Assembly: GCA_047495785.1 (NCBI GenBank)
Contig: JBLDXI010000003.1
Span: 434,001-498,000 of the forward strand
Reading direction: 5' to 3'
Length of the DNA stretch: 64,000 nt
Source of the DNA: Lepidodermella squamata
Taxonomy: Eukaryota > Animalia > Gastrotricha
Below are positions 1-64,000 of the stretch, in pieces. Within the stretch, counting starts at the first letter, position 1. Each line of letters starts with the position of its first letter. Both the position numbers and the translations under genes were made by a program. The notes under the pieces are model-generated. The model ran no database searches. It had not been told where the DNA came from and saw nothing but the letters and a program-made list of their open reading frames with translations.

Positions 1-3000
1 GTGGAGGACCGGCATGGACAATGGCACTCTAACGGAGCCGCCTTTCAATGATTCAAGAAACACTTATTCCTTCGACACCAGCTGCGTTATGCCGTCGTCG
101 GGCGTCGCGAAATTTCGCATGATCTACCAAAGCGTGTTCGACGTCATAACTGTTAGTTTCAATAAAAATTGACTCACAATATTGATTTTTGCGATTTGAA
201 GATGATGGCTGTTCCTGGTTCTGGAGGAGCTTCTTGCTCTACCGTAGTGAGATTCTCGGGATTCGCTGTTTACATTGGCTACCAAATGATACAAGGAAAG
301 ATAACCCCAGCATTCTACGCAGTTAATGGAGCAGATGGCGATGTTCTCGTGAAAAAAATGCAAGTCGATTGCAAATTTACAACAATATCTCTCGAAGATC
401 TCCCGATTCTCAATTGCATGGAGTAATCGTAATGGAGCTGGAACCCGCTGAAATAGCGAGCACAAAGGCCATATCTCGCACCGTATCTAGACGCTGAACA
501 ATAAACTAATTTACGAGCGATCACGCGCGCGCGCACACCGAGCACAAAAGAAACGCGCGCACACCATAACACCGTAACGCGTCGTTTTGTAACCCATTAA
601 AACCAGCTAAACCACTCGCAACTTTCTCTGTTTTACTCGTTTTTGTGTTAATTCTTCATTTATTCTCTGATTTTAAATTCTACTCGGTTTCACAAAATCA
701 CAACGATTGAAAAATAATCAAAAATCATGAAAACTAAGCGGCTGAATTTTTGGGAGAATTTTTCAATTCGCAAGAACGACGGTGAAAACCTCATTAAATG
801 TCAGCCGCTTGAAACTGCTCTTCTTTTCAATATTATTTACTACGTAACGCCCTATTACGTTGCCCTATCTATTGTTCTATGCCGATGTGTGCGTGATGCA
901 TTTTCGAACGCACAACGACGAGCGCGCACGCAATTTTCGCCACCACCCTTTCTTTGTTAACAGGTGGGCGCGCACCTGTTCAATGTATAACATTATAACA
1001 ACGACGTACCGATAGATGAAAACGAGCTCAATCGGTACAATTTTACTGCTTGATAACAGCTATTATCGTTTAGGCTCTGGAAAATTCAGAAAATTGGTAC
1101 CTTTCAACAGTTATTTGCGATTACCTTCAAGACTATAAATGACATAAAGACGCAATTTAGACGTACCGACTGCTCATGATTCAGCGGTTTCGTTGACATA
1201 AAATATAAGAAAAACCGATAAAAAATGAGTTTGCTAGAAAATATGTTGGTTTTAAATAGTGAGACAAGCACCCGAGCGGTTACGCAACACGCTCTATTGT
1301 AAGTACGCGAGCGGCAGCGCGCGCGCACCATCAGATAACTCTTTGTCGCTGCGCGCAGTTCCAACTCCATTTTTATTCCTCCATGCTCAATTCGCTCATT
1401 TCCACATACTTCGAAGATCTCTGACTTTTTCTGGTCCCCGGTTCATTTGTTTAACTGTGAAATATTGTGTACAGGTATATTTGGGGGCTCACCGAAGATA
1501 GCCCATCTCTCCCGGATTTGTACACGCTCCCTCTTCCAGCAAACTTTGGCAAGACGACTCTAGGCGGCTATGCCAGCTACGACTACACGGGGGAGTACAA
1601 TTGGACAACCAAGCCGATTGTTCCGTATACTACCTCCCCAAACTATCCGCTGATCAGCAGCACTCAGAAGCCCAGAACATTGAGCTCCTCGGTTATTTTT
1701 TCAAATTCGAAAATTCCTGCGGAACTTTTAAATAATTAGTTGATTAATTACAGTACTACTTCTCATTCTTCAAAGATTTTCGATTCGAGTTCGACTTTGA
1801 CGTTAAATGTAGCCAAAATAATGCTCAAGCCTGGCTGGGCATGATCTTCAGTCTGAAGACAAATAGCCCGGGAATGGGTAAGATGATGCAAAGACCGCTT
1901 TAAAAAAATATCGACCGTGCTGTTTCCTAGTTAAACTCGGTGGCTCCGCGGATTACAATGGCGTAAATAACCTAATGGGCTTCGGCATCTGGCAGAACCT
2001 ACAAACTAATCGCGGCGAATTTTATATCGGTTATTACCCGAACAAAACCGAAAATGTCACAATCCCACCAGATGGGACGATATCATCGCTTGCGGGATGT
2101 GGCGATACAGCGTTTTTTGATTCATCTGGCAGCGCGAGCTATCGAATCATTGTCCAGCACGTTAACGATTCTATGAGCGTCGCATTGGCGAAACTGCCCG
2201 CTAGCGGCTATACAGCTTCATACGACTGCATCACAAATTTCCCGGTTCCAGGATTTCGCAACAGCGCTTACACTGAATCAATGCTTTATTCGTTACAAGG
2301 AATGGGGAGTCAGAGTGCTACCGTTTCTCTCCGAAAAGCGTATATTTCACGTACCAAATTTTAAACATGATTTTCTTTTTAATTTTGTAGACTTGTTTGG
2401 CAGCTGGCTGAAGGAGCAGCGCCGACGCCGGTTCCTAGATCGACTACGACTATTTCAACTAACTCTACTTACAGTTTTGGTGGAACAACTAACTCTGATT
2501 TTACGGCCTCCCCTCTGCCAACTACAACGCCAATTTCTAGTGGTGGCATGTCAGCAAGTTCTAGCTATGCTACAACAATCAACCCTGATTCAACGGCTTC
2601 CCCAATACCAACTAAGGCACTAACTGCCCAGACGAAGAAGCCTGCTACGACGAAGATTGTTACGGTTGATCCAGAAAAACCTACAAGTGATAGAGCTCCA
2701 ATCCCCGATCCGTTGGATGGGAATTTCGAGCCTCAAGTCCAATATGAAGATCTCGAAGCTTGCCCATTTCTGAGTGGAAAACGCAGATCGCCCGAGTTGA
2801 ATACGACCATTTATCTAACCTTCTCCGTAGAGACTTTGGTTTCTATCGACCAAGTCAACAGTGCGATTTCGCTATGGGGCTCTCTGCTGGTTCAGTGGCC
2901 GATAATGTCTTGCTCAGCAGATTACACAGCCCCGGACGCGGACGTCACAGAACGAGTAATTCCAGCCGATAAAGCTAATTTCTGGAAGCCGAAAATCATC

Positions 3001-3795
3001 AAACCTAATTCTACAAATGATGTATACTTCAGCGATGCGAACTATGGCGAGAAGGCTACGATAATGTACTACGGAACGCGGCCCAATCGAACGCTGTTTT
3101 TCCACTGGGACCGGGTTGGGACCTTCACGTCATCGTGTGACTTGGACCTTTCGAAGTTCCCCTTCGACTCACAGACCTGTCAATTCACCTTCCTGTTGGA
3201 CGAACCGGCCACTTTTGTAGTAATAGGTGGGGTTTATGTTCATTCGTACGTCTCCCTTTCGAATGGAATTTGGACCCTAATGAATGCGCAAGCAAGTTAT
3301 GGAACCTGCTCATCTCCATCTCGAACTGGCGCGCCAGTTTCTTATGGCGATATTACCCTAACTTACAAACGCGACCCGACCTATTATATTGTTAACCTTT
3401 TGATCCCTTGCTATCTGCTGATAGCTCTCGCTCTTGGTTCCATTCTTATGGAACCTGAGCTTCCTGATAGGCCTGTTCTTTGTTCCACAGCTATGCTAGC
3501 TCTAGTCGTAGCTCAGTCTGACGTTATGGGCAGTGTCGCCTCAACTTCGAAACAACTACTTTTCACCAATTACGTGCTCATGCTGTCTGGTATTGTTGCG
3601 TCGATCGCTATCTACGAAATTTGGGCTACTACTGTTAGCATGACTGATCGGTTCAAGCAATTGAGCACGACGCCTGTTAATATCACCAAGTCGATTCAGA
3701 TACCAATTCTTCGAGCGATCGATTCGCTAGTTTTCGTCAATGCAGTAGAAGCGCTTTTGATTGCTAACCTATATCTAGCAGTTTCCTCAATGTAA
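1..3795 (+). CDS. Cys-loop ligand-gated ion channel subunit with large N-terminal extension, copy 1 (5' end outside window; multi-exon)
   Basis: Last exon encodes the Cys-loop CDLDLSKFPFDSQTC, a WxP motif (FWKP) and four hydrophobic helices. Upstream exons join in frame via GT-AG introns and one GC-AG intron (360-1474), and are paralogous to copies 2 and 3. Confidence 0.9.
417..1385. mobile_element. Non-autonomous hAT-like DNA element inserted in an intron of channel copy 1
   Basis: Imperfect TIRs (catggagtaatcgtaatggagctggaac / gttccaactccatttttattcctccatg), flanking 8-bp duplication ctcaattg/ctcaattc; the homologous introns in copies 2 and 3 are only ~120-140 nt. Confidence 0.7.
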
Positions 3796-6585
3796 CACAA
3801 GATGCTGATCCCGACATGCGATTTGGTCCCATTCAACATGAAGTATCATAGGTTGATGGGCAATTATTCAACTCAGGTTCAGTTTCAGTTCAAGTTGGCC
3901 AATGTTGTTCGATGAAAGCTCGAATTTTTCGAGCTCGATTTTGTAGCTCTCAAGATGCGCTTTCCGAATGGAAACTGCGCTTTGTTTTTATTTTGGCTTG
4001 TTGGCTTGAATTTTTCATTTTCTGTAGTTTTGCAATAGCCGAATGTTGTTGATTTTTGTTATATTCACGTCGTTACGCAGTTTCAGCAGCGATATAAATA
4101 ACCTTTTCTCGTTTTTTTCCCATTTTTTAAACTATCCAACTGTTAAGATTGGCTCAATATTTAATTGGGAATGCTCAATTTTTCACTTTTTTAGTCTTAG
4201 CAGAAGACTGCACGAAAATACGTGTGTCGGCAGGAGCTGAACAGGTGGCATATATATCCTGACAAAAGAGAACTACTGTGGAACCTCGATTTCTCGTCAC
4301 CTTTCCGTCTGACGGGAAATCGCAATATGTAAATTGTTTAGGAGCGACTTGGACCCGTAGAGTGCCATTAACACGCAAAACAGCCTGGATTTCCAGTCAG
4401 GATTTTCGTGGAACCGCAGAAGAGGGGAAATCGGGGTTCCACTGTAGAACTCCAAGCCATTTCCGCTATATCCCTGCCTAGTCAGGCATTTTACCACGTC
4501 GGGAAATCTAAAAAATTGCGCAAAAAATAATACTCATTTTTCACTTATCAGACACTTTTCGAAGGAGGAGTATAAATACAACAACAAAAACACAACAACA
4601 ATGTAGCGGATAAGCTAATTAAAGTCTCGGATCGTTTAGAGTTACTCTCAATGGGTCTTTTTCAATTGAAAGTAAACTGTCAATATATAGAGATTACACT
4701 CCCAATAATAGGCTCATTGGGAGTGCACTTTCAAGGAATGAACTATTGAAAGTTCGGAGAGGACCTTGAAACCTTGCATGGAGAGTTCACCACCTACGGC
4801 AAAGATGTTTTGCTGTTCTATTGATAAAGAACATGATTACTTACACGCTTTTAGAAGGCTTCTTCGGAGGCTGCCAGACCACCGGGTTGACGGCCGGCCG
4901 CGAGTGCCAACTCGGGTCGACTGTTTTTCAATGGTAAGTCATCCGACTCGTGAGATATGAAAAGGAAACATCAAGAAACATCAATGAGGAGATTCAGATG
5001 GACCTAATGAGCAAGTTTGCTACAGGAAGTGTTAGGGCCCGATTTCGGCCCGTGTGCGGTCGGGTAACGGTGATTTGCAACTCCGCGCTCGGGCTTCATT
5101 AAAACATGCCCGTATGCGACGTTTATGTTATAAGAGCACTAATCGCAACGTTGAGAGCTGAGAAAAGAAAGTTTGCTTGAAGTAAAAATTAAGTAGTAGC
5201 AGCAACCGTTTACTTCAGCAATTCAACAAATTTTACCAACTCTCGCTCGACTGCGACCGGGCCAGCCCAGGTGTCAGCCCAAGCACGGCGGAGAACAATG
5301 GTATTGTTGAGCGCACTCAGGTTGCCGGACGTAGGCTGTCCTAGTGCGAAACCGTGCCAGTGATCATCGCTCTTCGCAGGAAGTAAGTACAAGGCAGGAC
5401 TTAAACCCCGTTTGAAAAGAATACTGGGCAGTGTATTATAATTTGTAAAATATGCTACGCAATTAAAAATATTCAGCAACTATTTTATTTTGCGGGGTTC
5501 AAACATTGATGGCTAATAACGGGGGTGGGCGGATAGCGGGGTCGCAGGTCGCAGTTGTCGGACAAGTAGGAAGCACTTAACTTGTGCGGAGGTGAATGCT
5601 AGTTTGGTGACGCTGTATGACACGTCCTTTGCAACAACGTCATTAAACGCAATTTATCTGGCAGCAATTTGCCAAATTTCCATTCCCGCTGATTGTTATC
5701 GCTACCAAACTCTCATTGGCACTGGTCCAACCAGCTGTAGGAGACAGTTTGTCAGCAGAATTCTTGTAAGGATAGCGTGGAAGGTAAATGTATCGGAATA
5801 AACCTAGGAACACGTACCGTATTTGCTCATACTTAAGCCTAGCCTTATGTTTGTGTACATTTCGAAAAATGACCCTCTTGAACTACACTCCGAGTATGAG
5901 GCTCTATAAGAAGTACTGCATGAATATTTGGATTCACACGAATATTAGTATCAGCATTATTTACGAGCAAATACTGTAGGAGTGTCATGGTAAAAATACC
6001 TTTGTTACTTTGATTCGTTCGCAATTCAGTTCGCCCGAATCTGGAAGCCGCAATAACTACAGAGAGGCTCAAGACGAACTTAATTATTATCCTTCCGTAT
6101 TGCAGGACAAATCTTCTGGTTTGGTACATCACTACTGAGAACTAGCTATTCATGCCACGTGATCACGCGGACTTGGATCCGGCGAAAGAAGGTTATAGAA
6201 GTGGGATACATCACGGTACATCATTGTTGAGCTTCACTCTTTGAAAGAAGCAGTATTTGGACCTTTTTATGTCTTTAAGCTTCAATCTTCAATCACTTTC
6301 TGTTCTAGTTACGTGGTACATTAATTTTCTCCCCGCACATGCTTTGCTATGGCGCGTAGCTAGCAACATCTCAGCCAATCTGTGTCATGTGATTTTTTTA
6401 GCGAAAAGCACTGATACAGTGCTCAGAAAAAGTCATGTCAAGGGGGGAGAAGGCGTCACCTGTTTAAAAACACGTGCTTCCAAAAATTACACGCGATCAC
6501 TTTTATTTCAAAATTCAAAAACAAAAAATAACAAGTTAACAATTTCAACCAAATAAAAATTGAAATAATCCAGAACTGTTTTAAA

Positions 6586-7897
6586 ATGACTGGTGCTAAG
6601 AAATACAAACTGGAGGAGAGGAAGGACATGGTAAAATGGTTCTTTCAGTTCGGCAATATCGACAAAGTCCAAGAAGAATTTACCAAAGTCTATAACAAGA
6701 CGCCGCCTCATGCCAGAACTATAAAAAGGAACGTTGACAAATTGGAAAAATTATGTGAGGATTTAGCAAACCTGATTTCGTTGTTTTAATGTATGTGCCG
6801 GTCATTAGTTTCTCTTGCAGATCGACCTCGTTCCGGCCGACCAAGCAAATTGACGAAGGAGGCTGCCGCGAAAATAGTTGAAGCGTTCAAAAAGCGCCGT
6901 GTTGTCGATCTTGATCGTGTTGCAACAAAGCTTGGAATGCGCAGAGCAACGCTCTACCTGCACCTGAAGAAGCGATTGCGGCATTACCCGTACAAGCTGC
7001 GACTCAGCCAGGTGCTATTGAAGGGTGACAAAGCTAGTCGCTTGAAGTTCTGCAAACAAATGATCACTATGCATAAGCATGATGAGACATTTTTGTCTAG
7101 TATTCTCACCACGGATGAGTGTCAGTTTCGCACCAACGGAATCTACAATCGCCAGAACGTGCGAATTTGGGCTCCGCGGCCAGAAAGATCGGGTAAAGGC
7201 ACTGCCAAGACCAAGCGCATACGACTTCATTGCCCTCGCCGTACTCAAGATTCGAAGGGTGTTATGGTGTGGGCTGGCATCTGGCAAGGCGAGCTTATCG
7301 GGCCTTTTATTACAGCTCGCTCGGGCGAATCCACGCAGACAGGTATTCTGATTACATCTAATAAAACAAAAATAAATTCGAAATATCAGGCGACAGCTAT
7401 GTTAAAATGCTAAAAAATGAAGTTATGCCGGCTTTGAAGAAAATCGGGCAGAAAAAATTTGGCTCTGATTGGAAGAAACATTTAATTTTTCAGCAAGATG
7501 GCGCTTCGGTGAGTTGAAAAACGATGGAAACAAATTGCCGCTAATTTTACCTATCGCCTAGGTGCACTTTGAAGGAAAGGTTCGAAAATGGTTGAATAAA
7601 ACATTTCCGAACAAATGGATCGGTAGGCATGGTGATCTCGACAAGGCGCTTTTGCATTGGCCGGCCAGGAGCTGCGATCTTGCTCCCTGCGATTTTTTTC
7701 TTTGGGGTGCTTTGAAGCGCCACATTTATGATCCCAATAAACCCAGGATCAAATCATCATCGACGCTTATACGCCGCATTAAGGCGGCGTTCAAAAAAAT
7801 CACCAAGAAAACGCTCGAAAAAATTCCTGCTACCTGGCTGAAAAGAATAAGGCTTTGCTATCGTCATCGCGGCCTTCATTTTGAACATCGTCTCTGA
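6586..7897 (+). CDS. Mariner-family DDD transposase, 4 exons
   Basis: N-terminal HTH with RSGRP, then TDE...FQQDGA...WPARSCDLAPCDFFLWG; three GT-AG introns (~6754-6808, ~7343-7390, ~7509-7561) restore one open frame. Confidence 0.9.
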
Positions 7898-8032
7898 CAA
7901 AGAAATTTATCGGAATAATGAGATGAGAATGATGAGATTAGAAATGATGGATATTGAGATGAAATGAAATGAATTTTGGATTTGGAAAATAAATTGAGAA
8001 TTTGAACTCATTAGCGGTTTGTTTTGATTCAG

Positions 8033-8104
8033 CCTAATCCGCCTAATCCGCCTAATCCGCCTAATCCGCCTAATCCACCTAATCCACCTAATCCACCTAA
8101 TCCA
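8033..8104. repeat. 9-bp tandem repeat (CCTAATCCR) x ~8 inside the mariner element
   Basis: Directly visible; explains the spurious minus-strand ORF ...IRWIRRIRR. Confidence 0.9.
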
Positions 8105-8191
8105 CATATTTGCAATGAATGGGAGCGTAATCAACTGTTTTGGTCGCGTGCCGTGAAATTAAGTTCTCTCACCCTCTTATGAATTTTTTCA

Positions 8192-8631
8192 ATGAAACTT
8201 CGAATAAATTCAAATAATTCAACATTACATTCTACTGTGAACAACCTATTATTATGTAAGCTCTAGAAATTAATGAAGAAAAATTAATTTTCATTTTTAA
8301 TTTAGTTGAGTCGTCGAACAACCGCTATAATGAAAATGAGATCAATGTGCTTCAAAGTGTTGTGAATAGATGCCTCGCCGCGAGAAAGGCGCCAACAAAA
8401 CAAGTGCTCAAAAACGCTAAGACGAAAGATCCTTACTTTTTCGCGAGATTTCCTGGCAGAAAAGCAAAGAGTATTCTTCAGAAAGCACAAGCCATGTATT
8501 TTGATCAGCTCGAGAAGGCTGCTGTCGCTGAACTTATCGCTGATCTCCCTGAAGAAAAAACGCAGAAAAACGCGAAAAAACGCAAGGCCGAAGGTGAAGA
8601 CGGCGGCGGAGCCAGCAAGCCAAAGAAATAA
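8192..8631 (+). CDS. Putative second (cargo) gene of the mariner element; ~130-aa basic protein with NLS-like KKRK/KPKK tail
   Basis: ATG at 8192, GTAAGC donor near 8256 and TTTAG acceptor near 8304 join in frame to the 8347-8631 ORF. Confidence 0.5.
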
Positions 8632-9263
8632 GCAAAAATTGACAATAACAAAGAGGCTTGGACCGCATAATTTAAGATTTTACTTGTAAAAATATAAATT
8701 GCCAGTGCTCTTGATAATTTGAGAGTAAACAAGTTAAAGATTAGAACTGAATGTGTTCTCTTCACATGTTAAAAGCTTTACATTTTAGTCGTCTAAATTG
8801 GCTTGTGTCAGCGTACAACATGTTACATTGCACATGTGATACCGCTGAGACCCCTTGACATGACTTTTTCTTAGCACTGTAGATAACAGGTTAAATCACT
8901 CAGTATTTTAGTTTGCACAGAAATGAAGTAAAATCTAGGCCTGAAAGTCGATAGGCTGAAATATCCTGATCACAAAACGTAGAGTACGCGCTGCCATCTA
9001 TATCATCTATAATTCATGAACCATGAGCAAGCGTTAAGAGCTTTAGAACTAACATCGAAGACTGGTGCCTTTGTTATGCCCCAATATAGTCTTCAATATA
9101 TATAGGAAAGTCTACAAGTCTCCAATAGATCGAGACTCCATTTAAAATTCAGTAAACACGTGGGTAGTAAGTGTGCAGCGAGGTAGTACGTGGGCAGTGC
9201 GTCATTTTTGACCAGGTATCCGGTATCCCCTCTCGAACTCTAGCAATTGCCTCATTCAGCCTG

Positions 9264-12200
9264 ATGCATAGAAAGATCTTGTTTATCCTAAAAACGGCTT
9301 TGATTTCGGCAGTTATTGCAGGGTATGATCCCTCGCCGGATACAAACTCGCTACAATTACCAACAGGGTTCAGTGGACCGCCGTTGTATGTGCCGCGATT
9401 GTCGTTCGACGGTGAAAACGCGACGATCAACAGCAATGGCACATTCACAACGTACTACGCTGCCCGGAAAGTTGCGAATGGCTACCAGCTTAACAACATG
9501 TCGGCGGCGAATTCATCTCCAAACGAGACTCTCGCTATATTACAAGGACAGGTCAGTTCATGATATTCAAGACTGGGATTCATTTAAAGGTCAAGTCATC
9601 CTAAAGTTTAGTTTCAAAGGAATCACATGGAAGCGTCTTAGAACATGCTTATCCCAGACGAAAATCAGTAGACCGAGAGCTCAGTAGATCGTACGTAGAT
9701 CCAAAAGGCAAAATATCCGTCCAAAATTGTTTTTTTTCCGACCTATTGTCGATCTATTAAACTGGATCTACGGGCATCGATCCTGTGTAGGTCCTAATTT
9801 TACCATTCAATCTACGTAGGGTCGAACCCTTACGATCTACCCCAGTGTCAAATTTAGACCGAGCCATGGTCTACTTTTTTTCGACTGGGATGCAGGAAAT
9901 TTGAATTGCGAACCTTCAAATTTACAGCTGGGAATTTAAATTCTAATATGTTCGGTATTCTGGCTACTCCGAACTTGAGTTTAGGCCTGGGCTTCAATAT
10001 CAGGTAGCATCTATTGGAGGAATTGCATGGATTCATCGGCGTATATCGAAAACTTGAAATGCGATTTCTAGTTGATGAATAGGGAAACTTCCGTTTGTTG
10101 AAGCTCTTGCAATTGACCTTTTCACAGAAAGTGGGCAGTGACGGACTGAACCTCGTAAACTGGCGCATTGAGTATGAAGTTGAGCTTCGCTACAAAACCA
10201 GCGGACCAACCAAATCTTGGCTGGGGTTCTCTCTCTCATCGGATCGATTCATCCCGAGTAAGTATTTGAAACGCTCGATGTCAATAGTTTGGTCCACTTT
10301 CTTCATCAAAAGGTCTCTCGTCCGGTTCATCGTATTACGACGTGTTCACGAAGTATGGCTGGAGCTTACTGGCTTTTCTCAAGCTAGAACAGGGCGGCAA
10401 CACGGTGATCACCTGGAGGGCTACCATGGACAATGGCACTCCCGCGGCACCGCCGTTCAATGAACCAAAGAACACCTATTCCTTCAACACCAGCTGCGTT
10501 ATGCCATCCTCAGGCGTCGCGAAGTTTCGCATGATCTACCAAAGCGTATTCGACGTCATAACTGTGAGGGTCAATAGATAGCAATTTGTCTTACGACTGA
10601 TTTTTCGATATACAGATGATGGCTGTTCCGAGTTCTGGAACAGCTTCTTGCTCTTCCGTGGTGAGACTCACTGGCTACGCTGTTTACGTTGGCTATCAAA
10701 TGATGGATGGTTCGCTTACTCCAGCATTCTACGGAGTTAATGGCGCAGATGGCGATGTTCTCGTGAAAAAAATGCAAGTTGATTATTATTTCCAGTAATA
10801 TTGTGTATTCATATTCCTATAATACTTATTCCCATTACATAGTTGCCAATTTTTCCAAGTTTTTTTTAAGACATACTTACGTACGGTTTGTAGGTACCTT
10901 TGGGGCCTCACCGAAGATATGACATTCCTTCCAGATTTGTACACGCTCGCTCTGCCTGCTAACGTCGGGAAGACCACACTAGGCGGCTATGCCAGTTACG
11001 ACTACACGGGAGAATACAATTGGACAACAAGGCCGATTCTTCAGAATTCTTCGACAAGCTATGCTCTTATAAGCAGCACTCAGCAGCCTAGAGCATTTAG
11101 CTCCGCGGTAATTATATATAAATGGGGGAAATTCTTGTAAAGTTTGATCTATTGCAGTTCTACTACTCTTACTTCAAAGATTTTCGATTCGAGTTCGACT
11201 TTGACGTGACATGTAGCCCAACTAATGCTCAAGCCTGGCTGGGCATGATGTTCAATCTTAAGTCATACGTACCAGGAATGAGTAAGATCCTTTTAAGCAT
11301 CTTTTTAAAACACATACTTGCGTGCTATTTCCCAGTTAAACTCAACGGCTCCGCGGAATACAACGGCGTGAGTAATCTTATGGGCATCGGCATCTGGCAG
11401 AACCTGCTACCTAATCGCGGCGAGTTATATGTCGGTTATTTCCCGACAAAAACCGACAACGTCACGGTTCCACCCATTGGGACACTATCGTCACTTACCG
11501 GTTGTGGTGAAGCAGCGTTTTTCAATGCATCTGGTAGTGCTAGCTATCGCATCATTGTCCAACAAGTTAACGATTCTGTGAGCGTCGCCCTGGCGAAACT
11601 GCCCGCGAATGGATATACAACTTCCTACGACTGCATCACAAATTTCCCAGTTCCAGGATTTCGCAACAGTGCATTCACTTCATCTATGCTGTATTCCTTG
11701 CATGGAATGGGAAGCCCAAGTGCTGCAATTTCCTTTCGAAAAGCGTATGTTTTCGGTAAGACATGTTAACTATATGCCTGAGGATTTTGTGCTTCGTAGA
11801 CTGGTTTGGCAGCTGGCTGATGGAGTAGCCCCAACTCCAGTTCCTAGATCGACTACGCCAATTTCAACTAACTCGCCAATTTCTAGTAGTGAGACTTCAA
11901 CAAGCTCTAGTTACTCTACTAGTTATTCTACCAGAACAACAAGCAACCCCAGTTCTATGGCCTCCGCACTGCCAACGAAGCTATTAACTTCCCAGACTAA
12001 AAAACCAGCAACAACAAAGATTGTTACGGTTGATCCTGAAACAGCTGGGAGTGATAGATCTCCAATCCCTGATCCGCTGGATGGGAATTACGAGCCTCAA
12101 GTCCTTTATAAAGACCTCGAAGCCTGCCCATACCTGAGTGATCAACGCAGATCGCCTGAGTTGAATACAACCATTTATCTTACTTTTTCAGTTGAAAAGC

Positions 12201-13159
12201 TGGTTTCAATCGACCAAGTTAATAGTGAAATTTCGCTTTGGGGCTCTCTGCTGGTTCAATGGCCGATAATGTCTTGCGCCGCAGATTACACAGCCCCTGG
12301 CGCTGACGTCACAGAACGAGTAATTCCAGCCGATAAAGCTAATTTCTGGAAGCCGAAAATCATCAAACCTAATTCTACAAATGATGTATACTTCAGCGAT
12401 GCGAACTATGGCGAGAAGGCTACGATAATGTACTACGGAACGCGGCCCAATCGAACGCTGTTTTTCCACTGGGATCGCGTTGGGACTTTCACGTCGTCGT
12501 GTGACTTGGACCTTTCTAAGTTCCCATTCGACTCCCAGACCTGTCAATTCACCTTCCTGTTGGACGAACCAGCCGCTTTTGTTACCATCGGTGGGGTTTA
12601 TGTTCATTCGTATGCTTCTCTTTCGAATGGCATCTGGACCCTGCTGAATGCGCAAGCTAGTTACGGAACTTGCTCATCGCCGTCTCGAACTGGCGCGCCA
12701 GTTTCTTATGGCGATATTACCCTGACTTATAAACGCGATCCGACCTATTTCATTGTTAACCTGTTGATCCCTTGCTATCTGCTGATAGGTCTCGCTCTTG
12801 GTTCTCTTCTAATGGAACCTGAGTTTCCTGATAGGCCTGTTCTTTGTTCCACAGCTATGCTAGCTCTAGTTGTAGCTCAGTCTGATGTTATGGGCAGTGT
12901 TTCTTCAACTGCGAAACAGCTTCTTTTTACCAATTACGTACTCATGCTTTCTGGTATTGTTGCGTCGATCGCTATCTACGAAATTCTTGCCACTACTATT
13001 AGCTTGAGTGAGCGATTCAAGCGCTTGCGCTCTCAGCCTGTAAAAATATTTAAATCGGTTCAAATACCAATTATTCGGGCGATCGATTCGCTGATTTTCG
13101 CCAATGCAGTAGAGGCGCTTTTGATCGCCAACATATACCTAGCAGCTTCATCCATGTAA
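9264..13159 (+). CDS. Cys-loop ligand-gated ion channel subunit with large N-terminal extension, copy 2 (8 exons, ~975 aa)
   Basis: Signal peptide MHRKILFILKTALISAVIAG; exons approx. 9264-9551, 10128-10257, 10313-10563, 10616-10773, 10894-11107, 11158-11281, 11336-11744, 11800-13159; Cys-loop and 4 TM helices in the last exon. Confidence 0.9.
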
Positions 13160-14056
13160 TATGCGATTTTGCCGCGTCATACCCTAAGTTTCAGAGCTTA
13201 GTTGTGTATGGTTAATGATCCAACTAGATAGCATAAAAGTTGGCTTAATCACAGTATCTATGATAGCTTGAATTGTTCGAGATTGTTTGGACAGCTTATA
13301 GCGTCATTTTTATAATTCGGCATTTTTTATTTTTATTTTTCTTCATTTTCTACAGCTTTACGGGTTCATCAAATGTTGTCGATTCAGTGATATAATGGCG
13401 TTCGTAAAACGTCTAGCCATCGTCACACATTTTCAGCGTTATAAATCAATATTTCCATTTTGTCTTTTTTAAAGTAACCATATTTTCGATACATTTTTTT
13501 CGGTTCAACATTTGAAAGTGAATGAACAATTTCTGTTGTGTTGTTTACGATTTCTTTACCACTCTTTTCGGAAAATGTGATGGTAAGTAATACGATAAGA
13601 TTTCAAATTAATTCCATAGCAAACGTTTGATCTTATATCATCAATACCTAATGCTAATTTTCATTTCTAATTAAGTCTCTTTGAAGTATTTGATTATCAA
13701 CGGAAAGGAAGAAGGGATAGAAATGTCTTCTTTTTTCTTTCACGGGCCGGGCAGGGATGTATTAACTGACGGGCGGAGTCGGGCGCCGATTTCTTCGACC
13801 CATGGACAACTCTGCCGTATTCCCCACTTCGAAATGCCTTTGACAGAAAGGTCATGGAAGGTTCGAGCTTTTCAGAGCATATTTCGCGAAATTTAGCTTT
13901 TCTATCGGATAGCTTTTCTGACTGCGGAATCACTTCTGTTTGAAAGATTTAGGAAGTAGTCCAACCTGGAGAGCCTTTTAGAAGCTGATCATATCAATTT
14001 ATAGACTTTATTTAAGTGTTGATGTGAGGTTATTAATTATCTCCCTCAAAAAATTG

Positions 14057-14701
14057 CAGGGGTTCTCAAACTTTTTTGCGGCGGTGCCCCACTATTAAAA
14101 ACGCAGATATCTCTTTTTCTTTGCAGTTAACTGTTAACTTGATTTTTTTCGGTTCGAGTAGGTATTTCGTATTTCACACTCATTTGAACAAAGCGCAACA
14201 AAAAATAACTGAAAAGTAAGAATGAATCCAGGTAAGCTTTCAAAAGTGGCATGTCAGAATCAATCGACGTCTTCACCACGGGTTCGATCTTTGAGCGTGA
14301 GCATTCCTAAAAAGCGTGTTTTGACTTCGATTTGACCAGTAGCTTCGGTGATTTGAGATGAAGTTGCCCACATCACAACTTGTTCAAACTCAGTAACATC
14401 GCACGATCCATCCAGGCTGAATGGCCAGGCAGCGCACTTTCTGATAGCCGTGACATCTTCAGTAAATCTGAAATCTGAAATGTCTCTGACACGACGATTA
14501 TTATGCTGTCACTGGCAGGCATCGCTTCGATTCGAGATATGATCGCTGGCTTGTGTTGAAATCCATCGAACAAAGTAGGAGCAATCTCAAGAAAACTGGA
14601 AACGGACAAAAATGGGCCGGCGTGCCCCAAGTCGCACGCATTCCCCGTCGGCCCTTCAAAATGCCCCAAGTCGCACGCGTGCCCCAGTTTGAGAACCCCT
14701 G
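14057..14701 (-). mobile_element. Deleted hAT (Charlie/Buster-like) element
   Basis: 16-bp TIRs caggggttctcaaact / agtttgagaacccctg, 8-bp TSD aaaaattg/aataattg, internal minus-strand remnant RFLGMLTLKDRTRGEDV resembling GTF2IRD2/Buster-type transposases. Confidence 0.8.
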
Positions 14702-14932
14702 AATAATTGCCCGATTTCTTTCACTATTTTTTCGAGTTCAGAACAAATAATAGCCTTGCTTATTATTTCATGAGAATCGTTGTGAGGCATATATCCACGT
14801 TTCCTGCTCAGCCAACTTTTGCGCCAAAAACTTTGCATTTCAACCCAGCCGTTCAGTCAAGATGAAGAAACTTTACGAGCACGACAAGATAAACCCTTCA
14901 TTATGCGACGGTTAGTTAGTAAGTTATGACGG

Positions 14933-15649
14933 TCAGCACTTATTAACCGCAATTAATGCTTGTACATTTATCAGAATGAAATTTTTCTTCAAACATTTTA
15001 CTTGAACATCAGCTCGTGTAATGGGCTCGCCTTCGAACTCTGAGCATGGCACTTGAATATGCGCGAGTTCACTGGGTATCGACACCGTGCGCAGCCTTCT
15101 CGTCACAGTAATCGATTGGTTCGCGGTGAATCTCGCTCCATTCCCCAGGAAAATGTCTGCCGTAATGGTGTAGGTTGACCGGAATATTTTTCGTTTCGTC
15201 AAATATTCACTGAATATGCCGAATCGCGGCAAGAAACAACAATCCGCAGCAAATTGTGATGTTCCGACTAAATTCAGTCACATTGAATTTGACCTGCCGT
15301 CCACGTAGTAGCCTGAAAACTTCATTGGAGATGAACCGCTAAGAAGAAGCTTTTTGGAAATACCTGAGAATTCTTTCCTAGCAACTCCGACAAGGTTTGT
15401 CCAGCTTCTATCGTTCGTAGTTATTCCTATCATTCCGATCAACGGAACGTCATGTACCTCTGCAGCAGCAGCGTTTGCGTCGTAGTTTCCTTCAGGTGGG
15501 TGGAGACCCCCAGGGCGATAGCTTATCTGGCGCGTTTCGGGGAAATCGAAAATGATCAATTGAATGGCGGGATTCGCTGTTCGAAGTGAATCAACTAGAA
15601 TGCCAACGTGGTTGTTATTGCTTCTTCCCTCATCTTCTATATATTCCAT
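14933..15649 (-). CDS. Possible multi-exon gene of unknown function
   Basis: Two adjacent same-strand ORFs with protein-like composition separated by an intron-sized gap; no family recognised. Confidence 0.3.
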
Positions 15650-18642
15650 GTCTCCTGAAGCAGCACAACGTCGAATTGGCGGGCGTCGAACAGCGCTGAA
15701 TGGCAGTAGGCAAAAAACTTGCTAAAATTTGGATTTTAGGGGTCTAAAAGCACGCTTGAAAGCAGACCTCTGCGTGGCTCCGATTGCCCAATTTTCACAG
15801 GTTACTTGGAAGCCGATTTAGAGTAGTGTCCCATTTAGCCATTTGGCATAATAGATAGTAAGTCGACGAATTCTGAAAAATTATCACTTGACGCAGTCGA
15901 ATACGGCTAAAAGAATCTCTGAATCTAATGATGTTCAATGTTCAATGATTTCATTTTTAGTTTTCCACACAATCAAGCTCAACTTTGTGAAACGGATCCA
16001 CATTATAAGATGCAAGATGAAATTGCAGGCAAACTAACTGTGGCGACGCCGTGTGGAACAGATGAAGACTCGCCAATGATAGCCAAGCATAAAGATCGCG
16101 ACGGCGAAGTGGTAAGAACTCGAACCAAGGCGTGCTGCAGCCTGGACACATCCCCGAGGTGCAGAATGATGCATTGTAAAATTGGCTCTACTTTGATTTG
16201 AACGGCGCCTCAAGAATGTGGTTTAGTAACTGCTGCGTTTGAGCCGACAACGATTCACCTGGCCTCAGCTGGGAGTCCTTCGATAGTAATGGATTAGTCG
16301 GATCGGTCAAGTTAAGTAGTTAGGAGAAATTGAATTCATGAAATCTAAAATGCAATTTTCAAATTGCTGATTTTCCAAGCATTAATAAACATTTCACCCA
16401 CAACGAACTTTTGCTATAATCATTTTAGAAAACTGAATGAACTCCTAGTGTTTGAAAAAAATGATAATTGTTTTTTTTGCAAATGGATTTACAACCCATT
16501 CATAAATCGGTACTACAACACCACTCGATTTTCGAACACCTAGCGAATCTCGGATATTGGATATATTGGATCGATTAAGCAGCCTAATGCGGAAGAAATG
16601 TAAATTACTGAATTTAGAGGGATGATGCCCCGATTCTCCATTTTCCAAAGAATTCATTCATACAATGCCTGCTGTCTGCTAGTTGCTAGTTGAACCACCT
16701 ACGTCTGTGTCTGCAAGAATATCAAAATAGCGGCCACATTCATCATTTTTTGAATGCATTCAAGAAGCCAATTAAGTGCCAACGAAAACAACCAAATGCA
16801 ACTTCTTGACAGCAACGCCGCGGATTCCGACGCCGTGGCACCGAATGTTGAAGTTACTGCTGTCGCTACGCTCAACTGAGTATCAGTTCGAACAATCTGC
16901 ACGCCTCTACTCTCAATCGCTATCAAAGTGAATGAGAAAGCGGCTGAGATGGCAGCTAAATCAGCTGCCGAGACAGCGGCGAGGAATGCAGAATGCATGG
17001 AAAGTTGCCGTTCTTGGGTATGGTTCTTGGGAGCCTGGGAGCAGCTGTTGCTCTAGTCGCGCAAACTGCCGTTAGTCGTTGATTACTTCACATCAGGTTG
17101 AATGAAAGGAGCATTTTCCCGAGCGGATTTCTTACAAGTCCCCTGATTATTTATTATTGATTTGAAAGCTCCTAAAGTTGCGTATTAGAAATCAGTGAAC
17201 CTTGAAGTTCAGTAAATGAGGTTGAAAGTTCGGATTTTAAATTTAGAATAGTGTTGTGTATGCGCTTGAATCAGTTTACTAACTAAAGTACATGACCAAT
17301 CTTTATTTGCCTCGCAATTTTCGAAGAAGTCCGTAACCAGGAGGAATTGTCGTGGGCGGGTTTCACCATCAGATAGATCATGTCTCTGGTAAACTTTTCT
17401 GAAATGTTTGTGACAACGAGAGACAAAACTGGTGACAAAATACTGATGCCGGTTTGAATTTGAAGTTTGCATTTTTGAAAAATAGCGTTTTCCCATCCAA
17501 TATGACAAGAGCTGATCATCGCTCTTGCCATAGGTCAAAAAGAACTGATCTATAATATATGGCTAAGTACTTGAATTCCAATAGAAAACCGATTTGACAG
17601 GTGTCAAATTCCAAAATTAGTCTTTTAATAGGCTAAGTGGTAAATTCACGGTTCTTTTTGCATAAAATTTAGCATTTGACAAAGTTTATTATGGCCAATC
17701 ATACTCCGGTTCCATTTGGTACCGATTTCCCGTAAATCACTTCTGAAGGTATCGATCGGATCGAGCGGATCGGATCAATTTCGATCGATCGATATTCCGA
17801 TCTGATTACCCCTTGATATGGATATCGTTGGATAGAAAATTGTTTATAGATTCGGGAAGGTTCCCTCAATTTCTTTGCCTGATAATTCGTGAATGCGCTA
17901 GAAGCTTCAATAAAACACGTGTCATTAATATAGGACGCCGCGCGTGAATAGGTTAATTGTCTATTCCCACATACGCATCCCTAGTGAAAAAAAATCCTGA
18001 CTTTTTAGGTATTTTAGTGCTATTATAGTGTATAATAGGGTATTTTAGAGGTGCAATAAGGATTTTTTCACTAGGGATGTTTAAATTTTGCCATGGAGAA
18101 ACACATGTTTCTCTATGGTCTATGGTTAGAAATATTTCTCTATGGCTTGAAACTGCCACAAATTTGGGCAGAATTTTGCTCGGATTTGGCCTCAAATAAA
18201 GCACGTGTCATTAATATTGGACGCCACGCGTGAATGAGTTGTCTATTATCAGACCATTTTCAGACATATTCACGCACACGCCCCGGTGTTTTGGCGCGTA
18301 ACTAACAACATCAAATATCATGTGACATTTCAGTTAGCGAATATTATCAAAAGGTGTCCAGCATGATCCAAAATCGGCAGGTGCTCATCTATGAGTTCAC
18401 TCCGCAGTCTCGTATTCGTCTATTATTCATCTGTTAGCTTCATGAAGCCTGTGCGCTGTGCGAACAAAAGTTATAAATTGCCTGGCGTAGGCTTGTTATG
18501 AGCTCATTAGCTAAGATAAATCAGGTAGTTCATCGATTCTCACTTCATTTCGATTTCTATCAGCGGGTAGTACGTGATTCGAAATGAGTGGGATGCCACT
18601 GCCCAGGTTCTAACGACAGTCGGTGCATTTTCTCTCAACAAA

Positions 18643-21600
18643 ATGTTTCGAGACAGCTTTTTCATCATGCACACTGCTCTGATGTCAGCAGTTGCAGCAG
18701 GCTATGATCCATTGCCGGATACAAACTTGCTTCAATTACCAACCGGATTTAGAGGACCGCCGTTTTTTATGTCGCGGTGTTCGTTCGATGGTGAAGACGC
18801 GAATGTCAACATCAATAGCACATTCACACCATTATACGCAGCTCGGAAAGTTGCGAAAGGTTACCAACTAAACAACATGTCTGCCGCGAATTCAACGCCG
18901 AACGAAACCCTTGCTATATTACAAGGACAGGTGGGCTCAGGATGTACAACCTTGGGATTCAACTCTCATTTCCAGACCATCTATGCTTAGTTTGATGAAG
19001 GAATCACTAGAAAGTATTCGAGTTGAGTTTCCTTAGGACAAGGACAAGGTTTTATGTCAGGCCAAATTTCAGGAAAGTCTTACTCCCACATTTACACCTA
19101 GAAACGTAAATTCTTATATTTGGTCGAATTGAGGCTAATAATCCGAAATAGTCTTCGGGATTATGGTCTCAGATTCAGACTTCGGTTCCAATCAGGGTGC
19201 GAGTAATCATCGATGTTCGGTGACAACCGGGACCTCAGCCAGAGGAAGGCTAAAAAACCTACAGGTTGGGTGTTAGAAAAAACCTCAGCTCCCAGATCCT
19301 ACTTCGAAACTGGTTCCGATGTCCAATACCATTTATCGGAGGGATAAAAACCTGATAGCATCAAAAAGCTAGCGATTACTAGTTTCCGTTTGTTGACGAT
19401 TTTTCCTTTGACAGAAAGTGAGCACTGACGGGTTCAACCTGGTAAACTGGCGCATTGAGTATGACGTAGAGCTACGCTACAAAACGGGCGGATCAACCAA
19501 GTCGTGGCTCGGATTCTCTCTTTCATCAGAACGATTCGTGCCAAGTATGCGTTTGGAACGCTTACGCTAACAAAGTTGAAATGCGATTTCTTTCTTAAAG
19601 ATATCTCGGCTGGTTCATCGCATTACGACGTTTTCACGAGATTTGGTTTCGGCTTACTTTCGTTTCTCAAGCTAGAATCGGGCGGCAGTACGGTGATAAC
19701 TTGGAGGCCAGTCATGGACAATGGCCCTCCCACGGCACCGCCTTTCAATGACTCGAAAAACACTGACTCCGTTGACACTAGCTGCGTTATGCCGTCGTCA
19801 GGCGTCGCGAAATTTCGCATGATCTACCAAAGCGTGTTCGACGTCATAACTGTTAGTTTCAAAAAATAGTAACTCATCATACTGATTTTTTATTTACATA
19901 GGTGATGGCTGTTCCAAGTGATGGGGGAGCTTCCTGCTCCACCGTGGTGTACCTCTCTTACTTCGCTGTCTATGTTGGCTACCAAATGTTAGTTGGTACG
20001 CCGATTCCAACATTCTACGCTATTAATGGAGAAGATGGCGATGTTCTCGTAAAGAAAATGCAAGTCAATCTTTTATTTCTTATAACATTCCTCGAAGACC
20101 TGGAACTCCTAGCAACTAGCGTGCAACTCCGCGCGGAAAATCTCAGATTTTCCAGTTTCTGGCCTATTGTTATAACTTTGAGACTCACTGTGTATAGGTA
20201 CATTTGGGGCCTCACGGAAGATAGTCCGTCTCTTCCAGATTTGTACACGCTCGCTTTGCCTGCTAACGTTGGCAAGACGACTCTAGGCGGCTATATCAGC
20301 TACGACTACACGGGTGAGTTCAATCGGACAACCAGGCCAATCTATCCACGTGAGGCAAGCTATACGCTTATAAACAGCACTCAGCAGCCTAGAACATTCA
20401 ACACCCCGGTTATTATTTTCCCATGGAGAATCTCTGTACAATTTGATTGATTGCAGTTCCTATACAAATTCTTCAAAGATTTTCGAATTGAGTTCGACAT
20501 CGACGTGAAATGTAGTCAAAGTAATGCTCAAGCCTGGCTCGGCATGATCTTCAATCTCAAGTCATATGTTCCGGGAATAGGTGAGAGGAAACAAACATCG
20601 ATTTTAGCCATTTGCAAGCGTGATGTTTCCCAGTCAAACTCGGCGGCTCTTCGGAATACAATGGCGTGACTGATCTTATGGGTTTCGGCATCTGGCAGAA
20701 CCTACAAACTAATCGCGGCGAATTTTATGCCGGTTTTTATCCGAGCAAAACATACAACGTCACACTTCCACCCGATGGGTCGATATCACCACTAGGATGT
20801 GGCGATACAGAGCTTTTCGATTCATCTCGCAGTGCCAGCTATCGCATCGTTGTCCAGCAGGTTGACGATTCTGTAAGCGTTGCACTGGCGAAATCGCCCG
20901 CGAATGGATATACAACTTCCTACGACTGCATACAAAACTTCCCGGTTCCAGGATTTCGCAACAGCGCTTTCACCGGTTCTATGCTGTATTCCTTGCATGG
21001 AATAGGGAGTCAAACTGCTGCTATTACCATTCGTAGAATGTATATTTTTGTTAAGAATTATTTACTATGACTGATGGTTTATGCTTTCGTAGATTGGTTT
21101 GGCAGTTGGCTATTGGGGTAGCCCCCACGGTATTTCCTAGAACGACTACGCCCATTTCTAGTACATCATCAGCAACTAGCCATAATTCGACTGCTGAGAA
21201 AATAACTGACTCCGGTTCTACCACTAGCAGTGGGACATCAGCAAGCTCTAGTTATACTTCACAAACCAACCCTGGTTCCACGCCCTCTACGAAGTCAACG
21301 AAGCTATTGACAACTCAGACTAAGAAACCAGCAATTACAAACATTGTAACTGTTGATCCTGAAACAGCTGGGAGTGAAAAAAGTCCAATTCCTGATCCGC
21401 TAGATGGGAATTACGAGCCCTTAGTCCAGTACGAAGACCTGGAAGCATGCCCTTTCCTAAGTGAAAAGCGCAGATCGCCTGAGTTGAATACGACCCTGTA
21501 TCTAACTTTCTCCGTGGAAAAGTTGGTTTCTATCGACCAGGTTAACAGTGAGATTTCGTTGTGGGGCTCTTTGCTGGTGCAATGGCCGATAATGTCTTGC

Positions 21601-22482
21601 GCGGCAGAGTACACAGCCCCAGATGCTGACGTCACAGAGCGAGTCATTCCAGCTAACAAGGCCAATTTCTGGAAACCGAAAATTATCAAACCCAATTCTA
21701 CTAACGATGTCTACTTCAGTGATGTGTATTACGGGGAGAAGGCTACGATCATGTACTACGGAACGCGGCCTAATCGCACGCTATTTTTCCACTGGGATCG
21801 CGTTGGGACTTTCACGTCGTCGTGTGATTTGGACCTTTCGAAGTTCCCCTTCGACTCCCAGACCTGTCAATTTACCTTTCTGTTAGACGAACCGGCTGCT
21901 TTTGTTGCCATCGGTGGGGTTTATGTTCATTCGTATGCCTCTCTTTCGAATGGCATCTGGACCCTGCTGAATGCGCAAGCTACTTATGGTACTTGCTCAT
22001 CGCCATCTCGGACTGGGGCACCGGTTTCCTACGGAACGATTACCCTGACTTACAAACGCGACCCAACCTATTTCATTGTTAATCTATTGATCCCTTGCTA
22101 TCTCCTGATTGGTCTCGCTCTAGGTTCCCTTTTAATGGAACCTGAATTTCCTGATAGGCCTGTTCTTTGTTCCACCGCCATGCTAGCTCTAGTTGTAGCT
22201 CAGTCTGATGTTATGGGCAGTGTTTCCTCAACTTCGAAACAGCTTCTTTTTACCAATTACGTACTCATGCTTTCTGGCATTGTTGCGGCGATTGCTATTT
22301 ACGAAATTTTGGCCACTACTATTATCATGAGTGAGCGATTCAAGTATTTGCGTACTACGCCTGTTAATATCGCAAAGGCGATTCAGATGCCAATTATTCG
22401 AGGCATCGACTCGTTGGTTTTCGCCAATGCACTAGAAGCGCTTTTGATTGCCAACATATATCTAGCAGCTTCATCAATGTAA
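18643..22482 (+). CDS. Cys-loop ligand-gated ion channel subunit with large N-terminal extension, copy 3 (8 exons)
   Basis: Signal peptide MFRDSFFIMHTALMSAVAAG; same exon-intron structure and phases as copy 2; Cys-loop and 4 TM helices in the last exon. Confidence 0.9.
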
Positions 22483-23302
22483 TACGCTGCTGACCTACCG
22501 TGTATACCGAAATATTAGGCAAAAGGCAACACAGAATTATTACGGAGACCGGATTTCAAGTCAGGGGTCGGTCGAGATAATGAATAAGATATGAATGAAC
22601 ATAAGAATATGAATGAACGAAATAGACATCATACGCGCTCTCGCCGCGAGAAGTGCGCTTGATTTCCGGATCTGACGGAGCGACTCACGAAAACGCTGTG
22701 ACGTTATCCGCATTGGGTGCCACTAATCCCAGACGTGTCAATGTTAAAATCCATTGCAGTAAGCGCAAGCATTTTGCCAGTTCTTGAAGCTGGACAGTGT
22801 AATTCGGTATATACGGCATGCATAGGAATGAAGTAGTATCCTCAAGGTGGAGGTACGATTATCGTTCTCGAGATTTTTCGTCTTTACCTTTCGACAGTAT
22901 CCCTTACACCTCGAACTTCGCACACTTTTATGCGCCTTTGTTTCGTTTTGGAGTTTTGGAGCGTAATGGTCAATGGTTAATGTTTAAACTCGATAACGTG
23001 AGAGTTCGTGTTTGACATGATAGCTTTTCTCGATGGCAAATGCGTATTGTTTTTATTTTGCCTATATTATCGTTATGTTGCCTTTTCTGTAGTTTAACAA
23101 GTAGACCCATTGTTGTTGATTCGTTGACATTCACGTGAGAAAAAGGTCGTGTTTTCGTTCGCAATGTTAGCTAGATAAAAATAAATAATTCCTCTTTTTC
23201 TATTTTTTTTATTAGCCGTCATTTGTATAAATTTGAAGATCGATTCAACATTTCATGGGTTAAGGGTTAAGACCAATTTCTAACGAATTCTGCTGCTGCT
23301 TG

Positions 23303-25893
23303 TCAGTTTGATGTAGTGAGACAGTTCAGTCGAAGAAGTCGCATTTTAGCTTTAAATAACGTAAAAGTAACCAAGTAGCTTATTAGTAAAACGGTCGTGC
23401 TCAGGAAGTAGAATTGAATCTCCGGTTTATCAACAGCCATTATGACGAAGACCTGTGCTAAGATCGCCGGTAGAATCGCAAAGATGCACACTCGACTTTG
23501 CTTCACATCCGAATTCACCCCAGGCGACGTCAGTAACGCCAGCACGAAGCAGGCTAGTAGCCCTAGTCCGTTAAGACACAGCAACATGGCTCCTAGAATA
23601 CTCTCGGCCATAATTAGCCCAGATTTAGCACTCATAGCGCAAGACATTGAGATGTCTTCGTATAGAACATCTTCAAAAGTGTCAATGCGCATGTCGGATG
23701 TTTTTTGAACTACGAGCGGTCCTACAGATGCGTACAGCGCAGTAATGAGGACTAAATTAGCTATGATGTTAAAAGCTGAGACAATAATGGCGATGTGGAG
23801 GTCGAATCTTCCTCAGAGTTTCGGCGCGATCGAGAGCTTAATCTCGTAGAAAAAATTGACCAAGAGTCAGAACTGAAATGTACCCTGAAATATCGCGGTT
23901 TACGAGCTGTTAGTCTCAAGTAAAGACCAGCTAAAACGAGTGAAATTCCGATATCAGCGAGAAATGGCGAAACCTTACAAAAAGTAACCATCTCTTGAGA
24001 TTCAGTTTTCCAGACTGGATGCAGTAGGATTGGGATGTTCACTAAAATCAACCCAGCTAGCATGGCATAACTCCCCTCCTGGCGTTTGAACCCTCGCCTT
24101 TTCCTGTCGGAAACTAAAGCCGTGAGTAGTAGACCGCTCATTAGGATGAAGACCGAAGCTAGAATTGCTATGAGGATAACTACCCAGCTAACCAGAAGCT
24201 TTGGCTGTGTTCTCAGACCGATTTTATCTTTAGGTTTCGCACCGTTCGGAGTTTGCCAGATGAATGCTGATTTCAGCTCGAAACGTGATGCGTAACTCGA
24301 GGCTTCGACTCCGTTATCGACGAAAACAGTGACCTTCACGCCGTTGCCTCGAGATTGTTCATAGCCGGTCGGAACTTGAGTGGCCTGATTTTGCCCCTCG
24401 TAGCGTACTCGGCCTGAAAAACCACGGAGATCTAATTTTGTTACCGAATTTCTTACAAGCCTCGTCAATTCATTGTCTTGGCCGATGAAGAACCTCAGGG
24501 ATGAGTTTCTAGCGTTGAGTTCCCGTTCGACTGAGTCCAATATGAAAGCAGATGGCACAACGTTGTCTAAACACATGAACCTAGAATCGACAAAAGGATT
24601 CTGCCACACCCCCGGGACATTCGCTGTGAAGAAATCATCGAGTTGCTGCCCGGTCAATCCCAGATCAGTTTTTGTAGATTTGTAGTCATTCGGCATTTGT
24701 CGGAAGTAGAGAGTCGCGAAATCAATAGCTCTCAAGTTTGATACATCACATTCAGCTGGGAGCTTTGCTACGTTGATGAAATCTGTTTGGGCTGGGAACA
24801 TCCAGACAATATTCCCGCCATACAAGCCTTGTCGATAGGCCTGGCAAGCGACCTCAGGGCAAGTCTCGAAGTAGCAGTTAGATATGATAATTCTAGCTCC
24901 TGAAGCTTTGACGCGACTAACAGCTTCCGAAGGATCTGAGATGAAGAACTCGGCGGCTAAAATTGTGAGGTTGCGACCAGGAAACACGTCGATCATTTGT
25001 TGAGAGGCTTTGAAATGCGAGCTTGATGTGTCTGAAATGATTGCAACCCTTTGCCACTGCATGATTTGGAGGAACGGGATGAGGGTGTCTAGCATTTGGT
25101 CGTATGACATCATGCGGTATAGATTCGGGTAAAACCGTCGATCTGCGAGACTTGCATCGCTACATGCTGCCGAGAACTAAACAAAACTAGGCAGATAAGC
25201 GCTGTTAGATCAGAATCTTTACGTCAATCAGATTGTATCAGGCTGGGGCGAGGTTGGGATTGGGTTTAGGATTTTTTAACTTGGATGGTATTGGTCTTTG
25301 GGTTTAGGAAAGAGATTGATATTAGATTCAGGGTTAGTGAATGAGCGCAGAATGAGAGTCACCTTAGAGTCATTGAAATTAGGTGCAACAGTTGGACCAA
25401 CTAGTTCTTTCTCATATCAGAAAATGGGTTCCTGACTCACGTTAATGATGTCGAAGAGTTGAGTATATCGAGAAACCACTTTGCAGACCCCGGAACACAT
25501 GGACCCAATCAAAAGAGGCGGGACAAAGTGATCGTCAGCTGCAGATCGCTGAGTGAACTTCACATCAGCCGGTAGCATTCGATGGCCAATAATGTTTGTT
25601 GAGACTCGTTGGCCACTCAAGAAAAATGGCATCAGGCGCGAGACAGCAGGCGGCGCCTGGCATTGGTCGTCGACGAGATCGATTACCAAGTTGTAATCGG
25701 GCAGTATATCACTGCGGTTGTTGATCATCCGAAGGAAAAGCTCCAGTGATTGTGTGCACATATCTCCGAGTGGAGCGATTGGGCCGCTGATCGGCAGGGT
25801 GACCGGGATCCTGAGAGTGTATGGCTTGCTCAATTGTATAGCATCGCAGCAACTGAAAACGAGTCCAAAGACGAAAGCTGAAGCAGGTGACAT
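23303..25893 (-). CDS. Divergent GABA-B-receptor-like class C GPCR (Venus flytrap + 7TM); in-frame stop at 23813-23815, possible pseudogene/null allele
   Basis: Signal peptide, INNRSDILPDYNL...DDQC, GSMCSGVC, QWQRVAII, RIIIS..Y..ACQAY motifs of the ANF-receptor/VFT domain; no Cys-rich domain; hydrophobic helices follow; intron 25177-25440. Confidence 0.8.
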
Positions 25894-26549
25894 CGCAGAT
25901 ATTATAATGAAAAATGAATTTTATCGCTAGGAAATGGGGAATTCTCTTCCTAGCAAATTAGCTAATCTCCAGTTAATTTGATCGTGTCAACTCGCCGTTG
26001 AGCTGAAAACCTAATATACTTAATTATTTATAAATTTATCCTGACCAATTACGAGGTCAGAGAATTACTATGAAATAATGTCGCTTTCTGTTGCAAAAGA
26101 GCGTGCATGAACTCAAGACTGGTCGATTGTATGTAGTGTAAGCGGAAACCTCAAGCAACGCGCAAATTCAATGCTATGTTTAGCCTCTTCCTGCTCAGCA
26201 TTAGTATCACCTCCTGCTTCATTCTTTCCTGAACTCATCGAACTTTGCGTTTGCTTTGACGTCCCATTTTGCATATTGACGAACGTTCAAAGTACAAGTA
26301 CAAAAGAATTATTATGTATCATTGATCGTTTTGTGTCGAAAAGATATTTCGACCATTCACTATTCACAGTTATTCAGGCGCTGATAACTAAAATATTCCG
26401 AACGTGGCAAATTACGAGAAAGATTCACGTCGAGACACAGACACTGACTGATTTGCAAGTCTCATGAGGATTAACCCGTTGTGTTAGTGTTAGATATATA
26501 AGCACGAGTGAGATGCTCGAAGGTTTCAGTTATATCAATAAGCGCATTC

Positions 26550-27841
26550 ATGATATTGGTTATTTGGTTTTTTGTATTGGTTGCTGGTGGTAAGTTGGAT
26601 CACATATTCTTTAATCTGGCTTGACAATAGGCTTTCATTCGAACAGTCGGGGCTCTCGATAAGGAGTGGGAAGACTGGAAAATTCAGTTTAACCAAACCT
26701 ACAACAGCTCAGCTGAAGAGCAACGACGCCACGCAATTTTCATGAGCAACCTAGCTGATATCAAGAAGCACAACAGCGAAGCTAGTCAAAATGGTTACAC
26801 TCAAGGATTGAATCAATTTTCGGATATGACATGGGAGGAGTTTCAATCTACTGTTCTGATGGATGAATCAGCTTGAGCAAGGCGAGTGAAGAAAATTGAC
26901 GATAAAGCTTCTTACAAGGATACTTGGGAGGCTTGGAAGGCAAAGCATAATCGGAAATATGCTGACGAATTTGAGGAGCGTTTGCGATACGGTATTTTCC
27001 GCCGTAATCTGGATGAGATCAGGGCTCATAATGAACGCGCCGGCGAACATGGTTATACACAGGGCTTGAACGACTTTTTGGACCAGACGTGGTGCGAAGT
27101 TGAAACGCAAAGGCTCGGAGCCGACTCATCACTTGATTCTAACGTTGATTTCACGAAAGATAACGACTGGTTCAACTGGAAGATTGCATTCAATCGAAAC
27201 TATTCAGATGAGTTCGAGGAACGCAAGTATTGCTGTCTGAGCAGAATCTCGTCGGGGGTCTAGAAGATTGAAGATTGGAAGATTGCATTCAATCGAAACT
27301 ATTCAGATGAGTTCGAGGAACGCAAGTATTGCTGTCTGAGCAGAATCTCGTAGATTGCTCTTCGTCGGCCGGTAACCATGGCTGTAAGGGCGGCTCAGTA
27401 ACCAAGGCATTTGACTACGTCAAAAGCGTCGGGGGTCTAGAAACTGAAAATGCCTATCCATATTCCGCTGCCGATGGAAAGATTTGTCGGATGAAGAAAG
27501 GTGACCGTTTGTATGGCAAGATTACCGGGTACAAAATCTTAAATCAAGACGAGCAAGCATTGGTTCAAGAGTTACAAAATGGCCCCGTTGCCGTTAACAT
27601 ATATGCTGACAAGACTTTCCATGATTACCGTGGTGGCTTGTTCTTTCCGCAACCCAGCCCACCTACAACGAATCACGCAGTCCTGGTCGTCGGCTACGAT
27701 ATTAACGCATTTGGAAAGACTTACTGGATATTGAAGAACAGCTGGGGCACCAGCTGGGGAGAAAAGGGCTACATGAGGCTGATACGAGGTGGAAATGTTC
27801 TGAATATTTTCAGTCGCATGACCTTCCCTTACATGGCTTGA
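26550..27841 (+). pseudogene. Cathepsin L-like papain-family locus with 3 tandem I29 inhibitor domains; disrupted (stop after first I29, deletion of catalytic Cys region)
   Basis: Signal exon 26550-26589; repeated W..WK..F/H.R.Y...EE..R..IF..N...I..HN...GLN.F.D motifs; TGA at 26874-26876; C1A half LSEQNLVDC...NHAVLVVGY...YWILKNSWG present but no QG.CGSCWAF segment. Confidence 0.8.
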
Positions 27842-28060
27842 AAAAAGCTGATTCTTGAAGAAGTTTCAGGAGATGGTATGCAACGACTTGCAAATAAAAA
27901 TGGCTCAGTGGATAAATAATAGTATCCTCGAGTACGTATTTTCAGTCCCGAAATTTTCTGACCTGTGGTTTTGCTAGTTTTTCTTGCCTGGACTTCTCCA
28001 GGTGGGGTACGGTACCGGGTACACGAGGACGCAGGGTTGTTCATGAACAATGTTTCCGCA

Positions 28061-28318
28061 CAGTGTGCGACTTTCAGGGGGATGGGAGGATGATCCCCCA
28101 GCTCAGTCGGGCCAGACGACGAAATTAGAATTTATCCCACTGTTTTGTTAACTTTGAAAGATTCTGGAGCGTGTTTTTAGCGATAAATCTCCAAAATGTT
28201 CTCGCTTCGCTCGATTTTTAGCCCAAATACAGCTAAATTTCGGGTAAATTTTTGGTGAATACAGCAAAAAAACTTTTTTCCCATCCCTGGCAGCTCCGAG
28301 ATCCAAGATCGCACCCTG
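28061..28318. mobile_element. hAT-type MITE
   Basis: 10-bp TIR cagtgtgcga / tcgcaccctg with perfect 8-bp TSD tttccgca. Confidence 0.75.
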
Positions 28319-28348
28319 TTTCCGCAAACAGCCAACAGTTATTGGATT

Positions 28349-28730
28349 CAGTGCTTTGGATTTGGTTTGAATTGATTTAGACCCTATTTTCACTTATTTA
28401 GATTAGAAATGATCGATTTACGATTTATTTTGATTTGATTGATTTCAATTTTTGATACCGCAAAACTAAGATCTCTCCTCCTTTTTGATGAAAATTTGCT
28501 TCTGAAAGGGGCGATGTTTTCAAATTCGCGTTATTTCACTTTTTTCTTGACATTTCGAAGCCCCCAGCACACAGGGAATCTCAATGTTTCGCGATTTTTT
28601 GTTATTTATGGGTGTCGATGATTTGATTTGATTGAGTTAGTCCTGGAAAATCGGGACTATGATTGATTTTCGATTGAAGGAGGTTCGTGATATAAGCTGT
28701 AAATCAAATCAAATCAAATCCAAAGCTCTG
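28349..28730. mobile_element. MITE with GATTT-repeat TIRs
   Basis: ~30-bp imperfect TIRs cagtgctttggatttggtttgaattgattta / taaatcaaatcaaatcaaatccaaagctctg; TSD degenerate. Confidence 0.65.
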
Positions 28731-29122
28731 ATTAGAAAGTGCAGACATTGCTGAAGCGTATATTGGAACACCGCTAAATTCGTAAATAATCATCGGCTTC
28801 ATTCAAATCTCAAAAAGGTATCTTCAATACAAGTACATAGTACATCGAGAACTCCACTTATCGCTTATCGCACACTTTTTATTTCTACGATTTCTCAATT
28901 ATATTGCTGAACGTATTGTTTTCGAAAAAAGCCATTACAATACACAATACGTAAAATATCTGTGTCGGCATAGCCATAGCCTCAAGCAGAGTTCATTCCA
29001 AACCGAAATTCAGCTGGTACGTAATTTTCAGAAGTAGAAAAGAATCACACCTAAGTCATGAAGAAAGAGTCAATAATTCTCAAGCATAGTGTCATCACCG
29101 GTAAACCGGAAAATTAGCTTTA

Positions 29123-31057
29123 TCATCCTCTGACTGGAACCGGGGTAACCGCCGCGACAGCTGGAACAGGAACCGGCTTCACTGCAGGGACTGCAGGGAC
29201 TGGGGGGATAGGAGCGGGCACTGGGGAAACAATAACAGCTGGCACAGGTCTCACCGGGGGAATAGTGGCGGCAGTTATTGGCCGAGGCGTTGTGGTAGTA
29301 GTAGTATTCGTCGTAGTCGTCGTAGGGGCGGGAGTAGTAGTCGTCGTGGTAGGTACCGGGGCGGGCTGCGTCGGGCTAGGACCTGGAGCAGGAGCTGGTC
29401 GTGGCGTCGTGGGTGGATCAGCCGGCGGCATTCCCATGTTAGCAATTCGAGGATAGTTGGCCGGCAGTCTCGAAGCTCCGAAGTTAGCAGTGTAGCCGTA
29501 AGCCGCCATCAACAGCTTATCGACCTTTTCAGGCTTAGTCATCATGAACAGCCCGATTGGAAGACCCTGCGGAGCATCAGGAGTAGGATCGCTGAAACCA
29601 AGCGGCACTGTTATTGACGGATAGCCGGTCCACGATGCTAGCAGCACCAAGTTGATGGGCGCCGTAGTCGAAGAATTCCACACTTTATTCGCGGCATCCG
29701 AGCCCAATTTAGCAGGGAAACTGGGAACCGTCGGCCAAATTATAAGATCATTATCGCCTAACAAAGGATTTATCGCGTTGGTAATCAGCGAAGCAACTTG
29801 GTCATTATAGAACTTTGTTTCTTTATCGCATTGGCCAGCGACCTTTCCCGCGTCGGAGACGCTTTGCCAGTTCTTCTGGTAATACTCTGGCAGTCTCGGC
29901 GTGTTGGGTTTAGGTTGCAGAACTTGATCAACAGATTGGAGTTGGCTGGAATTGAAGCGCTCGCGGTCATTCAGGTACGCATTTCTCCAAGCAGCGATGC
30001 AACTGGTTGTTCCAGTTTGGAGTAGGGTGAAGATCGGAGCTGCAGCTGAATTGAAGTCGATGGTCTGATTTTTCACAACCGCCCCAGCTGCAGTCATGTT
30101 CTGAGTCGCCTGAGTGAAAAGTGCTTGAATCTTCGGGTCGACTGAATAGGTTCCCAAGCCAGGCAGCGGGAATGAAACGTAAGTAAACATAGTGAAAACA
30201 CTGATTTTCGTCTTGTTAAGGCCGTCGAGCGTTGATACCCTTCCAGAAAACATACCAGGCTTCTTAAGCATACCATCCAAGATCAGCAACGCATCGTCAA
30301 TGTTGCGAGCTATCGGCCCCGTTACGTCTTGCAACAAACTGTTAGGCATAACTCCGTCCTGGCCGTTGACTGACTTGATCAAATCAAGAGGAGGGCGGAT
30401 TCCGACCAAATTGCCTGTTGAAGATGGCAAATTGATTGACACCCCAGTTTCAGTCCCGATTCCTCCAACTGCCAGCATGGCATTAGCTGCAGCTGAGTTG
30501 CCACCACTTGATCCGTAGGTAGTGTATTCCCTAGCGTAAGGATTTCGGATTTGGCCACCAGTTTCAGAATTTCCCCACGCCTCTTTATCAGCCATCGGTG
30601 ACATATTGGCCTTGGCGATAAAAATTGCACCCTGATCCTTGCAATTCTTTACTACAGTCGCGTCTTTATTCGGGACTTGATTGCTGAACACCGAAAGGCC
30701 GTTTGTCGTCGCCATACCAACAACGTCAATGTTGTCCTTAGCAACCAGAGGAGCGCAGTGGAGGGGGCCTTTCAGCTTTCCATATGTTGTGAAGTACGAG
30801 TCCAGGGCTAGGGCCTGTTCGATGGCTTTCTGGTTGACCGCAACAATAGCACCAGTGTCGTTTTGAAAGCCATATCTGTTGATACGCTGAAGGTACCCAG
30901 CAACGATACCGGCGCAAGTTACATATCGCTGTTTGATCGCAGCTTGAATGTCGGAGATCTTCGCGATCGTGTAGTCGAAATTAGCTGGGGTAACAGGAGG
31001 CGCTTGCTGGCTGGATAGACCAGCTAGAAAACTAAAAATTATCAGGGCTCGAAGCAT
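29123..31057 (-). CDS. Secreted amidase-signature family enzyme with Pro/Thr/Val-rich tail, copy A (intronless)
   Basis: Signal peptide; GPLHCAPLVAKDNIDV (Lys), YGSSGG (cis-Ser), GTETGVSINLP (Ser nucleophile), GYPSITVPLG..GLPIGL. Confidence 0.92.
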   Translation of the reverse strand: MLRALIIFSFLAGLSSQQAPPVTPANFDYTIAKISDIQAAIKQRYVTCAGIVAGYLQRINRYGFQNDTGAIVAVNQKAIEQALALDSYFTTYGKLKGPLHCAPLVAKDNIDVVGMATTNGLSVFSNQVPNKDATVVKNCKDQGAIFIAKANMSPMADKEAWGNSETGGQIRNPYAREYTTYGSSGGNSAAANAMLAVGGIGTETGVSINLPSSTGNLVGIRPPLDLIKSVNGQDGVMPNSLLQDVTGPIARNIDDALLILDGMLKKPGMFSGRVSTLDGLNKTKISVFTMFTYVSFPLPGLGTYSVDPKIQALFTQATQNMTAAGAVVKNQTIDFNSAAAPIFTLLQTGTTSCIAAWRNAYLNDRERFNSSQLQSVDQVLQPKPNTPRLPEYYQKNWQSVSDAGKVAGQCDKETKFYNDQVASLITNAINPLLGDNDLIIWPTVPSFPAKLGSDAANKVWNSSTTAPINLVLLASWTGYPSITVPLGFSDPTPDAPQGLPIGLFMMTKPEKVDKLLMAAYGYTANFGASRLPANYPRIANMGMPPADPPTTPRPAPAPGPSPTQPAPVPTTTTTTPAPTTTTTNTTTTTTPRPITAATIPPVRPVPAVIVSPVPAPIPPVPAVPAVKPVPVPAVAAVTPVPVRG

Positions 31058-31284
31058 GATATTGTCGTTAGGAACTAGGACGGTTGATGAGGCCTATTTA
31101 TAAGGTATGCTGCTATTACGCCTCTTCATCTCTCACTTAGCTCATCCTTGAGTCAATAACGTGGTGTAAAAACCAGGTTTCATATACCCACTCAATTTCC
31201 AACTGAGCAAATAAACAGACATTTCGTGCATGTAAAAATAGCAGTTTAGCGTTTACGGCAAGTCCGCCTAACTTGTGTCAAAAT

Positions 31285-31440
31285 ACTGCGTGCCTCGAAA
31301 GCCTAGTTTTCGAGAGTCGACTTTCTCAGACATATTCTGCATAGAACTGCTGAGGCTGTTTATTTGATCTTGAACTCGGAGGTTAAATCAAACGAGAAAT
31401 CAAATATTTAAGAGCACGACAACTTGAAATTGTCAGCTAG
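31285..31440 (-). pseudogene. Degenerate remnant of the SOCS-box gene co-duplicated with the amidase
   Basis: gcgtgcctcgaaagcc... resembles 37215 cgcgtgcctcgaagcc... and lies at the same position relative to the amidase promoter. Confidence 0.4.
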
Positions 31441-32004
31441 CATAGTAATACATTGCACGTTGTCATAATTGGTACTTGCTTGCGACTTGCACTACGGTGA
31501 TTTTCCGACTTGGGAACTGTATTCCAAGTAGCACAGCATTTCGTTCACGCAGCGGAAGAAGTCATTTGGAAAAGCTCCCAGTGAGAAAACGAAAGAATAC
31601 AGACAGCCAAGCTTTACAAGGCTGTACTGTAATCAAAATATTACCACTTGTGAGTTCTTCCGCGACGTTCTGCGTGAGTACATTCCTTGGAACAATTCGT
31701 ATAATGCGCTTAATAATCTGCCTGGTTCCGCGACGGAGATGTATTGCCAATTATTTGCGCGCAACATCTTGAAATTCGTGATTTGCGAAGCCACATTTCA
31801 GCCATTCAGAAAAATAGCAGTAGGGGAATAGAGCTCGGAAGATGGATGAAAAGTATTATAGTAGTAAATAATGATGAGCTTAAAGTGGACTTAAAACCCA
31901 GATTTTTTATATAAAAAAGTAGTAGCAAGTTAGAATTTGCACCTCATTAATTAAAGAAATCAAATTTTGTTGCTGATGTTGATAGGTGTTTTCAGTTTGT
32001 TCGC

Positions 32005-32175
32005 GTGAACCATCACTGGATATTATGTTCGAGGGTGAAAGGAAAATTGGAAATCTTCGACTCGATGTTCCGACTGCCACTCCATACCGACTTGAAAGAG
32101 CAGCTATTGACTAGATATGCCGCATTGAAGAACGAGAATGGTGAACTCGAGCTCCACGTGGTCCCCTGCCAACAC
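32005..32175 (+). pseudogene. Ulp1/C48-like protease fragment (probably transposon-derived)
   Basis: NHHWIL...LEIFDSM...VVPCQ resembles the HW..DS..Q pattern; the catalytic Cys motif is absent and the sequence runs into a MITE. Confidence 0.45.
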
Positions 32176-32215
32176 CCTGCGTGGTCCTCCGTCTTAGGAC
32201 AGGGGGAACTAGGTC

Positions 32216-32411
32216 ATATCGCTAGCATCGTTGAATAGCTCGGATTTAGGTTTGTTTGCATCCTTTTCAAGGTGACGGGTGACAAGTAAAAAGTAGTTTG
32301 CTGTTGCCTCCTCATTCACGTTAAAAAACGCCGGTTTTTACTTGTCACCCGTCTCCTTGAACAGGATGTAAACAAGCCTAGATCCGAGTTATTTAACGAC
32401 TCCAACGATAT
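32216..32411. mobile_element. Hairpin (fold-back) MITE, family copy A
   Basis: Long self-complementary arms (..caaggtgacgggtgacaagtaaaaa / tttttacttgtcacccgtctccttg..); a related copy lies at 41636-41826. Confidence 0.75.
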
Positions 32412-33145
32412 CATCTTAACTTGCCATGCAGGCTCGTCAAATGGCTTTGGGCGGTTGTTCTCTCAAAAAGATCTTATCATTACTAAATCGAGTACGGAGG
32501 ATTTGAAAATCAATATTAGAAGCTTCCAGGTGTTATGATTAGAGATCCAGAGAGATCACCAAGATGACCCAAGATCTCCACAAAGGGGTACTAAGGCGCC
32601 GGAGGAGCAAAAAGTCGCTTTTTCTGACATATTGTTTTTTCAACGGTTTCTAGGTAATTCGACCACGCTGAGTTCAGCGCAATGTTCTATCCCTCATGGG
32701 TTTTCATCTACAACCATACGGAACGCTAGGACGACGCCGCAGCCGCGCGCGCGCTCGTTGCCCAACGAACAAACAAAATCTCGTAGCTGATGTAAACAAA
32801 ATATTGTTTAAATCCTAAAATCTTTATTATTTTAATTTCTAAATTTGATTTTTAAATTTGTCAATTTTGTTAACTTGACCCGTATTTCTTGTACAGCTCT
32901 CGGTAACGGGTGACGTGAAAAATGTAGCAAAAAATTGATGAATCATTTTTGCACACATAAAAGCGTGATGAAAGTACAGTGTCCTATCTCACTTATTGTA
33001 TTCGTAAATGTGAGAGATGATTCTTCTTGACCTGCTAGTAGCAGCTCAGGTGTCATAAGCTAATGCCATCTCGTTCCACATCGATTTTCTGTAGGGCGTC
33101 GTACCCTCACTCAGCATTAGAAAACAAGTTTTTCCTATTGATAGA

Positions 33146-34536
33146 ATGCCACCTGTCAACGCTGTTCTGTGTAAAATTTGTTCTTCTGTCGTTCCTAGAC
33201 GCAAAGAATACCAACCTACAGCATGCGAAGCGTGTCAAAAATTCTTCAGACGCCATTGCCAAAAGCCACATGAGCTAGTTTGTGCACAATATAGAGGCAA
33301 GGAAGGCGGAGAAAAGCTTTCCCCTTGCGAATTAGCCAGCCATTTGAAGAACAAAATGTGCTCCCGATGTCGTTTCGAAAAATGCATTGCTGTTGGATTG
33401 CAAAGTAACTTGTCGCATATATTTCGAATTAATCACCATTTTATTTATTCAAGGCAAATTCCTGACAAAAACACACGACGAAATACAACCAGGCAATGGC
33501 GACTCCCTAGCTCTGAAGGCTACGGATGGAAGTGACCTGCTACCTCCTGCAATAATTTCGAGCCCGCAAACCAATCGAGGATCTCGAGCTGAAACTATGA
33601 TGTTGTGGGCAGTGAAGGCCTTCACTTTGTTCCACGGCCTTGAATTAGTACCGCTGAAACGACCCACAGCGCCTGTCAATGATGTCGAAACATTATTCAA
33701 GCTGGGCCTTGAACAAATCGCATTCGAGTCGAAGATATGTGAAGAATACGGCAATTTCTATAAAAGTTTGAAACATCGCTGTTCATAACACTAAACCGTC
33801 TTAGAAAAGTGCTGATTTCCCACAGGAACCGAGCCACTGTGTCTCACTCAAGAAGACTTGGATGCGATCAGATCGACAAGCGTAATCCATGTGAAAGCGC
33901 TCTTCAATAGCTTACCAAACGGCAGTCCTCCTTCAACTCTTGGGGTGTATAACGGACTTTCGCAACTTACACTTCAATTTTTACCGATGTTGAAAGTAAG
34001 AGAATTGTACTTTTTACACCCAAAACAAAATCCAGCTTGATCGGAAAATCTTATATAATGTACATGGCGCTGCAAAACGTTTTCAAAACATTTGAGGGCT
34101 TTTACTTAATTATTCGAACACATTATTTTCCAGTCAACGTTCATCACATGTAGCCGGTTGGCTGACTGTCTCGCTTCAATGAATCCTTCCTTCATTGAGA
34201 GCTCACTTATTCTAGGAATCTTATATTTTCACGGTAATTTCTCCAAATGCATCCAAGATCTCTACTTGAGCTTTAAGATTATCTCTTTCAGTTGATGACG
34301 CATCAATGGCTGGACGAATTGTTCGCTTGCAGAAGCATATGTTCTTGACGCTGCTGATGCTATGGTCCTCTGGGTCAGCAGGCGATGCAGAGGAGATTCG
34401 CCGAAAAATGGAATTTTTTTCGAAATGCTACAACCTCACTTTACTCGCTGGAAGAGACTTTTTGTCTGTAGCAGCAGAGTTATCTCAGCAAACTAATACT
34501 TTCAGCCCACTGACGAATATTTTGCACTTAAAGTGA
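33146..34536 (+). CDS. Divergent nuclear hormone receptor (C4 zinc-finger DBD + putative LBD), multi-exon
   Basis: CKIC...CEACQKFFRR...C..C...CSRCRFEKCIAVGL; helical downstream exons joined by short introns. Confidence 0.8.
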
Positions 34537-35109
34537 TACAAAACCTGACCACAAAAATGGAGCAAACTCACTACAAGTCTGTTCAAATCATTAGGTTTAA
34601 TAAAAAGTTTGTAGCGCTTTCTTGCCCTCGATAGAGAACGGTTGATGTTCCCTGAACCCTGAGCGAATTAATTCGTTCAAATTGCATGTAATCTGCATGT
34701 AAATTTTTCTATTAAAACCCTGCGAAAGTGGTCCAATTTGGCCCGCATGCGAGAAATAATGTTTTATCGGTACCAAAGTTCAACGCATGAAATCGATGTC
34801 GGTTAATTTTTGAGAGCTTCTCAGTTTATTATAGGCGTGTACTTTGCTTCTGTGAGCATTTCTACGTAGCTCAAGTTCAGTGTGGACGCCGTCCTGGCCA
34901 TGTACGTCTCGGGCAAAAGGCAGTAGTCTGACTGCCGAAGCCTTGAATTTTCTTTATTTTTCTCTGTACGGTTAAGATCTGTGCCTTCAAAGAGAGATAA
35001 AAATGGCTTTAAGTTAGTTAGTAAGCACACCGAACCCATCAAAGATTATAGTCATTATAGCAAGTATTGTTTGGTCACCGGAATACCAGTTAAATTGCTT
35101 CATCATACT

Positions 35110-36912
35110 TTATCGACCGAATAGATTGCTGAAAAAATTGGTAACAGCCGGAGGCAAAGCTGGAAGAGGCGGGAGGGCTGGAACTGCAGGAATAGCAGGA
35201 AGTGGAGGCAAAACCGGCGCGGGCTGAATTGGGCCAGGGCCTGGTTGAGGCGGCGGTGGTCTCGGCGTTGTAGGTGGATCTCTGGGCGGCAGTCTCTCGC
35301 AATCAAGTCGAGGATAGTTGGCCGGCAGTTTCGAGGCTCCGAAGTTTGCAGTGTAACCGTAGGCCGCCTTCAACATTTTATCAACCTTTTCAGGCTTAGT
35401 CATCATGAAAAGCCCGATTGGAAGACCCTGCGGAGCATCAGCAGTAGGATCGCTGAAACCAAGCGGCACAGTTATCGACGGATATCCAGTCCACGAGGCT
35501 AACAGGACTAAATTAATAGGTGCTGTAGTCGCGGATCCCCAGTCTTTGTTCGCAGCATCCGAGCCCATCTTAGCAGGGAAGCTGGGAACTGTCGGCCAAA
35601 TGATTATATCGGCATCGCCCAACAGCGGATTTATCGCGTTCGTGATCAGCGAGGCAACTTGGTCGTTGTAGGCCTTGGTTTCTTTATCGCACTGGCCAGC
35701 GACCTTTCCTGCGTCGGAGACGCTTTGCCAGTTCGTCTGGTAATAGCTCGGTAGTTTTTTCGATTGCAGAACTTGATCAACAGTTTGGAACGAGCTGGAA
35801 TTAAAGCGCGCGGTGTCACCCAGGTAGGCATTTCTCCAAGCAGCGATGCAACTGGTTGTTCCAGTTTGGAGTAGGGTGAAGATCGGAGCTGCAGCTGAAT
35901 TGAAGTCGATGGTTTGATTTTTCACCACCGCCCCAGCTGAAGCCATGTTCTGAGTTGCTTCGGTGAACAGGGCCTGAATCTTCGGGTCGACTGAATAGGT
36001 TCCCAAGCCAGGTAGCGGGAATGAAACGTAGGTAAACATGTTGAAAATGTTGATTTTCACTGAATCGAGGCCATTACGGCTGGAATCCACCCCGTAGAAC
36101 ATACCAGGTTTCCCAAGCATGCCATCAAGAATCAACAACGCATCGTCAATATTGCGCGCAATCGGCCCAGTTACGTCTTGCAACAGACTGTTGGGCATAA
36201 CCCCATCCTGTCCCTTGACAGACTTGAGCAGGTTGAGAGGCGGACGGATTCCGACCAAATTGCCTGTTGAAGAAGGCAGATTGATTGAAACCCCAGTTTC
36301 AGTCCCGATTCCACCAACCGCCAGCATGGCATTAGCCGCAGCTGAGTTGCCGCCACTTGATCCGTAGGTGGTGTACTCCCTGGCGTAGGGATTTCGGATT
36401 TGGCCACCAGTTTCAGAATTTCCCCACGCCTCTTTATCAGCCATTGGTGACATGTTGGCCTTGGCAATGAAAATTGCACCCTGATCCTTGCAATTCTTCA
36501 CTACAGTCGCGTCCTTATTCGGAAATTGATTTTTGAACGCCGATAGACCATTTGTCGTAGCCATACCAACAACGTCAATGTTGTCCTTGGCAACCAGGGG
36601 AGCGCAGTGGAGGGGGCCTTTCAACTTTCCAGTCGTCGTGAAGTACGAGTCGAGAGCTAGCGCTTCGGCGATGGCGGCATTTGCATTGGTCGCAACAATA
36701 GCACCAGTGTCGTTTTGATAGCCATATCTATCGATGCGTTGCAGGTACCCAGCAATAATGCCGGCGCAGGTTACATATCGCTGCTTGATCGCGGCTTGAA
36801 TGTCGGAGATCTTCGCAATCGTGTAGTCGAAATTAGCTGCGGGAGGAATAGGAGGCGCTTGCTGGCTGGATAGACCAGCTAGAAAACCGATGAAAATCAA
36901 GGCTCGCAACAT
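35110..36912 (-). CDS. Secreted amidase-signature family enzyme with Pro-rich tail, copy B (intronless)
   Basis: Near-identical catalytic domain to copy A; the homologous start MLRAL is at 36912; shared upstream block attacgcctctt...cacttagctcatccttgagtcaataa. Confidence 0.92.
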   Translation of the reverse strand: MLRALIFIGFLAGLSSQQAPPIPPAANFDYTIAKISDIQAAIKQRYVTCAGIIAGYLQRIDRYGYQNDTGAIVATNANAAIAEALALDSYFTTTGKLKGPLHCAPLVAKDNIDVVGMATTNGLSAFKNQFPNKDATVVKNCKDQGAIFIAKANMSPMADKEAWGNSETGGQIRNPYAREYTTYGSSGGNSAAANAMLAVGGIGTETGVSINLPSSTGNLVGIRPPLNLLKSVKGQDGVMPNSLLQDVTGPIARNIDDALLILDGMLGKPGMFYGVDSSRNGLDSVKINIFNMFTYVSFPLPGLGTYSVDPKIQALFTEATQNMASAGAVVKNQTIDFNSAAAPIFTLLQTGTTSCIAAWRNAYLGDTARFNSSSFQTVDQVLQSKKLPSYYQTNWQSVSDAGKVAGQCDKETKAYNDQVASLITNAINPLLGDADIIIWPTVPSFPAKMGSDAANKDWGSATTAPINLVLLASWTGYPSITVPLGFSDPTADAPQGLPIGLFMMTKPEKVDKMLKAAYGYTANFGASKLPANYPRLDCERLPPRDPPTTPRPPPPQPGPGPIQPAPVLPPLPAIPAVPALPPLPALPPAVTNFFSNLFGR

Positions 36913-37142
36913 GATATAATGTTTTGAGGAATCAGCAGGGGGCATAATGCGACCTATATATGGTATTCAGCAATTACGCCTCTTCTTACACTTAGCTCAT
37001 CCTTGAGTCAATAAGGTGGTGTCATAACCAGGGATTTTAACCACTCAATGCTCACGTGAGCAAATAAACAGACATGTTTTGTACGTACAAAATCGCTGAG
37101 TAAATAATCTTTACTTCTTACAGCCCAGTTACCGACAAGATA

Positions 37143-37766
37143 TCACTGGAATGTTAAATAGCTTCTGAGTGTTTTCGGTAAATTTTCTGCCAAACCTGTG
37201 TCAATAGACATAACGCGTGCCTCGAAGCCCGATTTTGGGCTGAGATTTTTTAAGACAATATTCCGACACATAGCCTGCAGTTTCATCGGATAACACTGCC
37301 TTAGTAAAGCGTTCAATCGTTTGTCTTTCAAATCTGAGATTAAGGCAAAGTTGAAAGCTGAATTGCTCCGAGTTGCCACTAACATGTCGGCTAATTTAGT
37401 GGTCAACCTATGCTGCTCGTCGGCCTCGTTGAATAATCTAGCCATCGTCAACTCCGTCGGCTGTTTGAGAGAGGTGAAATGACGAGTCAGGTCGGCTTGC
37501 GACATCAACTTGTAGTAGAAGCAATTTTCGAGCCCGCGACACTCGCCGGAGTTGTAGAGACTGATTTGCGATGACGATTTAGCGCAGGGTTTGAAGCCGA
37601 GCATTCGCCAGAATTCAACAGAGCTCATCGCGTGGCTTCTGAAGTCAGCTCTGATCTATGTCTGATGAAAAATCTATGTTAAGACTAGAAATGTGCCAGA
37701 AGAAATCAATAAGGACTTACTCTCAGAGAATAAGGAGGTATTGATTGAAACATTTGCGTGAAACAT
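37143..37766 (-). CDS. SOCS-box-containing protein (2 exons)
   Basis: C-terminal PMKLQAMCRNIVLKNL...LPKTLRSYL SOCS box; short upstream exon with GTAAGT donor. Confidence 0.7.
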
Positions 37767-38664
37767 GGTGTCAAATTACTTAGAATAGAAACTGCGACGT
37801 GAGCAAAATTCGTGCTCATACATCTCTATTTAAACGATTGTCATTTTTGTATCGTAATAAAGCGTATAAAATTGTGCGTAAAATTACAACTGTATGCAGT
37901 ACCCGACATGGACCGTCATGGTATTGAGATTTCATGTTTGATTTCCCAGCCCCTGTTTTTGCAGCTGGCTTTGCTAATTCCTAAGGAAGGGCCTGCTAAT
38001 TGCCACGTTGTACTAAAACGTTATTTCATAAGTAGCTGTTGTAAGTTGTAAGTAGCTTATTGGCGCCAGTGTACCCGTAAACACATAAAATATAATCTAT
38101 GCCATCCCTACATCATCCGTGAAATTTCAAGAAACTTTGATGACAACAATTCCAAATGGCACAAATGGTATTCTAGGCTTATCATAAGCTTGACGCTTGT
38201 CTGAAACCTGAAAATAGCTATCCGAATGATTTTCTCAGATTTGATTTCTAGTGATGTAAAAGAGTAACTAAACATCTCCCAAATGCATCGCCTACGCAAT
38301 TTGCCGCTATAAAAACACGGCGGCTAATTACTCGAATGATGAAATTAGGTGCAGTCCTAAGGTGCAATTTTGTTGCTGGTGTGTAAAGCGGCGAGAAAAA
38401 CACCCGTGCTGAGATAACAGTCATTATTTTCCGATGCGTTAAGCTCTCGTGCGGTTTATAAAAAGCTCCGGGCCCAGCAAACCGTGGGCGGTTCAATTGT
38501 TCAATGAATTTCAATTGTAGCCAACAACGACCGACTACCAGTTTTTTTACTAATTAAAAAAAATTGACTGCATGCCACGCTGTCAGGCGCAGCGGTGAAT
38601 ATAAACCGCGCGAAATGCAAAATCGACCGCACAGTTTCTCACATTTTCTTGAAATTTTATTATC

Positions 38665-39141
38665 ATGTCGCTTCTTAAATTTTACGCCATCGCCGCTTTG
38701 ACTGTGGTCTGCTTCGCTCACGTCACTTGTTCGTTTAATTCGCCAAGTTTTTTGTTCGATTTTTCTGTTCCGTTCTTGCGTAGATGGATTGATTTGTTGG
38801 TCTGGAACTGGCAATACACAATCGGGCTGGACCAATTGCAGTATCACGAGCGGCCACTGCACGGTAAAACTTCAATTTATATACAGCTTGCAATGTCCTA
38901 GCGATGCTTTGCTTTCCAGAAAATTGTTACCAAGACAAGCGGCGTTGAAACGTACTCTAAATCGTGCATTTCCACGTGTACAGCTTCGACAAACACGTGC
39001 GCCTCTGGCGTTTGCGTCGACGTATTTTGCTGCGATTCCGACAACTGCAACTCGGCTATCATGGGCAAAGCCCTGTCCGGCTACGTCATCGCCGCGTCGG
39101 CTCTTCTCAGCCTCGGAGCATTTGCGGCATACCGATTCTGA
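38665..39141 (+). CDS. Ly6/uPAR three-finger protein 1 (signal peptide, GPI-type tail; 3 exons)
   Basis: LICWSG...C...C|KIVT...C...C...C....C...CCDSDNCN followed by a hydrophobic C-terminus; TATA-like element upstream. Confidence 0.88.
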
Positions 39142-40939
39142 AGTTGCGACGCCTCGATGATAGCTGATTAAGTGACAAGCTTATTTTTGCGTGCAAATGT
39201 TTCAATTTGAGAAAATAAAAGTACTCATATTCAATTCATCGCTCCAATCTCTAATAGTTGAAGGCACTGGGATACTGAGATCGGGTCGATGAATTGCCAA
39301 TGTCTGCTAAGCAAAGCTTTTGATACGTGCGACCGGCGAAGAGTGGATATTGTTGATATTGACAAAAGAATGTTGCGCATTCGCCACATCGCAGTTGTCC
39401 TTTGTTCTGCATCTTTGATCGTTGAGAATCCGGGTATTATCAAAATTCTGCATTGCATTGCCAAATGACCACGTTAAAATCGTATTCGAGATCCGGAAAA
39501 TGTGTAGCTCATTGCTCAGCCGTCCGGGCGTGGGTAGAATGGTAGAATTGATGGGAAGAACCGTTTTGCTTCAATCGCACTTAACATGTTGTGGCTGGAA
39601 AGAGCGGCGAAAGAGCAACCAGCCGATAACGTTGATTATTCTTCCAGCGAACAATAGAAAGTAGGATAATTAGTTTCGGCTAATTATAGCCGTGAATTTG
39701 ACGGCCCGTAACACGCAAATTCACAAACATCTTTTAAAGCAAACCACGAAAAAAAACAACCGTGAGGAATAGCCAACGTTTCTCTTTTGCCATTCAACTC
39801 GATAACACGTATCCTCACGCGAATCAAAGAGCTGTTGAAAAAACGGCCGCATCGAAGTTGTTGTGGGGAAGTCATAGTTTCATTGTTGAAAGTTCCGGTC
39901 GCGCTAGTTTTCCAAGTGCGTAAAGACATACAGATGGCGTCAAAGAGTAAGGCAGAAAGTGTCGCCAGCATTTCATATCAGAGAAAATAGTCAGAATAAA
40001 TGGTCAATCTCGATCAAGCTCGTGGTAATCGGGATCCAGCCAGACTGTGGCGTCACCAATGGCAAAGAGGATGATGCTTTTGATTCGGGAGAACAGCATC
40101 GAACGTCAAACGGTACGATCGATGGAAAAAGTGAAAAAAGGTTCCGATATGTAACAGAAAACAGAATAGTGTAATTTCGGTGTCAGATTCTTATTATTCG
40201 GAACCGACGGAGCTGTCAACTTTTTTCGCTAATCAGGAATTCGGCTGTGTTTCTCTGGGGTCCTTTTGCGTGTAAGAAAATCAGCTGACAGCTGAAACAA
40301 AAAGAATTTACTCCTCCTAACTCCAAAAGATGAGAGATCATGAGAATATAGGCCTAAGACCCCGAAAGAGGCTTCAGATCTAATACTAACAGGTATCTAC
40401 ATCTGAATTATTTCTGGACTAGAGAAGGCTTTTAGTTAAATTTGCCTCAATTGGGGAGTCGAGAGCGCTAGGTTTGCAAAATTTTGTTGGAAAGTTCTAA
40501 TGTGTTCTAATGTGTAAAAACTTGAAATAAATCAAAGCATTCAAAGTGCTCAAGAAGCATCCGTCAAGTGAGTGCAATGCTGGCTTGACTTCTTGAGTAA
40601 GCGTATCGTAACGTGATGCAAAAAGTTAAATAAAACAGCAGGTAAATAGACGCGGGGCCACAGTGCCCCGAAAATAGCTACGGGGCCGTTGGTTGTATTG
40701 TAATAAATGCGAAGATAATTATGCTCCTTCAAAATAAGAGATGGAAGTTAGGATAATTGCTTTTTTCATATTCATAGGTAGAAATGTTGAGAAAAAACTA
40801 TAACGAGATGATATCGACGCCGCCCAACTGGAATATTCTACCTCAGGTCACCGCGGCCGCTCGCGTCCTCAGGCTATATAAAGCCGCGATTCCTATGGTC
40901 GTTTAGAAAATTCATCCAAAATTTAGAATTGTTTACAAA

Positions 40940-41409
40940 ATGGCATCCACTACTTTCGCCCTTGCCGCCGCTTTCGCTGCTGTTCTGATGGCTCCGCTTG
41001 CCAGTAAGAAGCATTAATGTATGATGCCGGCATATCAATTTATTCGATTTTCAGCCGGGCTTTTAACGTGCTACTCGGGCAGTGGCAACTCTGTAACCGA
41101 TAAATGCAACATCACCAGCGGATACTGTTCGGTAGGATTTTTATTGCTTTTCAGTAACGTTTAATGAATAATGTTCACGTTAAGAAAATCGTCACAAAAT
41201 ATGCCGGCTCTGAGTCCTACACCAAGTCCTGCCTATCGTCCTGCTCCGCCAACACCAACGTTTGTGCGCTCGGCGTTTGCGCCGATTCGTTCTGTTGCGA
41301 TTCAAACCTGTGCAATGCGGCTGCGGTCACTTATCCAGCCATCTCAAACATCTTGCTCGGGTCTGCTGCTGTGGCCATTGCTGCATTCGCTGCTGTTCTA
41401 CGCGGATAA
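40940..41409 (+). CDS. Ly6/uPAR three-finger protein 2 (3 exons)
   Basis: MASTTFALAAAF.. signal, LTCYSG, CCDSNLCN, hydrophobic tail; close paralog of protein 1. Confidence 0.9.
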
Positions 41410-41635
41410 ATAGTTCCGATTGAGTGACCGTTAGCTTAACAACGCAGTAAAAAAATCCTGTTTATTTCAGGATTCCTGTTATTAAGTAATCAGCTCTGTT
41501 TTTATCAACTATGTTAATCGTCAGTAAAAATGGCTGTTGCCGCTGCTTGTAATTTTTAGAGCTTTTTCGATTCAGTGAATTCGACATAATTCGACATTAG
41601 TGAGATATCTCTGAAATTATATGAGAAAGTCTGCA

Positions 41636-41826
41636 TATCGTTAGAATCGTTGAATTACTCAGATTCGGGCTTGCTTACATCCATTTCAAGGTGATGGGTG
41701 ACAAGTAAAAAGTCTTTTGTTTTGGCTCCTTTATTCACGTTAAAAAAGGAGCTTTTTACTATTGACGCTAAATGGATGCGAACAAGCCTAAATCCAAGTC
41801 ATTTTACATACGATTCTAACGATATA
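41636..41826. mobile_element. Hairpin MITE, family copy B
   Basis: Homologous to 32216-32411 (caaggtgatgggtgacaagtaaaaag; ends atatcgttagaatcg / cgattctaacgatat). Confidence 0.7.
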
Positions 41827-42139
41827 TCGTATCGAGGCGGATATGCAACGAACAGAGCAGTTGTGACATAGGCAATCAGCAATACAAAGTTCAACATTAT
41901 CTAGCTGCTTGTCGATACATTAAGAACTATGATATACGAACACGCAGCAGAAATCGTAACGAAAAGACGAACATCGTGACGTGGCAAGCAAGCGGTCTCG
42001 AAATAGTAACGTCGAGGTGACCGAGTGTTATGCAAAAAAATAATGCTCAACGCTAATTAGACAGCAAGTAAAAATACAATGTGGCCGGTTGCTTCTTAGA
42101 ATAACGCGGCGATATTTTTGCTGACGTGAACAATACAAA

Positions 42140-42585
42140 AAAGTAGGATAATTGCATTTTAATAGTTGAATAATATCAGAATATTGGAAGCAAAAATAAT
42201 TTCGGGTAATTACGAGGGAAGCCGCCCGAGCTGAAAAAATAACACATTAGTTCATCGCGGGCGTCGAGAAGTGCTATAAAGCCATGATTTCAACAGCCGA
42301 AGAACATTTCAAGCAAGCTCGGGTAGCGGTAATTCAGCAACCGCACAATGCAGCATCACGGCTAAATGCAAATACAAAATGCAAGCTATTCTTGCTTGCA
42401 TTTTTAATTTTTCATAAAAAAAAATGCACAACTAAATACTGTAAATACCGTAAAGGAGGTGCCCCCTGGGCTTGTATTTGGGCATTTTCGCCTTGTGTTT
42501 AGAAAATTGTCACAAAATCGCAGTCTTACGCGGCGAGTCTTACACCAAGCCCTGCCTTTCCTCCTGCACGGTCACCACCAATAGA
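42140..42585 (+). pseudogene. Truncated, frameshifted Ly6 duplicate
   Basis: Promoter block (taggataattgc ... gctataaagcc) matches that of Ly6 gene 2; exon remnant KIVTK../ESYTKPCLSSCT has a frameshift and lacks CCxxxxCN. Confidence 0.65.
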
Positions 42586-43019
42586 GCACTCGTGCCATTA
42601 TTAAGAATTTTCAAGTCTCAGAAACGCGTCAACATCGGCCATTTTCAACTAGCTGTGAACGCCCCGGGATCCTCTCACAATCGTTGAAATCAACGCTGAG
42701 CAAGCTTTGATTGTTGGCTGTTCAGATTAAATGAAAAATGTAACTCAGATATTTCTATTTTATTTACTTTTTACGCTCCAGAACTATTCCGCAAGACTTC
42801 TGAATTACTAATAATTTAATATCTAAACTTTTGGAGCACACTGCTACAGGCTACAGGCTAACACGAACAATTAAATGAAATAAATATAGGTACGAAACAT
42901 CGAGTTGTTGTCGCAATTCTCCGAAAATACCAAGTGCTTATAATACCGAGTATTGTGACAAGAGCTAGGTAGGCAAGCATGTTCCACGTAGCGACAAGCT
43001 CATTACATAATGCTGCTGT

Positions 43020-43694
43020 ATGATGACGGGATTCTTGTTCGTCGCCTCCATACTTTCAGCCTTATTTGTGGCTGCCCGTAAGTGGCAAGAAGGTTTTCAT
43101 AGAAACTAGAAGATGATTGTTTACTCTAGAGATGATCAATTGTTACTACGGTTTTGGTGAGGTTGGTTCGCCATGGACGATTTGTACGACAAACAGCACT
43201 TGCGTGGTGAGATGCAGCTTTTAAAAAACATGTAACAACAGCCTACTCGAAAACAAGGCTTTGACATTTGAGTATTTCATGCAATGATTTGAGCTGGGAA
43301 ATTTATCCAAAAATGAAATATTATCAAACATTTCGAGAAAACTTTATTAGGTATTCGATTCAAAATTTTATTATTTTATTATTTCGTTATTTGATTTGTA
43401 CTATCATTTCAGAATTTAGTATTTAGCTGAAGACCCTGTCTAATTTACTCGTTTAATATTCACTAGAAATATACACTTACACGTTTCTTCACGGAGAACT
43501 TCAGTCGAGGCTGCGTTGACGCATGCTACAACTACAAGAGCAAGTGCTACAACGGCTACTGCATCAGTGCGACGTGTTGTGCCACCGATCTTTGCAACGA
43601 AAGCCCGGATTTATGGCGATTTCAACGACCCAGCACCTTATCAACTCTCATCATATGCGTTGTTCTCATACAACTTATAAATGAAATGTTCTGA
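43020..43694 (+). CDS. Ly6/uPAR three-finger protein 3 (3 exons; absent from ORF track)
   Basis: MMTGFLFVASILSALFVAA|QMINCYYGFGEVGSPWTICTTNSTCV|KYTL..RGCVDACYNYKSKCYNGYCISATCCATDLCN followed by a hydrophobic tail. Confidence 0.85.
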
Positions 43695-44240
43695 ATAATG
43701 GGAATAACAACTAATTATTTCGAAAATTTGCAGTGTTTCAAATTCAATACGTTAGAAAAACGGAAATAACAGTAAAAACGTATGATACAAATTGCGCTAA
43801 GTGTCGCTTTTTCCTTCAGCCAGTCCAGACGAAAAATAAACCTTCGGAATGGTGGAAAGCGAAAGCCATAATTTTTGAACTCCCTCAGAGAAACATGTTT
43901 ACATTTTATTTACGCATTGGAGTTTACGAGATGTTGTATGCCAAAAGCCCGAGATTCAGACGTCAAGCCTTATCCTTTGCCCTGAAAAAGATTAATTGAG
44001 CATGTGGGTGGATGATTATACAAGATGTGAGACATTGGCCACTATTCATGCTCATTGAGGTTTACTAATTAACAAATTCCTCTCCTAATTATTTCCATTC
44101 CAACTCCTCTGCTTTTTACAGTAATTTGCGGCTATTACGTCGGTTTATTACTCAGAGGTGCTAATATAACATATGGTCACTTTTATCACAGTGGCATATG
44201 TTTCCAGTGAGAAAAACAAATAAATAGCCTAAAATTCATC

Positions 44241-44966
44241 ATGACCAAACAACGAATGCGAAAAAACTTTATTCGCATTACGCACAAAATGAGCGATTCG
44301 TACCGAAGATTTTGCGAGGCCTGTTGGCTCGGCGAGCTGAACTACGTCACTGAAAACATTTCGACAACCGAATCCATCAACCAGCTTCACGAGCCGAAAG
44401 GCTACGCGCCACTGCACCTCGCTAGTTTCAACGGCCATTTCGAGGTCGCGAAGATTTTGCTAGAGAACAAGGCTGAGGTGGATCTGGTTAGCAAGCATGG
44501 CGAGACGAGTTTGATGGTCGCGAGTTCACGGGGCCATTTTAAAATCGCGAGGATACTGCTAGAATCCGGAGCCAATGTCCACGCAAAAAATTCTTCGGAG
44601 GTCAAAGAATTCAGGGGCTCTACGGCCCTTCACTATGCTGCTAGAAGTGGCCGGCCCGATGTAGCTCGACTACTGATCCAACACGGGGCGAATGTTCACG
44701 ATGTTAATGAAAACGCGAAAACGCCTCTCATCGAGGCTGCTAGGAGTGGCCACTTGGAAATGTGCCGCATGTTGGTGTTAGACTACGGCGCTGCGTCGGA
44801 TTTGTCGCTATCTGCGAGAGCTAGCCAGGCGCTGCATGAGGCTGCGATTTCAGGCCACGATGCTATAGTCAAGTTTCTGATCGAGCATAGCAACAACAAG
44901 AATGCAGCGAATTCGGAAGAAGCGAGTGAAAGAACCGAGTTTATGATGGCCTTTCTGTTTCTCTGA
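44241..44966 (+). CDS. Ankyrin repeat protein
   Basis: 5-6 repeats of G.TPLH.A...GH.....LL..GA.V. Confidence 0.9.
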   Translation: MTKQRMRKNFIRITHKMSDSYRRFCEACWLGELNYVTENISTTESINQLHEPKGYAPLHLASFNGHFEVAKILLENKAEVDLVSKHGETSLMVASSRGHFKIARILLESGANVHAKNSSEVKEFRGSTALHYAARSGRPDVARLLIQHGANVHDVNENAKTPLIEAARSGHLEMCRMLVLDYGAASDLSLSARASQALHEAAISGHDAIVKFLIEHSNNKNAANSEEASERTEFMMAFLFL

Positions 44967-45915
44967 AGCTCCTTGAAGCATGTCACATTTTTTGCCTCAA
45001 CCTCAAGCCTCATTTCTGTTGTTTTTGTGCGTTTGGATTTGTCTAGCCGTTACATCTCTTACTTATTTCGACTAAAATGAAACCCTACCCAGAAGGATAT
45101 CAGTTCGCAAATTTCAGAGATCAATAGATCTTTTGCATATCTTAAGGACCATTTGAGACGTGGCAAGCGATTTCGGCCCTATCTCTATCTTGCAGTCTAT
45201 CTTTGAAATTTGGCTGCTGTGGAATAATGATTATGCTTCAGTTGTTACCCCTTCAAACGCCTGTGAAGATAGAGATAGGGCCGAAATGCTAGCCCTATCT
45301 CTATCTCGTTTGTCTTGCATATTTTTGGTGGACGTTAAGCTGGTCTAATTTCTGTTCTCAATTTTCTATTCTCAGCTTAATGCTTAACTCTTCAATATAC
45401 GTACGTAAAATTTGGAGAGTTTTGATCAAGCTGATATCATATGGCTACAAGTCTAAGAGCTCTAATATTTGCGTCTCATAGATACTGCGAAATTCTTCTT
45501 ATATGCGATCTAGCAGTCAGCTTATGGTTTTTCACGGTTCCTTTCAGTTCATCGGCAGCTCATCGCGGTAAATCATATGAACCGTAAATCAGGATTCCGT
45601 AGGATTCATTGCAACGTGTTGCATTGCATAACCTTTTTTGCTTCTAGTCCATATGTCTAGCCCTTGTCCTTTCTCAGGTACATTTGAAAAGGCATTGTTT
45701 CTTCTACATATTTATTATCTTATCGCATACCAAATAAGGCGGGGGCGTATACTGTGGCTTGATTTTGATATAAGCCAATTCATCACCATAATCTTTCCCT
45801 TAATCATGATTGTCGCTTATATATAAGACCCTGCACCGAGCCTCATTGTATCAAATACAAAGCAGACGAAGTCTTTTCTTTTTCTTTGCAACACTACCTT
45901 TCGTGACCTTTTACC

Positions 45916-46307
45916 ATGTGTAAGTTGCCTTTTTTGTCTTATCGCCTTTGAAATAATATATTTTTGTGACTATAGCTCACCAATACCCCCCTGGCTATGT
46001 TGTTCAACCCGGCTATGTTGTCCAGCCCTCTCATCCTAATGTTGTAGTCGTGCCTCAGCCTGCTGTCGTCCATACCAGCCCGACCGTAGTCCACACGCAT
46101 CCACCAACCGTGGTTCACACCCAGCCGACAGTCGTAGTAGCCCCGGCTACGACGCACCACGTCCACCACCACCCGACTGCCGGCGCCGTAGCCGCCGGAG
46201 TTGCTGTAGCCGCAACGGCTCATGCTGTAGGCCACGCGGTCGGCCATGCCTTGGGAGGACATCACCATCACCACCACGGTCATGGACGCTTCGGTCATCG
46301 CCATTGA
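45916..46307 (+). CDS. Small His/Pro/Val-rich protein (4-nt first coding exon)
   Basis: ATGT|GTAAGT...TAG|CT gives MSHQYPPGYVVQPGYVVQP...HHHHHHGHGRFGHRH; TATA upstream, AATAAA downstream. Confidence 0.75.
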
Positions 46308-46861
46308 AGAACTTCCTAAATCTTACGTTACAGCCTAAATTTTGCTTAAATTCAATACCGGTGCTCTGAAGTGAATTAGCGAGCTTGCTGTAATGAATTA
46401 TTCTATTTTTTCAAGCAATAAAAATGTCGAGAAAAAGCAACAGGGGTTGAGATTTTCTAAAATTGAGTTTGCCAGTTTCTCATTCAGTTAACCAAATGAA
46501 AAAGGGCCATTTGAGGTATCTCAGCTTTCAGCAAATCTTCCAAAGGCGGAGCCACGCTTGAAGAAAATGCATGTTACATCGCCGATGAGGTCAATTTTTC
46601 ATGTTTCCAAGTAATTGTAACAATACCTATGACAATTGCTATTTAATAATTGAATTACCAGTGAATTAAACGCGGCTCAGCATCGCTAAATGCCCCTGGC
46701 ATGTGTGGTTGTAGCAAGCTATGACGTAAATACATTGCCTGAAGTGCGTCAAGCCTCATAGCGTAAACATGAATTAAAAAAAAACAATTTTGTCACACCA
46801 ATTATGGGTGCATGCTATTTTAGTGACTGTGACTGTTACTTAAAGTTGTTTCCTGCTAATT

Positions 46862-48121
46862 TTGACAATGCCGAAACGATCGGGCGACCATCTAGCTGGG
46901 CGAGATGCAACTCTCGATTTGCCTAAACTGCATGTGAACTTCCGCTGTATAAGGAATCTGGATGAAAATCAGTTTGAAGTTCTAGTAATTCAAATAGCTA
47001 GAAAATTGGAAGTCATAAAGCGACTGACGAAGGACCGCGTAATTCTGGACCGGCTTTATCTAAAGGCCAACGCTTTGGGCTACCTTGAAATTGTTGAAAT
47101 GGTTTTTCGCCGAGTACGAGGTGTTTCTTCTCATCTTTCTGCAATCGAAGTGGCATCGAGATACGGCCACGTTCAAATACTTCATTTTATTATTGGCAAT
47201 TCAGCTTCTGTCGATCTAGTCGCCCGCTGGAGGCCAAAAATACGACATTTCGCCAAACTCAGGCAAATTTTGGACGAATTCAACCTTGCCCAGGCGAATT
47301 TTGATTTAATTGAATCGATCTGTTTCCTGGTATCATGCTACTTCGGGGACGTGATATCCTTTGATCGAATTATCGCAGGAAAATCGGAACCTTCTCGAAG
47401 GGCCTTGTTCGCCTTCAGAACTCCCCTAACTCAACAAACCGGGCTTATGATAGCTTGTGTTCAAGGTAGGTTAAATCTTGTGAAAAAATGGTTCGAACTG
47501 GACTCTGGCGTCACTGATGGAGCGAACGGTCTCCTCCAGGCATGCCTAGCTAACAGGCCTGATTTGACAACCCCTTACTACTGCTACGTTGATATTGCCG
47601 AATTTATCTTGAATTCCGGCGCTGGTGTTAATGTCTGCAATGCCTTCGGCAGGTCTTTGGTTGACCTTCTTGTGGATCGCTTCATATGCTCAAGGTCTTC
47701 GATGGTTGAAAACGAGACGTCTACTTACACTCTACACTTGAACCGTTTGATGTCTCTACTATTCAAATCTGGGGCTAACAAATACCTCTCAAAGGCTGCG
47801 AGCGAGTTATTGACCATGGAAGTAGCTTTGAACTATCATGGCGTGGGGACTATTCGTAGCATGTGGCTGTCGAGTCTCTGTGGTTCCAATTTCGATTGTA
47901 TTTCAGCTAGAAATACGTACTTCAAGCTACGAGTCTCGCATTCGAAAATGACTTCGCTTAATGAACATCTTGGATCGATGTACCCTTTGACACTCCAGGA
48001 TGCGTGTAGAGCTGTTTGCCTCTCCAGAATGCAGACTGGAATCAGAAAACGCGAATATTGTATAAATAGCTTGGACTGCCTCCCCACGATACTGAGAGAA
48101 TTCCTCAAATTCAGGAACTGA
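46862..48121 (+). CDS. Ankyrin repeat and SOCS-box (ASB-like) protein
   Basis: Degenerate ankyrin motifs (QTGLMIACVQG, LNSGAGVN) and C-terminal PLTLQDACR...LPTILREFL. Confidence 0.8.
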   Translation: MTMPKRSGDHLAGRDATLDLPKLHVNFRCIRNLDENQFEVLVIQIARKLEVIKRLTKDRVILDRLYLKANALGYLEIVEMVFRRVRGVSSHLSAIEVASRYGHVQILHFIIGNSASVDLVARWRPKIRHFAKLRQILDEFNLAQANFDLIESICFLVSCYFGDVISFDRIIAGKSEPSRRALFAFRTPLTQQTGLMIACVQGRLNLVKKWFELDSGVTDGANGLLQACLANRPDLTTPYYCYVDIAEFILNSGAGVNVCNAFGRSLVDLLVDRFICSRSSMVENETSTYTLHLNRLMSLLFKSGANKYLSKAASELLTMEVALNYHGVGTIRSMWLSSLCGSNFDCISARNTYFKLRVSHSKMTSLNEHLGSMYPLTLQDACRAVCLSRMQTGIRKREYCINSLDCLPTILREFLKFRN

Positions 48122-48757
48122 ATAAAGCTAAGCCAAGACTTTTTTTGGGACCTAGGTCAAATTAGAAGTGTTCACGAGCAAAAAATGTATGCAGTAGCGA
48201 AAATTTGTATTGAAATTCTCGGATTTTCACAATTTTTTTTCTTCACTGATTTTCTTCACAAATTATGTTATTTAGACACTCCTCAACTGTTCGGCGCAAT
48301 GCAAGGCAGATTGCAGCTAAATTCGCTTCATCCATCTTGAATCCTCGTAAAGCGTGAAGCGGGCTATATTGAAAATAATTGACTGGCGCAACTACAATTG
48401 GCTGGCGAGTGTGATCGAGAAGTAGCTTTCATAGGCCCTAATATAGCCTCATGTTTCTTGGGCATAATGATTACTATTCATTCAAAAGCTATGGAAAAAA
48501 TACGCAGCTGTAGTTGAATGGGAAACGCGACAAATAGCGATGCTTTAATTGCCTCTCATTAGCTCGACTTTGGCTTGAGTAAACACGAATAAGCAAATTC
48601 AAAGAAAGTAATGAGAAGTTTTATTTACTTCCGCCATAAATAATTCAGAGCGATTAATAAAAGCTTATTTTTTGTTCATAAAGGTGTGACGCGTAACGCA
48701 ATCGTTGCGCCTAGCGAAACTGCTATCCCAAGAATAGCTTGAATTCTTGAAACAACG

Positions 48758-50755
48758 ATGATATCGCAAATTTTAACATTTCTATTTCTCGGAAAATTTG
48801 TCCGGTAAATTAAGCAACCATCCAATTCGAGTAATACTACAAAACATTTTGCATAGGGCCGCCGAAATTACGAACCCGAACTGGCCAGATCTGTGAGTTG
48901 ATTAGAAATTTAGAGTAATAATAACACATTTCTGCAGATCCCGGCAGCATGGGTATTCGAATAGGTAAAGTTAATATCTTTTTACTGAAAATCACTGCAG
49001 CCGAAAAACTGTACTTAATTGCAGTAGCTTGCCAGACTTCCTTAAATCCAACAACTGGAATAGTTCTATGATGCAAGCAGTTTTAAAAATAAATAGTTAA
49101 CACAGTTATCATTTTTATCAGGGTTGCGTTACCTTCCAACTGGTCTAACAATCAATGGAACAATTCGTAAGTATTTAAAAACTTGTCGAATTTCAAATTA
49201 AAAATAGATATACAGCATATGGAATCAACCTTGGATGGGAGGTTTCAGGTGAGACTAAGTCGCAGCTCGAATTCGGCATATGTGACTTGTATTTTTCCCG
49301 CATAGAAATATATCGCTGGAGTCGTCAAGTTATTCGGCTAACGTTCCAACCTGGAATTACAGCAATAACTCGTAATAATTCGCTGATTTTTCGTTTACTT
49401 TGATGAGAACTGAGAATTTACAGACCTTTCTCGCCATGGTTGAATTCGAGTTCGTACAACCCTCAACAGCCATTCACATCTAACAATGGGTAATATTCAT
49501 TTGAAAATCGAGTGTTGTTTTTGAGCTTTACATCGGAAAGCTGGAATCTCACTTGGAATAACGCATCTGGGTACGGGTGAGTATTCAGCCAAACTACTTT
49601 ATCAATGTCTATCGGCATCGATCTTGATTGAAGGGGCAACCTATCCCAAGTTCCAGCGAACTGGTCAACAATTGCAGCCCCATTCTATGGAAGGCCCAAC
49701 TCGTGAGATCAGACAATGAAGACTGAAGCTGATCTTGACACATTTAAAATCATTTAGCCAACCATATATCAGCCCATTTTCCAATCCGCCGTGGAATGCC
49801 TCCTTTTACGGGTAGATAAACGTTTATTGAATCATTGATTATGACTGTAAAAAGCTAAATAGATGGAACCAGAATTGGACCAACAATACTGGAGCCATGT
49901 GCGTCTGATTTTTATTCTTCATTTTGTAATGCTTATGTTAGATTTAGGAACAGCTCGATTCCAGCAGCTCCGAACTGGGCAAATTTGTCGCGTCAATTTT
50001 ACCCAAACATCAGCTCGTGAGTGACGACAAGCTTCGAGCCCTATTTTCGCCCTTAACTTTGATGTTTACAGGCCGTTCTCGCCGTGGCTGAATACTAGCT
50101 CTTTTTATCGATGGAACTTGACCAACTTCAAGTTAGTCGATTCGCTAAGCTCAGAAAATGTCATTGAATTCTGTGTTTAAGTAACTCACGCCCGTCACCA
50201 ATCGAAATCTATCGGTATTACAGGCCTCTGTAACATTGTGGGTTACAATCATTTTCTAAATTATCTAAGGAACAAGGCCTTCCTGAATGCTTCAAACCCA
50301 GTCAGCTCTCAGCCCAACAACTAGTAATATCATCTCAGATTTTGTGTTGATGATCATGTTACCATTTTTTGAAACCAGTGGTTGGAATCAGACTTGGAAC
50401 ATCAGCAATCCTAACTGGTAAGACTTTGAACGGAATCTCGCGATTCATTTCGCCTTCTTGTACAGGAATAATCTATCTGGAAATGCATGGAGTGCTTCGC
50501 AGTCAACAAACTTTTCATCGCCAATTTACTATAACAACTCGTAAGTGGCAATCGGTTAGTCGAATTGTCGAAGTGCTAATTTCTAATTGTTTCTCAGCGC
50601 TTATCAGCCGTGGATGAACTACTCAAATCCATGGAATACCACATTCTTCAACTTCTCGAATCAGTTAGTTTCGGTAGAAAGAAACTAGCTGCTAAAGCAG
50701 ATTTGTGCTTTATTTTTTTTATCGATGGATAAGCAACCCTTTCTCTCAGCGCTGA
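48758..50755 (+). CDS. Secreted Trp/Asn/Ser/Pro-rich glycoprotein encoded by ~20 small symmetric phase-2 exons (~331 aa); gene A
   Basis: Hand-spliced model: signal exon MISQILTFLFLGKFVR, 18 internal exons of 27-75 nt (all multiples of 3), ~50-nt introns (one GC-AG at 49073-49121), no internal stop. Confidence 0.85.
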
Positions 50756-51154
50756 AAGTAGAACAGTAAACCTGCCAGTAATGCAGCTAAACTTGGTTTA
50801 ACATTTGGCGCTCGCTCGCGCGAATGCTTCATTTTCTACATACATAACACACTTCCGCTTTCAAATCCTCCTTTTTACCTTATTTATTTTCTACGAAAAG
50901 AACATTGGTCTTGTACTCACAACGAATTCAAGTTGAACAATAGCTACTTGAAGTTTTTGCGCGGATCTGCTCAGGCAAATCACGTCTATGATCTTGGGCA
51001 ACGGCACGTCTGCGATGCTTGGCAAAATTGTAGATTTTATTGATTTTGAAATACTTAAGTCTGTGTTGCAATTCTTATCAAATCAGCGCATAATTGCGCG
51101 AATCATCAAAGCATTATATTAAAATGTATTAATTCACGAAAAATACGCGCTTGT

Positions 51155-51742
51155 TTATATCACGAAATAAGCAGCAATGAACAATGAAGCCGTGATTGCG
51201 GCCTTTGCGCTAGCCATCGCCAAACCAGCAGAGTTGCACAGGTCAGTGTAACAATTGTCGATGTTACACTGGTTTGTGTTGCAATGGTCGGTGCTGCACC
51301 CGCCGGTAGTGCATAGGTCCTTGTTGCACAGGTCAGTGTTGCAGGCGCAATACGCGGTGGCTAAGTCTGGGTCTGTCTCGAATGCGCAGCCGAGGCCGAG
51401 ATTGGTACTCAGGCAAAACTTTGTTGTAACGCGTGCATTGCCAGATTCGACTGTAGTAATTGCGCAATTAACGCAGCCATCCATCACGTTATACTCGGTA
51501 GCGTTACCTCCTGCATAGCACTTGATGGCAGCTAAATTTTTACAAAAAATTGAATAATCAGTTTGTTGTTTCAGTTTAACAAGAAATACATGAAAAATGT
51601 GTTTTGAAATTCCCAATTAATTTCACTTGGAAATTTGTTAATTTACTTGAAACCAATTCCCACCCACCAGATTATAGATAGTATTACCTGAGCATGCAAT
51701 TGATGCAGCAAATAGTATTACAAAATATATGAAACGAGCCAT
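51155..51742 (-). CDS. Ly6/three-finger protein 4 with reiterated C-terminal Cys motif (2 exons)
   Basis: Signal exon MARFIYFVILFAASIACS, IKCYAGG..., CACNTDLCNKDLCTTGGCSTDHCNTNQCNIDNCYTDLCN, hydrophobic tail. Confidence 0.85.
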
Positions 51743-52195
51743 TTGCAATTTTTTTGTAGCTTCACAGATTTGTAATGCTACACGCTCAATGGTGGCACTT
51801 GCTATAAATTGTTTGGGCGTGGCTACTGATTGTAGTCCGGTGATGCATGGTTTTTACTGTTATCGCTATTTTTATGTCGTGTGGTGGTGCGGTCACGTGG
51901 TCGCGAAACTGCCAAGCAATATTTATAACATATGGTCGTACTTAAATAACTGAAGACCCTCCTTTATTACTTGATAGCGCGACACGAACGAATATATTAG
52001 CAGGTGGAGATGGGCAATAAAGCCACCACGTGCAATGGGCAAATATATCTTGACTGCTATATTTCGACTGCTACTGCGATTATTGCAAAAAAAATACGCG
52101 CGAACTCACCACCACACCCCCACCCAAACAAGAAAGTACTGCACACGTAAAACCTAGCATTAATAGCCAGCTGATAATTCAGCATTAATAACCAG

Positions 52196-53816
52196 CCTTA
52201 TCACAGAGAATGAGAATCTTGGAAGAGGCTATCTACAACCCCACTGGTTGTAAATAACTTGCTATTTGCACATGAGCCGTTAAAATGGGAAATCTCTGTC
52301 CAAAACTATGTCATTGTACATGAAAATGACTGCGTTTTGAATACCGTATGGGTGGTTAATTTGGACAAAATGGTTATACGCGTAACTGTGTTCTATCAGT
52401 GAGGTTTGAAAAATTCCCAATTTTGCAAAATTCGAAAAAATCAGTTTATCCATATTGAGAAATTCCTTTATCCGACGATATAAAATTGGTAGGGTAAATA
52501 ATTTATTTAGATTTTCCTGGCTCGAACAATTATTATTTGCCTGAATTATTTCTGAATTAAATAGCGCTGTGAGAGAATTCAAAGACCAATAATATGCACA
52601 GCCGGAAATAATCAGAAAATTGAAATAAATTATTTACCCTACAAATTTTATATCGTCGGATAAAGGAATTTCTCAATATGGATAAACTGATTTGTTCAAA
52701 TTTTGCAAAATTTTTCCGAAAGAGCAAACCGTGACAGAAGAATGGCAATTTTGCCCGAAAACACGAAATCTAGCACTTTTTGGCGAATTTTAGAAAATTA
52801 TCCATAAGGGACCACGAAGTGTATACCTGGTATCATTAGATAGAGGGCCGCTTCTAGTATCTATGAGCAGACATTTTTTTCAGAAGTGCACCATCTATTT
52901 TTATAAACTCGAGCAACCCGAATGGTTACAGCTCGTTCAACAGCCAGTAAGTTTTGTTGAATTATTTTTCGGAACAGAAATATTCATCGCATTGCCAAAC
53001 AGACCTTGGTATCCGCAGTATTCGAACAGGTAGTGTTTTCTATTCTTGACATTGAATGTTCTTCAAGTTTTCTGTAACAGTTCGGTCATAATAGACAATT
53101 CAGCGCCATTTAACTGGTTTGTTCGGTAGCTTGCCAATGGTTAACAGACTTAGCTCGATTTGATTGCGTAGGACATTGCCCACCAACCTGTCGAATTCGT
53201 GAGTTTTGAGCATCGACAAATGGCTTGGGTATAACTCGAATCCCAATGCTGTAGCTTCATTCCAGCAAATTGGACGAACAGCGACACAAGAAATCAGTAA
53301 ATTTAACTATCATGAATTTTATCAAACTGCGATATTTGTGGTTTAGGTCCGAGACGCCGTGGTGGCTGAATGCTGAGTAAGTTTTGTAAAATCTGAAAAG
53401 TATATATCGAACATTTTGCATTAAGATCTACAACTGCCAACCCTCAACCACTGAATAATGTCAAGTATGGTTATTCATACCGTAGTTTTGAATCTTCCTG
53501 TATCAGGCTTTTTTTTTGCTCAAGCCCGGAAGCGTTGCTGGCTTTGCTTAACTCAGCGAATGTTTTCAACGCAACTTTCGGCGGATTTTTTCCGGAAAAT
53601 GATGGCACGGACAACCAGGGTGTGTCGAAGCTGTGCATTTTCCTCGTACGATCATATCCGCCATCTATGAATCCGAACGCCACTTTTGGCAGCTACGGGT
53701 TGAATTATACGATGCCGAAACCTGCGTCCCGAATTCCGTGAGTGATTTCTGAGCCTTGCGGCACTAGCTTACTGATTTTACGGAATAGATTTCGAATGTC
53801 GACGCCAAGGATCTAA
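52196..53816 (+). CDS. Second small-exon, all-phase-2 gene encoding an Asn/Ser/Pro/Trp-rich protein; gene B (5' end uncertain)
   Basis: Exons approx. 52196-52249, 52884-52946, 53003-53029, 53081-53116, 53172-53198, 53255-53296, 53347-53376, 53426-53464, 53526-53737, 53789-53816 join in frame with GT-AG phase-2 introns. Confidence 0.72.
52421..52710. repeat. ~90-bp inverted repeat (fold-back element) within a long intron of gene B
   Basis: 52421-52510 is the reverse complement of ~52621-52710 (atcagtttatccatattgagaaattcctttatccgacgatataaaa). Confidence 0.85.
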
Positions 53817-54398
53817 AAAGCACCAGAAATTATCCGGAAAGTTCGAGAAAGCAACTTCAAGTTGTTACACACAATTAATTATCATGACCTCTCGTTACCT
53901 CTATTCTAGTGCGAGTAATATTTTTATTTTTTTTTAAAGCCAGCTATAGCTGAGACTTCGATGCGAGAGGAAAACTCATTAGTCTCAAAGTTTGTTGCAT
54001 CTGTTGTAAAGTTTTTAGAATCACTGGGAAGCTACGCAAAATCAAAGCTTTTGCGAGAATTGGGCATCTGTTTTACAGAATTTCACTGTAAATTGGATTG
54101 CCAAAAATTGGAATGAGAAGAGCTCGCGAAACACCCCATCCGGGACCTGGGAGAATATTCGAAAGCACCTTATACTTCAATTCCATTATCTTCAGATTAA
54201 GCTTGCGTTAGACATATGTCGCGGTTTATCTTATGCAAAAACCTATCATCTAATGTGGGTGCAAAGTATGATCTCTGTTATCTTAATCATTGATTTCTCT
54301 CGCGCGTTATTTTTTATCGCATTCCCGATGAAAATGCTTATTTAGTGACCTGATTTTTATTCTAATCCATAATGGAACTCGTAGAAACATGAAATAAA

Positions 54399-54887
54399 TT
54401 AGGCTATGTTGTGGTAAACAGGAGCCAAGCCAAGCAGAAGTAACAAAGAACTTGGAAGAACTGCCATCAGGATAGAAATGCTACCAGATATTTCAGCGCC
54501 ATTGCAAAAATCAGCGTCGCTGCAGCAGAGAGTTCCGACCACAATACTCAGTACGGTTGTATTTGATGCCGTGCAAGTTGTGGCGCAAGATTTCGAAGAC
54601 ACTACGTTCGAGCCATAGGTTACAGTTTTCTAGGCGAAATAAATCAAAATATTAAGAAAAATGTATCATCGCAAGATTTAACATACCACGCAATAGCCTG
54701 TAACGGTGCAATTGGTGTAATTCGTGAAATTTGTCGTCGAACTCTGGTAGCAAGTCAGGGCATCTATCGCAAACAAGGTGAAATTAAAAAACTGCAGAGG
54801 AAATTTATCGAATATTTTACCTATTGAGCCAAGCCAGCAAAGCAACGCCAAGGGTGCAACGATGGCAATTATTTGTTTGTAAGACAT
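54399..54887 (-). CDS. Ly6/three-finger protein 5 (3 exons, 8 Cys)
   Basis: MSYKQIIAIV.. signal, LTCYQS..C..GYCV|KTVT..KSCATTC..CCSDADFCN, hydrophobic tail. Confidence 0.88.
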
Positions 54888-55727
54888 TATCAAATTAGTA
54901 GATTGTCCTAATTAGGAGGGATAAACTGTTTAATTGGCAAGACAGGGTTAGCTTTTGTTCAAAAAATTCTTATCTGTTGATGCAAGCTATTCAATTCCAT
55001 CTTAATGATGAAAAAATGGGTGAGAAGTAGCCTTTTCAAAAGAAAATGGAGCATTTTATCCGTAAATAAGAGCCATGAAACGCCAGGAACTAGAAAACAT
55101 AACTTTGTAAAAACTGGGAAAGTTCAGCATTCAACAATCATCAAAGCTTGGATCAACATCAAAAAGCTCAATCCTGGTTCAGATATCCGTTGAATTTCTC
55201 GAACTTTTAGTCATCGAGCCTTATTTCACTTGACAGGCTTGAATGAGTGGGTTGAGCATTGTTAACTGGCTAGCTTAGCTACTCGATTATCTATCCACTA
55301 CGCGGGTTAGCGTAGTATGTTGATGTGAATAGTGTGATGTCATCGCCGTGTTATAGGTGTATGTGTGGTGTGTGGTGGGAAAACAATGCGACGTGTGGAT
55401 TAGCATCTTAATTACTATCTGCCACCTCATCTAAACGTGGTTGCGTCGGCGTTTCACGCGATGAATAAACGAAAGTTGGCCGAAATCCGAAATATCTCGC
55501 ACTCTCTCACCTAGAGCTTGGACTACATTTCCGCAATCTGAAACTTTTATTAATCGCATTCAGACATCGTAATTTCTAACCGTCATGGTTGAAATTCTTT
55601 TATGAATCGAAATGGCGATCCAAAGCGAAAATTCAGTTTATTTCTCACAAGATCCCACACAAGTTAATTTCATCCATGCATATTGACTAATTTTTGGAAA
55701 TAATACCTTTTCTAGGCTAGCTGTTTT

Positions 55728-56139
55728 CTAAGCTAGCTGCTGAAGAATTGATAAAGCAACTAAAATCGAAAATATCGACACGGCTAAAATGTTGAATGCT
55801 GAACTGACGGCAGCGGAGTTGCAGTAGTCGCCATCCCTGCAACAGTAGGTACTGACTGTATCCACGAAGTTGGTCAGGCGTGTCTCAGAGCAGGTCGCAG
55901 CGCAATTCTTGTAAATTACGGTAGAAATGCCGTTTTGAACCACTGTTTTCTATGAAAAAAAGATGTTTAAAAGGAAACACTATTCATCAAAGAAAATCTC
56001 TAACCTGGCAGAATCCACCACTTATACGGCACGTGCTATCTGATCCAGAATTGCAACTCAGAGAAGCTACTTCACGAAAATAAGAGAGCAAAACAGTGAG
56101 TAACGCTACGGAAATGGGAACGCGGCTATATGTTGGCAT
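55728..56139 (-). CDS. Ly6/three-finger protein 6 (2 exons, 8 Cys)
   Basis: MPTYSRVPISVALLTVLLSYFREVASLSCNSGSDSTCRISGGFCQ|KTVV..KNCAATC..CCRDGDYCN, hydrophobic tail. Confidence 0.82.
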
Positions 56140-57078
56140 TTTTAGGCATGTTTGTGTCTCACCGAATGAGATGTGGCTACTCTAACGGGGAAGCAATATG
56201 CGAGGTTGAAAATGATGATGACAATTATAAGGACATCGTTGGTGTGAAAGTAAACAAATCATTTCGATCATCAGTACAATTCCGCACGGGAATTGCACCT
56301 AATTTCTGGCAAATTTTAGTAACACATCAAGCCGCAGGATATGAATAAAGATAGAGAACTCTTCCTCAGACTATGACGTTGATAGGATAATCCGGTATTA
56401 GACAAGCCAAAAGCCTGGAAATCACCGGTTATTTGCGGGTTTCCAGGCTTTCTTCGTTGAAAATCAACTGTCAGAGGTCAAAAACAAGGGAGAGCCGCGG
56501 TGGAAAGCGGTGGTTGTTGTTTTAGCGCACTTTTCGAGTGAGTTACAAGTACCAGTCAGGTGTCAGGTTTCTGAACAATACAAGTCTGAAGTGAACGCCA
56601 TACTGATACAGTGTATTATTTAGGGTTGGACTTATTTTTCGCTTTCATTGTTATATCGATTGTCGGCATTGAGTTTGCTACCAGCCTCGATAGCTGCTTA
56701 ATCATCCTGCGTCCTGCCTGATCGACAGGTTTCACCCTTAACTCGTTTCACCTATTTTAGTTTGGACAAGTAAAAATAACGTTAGTTTTAAAAAGCTGGT
56801 TAACCTTACAGCTTGACGTTGTCCGCATATCAATGTTGTAAACAAAACAGTAAATTGGTGCCGTTGATGGCTATAAGTATAACTTCTGCATGAGATGTGA
56901 CGGTGAGACTCATTTCGGACAGGAATTGACTGCTTGGCTGGCCAATTACTTCAAGCCTTTTGTGTCGGTGAACATCATACTGGTACTGTAAACAAAATTA
57001 GTTACAAGTGCGTTTAAGGCTATAAAAAGCCATTGCGAAGTAGGATTTTACAGTAAAAAAAATCATTTTCTTACAACC

Positions 57079-57464
57079 ATGACTTCATTTACTGTTACCT
57101 TGGCGATTCTTTTGAAATTGGTAGCCGCATGCTGTGCGATTTCTTGCTACACTGCAAAAGAAGATCCGTGTGTTCTCGGCGATAACTACTGCCGGGTAAG
57201 TTAAGCTAGCCTTTCACCGATCGATTGAAAGTACCATTCCTTTGAACTTAGAAATTGGTTGTCGAAGGTAATGCTTATCTAATGGAAGCTCGCGACTGCT
57301 CCCCTTTCTGCACCCCGTTTTCTCTAAGCAACTCCAACGGCACGGTTAAGCAATTTTGCTGTGACACCGACTGGTGCAATGTAGCGCTTTCGCGCTATCA
57401 AAGCAGCAACGTCATTGTCCTTGCTCTCGCTTTATTTATCGCCAAAACTGTTTTCATTAAATGA
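57079..57464 (+). CDS. Ly6/three-finger protein 7 (2 exons, 8 Cys)
   Basis: MTSFTVTLAILL..ISCYTAKEDPCVLGDNYCR|KLVV..RDCSPFC..CCDTDWCN, hydrophobic tail; TATA upstream. Confidence 0.87.
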
Positions 57465-58214
57465 AGCATTAAAATGCATAATATATTTATTCTCGATTTT
57501 TTCATGTTTCAACCCTCGAGCTATGACGAAAATTCATGCTGTTCGTTTCGGACTATACGGGGTTTAGGTGAAAGTCATATGTCTGAGATTTTTATAGTTA
57601 TGAACTTGGCTTTTCACGCTGATCGGGAAACTGCAGAATGAACCCTTTTGGGCATAGGACTAAGGCATATTGGGAATTCTAGTACGGATTGAGACTGTGA
57701 AGACAAATGAGCAAAACGACGGAGCACTTTGATGATTCGATTTTATTATACCTACCTTCTATGACAATTTCCTGCTGCTACAATGTGATGCTATACCTCA
57801 GCTCAGACTCTTTTCCGGAGTCGTCAATAAGGATCGGGCTAAATTAAGTCGAGCGGAAGGATGCTTTTCGCTAAAATTCAGTGCAGAACCAGTCCTATAA
57901 GTCCTAATGTCTATTGTTTACAACGGTGAACATATTTCTAATTAATTTTCGCGAATTCCAGTGACAGAAAGCGCACATAGCTCACACACTGATATCGCAC
58001 GCGTTAACAAACAAATGCTTGGCGGAAAATATTCTCAGATAAACGAAAAGCGCGTCAACTATACCCGCGGCCTGATAAGGCTTGCGTGACGAGTGAACTG
58101 ATAAGGTGACCAAGGACGCGCCTTGGTTTCTCCGAAACTCAATTATGCCGTGAACAATCTTTAACTGCCAGGCTGAATGGCGTAAACAATAAGCAGCTGC
58201 ATTTCTGGTGAAAT

Positions 58215-61103
58215 ATGCCAAATTGGACAACGTATCAGCGGCGATACATCAAACCTGCGAAAAGTAAGTCTTCGAGCTGTTCCTTGTAGACTTGTTTTTA
58301 ATTAAGCAGTATACCGCATTGTTTGGTATTTACTCCTTAGTCTTTTACACATTTCCTGACTCTGCTAATGTTTTTCTAGGGTATTGGAAGATATTACTGG
58401 TGATTGCCATCTTACTCCAACTCATCCTAATAACTAGAGAAGTATTCTTTCGACACTCAGGTAAGACATCACTCCTCAGCCTTCATCATTCAGCATTAGG
58501 CTTCTTGTTAGATGATGGATCTCGCGATGTATCAGCAGGCGTTCCGAATAACTATGTTGTATCTAAACCCGTGGACGCTAAATTGTTGACAAGCTGCCCA
58601 GCAGAGCTCCAGCCAAAGTCAGAAAAGAGCTGCCCCAATGCTCTAATTCTAAAATCAGGTTCACAAAACACTGTTCTCCCCGTGTTTTGCCTGAACTCGC
58701 ATGAATTGTAAGCACCCATCAAAGCTGCTAGCAAAATGTAACTATTTCTTCTGTGCGTTCTCAAGGTTCAATAGGAGCAATTTCGAAGTTTCGAAGGAAT
58801 CGGCCGAGAGATACCGGGGTGTTCATGTTGTTGTCCTCGATCAATCAAACCCTTCGCGAATTCTAAAGAAAGCCTCCTATGACACCTACTCAAAGGACGA
58901 TGAATTCGTTAATTTTCTCGTTAACGACATTCATCCTGGCGATATTGTCCTGATCGCAAGTTTCGACGACATGAGTTTCATGCTGTCATCGATGGCCCGA
59001 GGGTTAATCGCTCTTTTCTTTGGTGCGAACGAAATTGAGCATATGAATTTGAGAGATAACTACGTCCTTGTTAGTCAGAAGGGCTTGGCTAAAGGGTTTG
59101 CCTACGAGAATATCGTGAGAAAGCGGGGCGATGAATCTTTCCCAGCATCGAGTGCACTTATTTCGATATGCCTTGACTTTCCACGTAAGTTATCTAAAGA
59201 TAGTCAGGATTTATGACCAATAAACTTTCTGTCCAATTTTAGTTGGTCCAATCGGTAGGCTGCCACCTGGAAACGGCATTAGAGCAATGTACAAGTCCAT
59301 CAAAGCCGGCGTGATGATGAACTGCGGCCTCGATGCAATCTGCGACCCTAGCTACGCTGTCCCAGTCTGGATCTCAACCGGGGTCGAAAATACTGTAGGG
59401 CCGGAACTCTGCATCAACAGCCATCTGGTATTCCACCCGTCGATGCAACTAGGCGGAGGAGGGATCAATTTAGCTCAGTACGACCCTTTCACACAACAAA
59501 TCGTGACTAGGGATCGGTTTAACAACGCGCCTGGGGAATTTACGCGAATTGCTATGATGCTAGAGCAAATGCCGGACGATCATCTGTTATTCGGGGTTTT
59601 CAGCGATGATTCATCCCGGGTTCAGCCGAATTTCGACCAATTTGGAGTTAAGACACTTCTGAACAGGAAATTTCGAAGCGTTGGATTCTTCGTAGGCCAA
59701 AAACATGCTGAAAACGCGTTGGAGGGTATTTCTGAGAAGGCAGACGCCGCTCCATTTGCGGAGTCTATCATCTTCCGAGGCTGTGTGCCGAGACAAATTC
59801 GAGGGTTGAGGCTATCTGAGAATGGGATCAGAGATTCAAAAATGCCGCATAGGTTTTGTGGTGTAGACGGGGTTTCAGACAGATTTTGTGCTCAAGACTT
59901 ATCAATACCTGGCAAATGGCTAACCCCGAATTCGGGCCTTGTAGCAAAGGAGCCTTATCCAACCCAAATTTTCGTGTTAACAGGAAATGACCCGATTTCA
60001 GTTAGAATGATTCTAGACTCAATTGTAAACCAGCCCAAAGCTAACATATTGAGGGATAAAGTTACAGTTTTTGCCTCCGAATTAGTTCCCTCGGTTAACA
60101 GAGTCGAAATCAAAGAGTTGATCTTGTCTTACGGCTACAACTACGAATTGGTTAAAGCAGAGGAAGCTGCTACCTTCGACCAACTCTATGAACACGCCTT
60201 AAGGGCAGCCATTGAGAAAACTGACAATTCAGAGTTCTTTTTTATCGAGCAAGATGTTGTTCTGAGTCCTGATTTCGTTCAAAGTAGTCTGTCAGCTTTT
60301 TCTGAGAGTAAGGACATTTCAGGAGTGAGTGGCTTTAATCCCAATGCATTTTCCTACTCCGGATCTGATCACCCTGACCCGTATGCAGCATTTCTCACCA
60401 ACACAGCCTTACCTTCGCCGTGCGTTTTGCTGTCTAAAGATTTTGCTAAGAGATTCCTCAAAGACTTGAGCTTAGTTAGGAAGAAGAGGCGATACACTCC
60501 TTGGTCAACACCGTTCGATAGTTACTTTATAGTGTTTGAAACCTCGAGGTGTTTTAAGTATACTCCTCATTTTTCAACTGCCTCTTTTGGTGAGGAAAAT
60601 GAAGTATTGGCCCTTCAGACCATTTATTGGGGGAGGAAAAGGACTATGTTGTCCTTACCACTGAAAACTGAGTTGGGCTCATTCGCATCAGTGAAATCTG
60701 AGAGAAATTACGAGGCGTATTTGATAGATCTCATGTCGAAGGCCAAATCGAAAATTGAGGTGGAGAAGTCGAACATTTGTGAGCTGTGTTCGCTTGAGAC
60801 TGAAGGGTCCGTTTTTCGAAATCGAACAGTTGGCATATTGTTGTATGAAACAGCTGATGCGCTCGACAAATTAGCGAAGTGCTGCGGTCTTGGCGGTCTT
60901 TCTGCAGTGGAAGCTGTTGACAAGAGGCGGTTTGGGTTATTTAAAACGACATTCATGTAAGTAACTCGATGCATATTCAATCGTAAAAGTAATTTGATCT
61001 GTTTTTTCCTAGACTGAAAACCGACTACGTCATACACATTGTTGTTGATAGCTCATCGGCATTTTACCAAGAATTCTCTGGAAAGGCTTTAATTCAACGT
61101 TGA
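58215..61103 (+). CDS. POMGNT1-like type II membrane protein: tandem ILEI/FAM3 domains + GT13-like glycosyltransferase domain (multi-exon)
   Basis: N-terminal TM helix, ILEI motifs (RGVHVVVLD..YDTY..GDIVLIASFDD; GINLAQYD..FSDD), GT-A segment FIEQDVVLSPDF...VSGFN. Confidence 0.72.
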
Positions 61104-62230
61104 TGACGCGAGTGATCAATTTTATCAATCTTTCATATTTTTGTTCGAGCTCATACGTGGACAGTTGGACCTAAAATTACAGAGTCGCATATCCTTAATA
61201 AATGAAAGCTCAAACATGGCTCTGAACTTGCGTGAATCAGTCACTTTTCTTTTGAATTTTTGTGTTTTAGGATGGTGTCCAAAGTATATTAGCAATCATT
61301 TATTGTGACGCTATTAGCTCTTGCAACAATTCATCATCTCAAATCTCGCGATGGCCCATGTAAAACAAGAGGCCAGAGGCATCTCAGACTTGTGCGTCTC
61401 CACTTTAGAGGAGATCTTGACCAACACGTACGGGCCTCGCGAAACGGCTGTCTTTTTTATCTGACAATAATTTTGCCCGGAAAAATAATAATACCTATTC
61501 GAAGTTTCGGAAAACATCTTTTTTATCTATAACATTAATGATTCAAGGAATATTCTTGGAGGAATGGACACTATTACTATGAGGAAATATTCATTTGTGA
61601 GGGATCAACAACAGCGGCTGAACTTGCAGTTGAAGAGCGCCGCTATATATTTCGGCGAAAATCTTGAATATATAGATCGATAACACACCACTAAAACGTA
61701 GCGAGCGCGTCCGCATCTCATATGCTGTGCGCTGTATATTTATGCGCATGAATACGTATAATCAATAACAGCAGACGCTACACTCGCGCTCGCCAGCTGA
61801 CCTTCACATATAGAATATACTGCGGCATATTCGTGTACATTTATGTTAGCCTATGTGTAAACAACCACTGACCACTGGCGATAGCGTGGACTGCCTCATT
61901 CTTCACATTTTCTATGAAAGAGTGCTGAGTCTATTTTTACATTATGCCTTAAAATATGTCTTGAAAGTATTGCCTTTTTACATTTAGATCAGTTGCCCAT
62001 GTTCTATCGCATCACAACCAGAAAGAAATACTCTATATTCAGCCGGTATGAAAAATCGCGCCATTAGAGATTAGAGCCTCTCAACTAACAAGAAACTAGA
62101 AAAAAAAATGATTAGAATTAGAATAAACCTGAAAGTCCTCCTAGTTTCGTTAAAGCTTATTGATTATGTCCACCTAGGTGATGTAGTTGAAATGAAAGTG
62201 AAAGCATTTTAGGATAACCTGATATGCACA

Positions 62231-62407
62231 TGTCGTATTTAAAGTCGTATTTAAAATCATATATTCTTGATAAAAGACAAGGCCAAAATGCCTAATTTTA
62301 TTTTTCATGGGTTTTCGAAATCTGGGTTAAAATCCGCAGGACATGAGTCATTTTGGCCAAGAATATATGATTATCAAGAATATATGATTATCGACTTTAC
62401 ATACGAC
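62231..62407. repeat. Short inverted-repeat element upstream of the transposase
   Basis: tgtcgtatttaaagtcg / cgactttacatacgaca and aatcatatattcttg / caagaatatatgatt arms. Confidence 0.6.
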
Positions 62408-62632
62408 ACATAGAACCAATTAGAGCCCGAAAATTGCAACAATCTCAGTGAATTAAATGGTAAACCGGCATTTTCAGTATTCAGCATTCATTTGAATTTG
62501 AGCCCATTTTGGGCATAGATTTTGAGTAATTCTGTTTGCTGTCGGCGCGCCGGTCTCCACTGATCTGAAATCTTACTTTTACCTTTCATTCATTATTCAA
62601 TTTACACTAGGCTTTAACATTCTTCAAATTTC

Positions 62633-64000
62633 ATGGCTCGCATAAAAAATACAAGAAATGCAGATAAACAGCTTCCGTCTTATATCAATCCGAATCAGCG
62701 CTGCGTAAGTTTTTCACAAAATGTTTAGCAAACATTTTTGCTGAACAATATCCATAACATTTTACAGTCGAAACGCCAAATGATGGAATCTGCAAAGAGA
62801 AACACTGGTAAAGCCTACTTAAGGCAACAGTTGGTTCGAGATGGGAAGATCATCCGCAAAGCAAAAATGGTCGAAGCAAAAGTCGGCCGGAGAATTATTT
62901 GCAAATGTGACCGCAAGTGCCATTTAAAATTTACTGAAAATCAATGCGCTGCCATTTGCCGGGCCGTGTGGAGATCTGGCAAAATTAAGGATCGGCGCAC
63001 TTTTGTGTGCCGCTTTGTTAGCGTCATTGAAGGGAAACGCAATTTTCGTTACGCGATCCCGGGCGAAGCTAGCAGCGATAATTCAAGACCTCGCAAGCAA
63101 TTTGACGTTGAAGTAAGCTTCTCTGATTTTGTATCTTCTTCTGAAACTAATAAATCCAACTTCAGGTATGCTACCCTTTTTTCTTGGCATGCACCGCTCT
63201 GACTCGCCGTTTTATCGGCTGGACTCTGGACTTCAAACAGGCCCCATTTCGAGCGGCCGTTCTTGAAGATGGGCGGGGCAAGCAGAAGGGCAGGGGCGCA
63301 ATTTCTCGACAGCAGCTTGATGCTGTTATCTCGTTTATCAATGGAATCGAGCGATTGCCGTCTCATTTCAAACGGAAAGAGTGCAACAAACAATTTATCG
63401 ACAGGTTTCTTCTAATTTGATAGCTGCGTGCCGATTTTTCATTACAATTTATCGCATTAGCTATCATTCTATAGCGTCGCTCTATCGCGACTATTGTGAT
63501 AACCTAAGGAAAAGGCGAAGCGAATTCGAAGACGCTGCTGGGACATCTAAACCATCTTCCAGCAAAGATTTCAAGCCTGTTCATTACGAAACATTCAGAA
63601 GAATTTTCAGAAATTGCTTCCCCAATTTATCATTCAGAAGGCCCAAGGTACGTCTAAGATTACTTCGAATCTTTCCTGCATTATTTATTGACTCTGTTTC
63701 AGATTGATGGATGTAAATGTTGTCAGCGGCTCGCTAGCTTGTCAAAAGCAGATGTCGGCCGTGATAATCAGGGCCGAATTAGGAAGTTGCTCGACAAGCA
63801 CCTGGCCAGGCGCGATAACGCCCGAACTGCGCTTCGTCGAGACATTGCATACGGCGCGGCTAACAAACACCGAGTGAATGTGATCAATTTCGATTTTCAG
63901 GTACCAAACAAAAACTGTTTCCTAAAAAATCTGTTTATTATGATGATTTTTCTGTTATTAATATAGCGAAACCTTGAAGTTCCAAGCAGCAATCTCAAGT
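62633..64000 (+). mobile_element. Intron-containing DNA transposase gene (Sola-like, tentative), runs off window end
   Basis: Spliced motifs CKCDRKC, DGRGK, SHFKR, LYRDY, F.NLSF.RPK.D.C..C, INFDFQ..L..P recalled from invertebrate DDE transposases; superfamily assignment is from memory only. Confidence 0.65.

Follow-up and report, generated by a model that had tools for sequence, protein, structure and literature searches.

Mucins carry O-glycans on Pro/Thr/Ser repeats and polymerise via Cys-rich domains, and tropoelastin is a low-complexity secreted protein that derives from tandemly duplicated exons of the same phase. Low-complexity proteins of the latter origin constitute a described class, exemplified by the SCPP genes (PMC3632108, PMC9122587). 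Hyosophorins, located in the cortical alveoli of eggs, consist of 80-90% carbohydrate, a very high load that is N-linked in some species (PMC3528131). Schistosome micro-exon genes (MEGs) consist for the most part of symmetric exons no longer than 36 nt and vary by splicing (PMC8293314, PMC4350168), and their mature proteins show raised dN/dS (PMC4350168).

The gene described here occupies 48758-53816 on the forward strand of the window, which is the whole 64,000-nt stretch of Lepidodermella squamata DNA that was analysed. The revised model comprises 28 exons and 27 phase-2 introns, with a CDS of 1,464 nt encoding 487 aa and a stop at 53816. The gene is real, spliced and expressed, with the exon structure given below through exon 19; in the ~28-exon model the junctions of exons 1-20 are backed by RNA and exons 21-28 are predicted. 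On balance, it is probably one gene of ~28 exons, spliced mostly in order, whose product is a secreted, densely N-glycosylated structural protein of ~487 aa grown by exon duplication.

Gene structure and transcript evidence

The reading frame starts at the ATG at 48758, and exon 1 (48758-48804, 47 nt, phase 2 out) encodes a signal peptide predicted from hydropathy, with a mean of 2.97 for the hydrophobic 7-mer. It is followed by 18 internal exons of 27-75 nt (exons 2-19), each a multiple of 3, through which the frame stays open. Introns 1-18 are all in phase 2, 45-60 nt in length and of the GT-AG type, except for one GC-AG intron (49073-49121). The model was compared with Logan contigs of two runs aligned to window positions 47600-52600, namely X1, an RNA-type run from 2015 and thus a single RNA data set, and X2, a DNA-type run from 2024; contigs of this kind lose rare variants.

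RNA joints on both sides were found for exons 2 (48857-48892, 36 nt), 3 (48938-48964, 27 nt), 4 (49025-49072, 48 nt, preceding the GC-AG intron), 5 (49122-49166, 45 nt), 12 (49863-49898, 36 nt), 13 (49948-50016, 69 nt), 14 (50072-50131, 60 nt), 15 (50182-50214, 33 nt), 16 (50270-50323, 54 nt) and 17 (50379-50417, 39 nt). A joint at the 5' side was found for exons 6 (49216-49248, 33 nt, also backed by depth and similarity), 8 (49424-49489, 66 nt), 10 (49634-49702, 69 nt) and 18 (50466-50540, 75 nt, with an 8-letter loose end in addition), and one at the 3' side for exons 7 (49306-49371, 66 nt, also by depth), 9 (49541-49576, 36 nt) and 11 (49758-49811, 54 nt), the last two of which are backed by similarity as well. 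Exon 19 (50598-50663, 66 nt) is marked by RNA loose ends on both sides and by depth.

Seen from the introns, the joints listed for X1 cover introns 1-5, 7, 9 and 11-17, and intron 18 is represented by the 8-letter loose end; at introns 6, 8 and 10, exon bases account for the whole of the binned X1 depth and the introns take no share of it. Depth per exon base is ~35.5 over exons 1-9 and ~42 over exons 13-19. None of these joints occurs in X2, whose listed contigs are colinear with the window over 48472-49564 and 50271-50841 and keep the introns. Since the RNA contigs bypass the predicted introns, joining the exons in order, while the DNA contigs retain them, the structure of exons 1-19 is real and expressed, and the earlier note's proposal of a signal-peptide exon followed by 18 small symmetric exons between ~50-nt phase-2 introns is borne out by both the sequence model and the RNA contigs. 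Exon 10 opens with GG in the window (49634-49635) and with TA in X1, one change being silent and the other converting Gly to Ser; this is an allele difference at a splice junction.

The 3' end, the long intron and its surroundings

The earlier note had closed the gene with a 20th exon and a protein of ~331 aa. Exons 1-19 of that proposal stand on RNA joints and depth, and its last exon does not: a 20th exon ending at the TGA at 50755 would rely on acceptors of 1.2-1.8 bits, give 326, 337 or 338 aa and lie in a region without X1 depth. Instead, an X1 contig runs 255 letters beyond 50663, and the 30 letters shown all match the sequence from 52884 onward exactly. The acceptor at 52883 is canonical and the best-scoring one of the gene (9.4 bits), and its join to exon 19 preserves both phase 2 and the frame, which defines intron 19 (50664-52883, 2,220 nt, phase 2, GT-AG) and extends the former length to a predicted 487 aa.

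A candidate gene at 52196-53816 had been considered as a separate second gene, for which no first exon was found and whose start is bypassed by the RNA contig; because RNA joins exon 19 to 52884, it is assigned here as the 3' third of the same gene. It is very unlikely that there are two genes or a main short form, with gene A ending at ~50755-50801, a second phase-2 gene beginning at ~52196 and the RNA join reflecting a chimeric assembly or read-through at a low level. In favour of this, the acceptor at 50749 is good (7.6 bits) and would close the frame at 50801 after 336 aa, and an expressed antisense gene sits between the two halves, but X1 depth is absent over 50664-50772, the contig connects exon 19 with 52884, where the acceptor is canonical and keeps the phase, and no convincing ATG and signal-peptide exon was found upstream of 52884 outside the antisense gene.

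Under the single-gene model, the exons beyond exon 19 were read from the sequence and compared with a dynamic-programming parse that allowed any phase and used splice scores trained on introns 1-18 only. Exon 20 (52884-52946, 63 nt) is matched by RNA over its first 30 nt and set by the parse for the remainder. The following exons are predicted from sequence, namely exon 21 (53003-53029, 27 nt, with a possible donor 3 nt downstream), which resembles exon 3; exon 22 (53081-53116, 36 nt), which was found by the phase-free parse; exon 23 (53172-53198, 27 nt); exon 24 of the PANW type (53255-53296, 42 nt), with z of 4.5-4.7 to exons 5 and 10; and exon 25 (53347-53376, 30 nt). Judged by cumulative exon lengths, the 255 X1 letters past 50663 would extend into exon 26. 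The phase-free parse placed exons 20-25 all in phase 2, and the best chains elsewhere in the window were of mixed phase; it serves as a rough check, as it mis-cut the RNA-known exons 14-16 and cut differently after 53426. The cuts from 53426 onward are thus ambiguous, and the predictions of exon 26 (53426-53464, 39 nt), exon 27 (53525-53737, 213 nt, with two NATFG motifs and the only Cys of the protein) and exon 28 (53789-53816, with the TAA stop) are uncertain, the frame chosen there being favoured because the two NATFG sequon motifs share it. The 60-nt intron between exons 26 and 27 (53465-53524), alone among the modelled introns, can be read through in frame without a stop; it has the weakest donor, and its retention would add 20 aa including a second Cys.

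Directly after exon 19, a repeat-like stretch at 50701-50801 (+) contains FYRW and PFS motifs and, at 50749, an acceptor resembling that of exon 19, with no X1 depth; it may be the remnant of a copied exon or serve as a 3' end of minor use. Further into intron 19, a nested Ly6/uPAR (Quiver-like) gene lies on the opposite strand at 51155-51742 (-), with two exons and an intron at 51532-51687 seen as an RNA joint, and encodes 143 aa with 15 Cys and hydrophobic ends. Its X1 depth is 218, versus ~40 for the host gene, and its protein matches Pfam QVR weakly (E 0.0098, under the family cut-off). The end of this protein carries four successive C-x-TD-x-CN-type motifs, of which the family has one, followed by a GPI-like tail. 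Seven Ly6/three-finger C-terminal motifs cluster in the window, at 39028, 41293 and 43575 (+), 51349, 54527 and 55844 (-) and 57357 (+), near three ORFs for Cys-loop channel ligand-binding domains (2548-3795, 11609-13159 and 21067-22482). A local Ly6 duplication into a once-short intron would be the simplest account. Upstream of the nested gene, at 51850-52122 (-), X1 contigs align with 90-93% likeness and one of their loose ends reads like a Ly6 C-terminus, so these are probably transcripts of paralogous loci. The intron also harbours a foldback or MITE-like element (52419-52712) with 98-nt arms that are 95% complementary, and X2 depth is high over 52276-52600.

The 64-kb window, which has a GC content of 39-47%, contains no paralog of the gene elsewhere by tblastn. 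Two ankyrin-repeat ORFs lie directly upstream (44241-44966 and 46862-48121, +), the second of which is covered by X1 and ends ~640 nt before the ATG. Two amidase-family genes with long ORFs are located at 29123-31057 and 35110-36945 (-); a search with one of them returned Logan proteins (46-48%), followed by amidases of mostly bacterial type (~30%), and a horizontal origin of these genes is possible.

Homology searches were run exon by exon, and blanks are weak evidence here because the majority of exons fall below a searchable length and full-length relatives are concealed by the length filter. On these terms, Pfam returned no match for eight exons, exon 27 had no match among 5.8 billion proteins, the ESM Atlas gave no usable match for the exons tested, and JGI metagenome contigs gave none at the exon level. 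Two hits of exon 27 among 1.84 billion representatives were rejected, since both add up several matches to a long repeat protein, a single stretch scoring ~23 bits. The gene is best read as a lineage-specific orphan, a status that searches at the exon level test weakly.

Exon duplication and exon skipping

All 26 internal exons of the model are symmetric, 18 of them with RNA support. At a frequency of 0.33, the chance probability of 27 phase-2 introns is below 1e-13, or below 1e-8 if 18 are counted as independent. Phase 2 is the rarest intron phase, accounting for 21% in human (PMC3632108).

The recurrence of exons in triplets, taken by the earlier note to imply duplication, was confirmed by exon similarity. 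Four diverged triplets were recognised, consisting of exons 6-8 (triplet A), 9-11 (B), 12-14 (C) and 17-19 (D), in which exon 6 is of the WN.xW type and exon 8 of the PFSPW type. Grouping by similarity yields the families 8/11/14/19, 10/13 (with 5 and 24) and 6/9/12/17, with z of 3.3-6.8 for 8/11/14/19, 10/13 and 9/12/17, including 6.8 between exons 8 and 14 and 5.4 between exons 10 and 13. Exons 2, 3, 15, 16 and 20-26 are weakly similar to the triplets, and duplication is supported for about half of the exons. Exons 2 and 3 joined together resemble exon 13, which suggests intron loss or gain within a repeat. The introns are barely alike: comparison of 325 pairs yielded a handful of short, dispersed matches, which points to old duplications. 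Tandem duplication of same-phase exons (PMC3632108) accounts for the uniform phase, and skipping is thus not needed as an explanation. The gene would have grown by repeated tandem duplication of small symmetric phase-2 exons, followed by drift and some intron loss, because only same-phase exons duplicate without a frameshift.

The earlier note had further proposed a MEG-like system for combinatorial variation, a claim that the present data do not support: 22% of the CDS lies in small exons, no skip joint is listed, introns are ~52 nt and the loss of exon 17 alone creates a TAG stop. It is unlikely that selection keeps the exons symmetric so that, by regulated or stochastic skipping, a surface or secreted protein is made in a range of glyco-variants. 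What speaks for such a diversifier is the symmetry of every internal exon, even of those barely similar to the triplets, and the fact that 365 of the 378 possible exon joins are stop-free, the other 13 creating a stop. The hydrophobic N-terminus, consistent by hydropathy with a signal peptide, also fits the MEGs, whose products carry such a peptide and are either secreted or anchored in the membrane. Over exons 1-9 (392 exon nt), the window differs from X1/X2 by three nonsynonymous changes and one synonymous change, three of the four exonic differences listed for X2 altering an amino acid; a similar number occurs in the introns, and the differences, too few for a test, are compatible with weak constraint. 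Against a diversifier, only 10 of the 26 internal exons are of 36 nt or less, no skip joint is present among the X1 joints listed, and exon depth stays even over the length of two long contigs; as this type of assembly loses rare forms, low-level skipping may still occur. Across eukaryotes, skipped exons tend to be flanked by long introns (PMC6142364), and introns 1-18 of this gene, at 45-60 nt, disfavour it; introns of ~52 nt would be recognised across the intron, which would make skipping rare.

An in-frame 54-nt phase-2 cassette candidate in intron 19 (52196-52249, +) could add to the case for a diversifier, being bypassed by the X1 contig, but it has no RNA depth and loose criteria yield six such candidates in that intron. 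It may be a chance occurrence, or what is left of an exon that the adjoining repeat has separated from the gene.

There is a slim chance that selection-kept phase-2 cassettes, most of them with 1-4 N-glycan sites and an aromatic neighbour, build a splice-variable N-glycan coat, as a MEG-like system that evolved independently in a free-living micro-animal. If true, such a coat would have arisen although the 50-nt introns of the genome are expected to work against skipping, and frequent skipping, if shown, would carry MEG-type diversification beyond parasites. Either way, the gene offers a clean test case for whether exon symmetry stems from duplication history or from selection for skipping. 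It is MEG-like in layout at most and is not classed as a MEG.

Protein composition and comparison with known systems

Exons 1-19 encode no Cys, 23 Trp and 30-31 N-x-S/T sequons, in good agreement with the earlier hand count of no Cys, ~20 Trp and ~30 sequons; the full model has a single Cys, and its predicted polypeptide backbone is 53 kDa. The core consists of 21% Asn, 17% Ser, 10% Pro and 8% Trp, with 4.9% D/E/K/R, and by composition the protein has Asn+Ser+Pro of ~43% and a GRAVY of -0.75. Hydropathy reveals one clear hydrophobic stretch, at the N-terminus, and no transmembrane or GPI-like C-terminal end in the 487-aa model.

In total, 40 sequons were observed versus 16.4 +/- 3.3 in shuffled sequences, none of 10,000 shuffles reaching 40; their median spacing is 9 residues, and 46% of all Asn lie in sequons. 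An aromatic residue stands at position -2 in 17 of the 40 sequons and at -1 in 14 (Trp in 9), whereas the non-sequon Asn residues show no enrichment (9 of 47 at -2, 6 of 47 at -1). The P values of both enrichments are optimistic because the repeats are not independent of each other. Sequon density together with aromatic neighbours is a signature of selection for dense N-glycosylation, with glycan occupancy predicted from the sequence.

Under the favoured reading of a secreted structural protein, most sequons would gain N-glycans in the ER, giving an extended, nearly uncharged, Cys-free "N-glycan brush". The Trp, Phe and Tyr residues beside the sequons might stack on core sugars or serve as stickers between chains, and the glycans might hold the Asn- and aromatic-rich chain back from aggregating before secretion. 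Turn-stabilising aromatic sequons have aromatic residues in a set register to the sequon. The term "aromatic sequon" itself appears in the reference list of PMC10830103. The fixed register seen around the sequons here, as in that motif, and the 8% Trp of the core would also suit repeats arranged as a regular scaffold of beta-turns or as a beta-solenoid, whose exposed Trp and Tyr bind polysaccharide (e.g. chitin) or other glycans, making the protein a cross-linker or a lectin-like adhesive with no disordered brush. Such a scaffold is rather improbable, as the repeat lengths are irregular, Pro reaches 10%, no disulfide is present and no Pfam or Atlas match was obtained among the exons tested.

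Returning to the brush-like protein, its product would most likely be a structural or hydrating part of an extracellular layer, such as cuticle, egg envelope, mucus or adhesive secretion; its tissue and role (cuticle, egg coat or envelope, mucus, glue) are a guess. The gene, which ORF-based annotation missed, is a candidate for the uncharacterised extracellular layers of this gastrotrich (cuticle, egg coat, glue). As a material, a chain free of Cys that bears an N-glycan site every 9-12 residues in aromatic register would be of unusual design and, if true, the N-linked counterpart of the mucin brush.

With schistosome MEGs, which comprise 25 families, the gene shares a predicted signal peptide, many symmetric exons, the lack of a recognisable domain and a probably lineage-restricted occurrence. 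MEGs, however, are built chiefly of exons not exceeding 36 nt, have documented splice variants and belong to a parasite under immune attack (PMC8293314, PMC4350168), whereas in this gene internal exons have a median of 43.5 nt, small exons make up 22% of the CDS, introns are ~52 nt, the exons are mutual duplicates and the contigs showed no variant.

Hyosophorins, found in the cortical alveoli of fish eggs (PMC3528131), are likewise secreted as tandem glycopeptide repeats, the carbohydrate load of the present protein being predicted. Hyosophorin repeats are identical short peptides, in contrast to the diverged, exon-bounded and Trp-rich repeats here, and no tandem repeat was called at the locus. 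The likeness to mucins lies in the extended, glycan-dense secreted chain rich in Ser and Pro that is predicted here, and the difference in N-sequons, few Thr (5%) and one Cys.

The SCPP family, e.g. ameloblastin (PMC3632108, PMC9122587), is similar in being secreted and of low complexity, with a single intron phase and small tandem-repeated exons, and its layout recurs here in consecutive same-phase exons (27 phase-2 introns) and inter-exon similarity. Products of this class are mostly disordered, and the present protein may be so too, judged by its composition. The gene falls outside the SCPP family proper, as all its introns are in phase 2, whereas SCPP introns are in phase 0 for the most part (PMC9122587) and the SCPP genes descend from sparc-like genes. 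Exon-level searches found no sequence homology to SCPP or tropoelastin, and none is expected. SCPP motifs are either sites of phosphorylation or rich in Pro and Gln, in contrast to the repeated aromatic plus N-x-S/T motif here. The SCPP/tropoelastin class has an extracellular matrix role, which for this gene is a proposal. On the best reading, the gene belongs as a variant to a known class, that of low-complexity secreted proteins with symmetric exons, and combines phase 2 with an aromatic-sequon motif.
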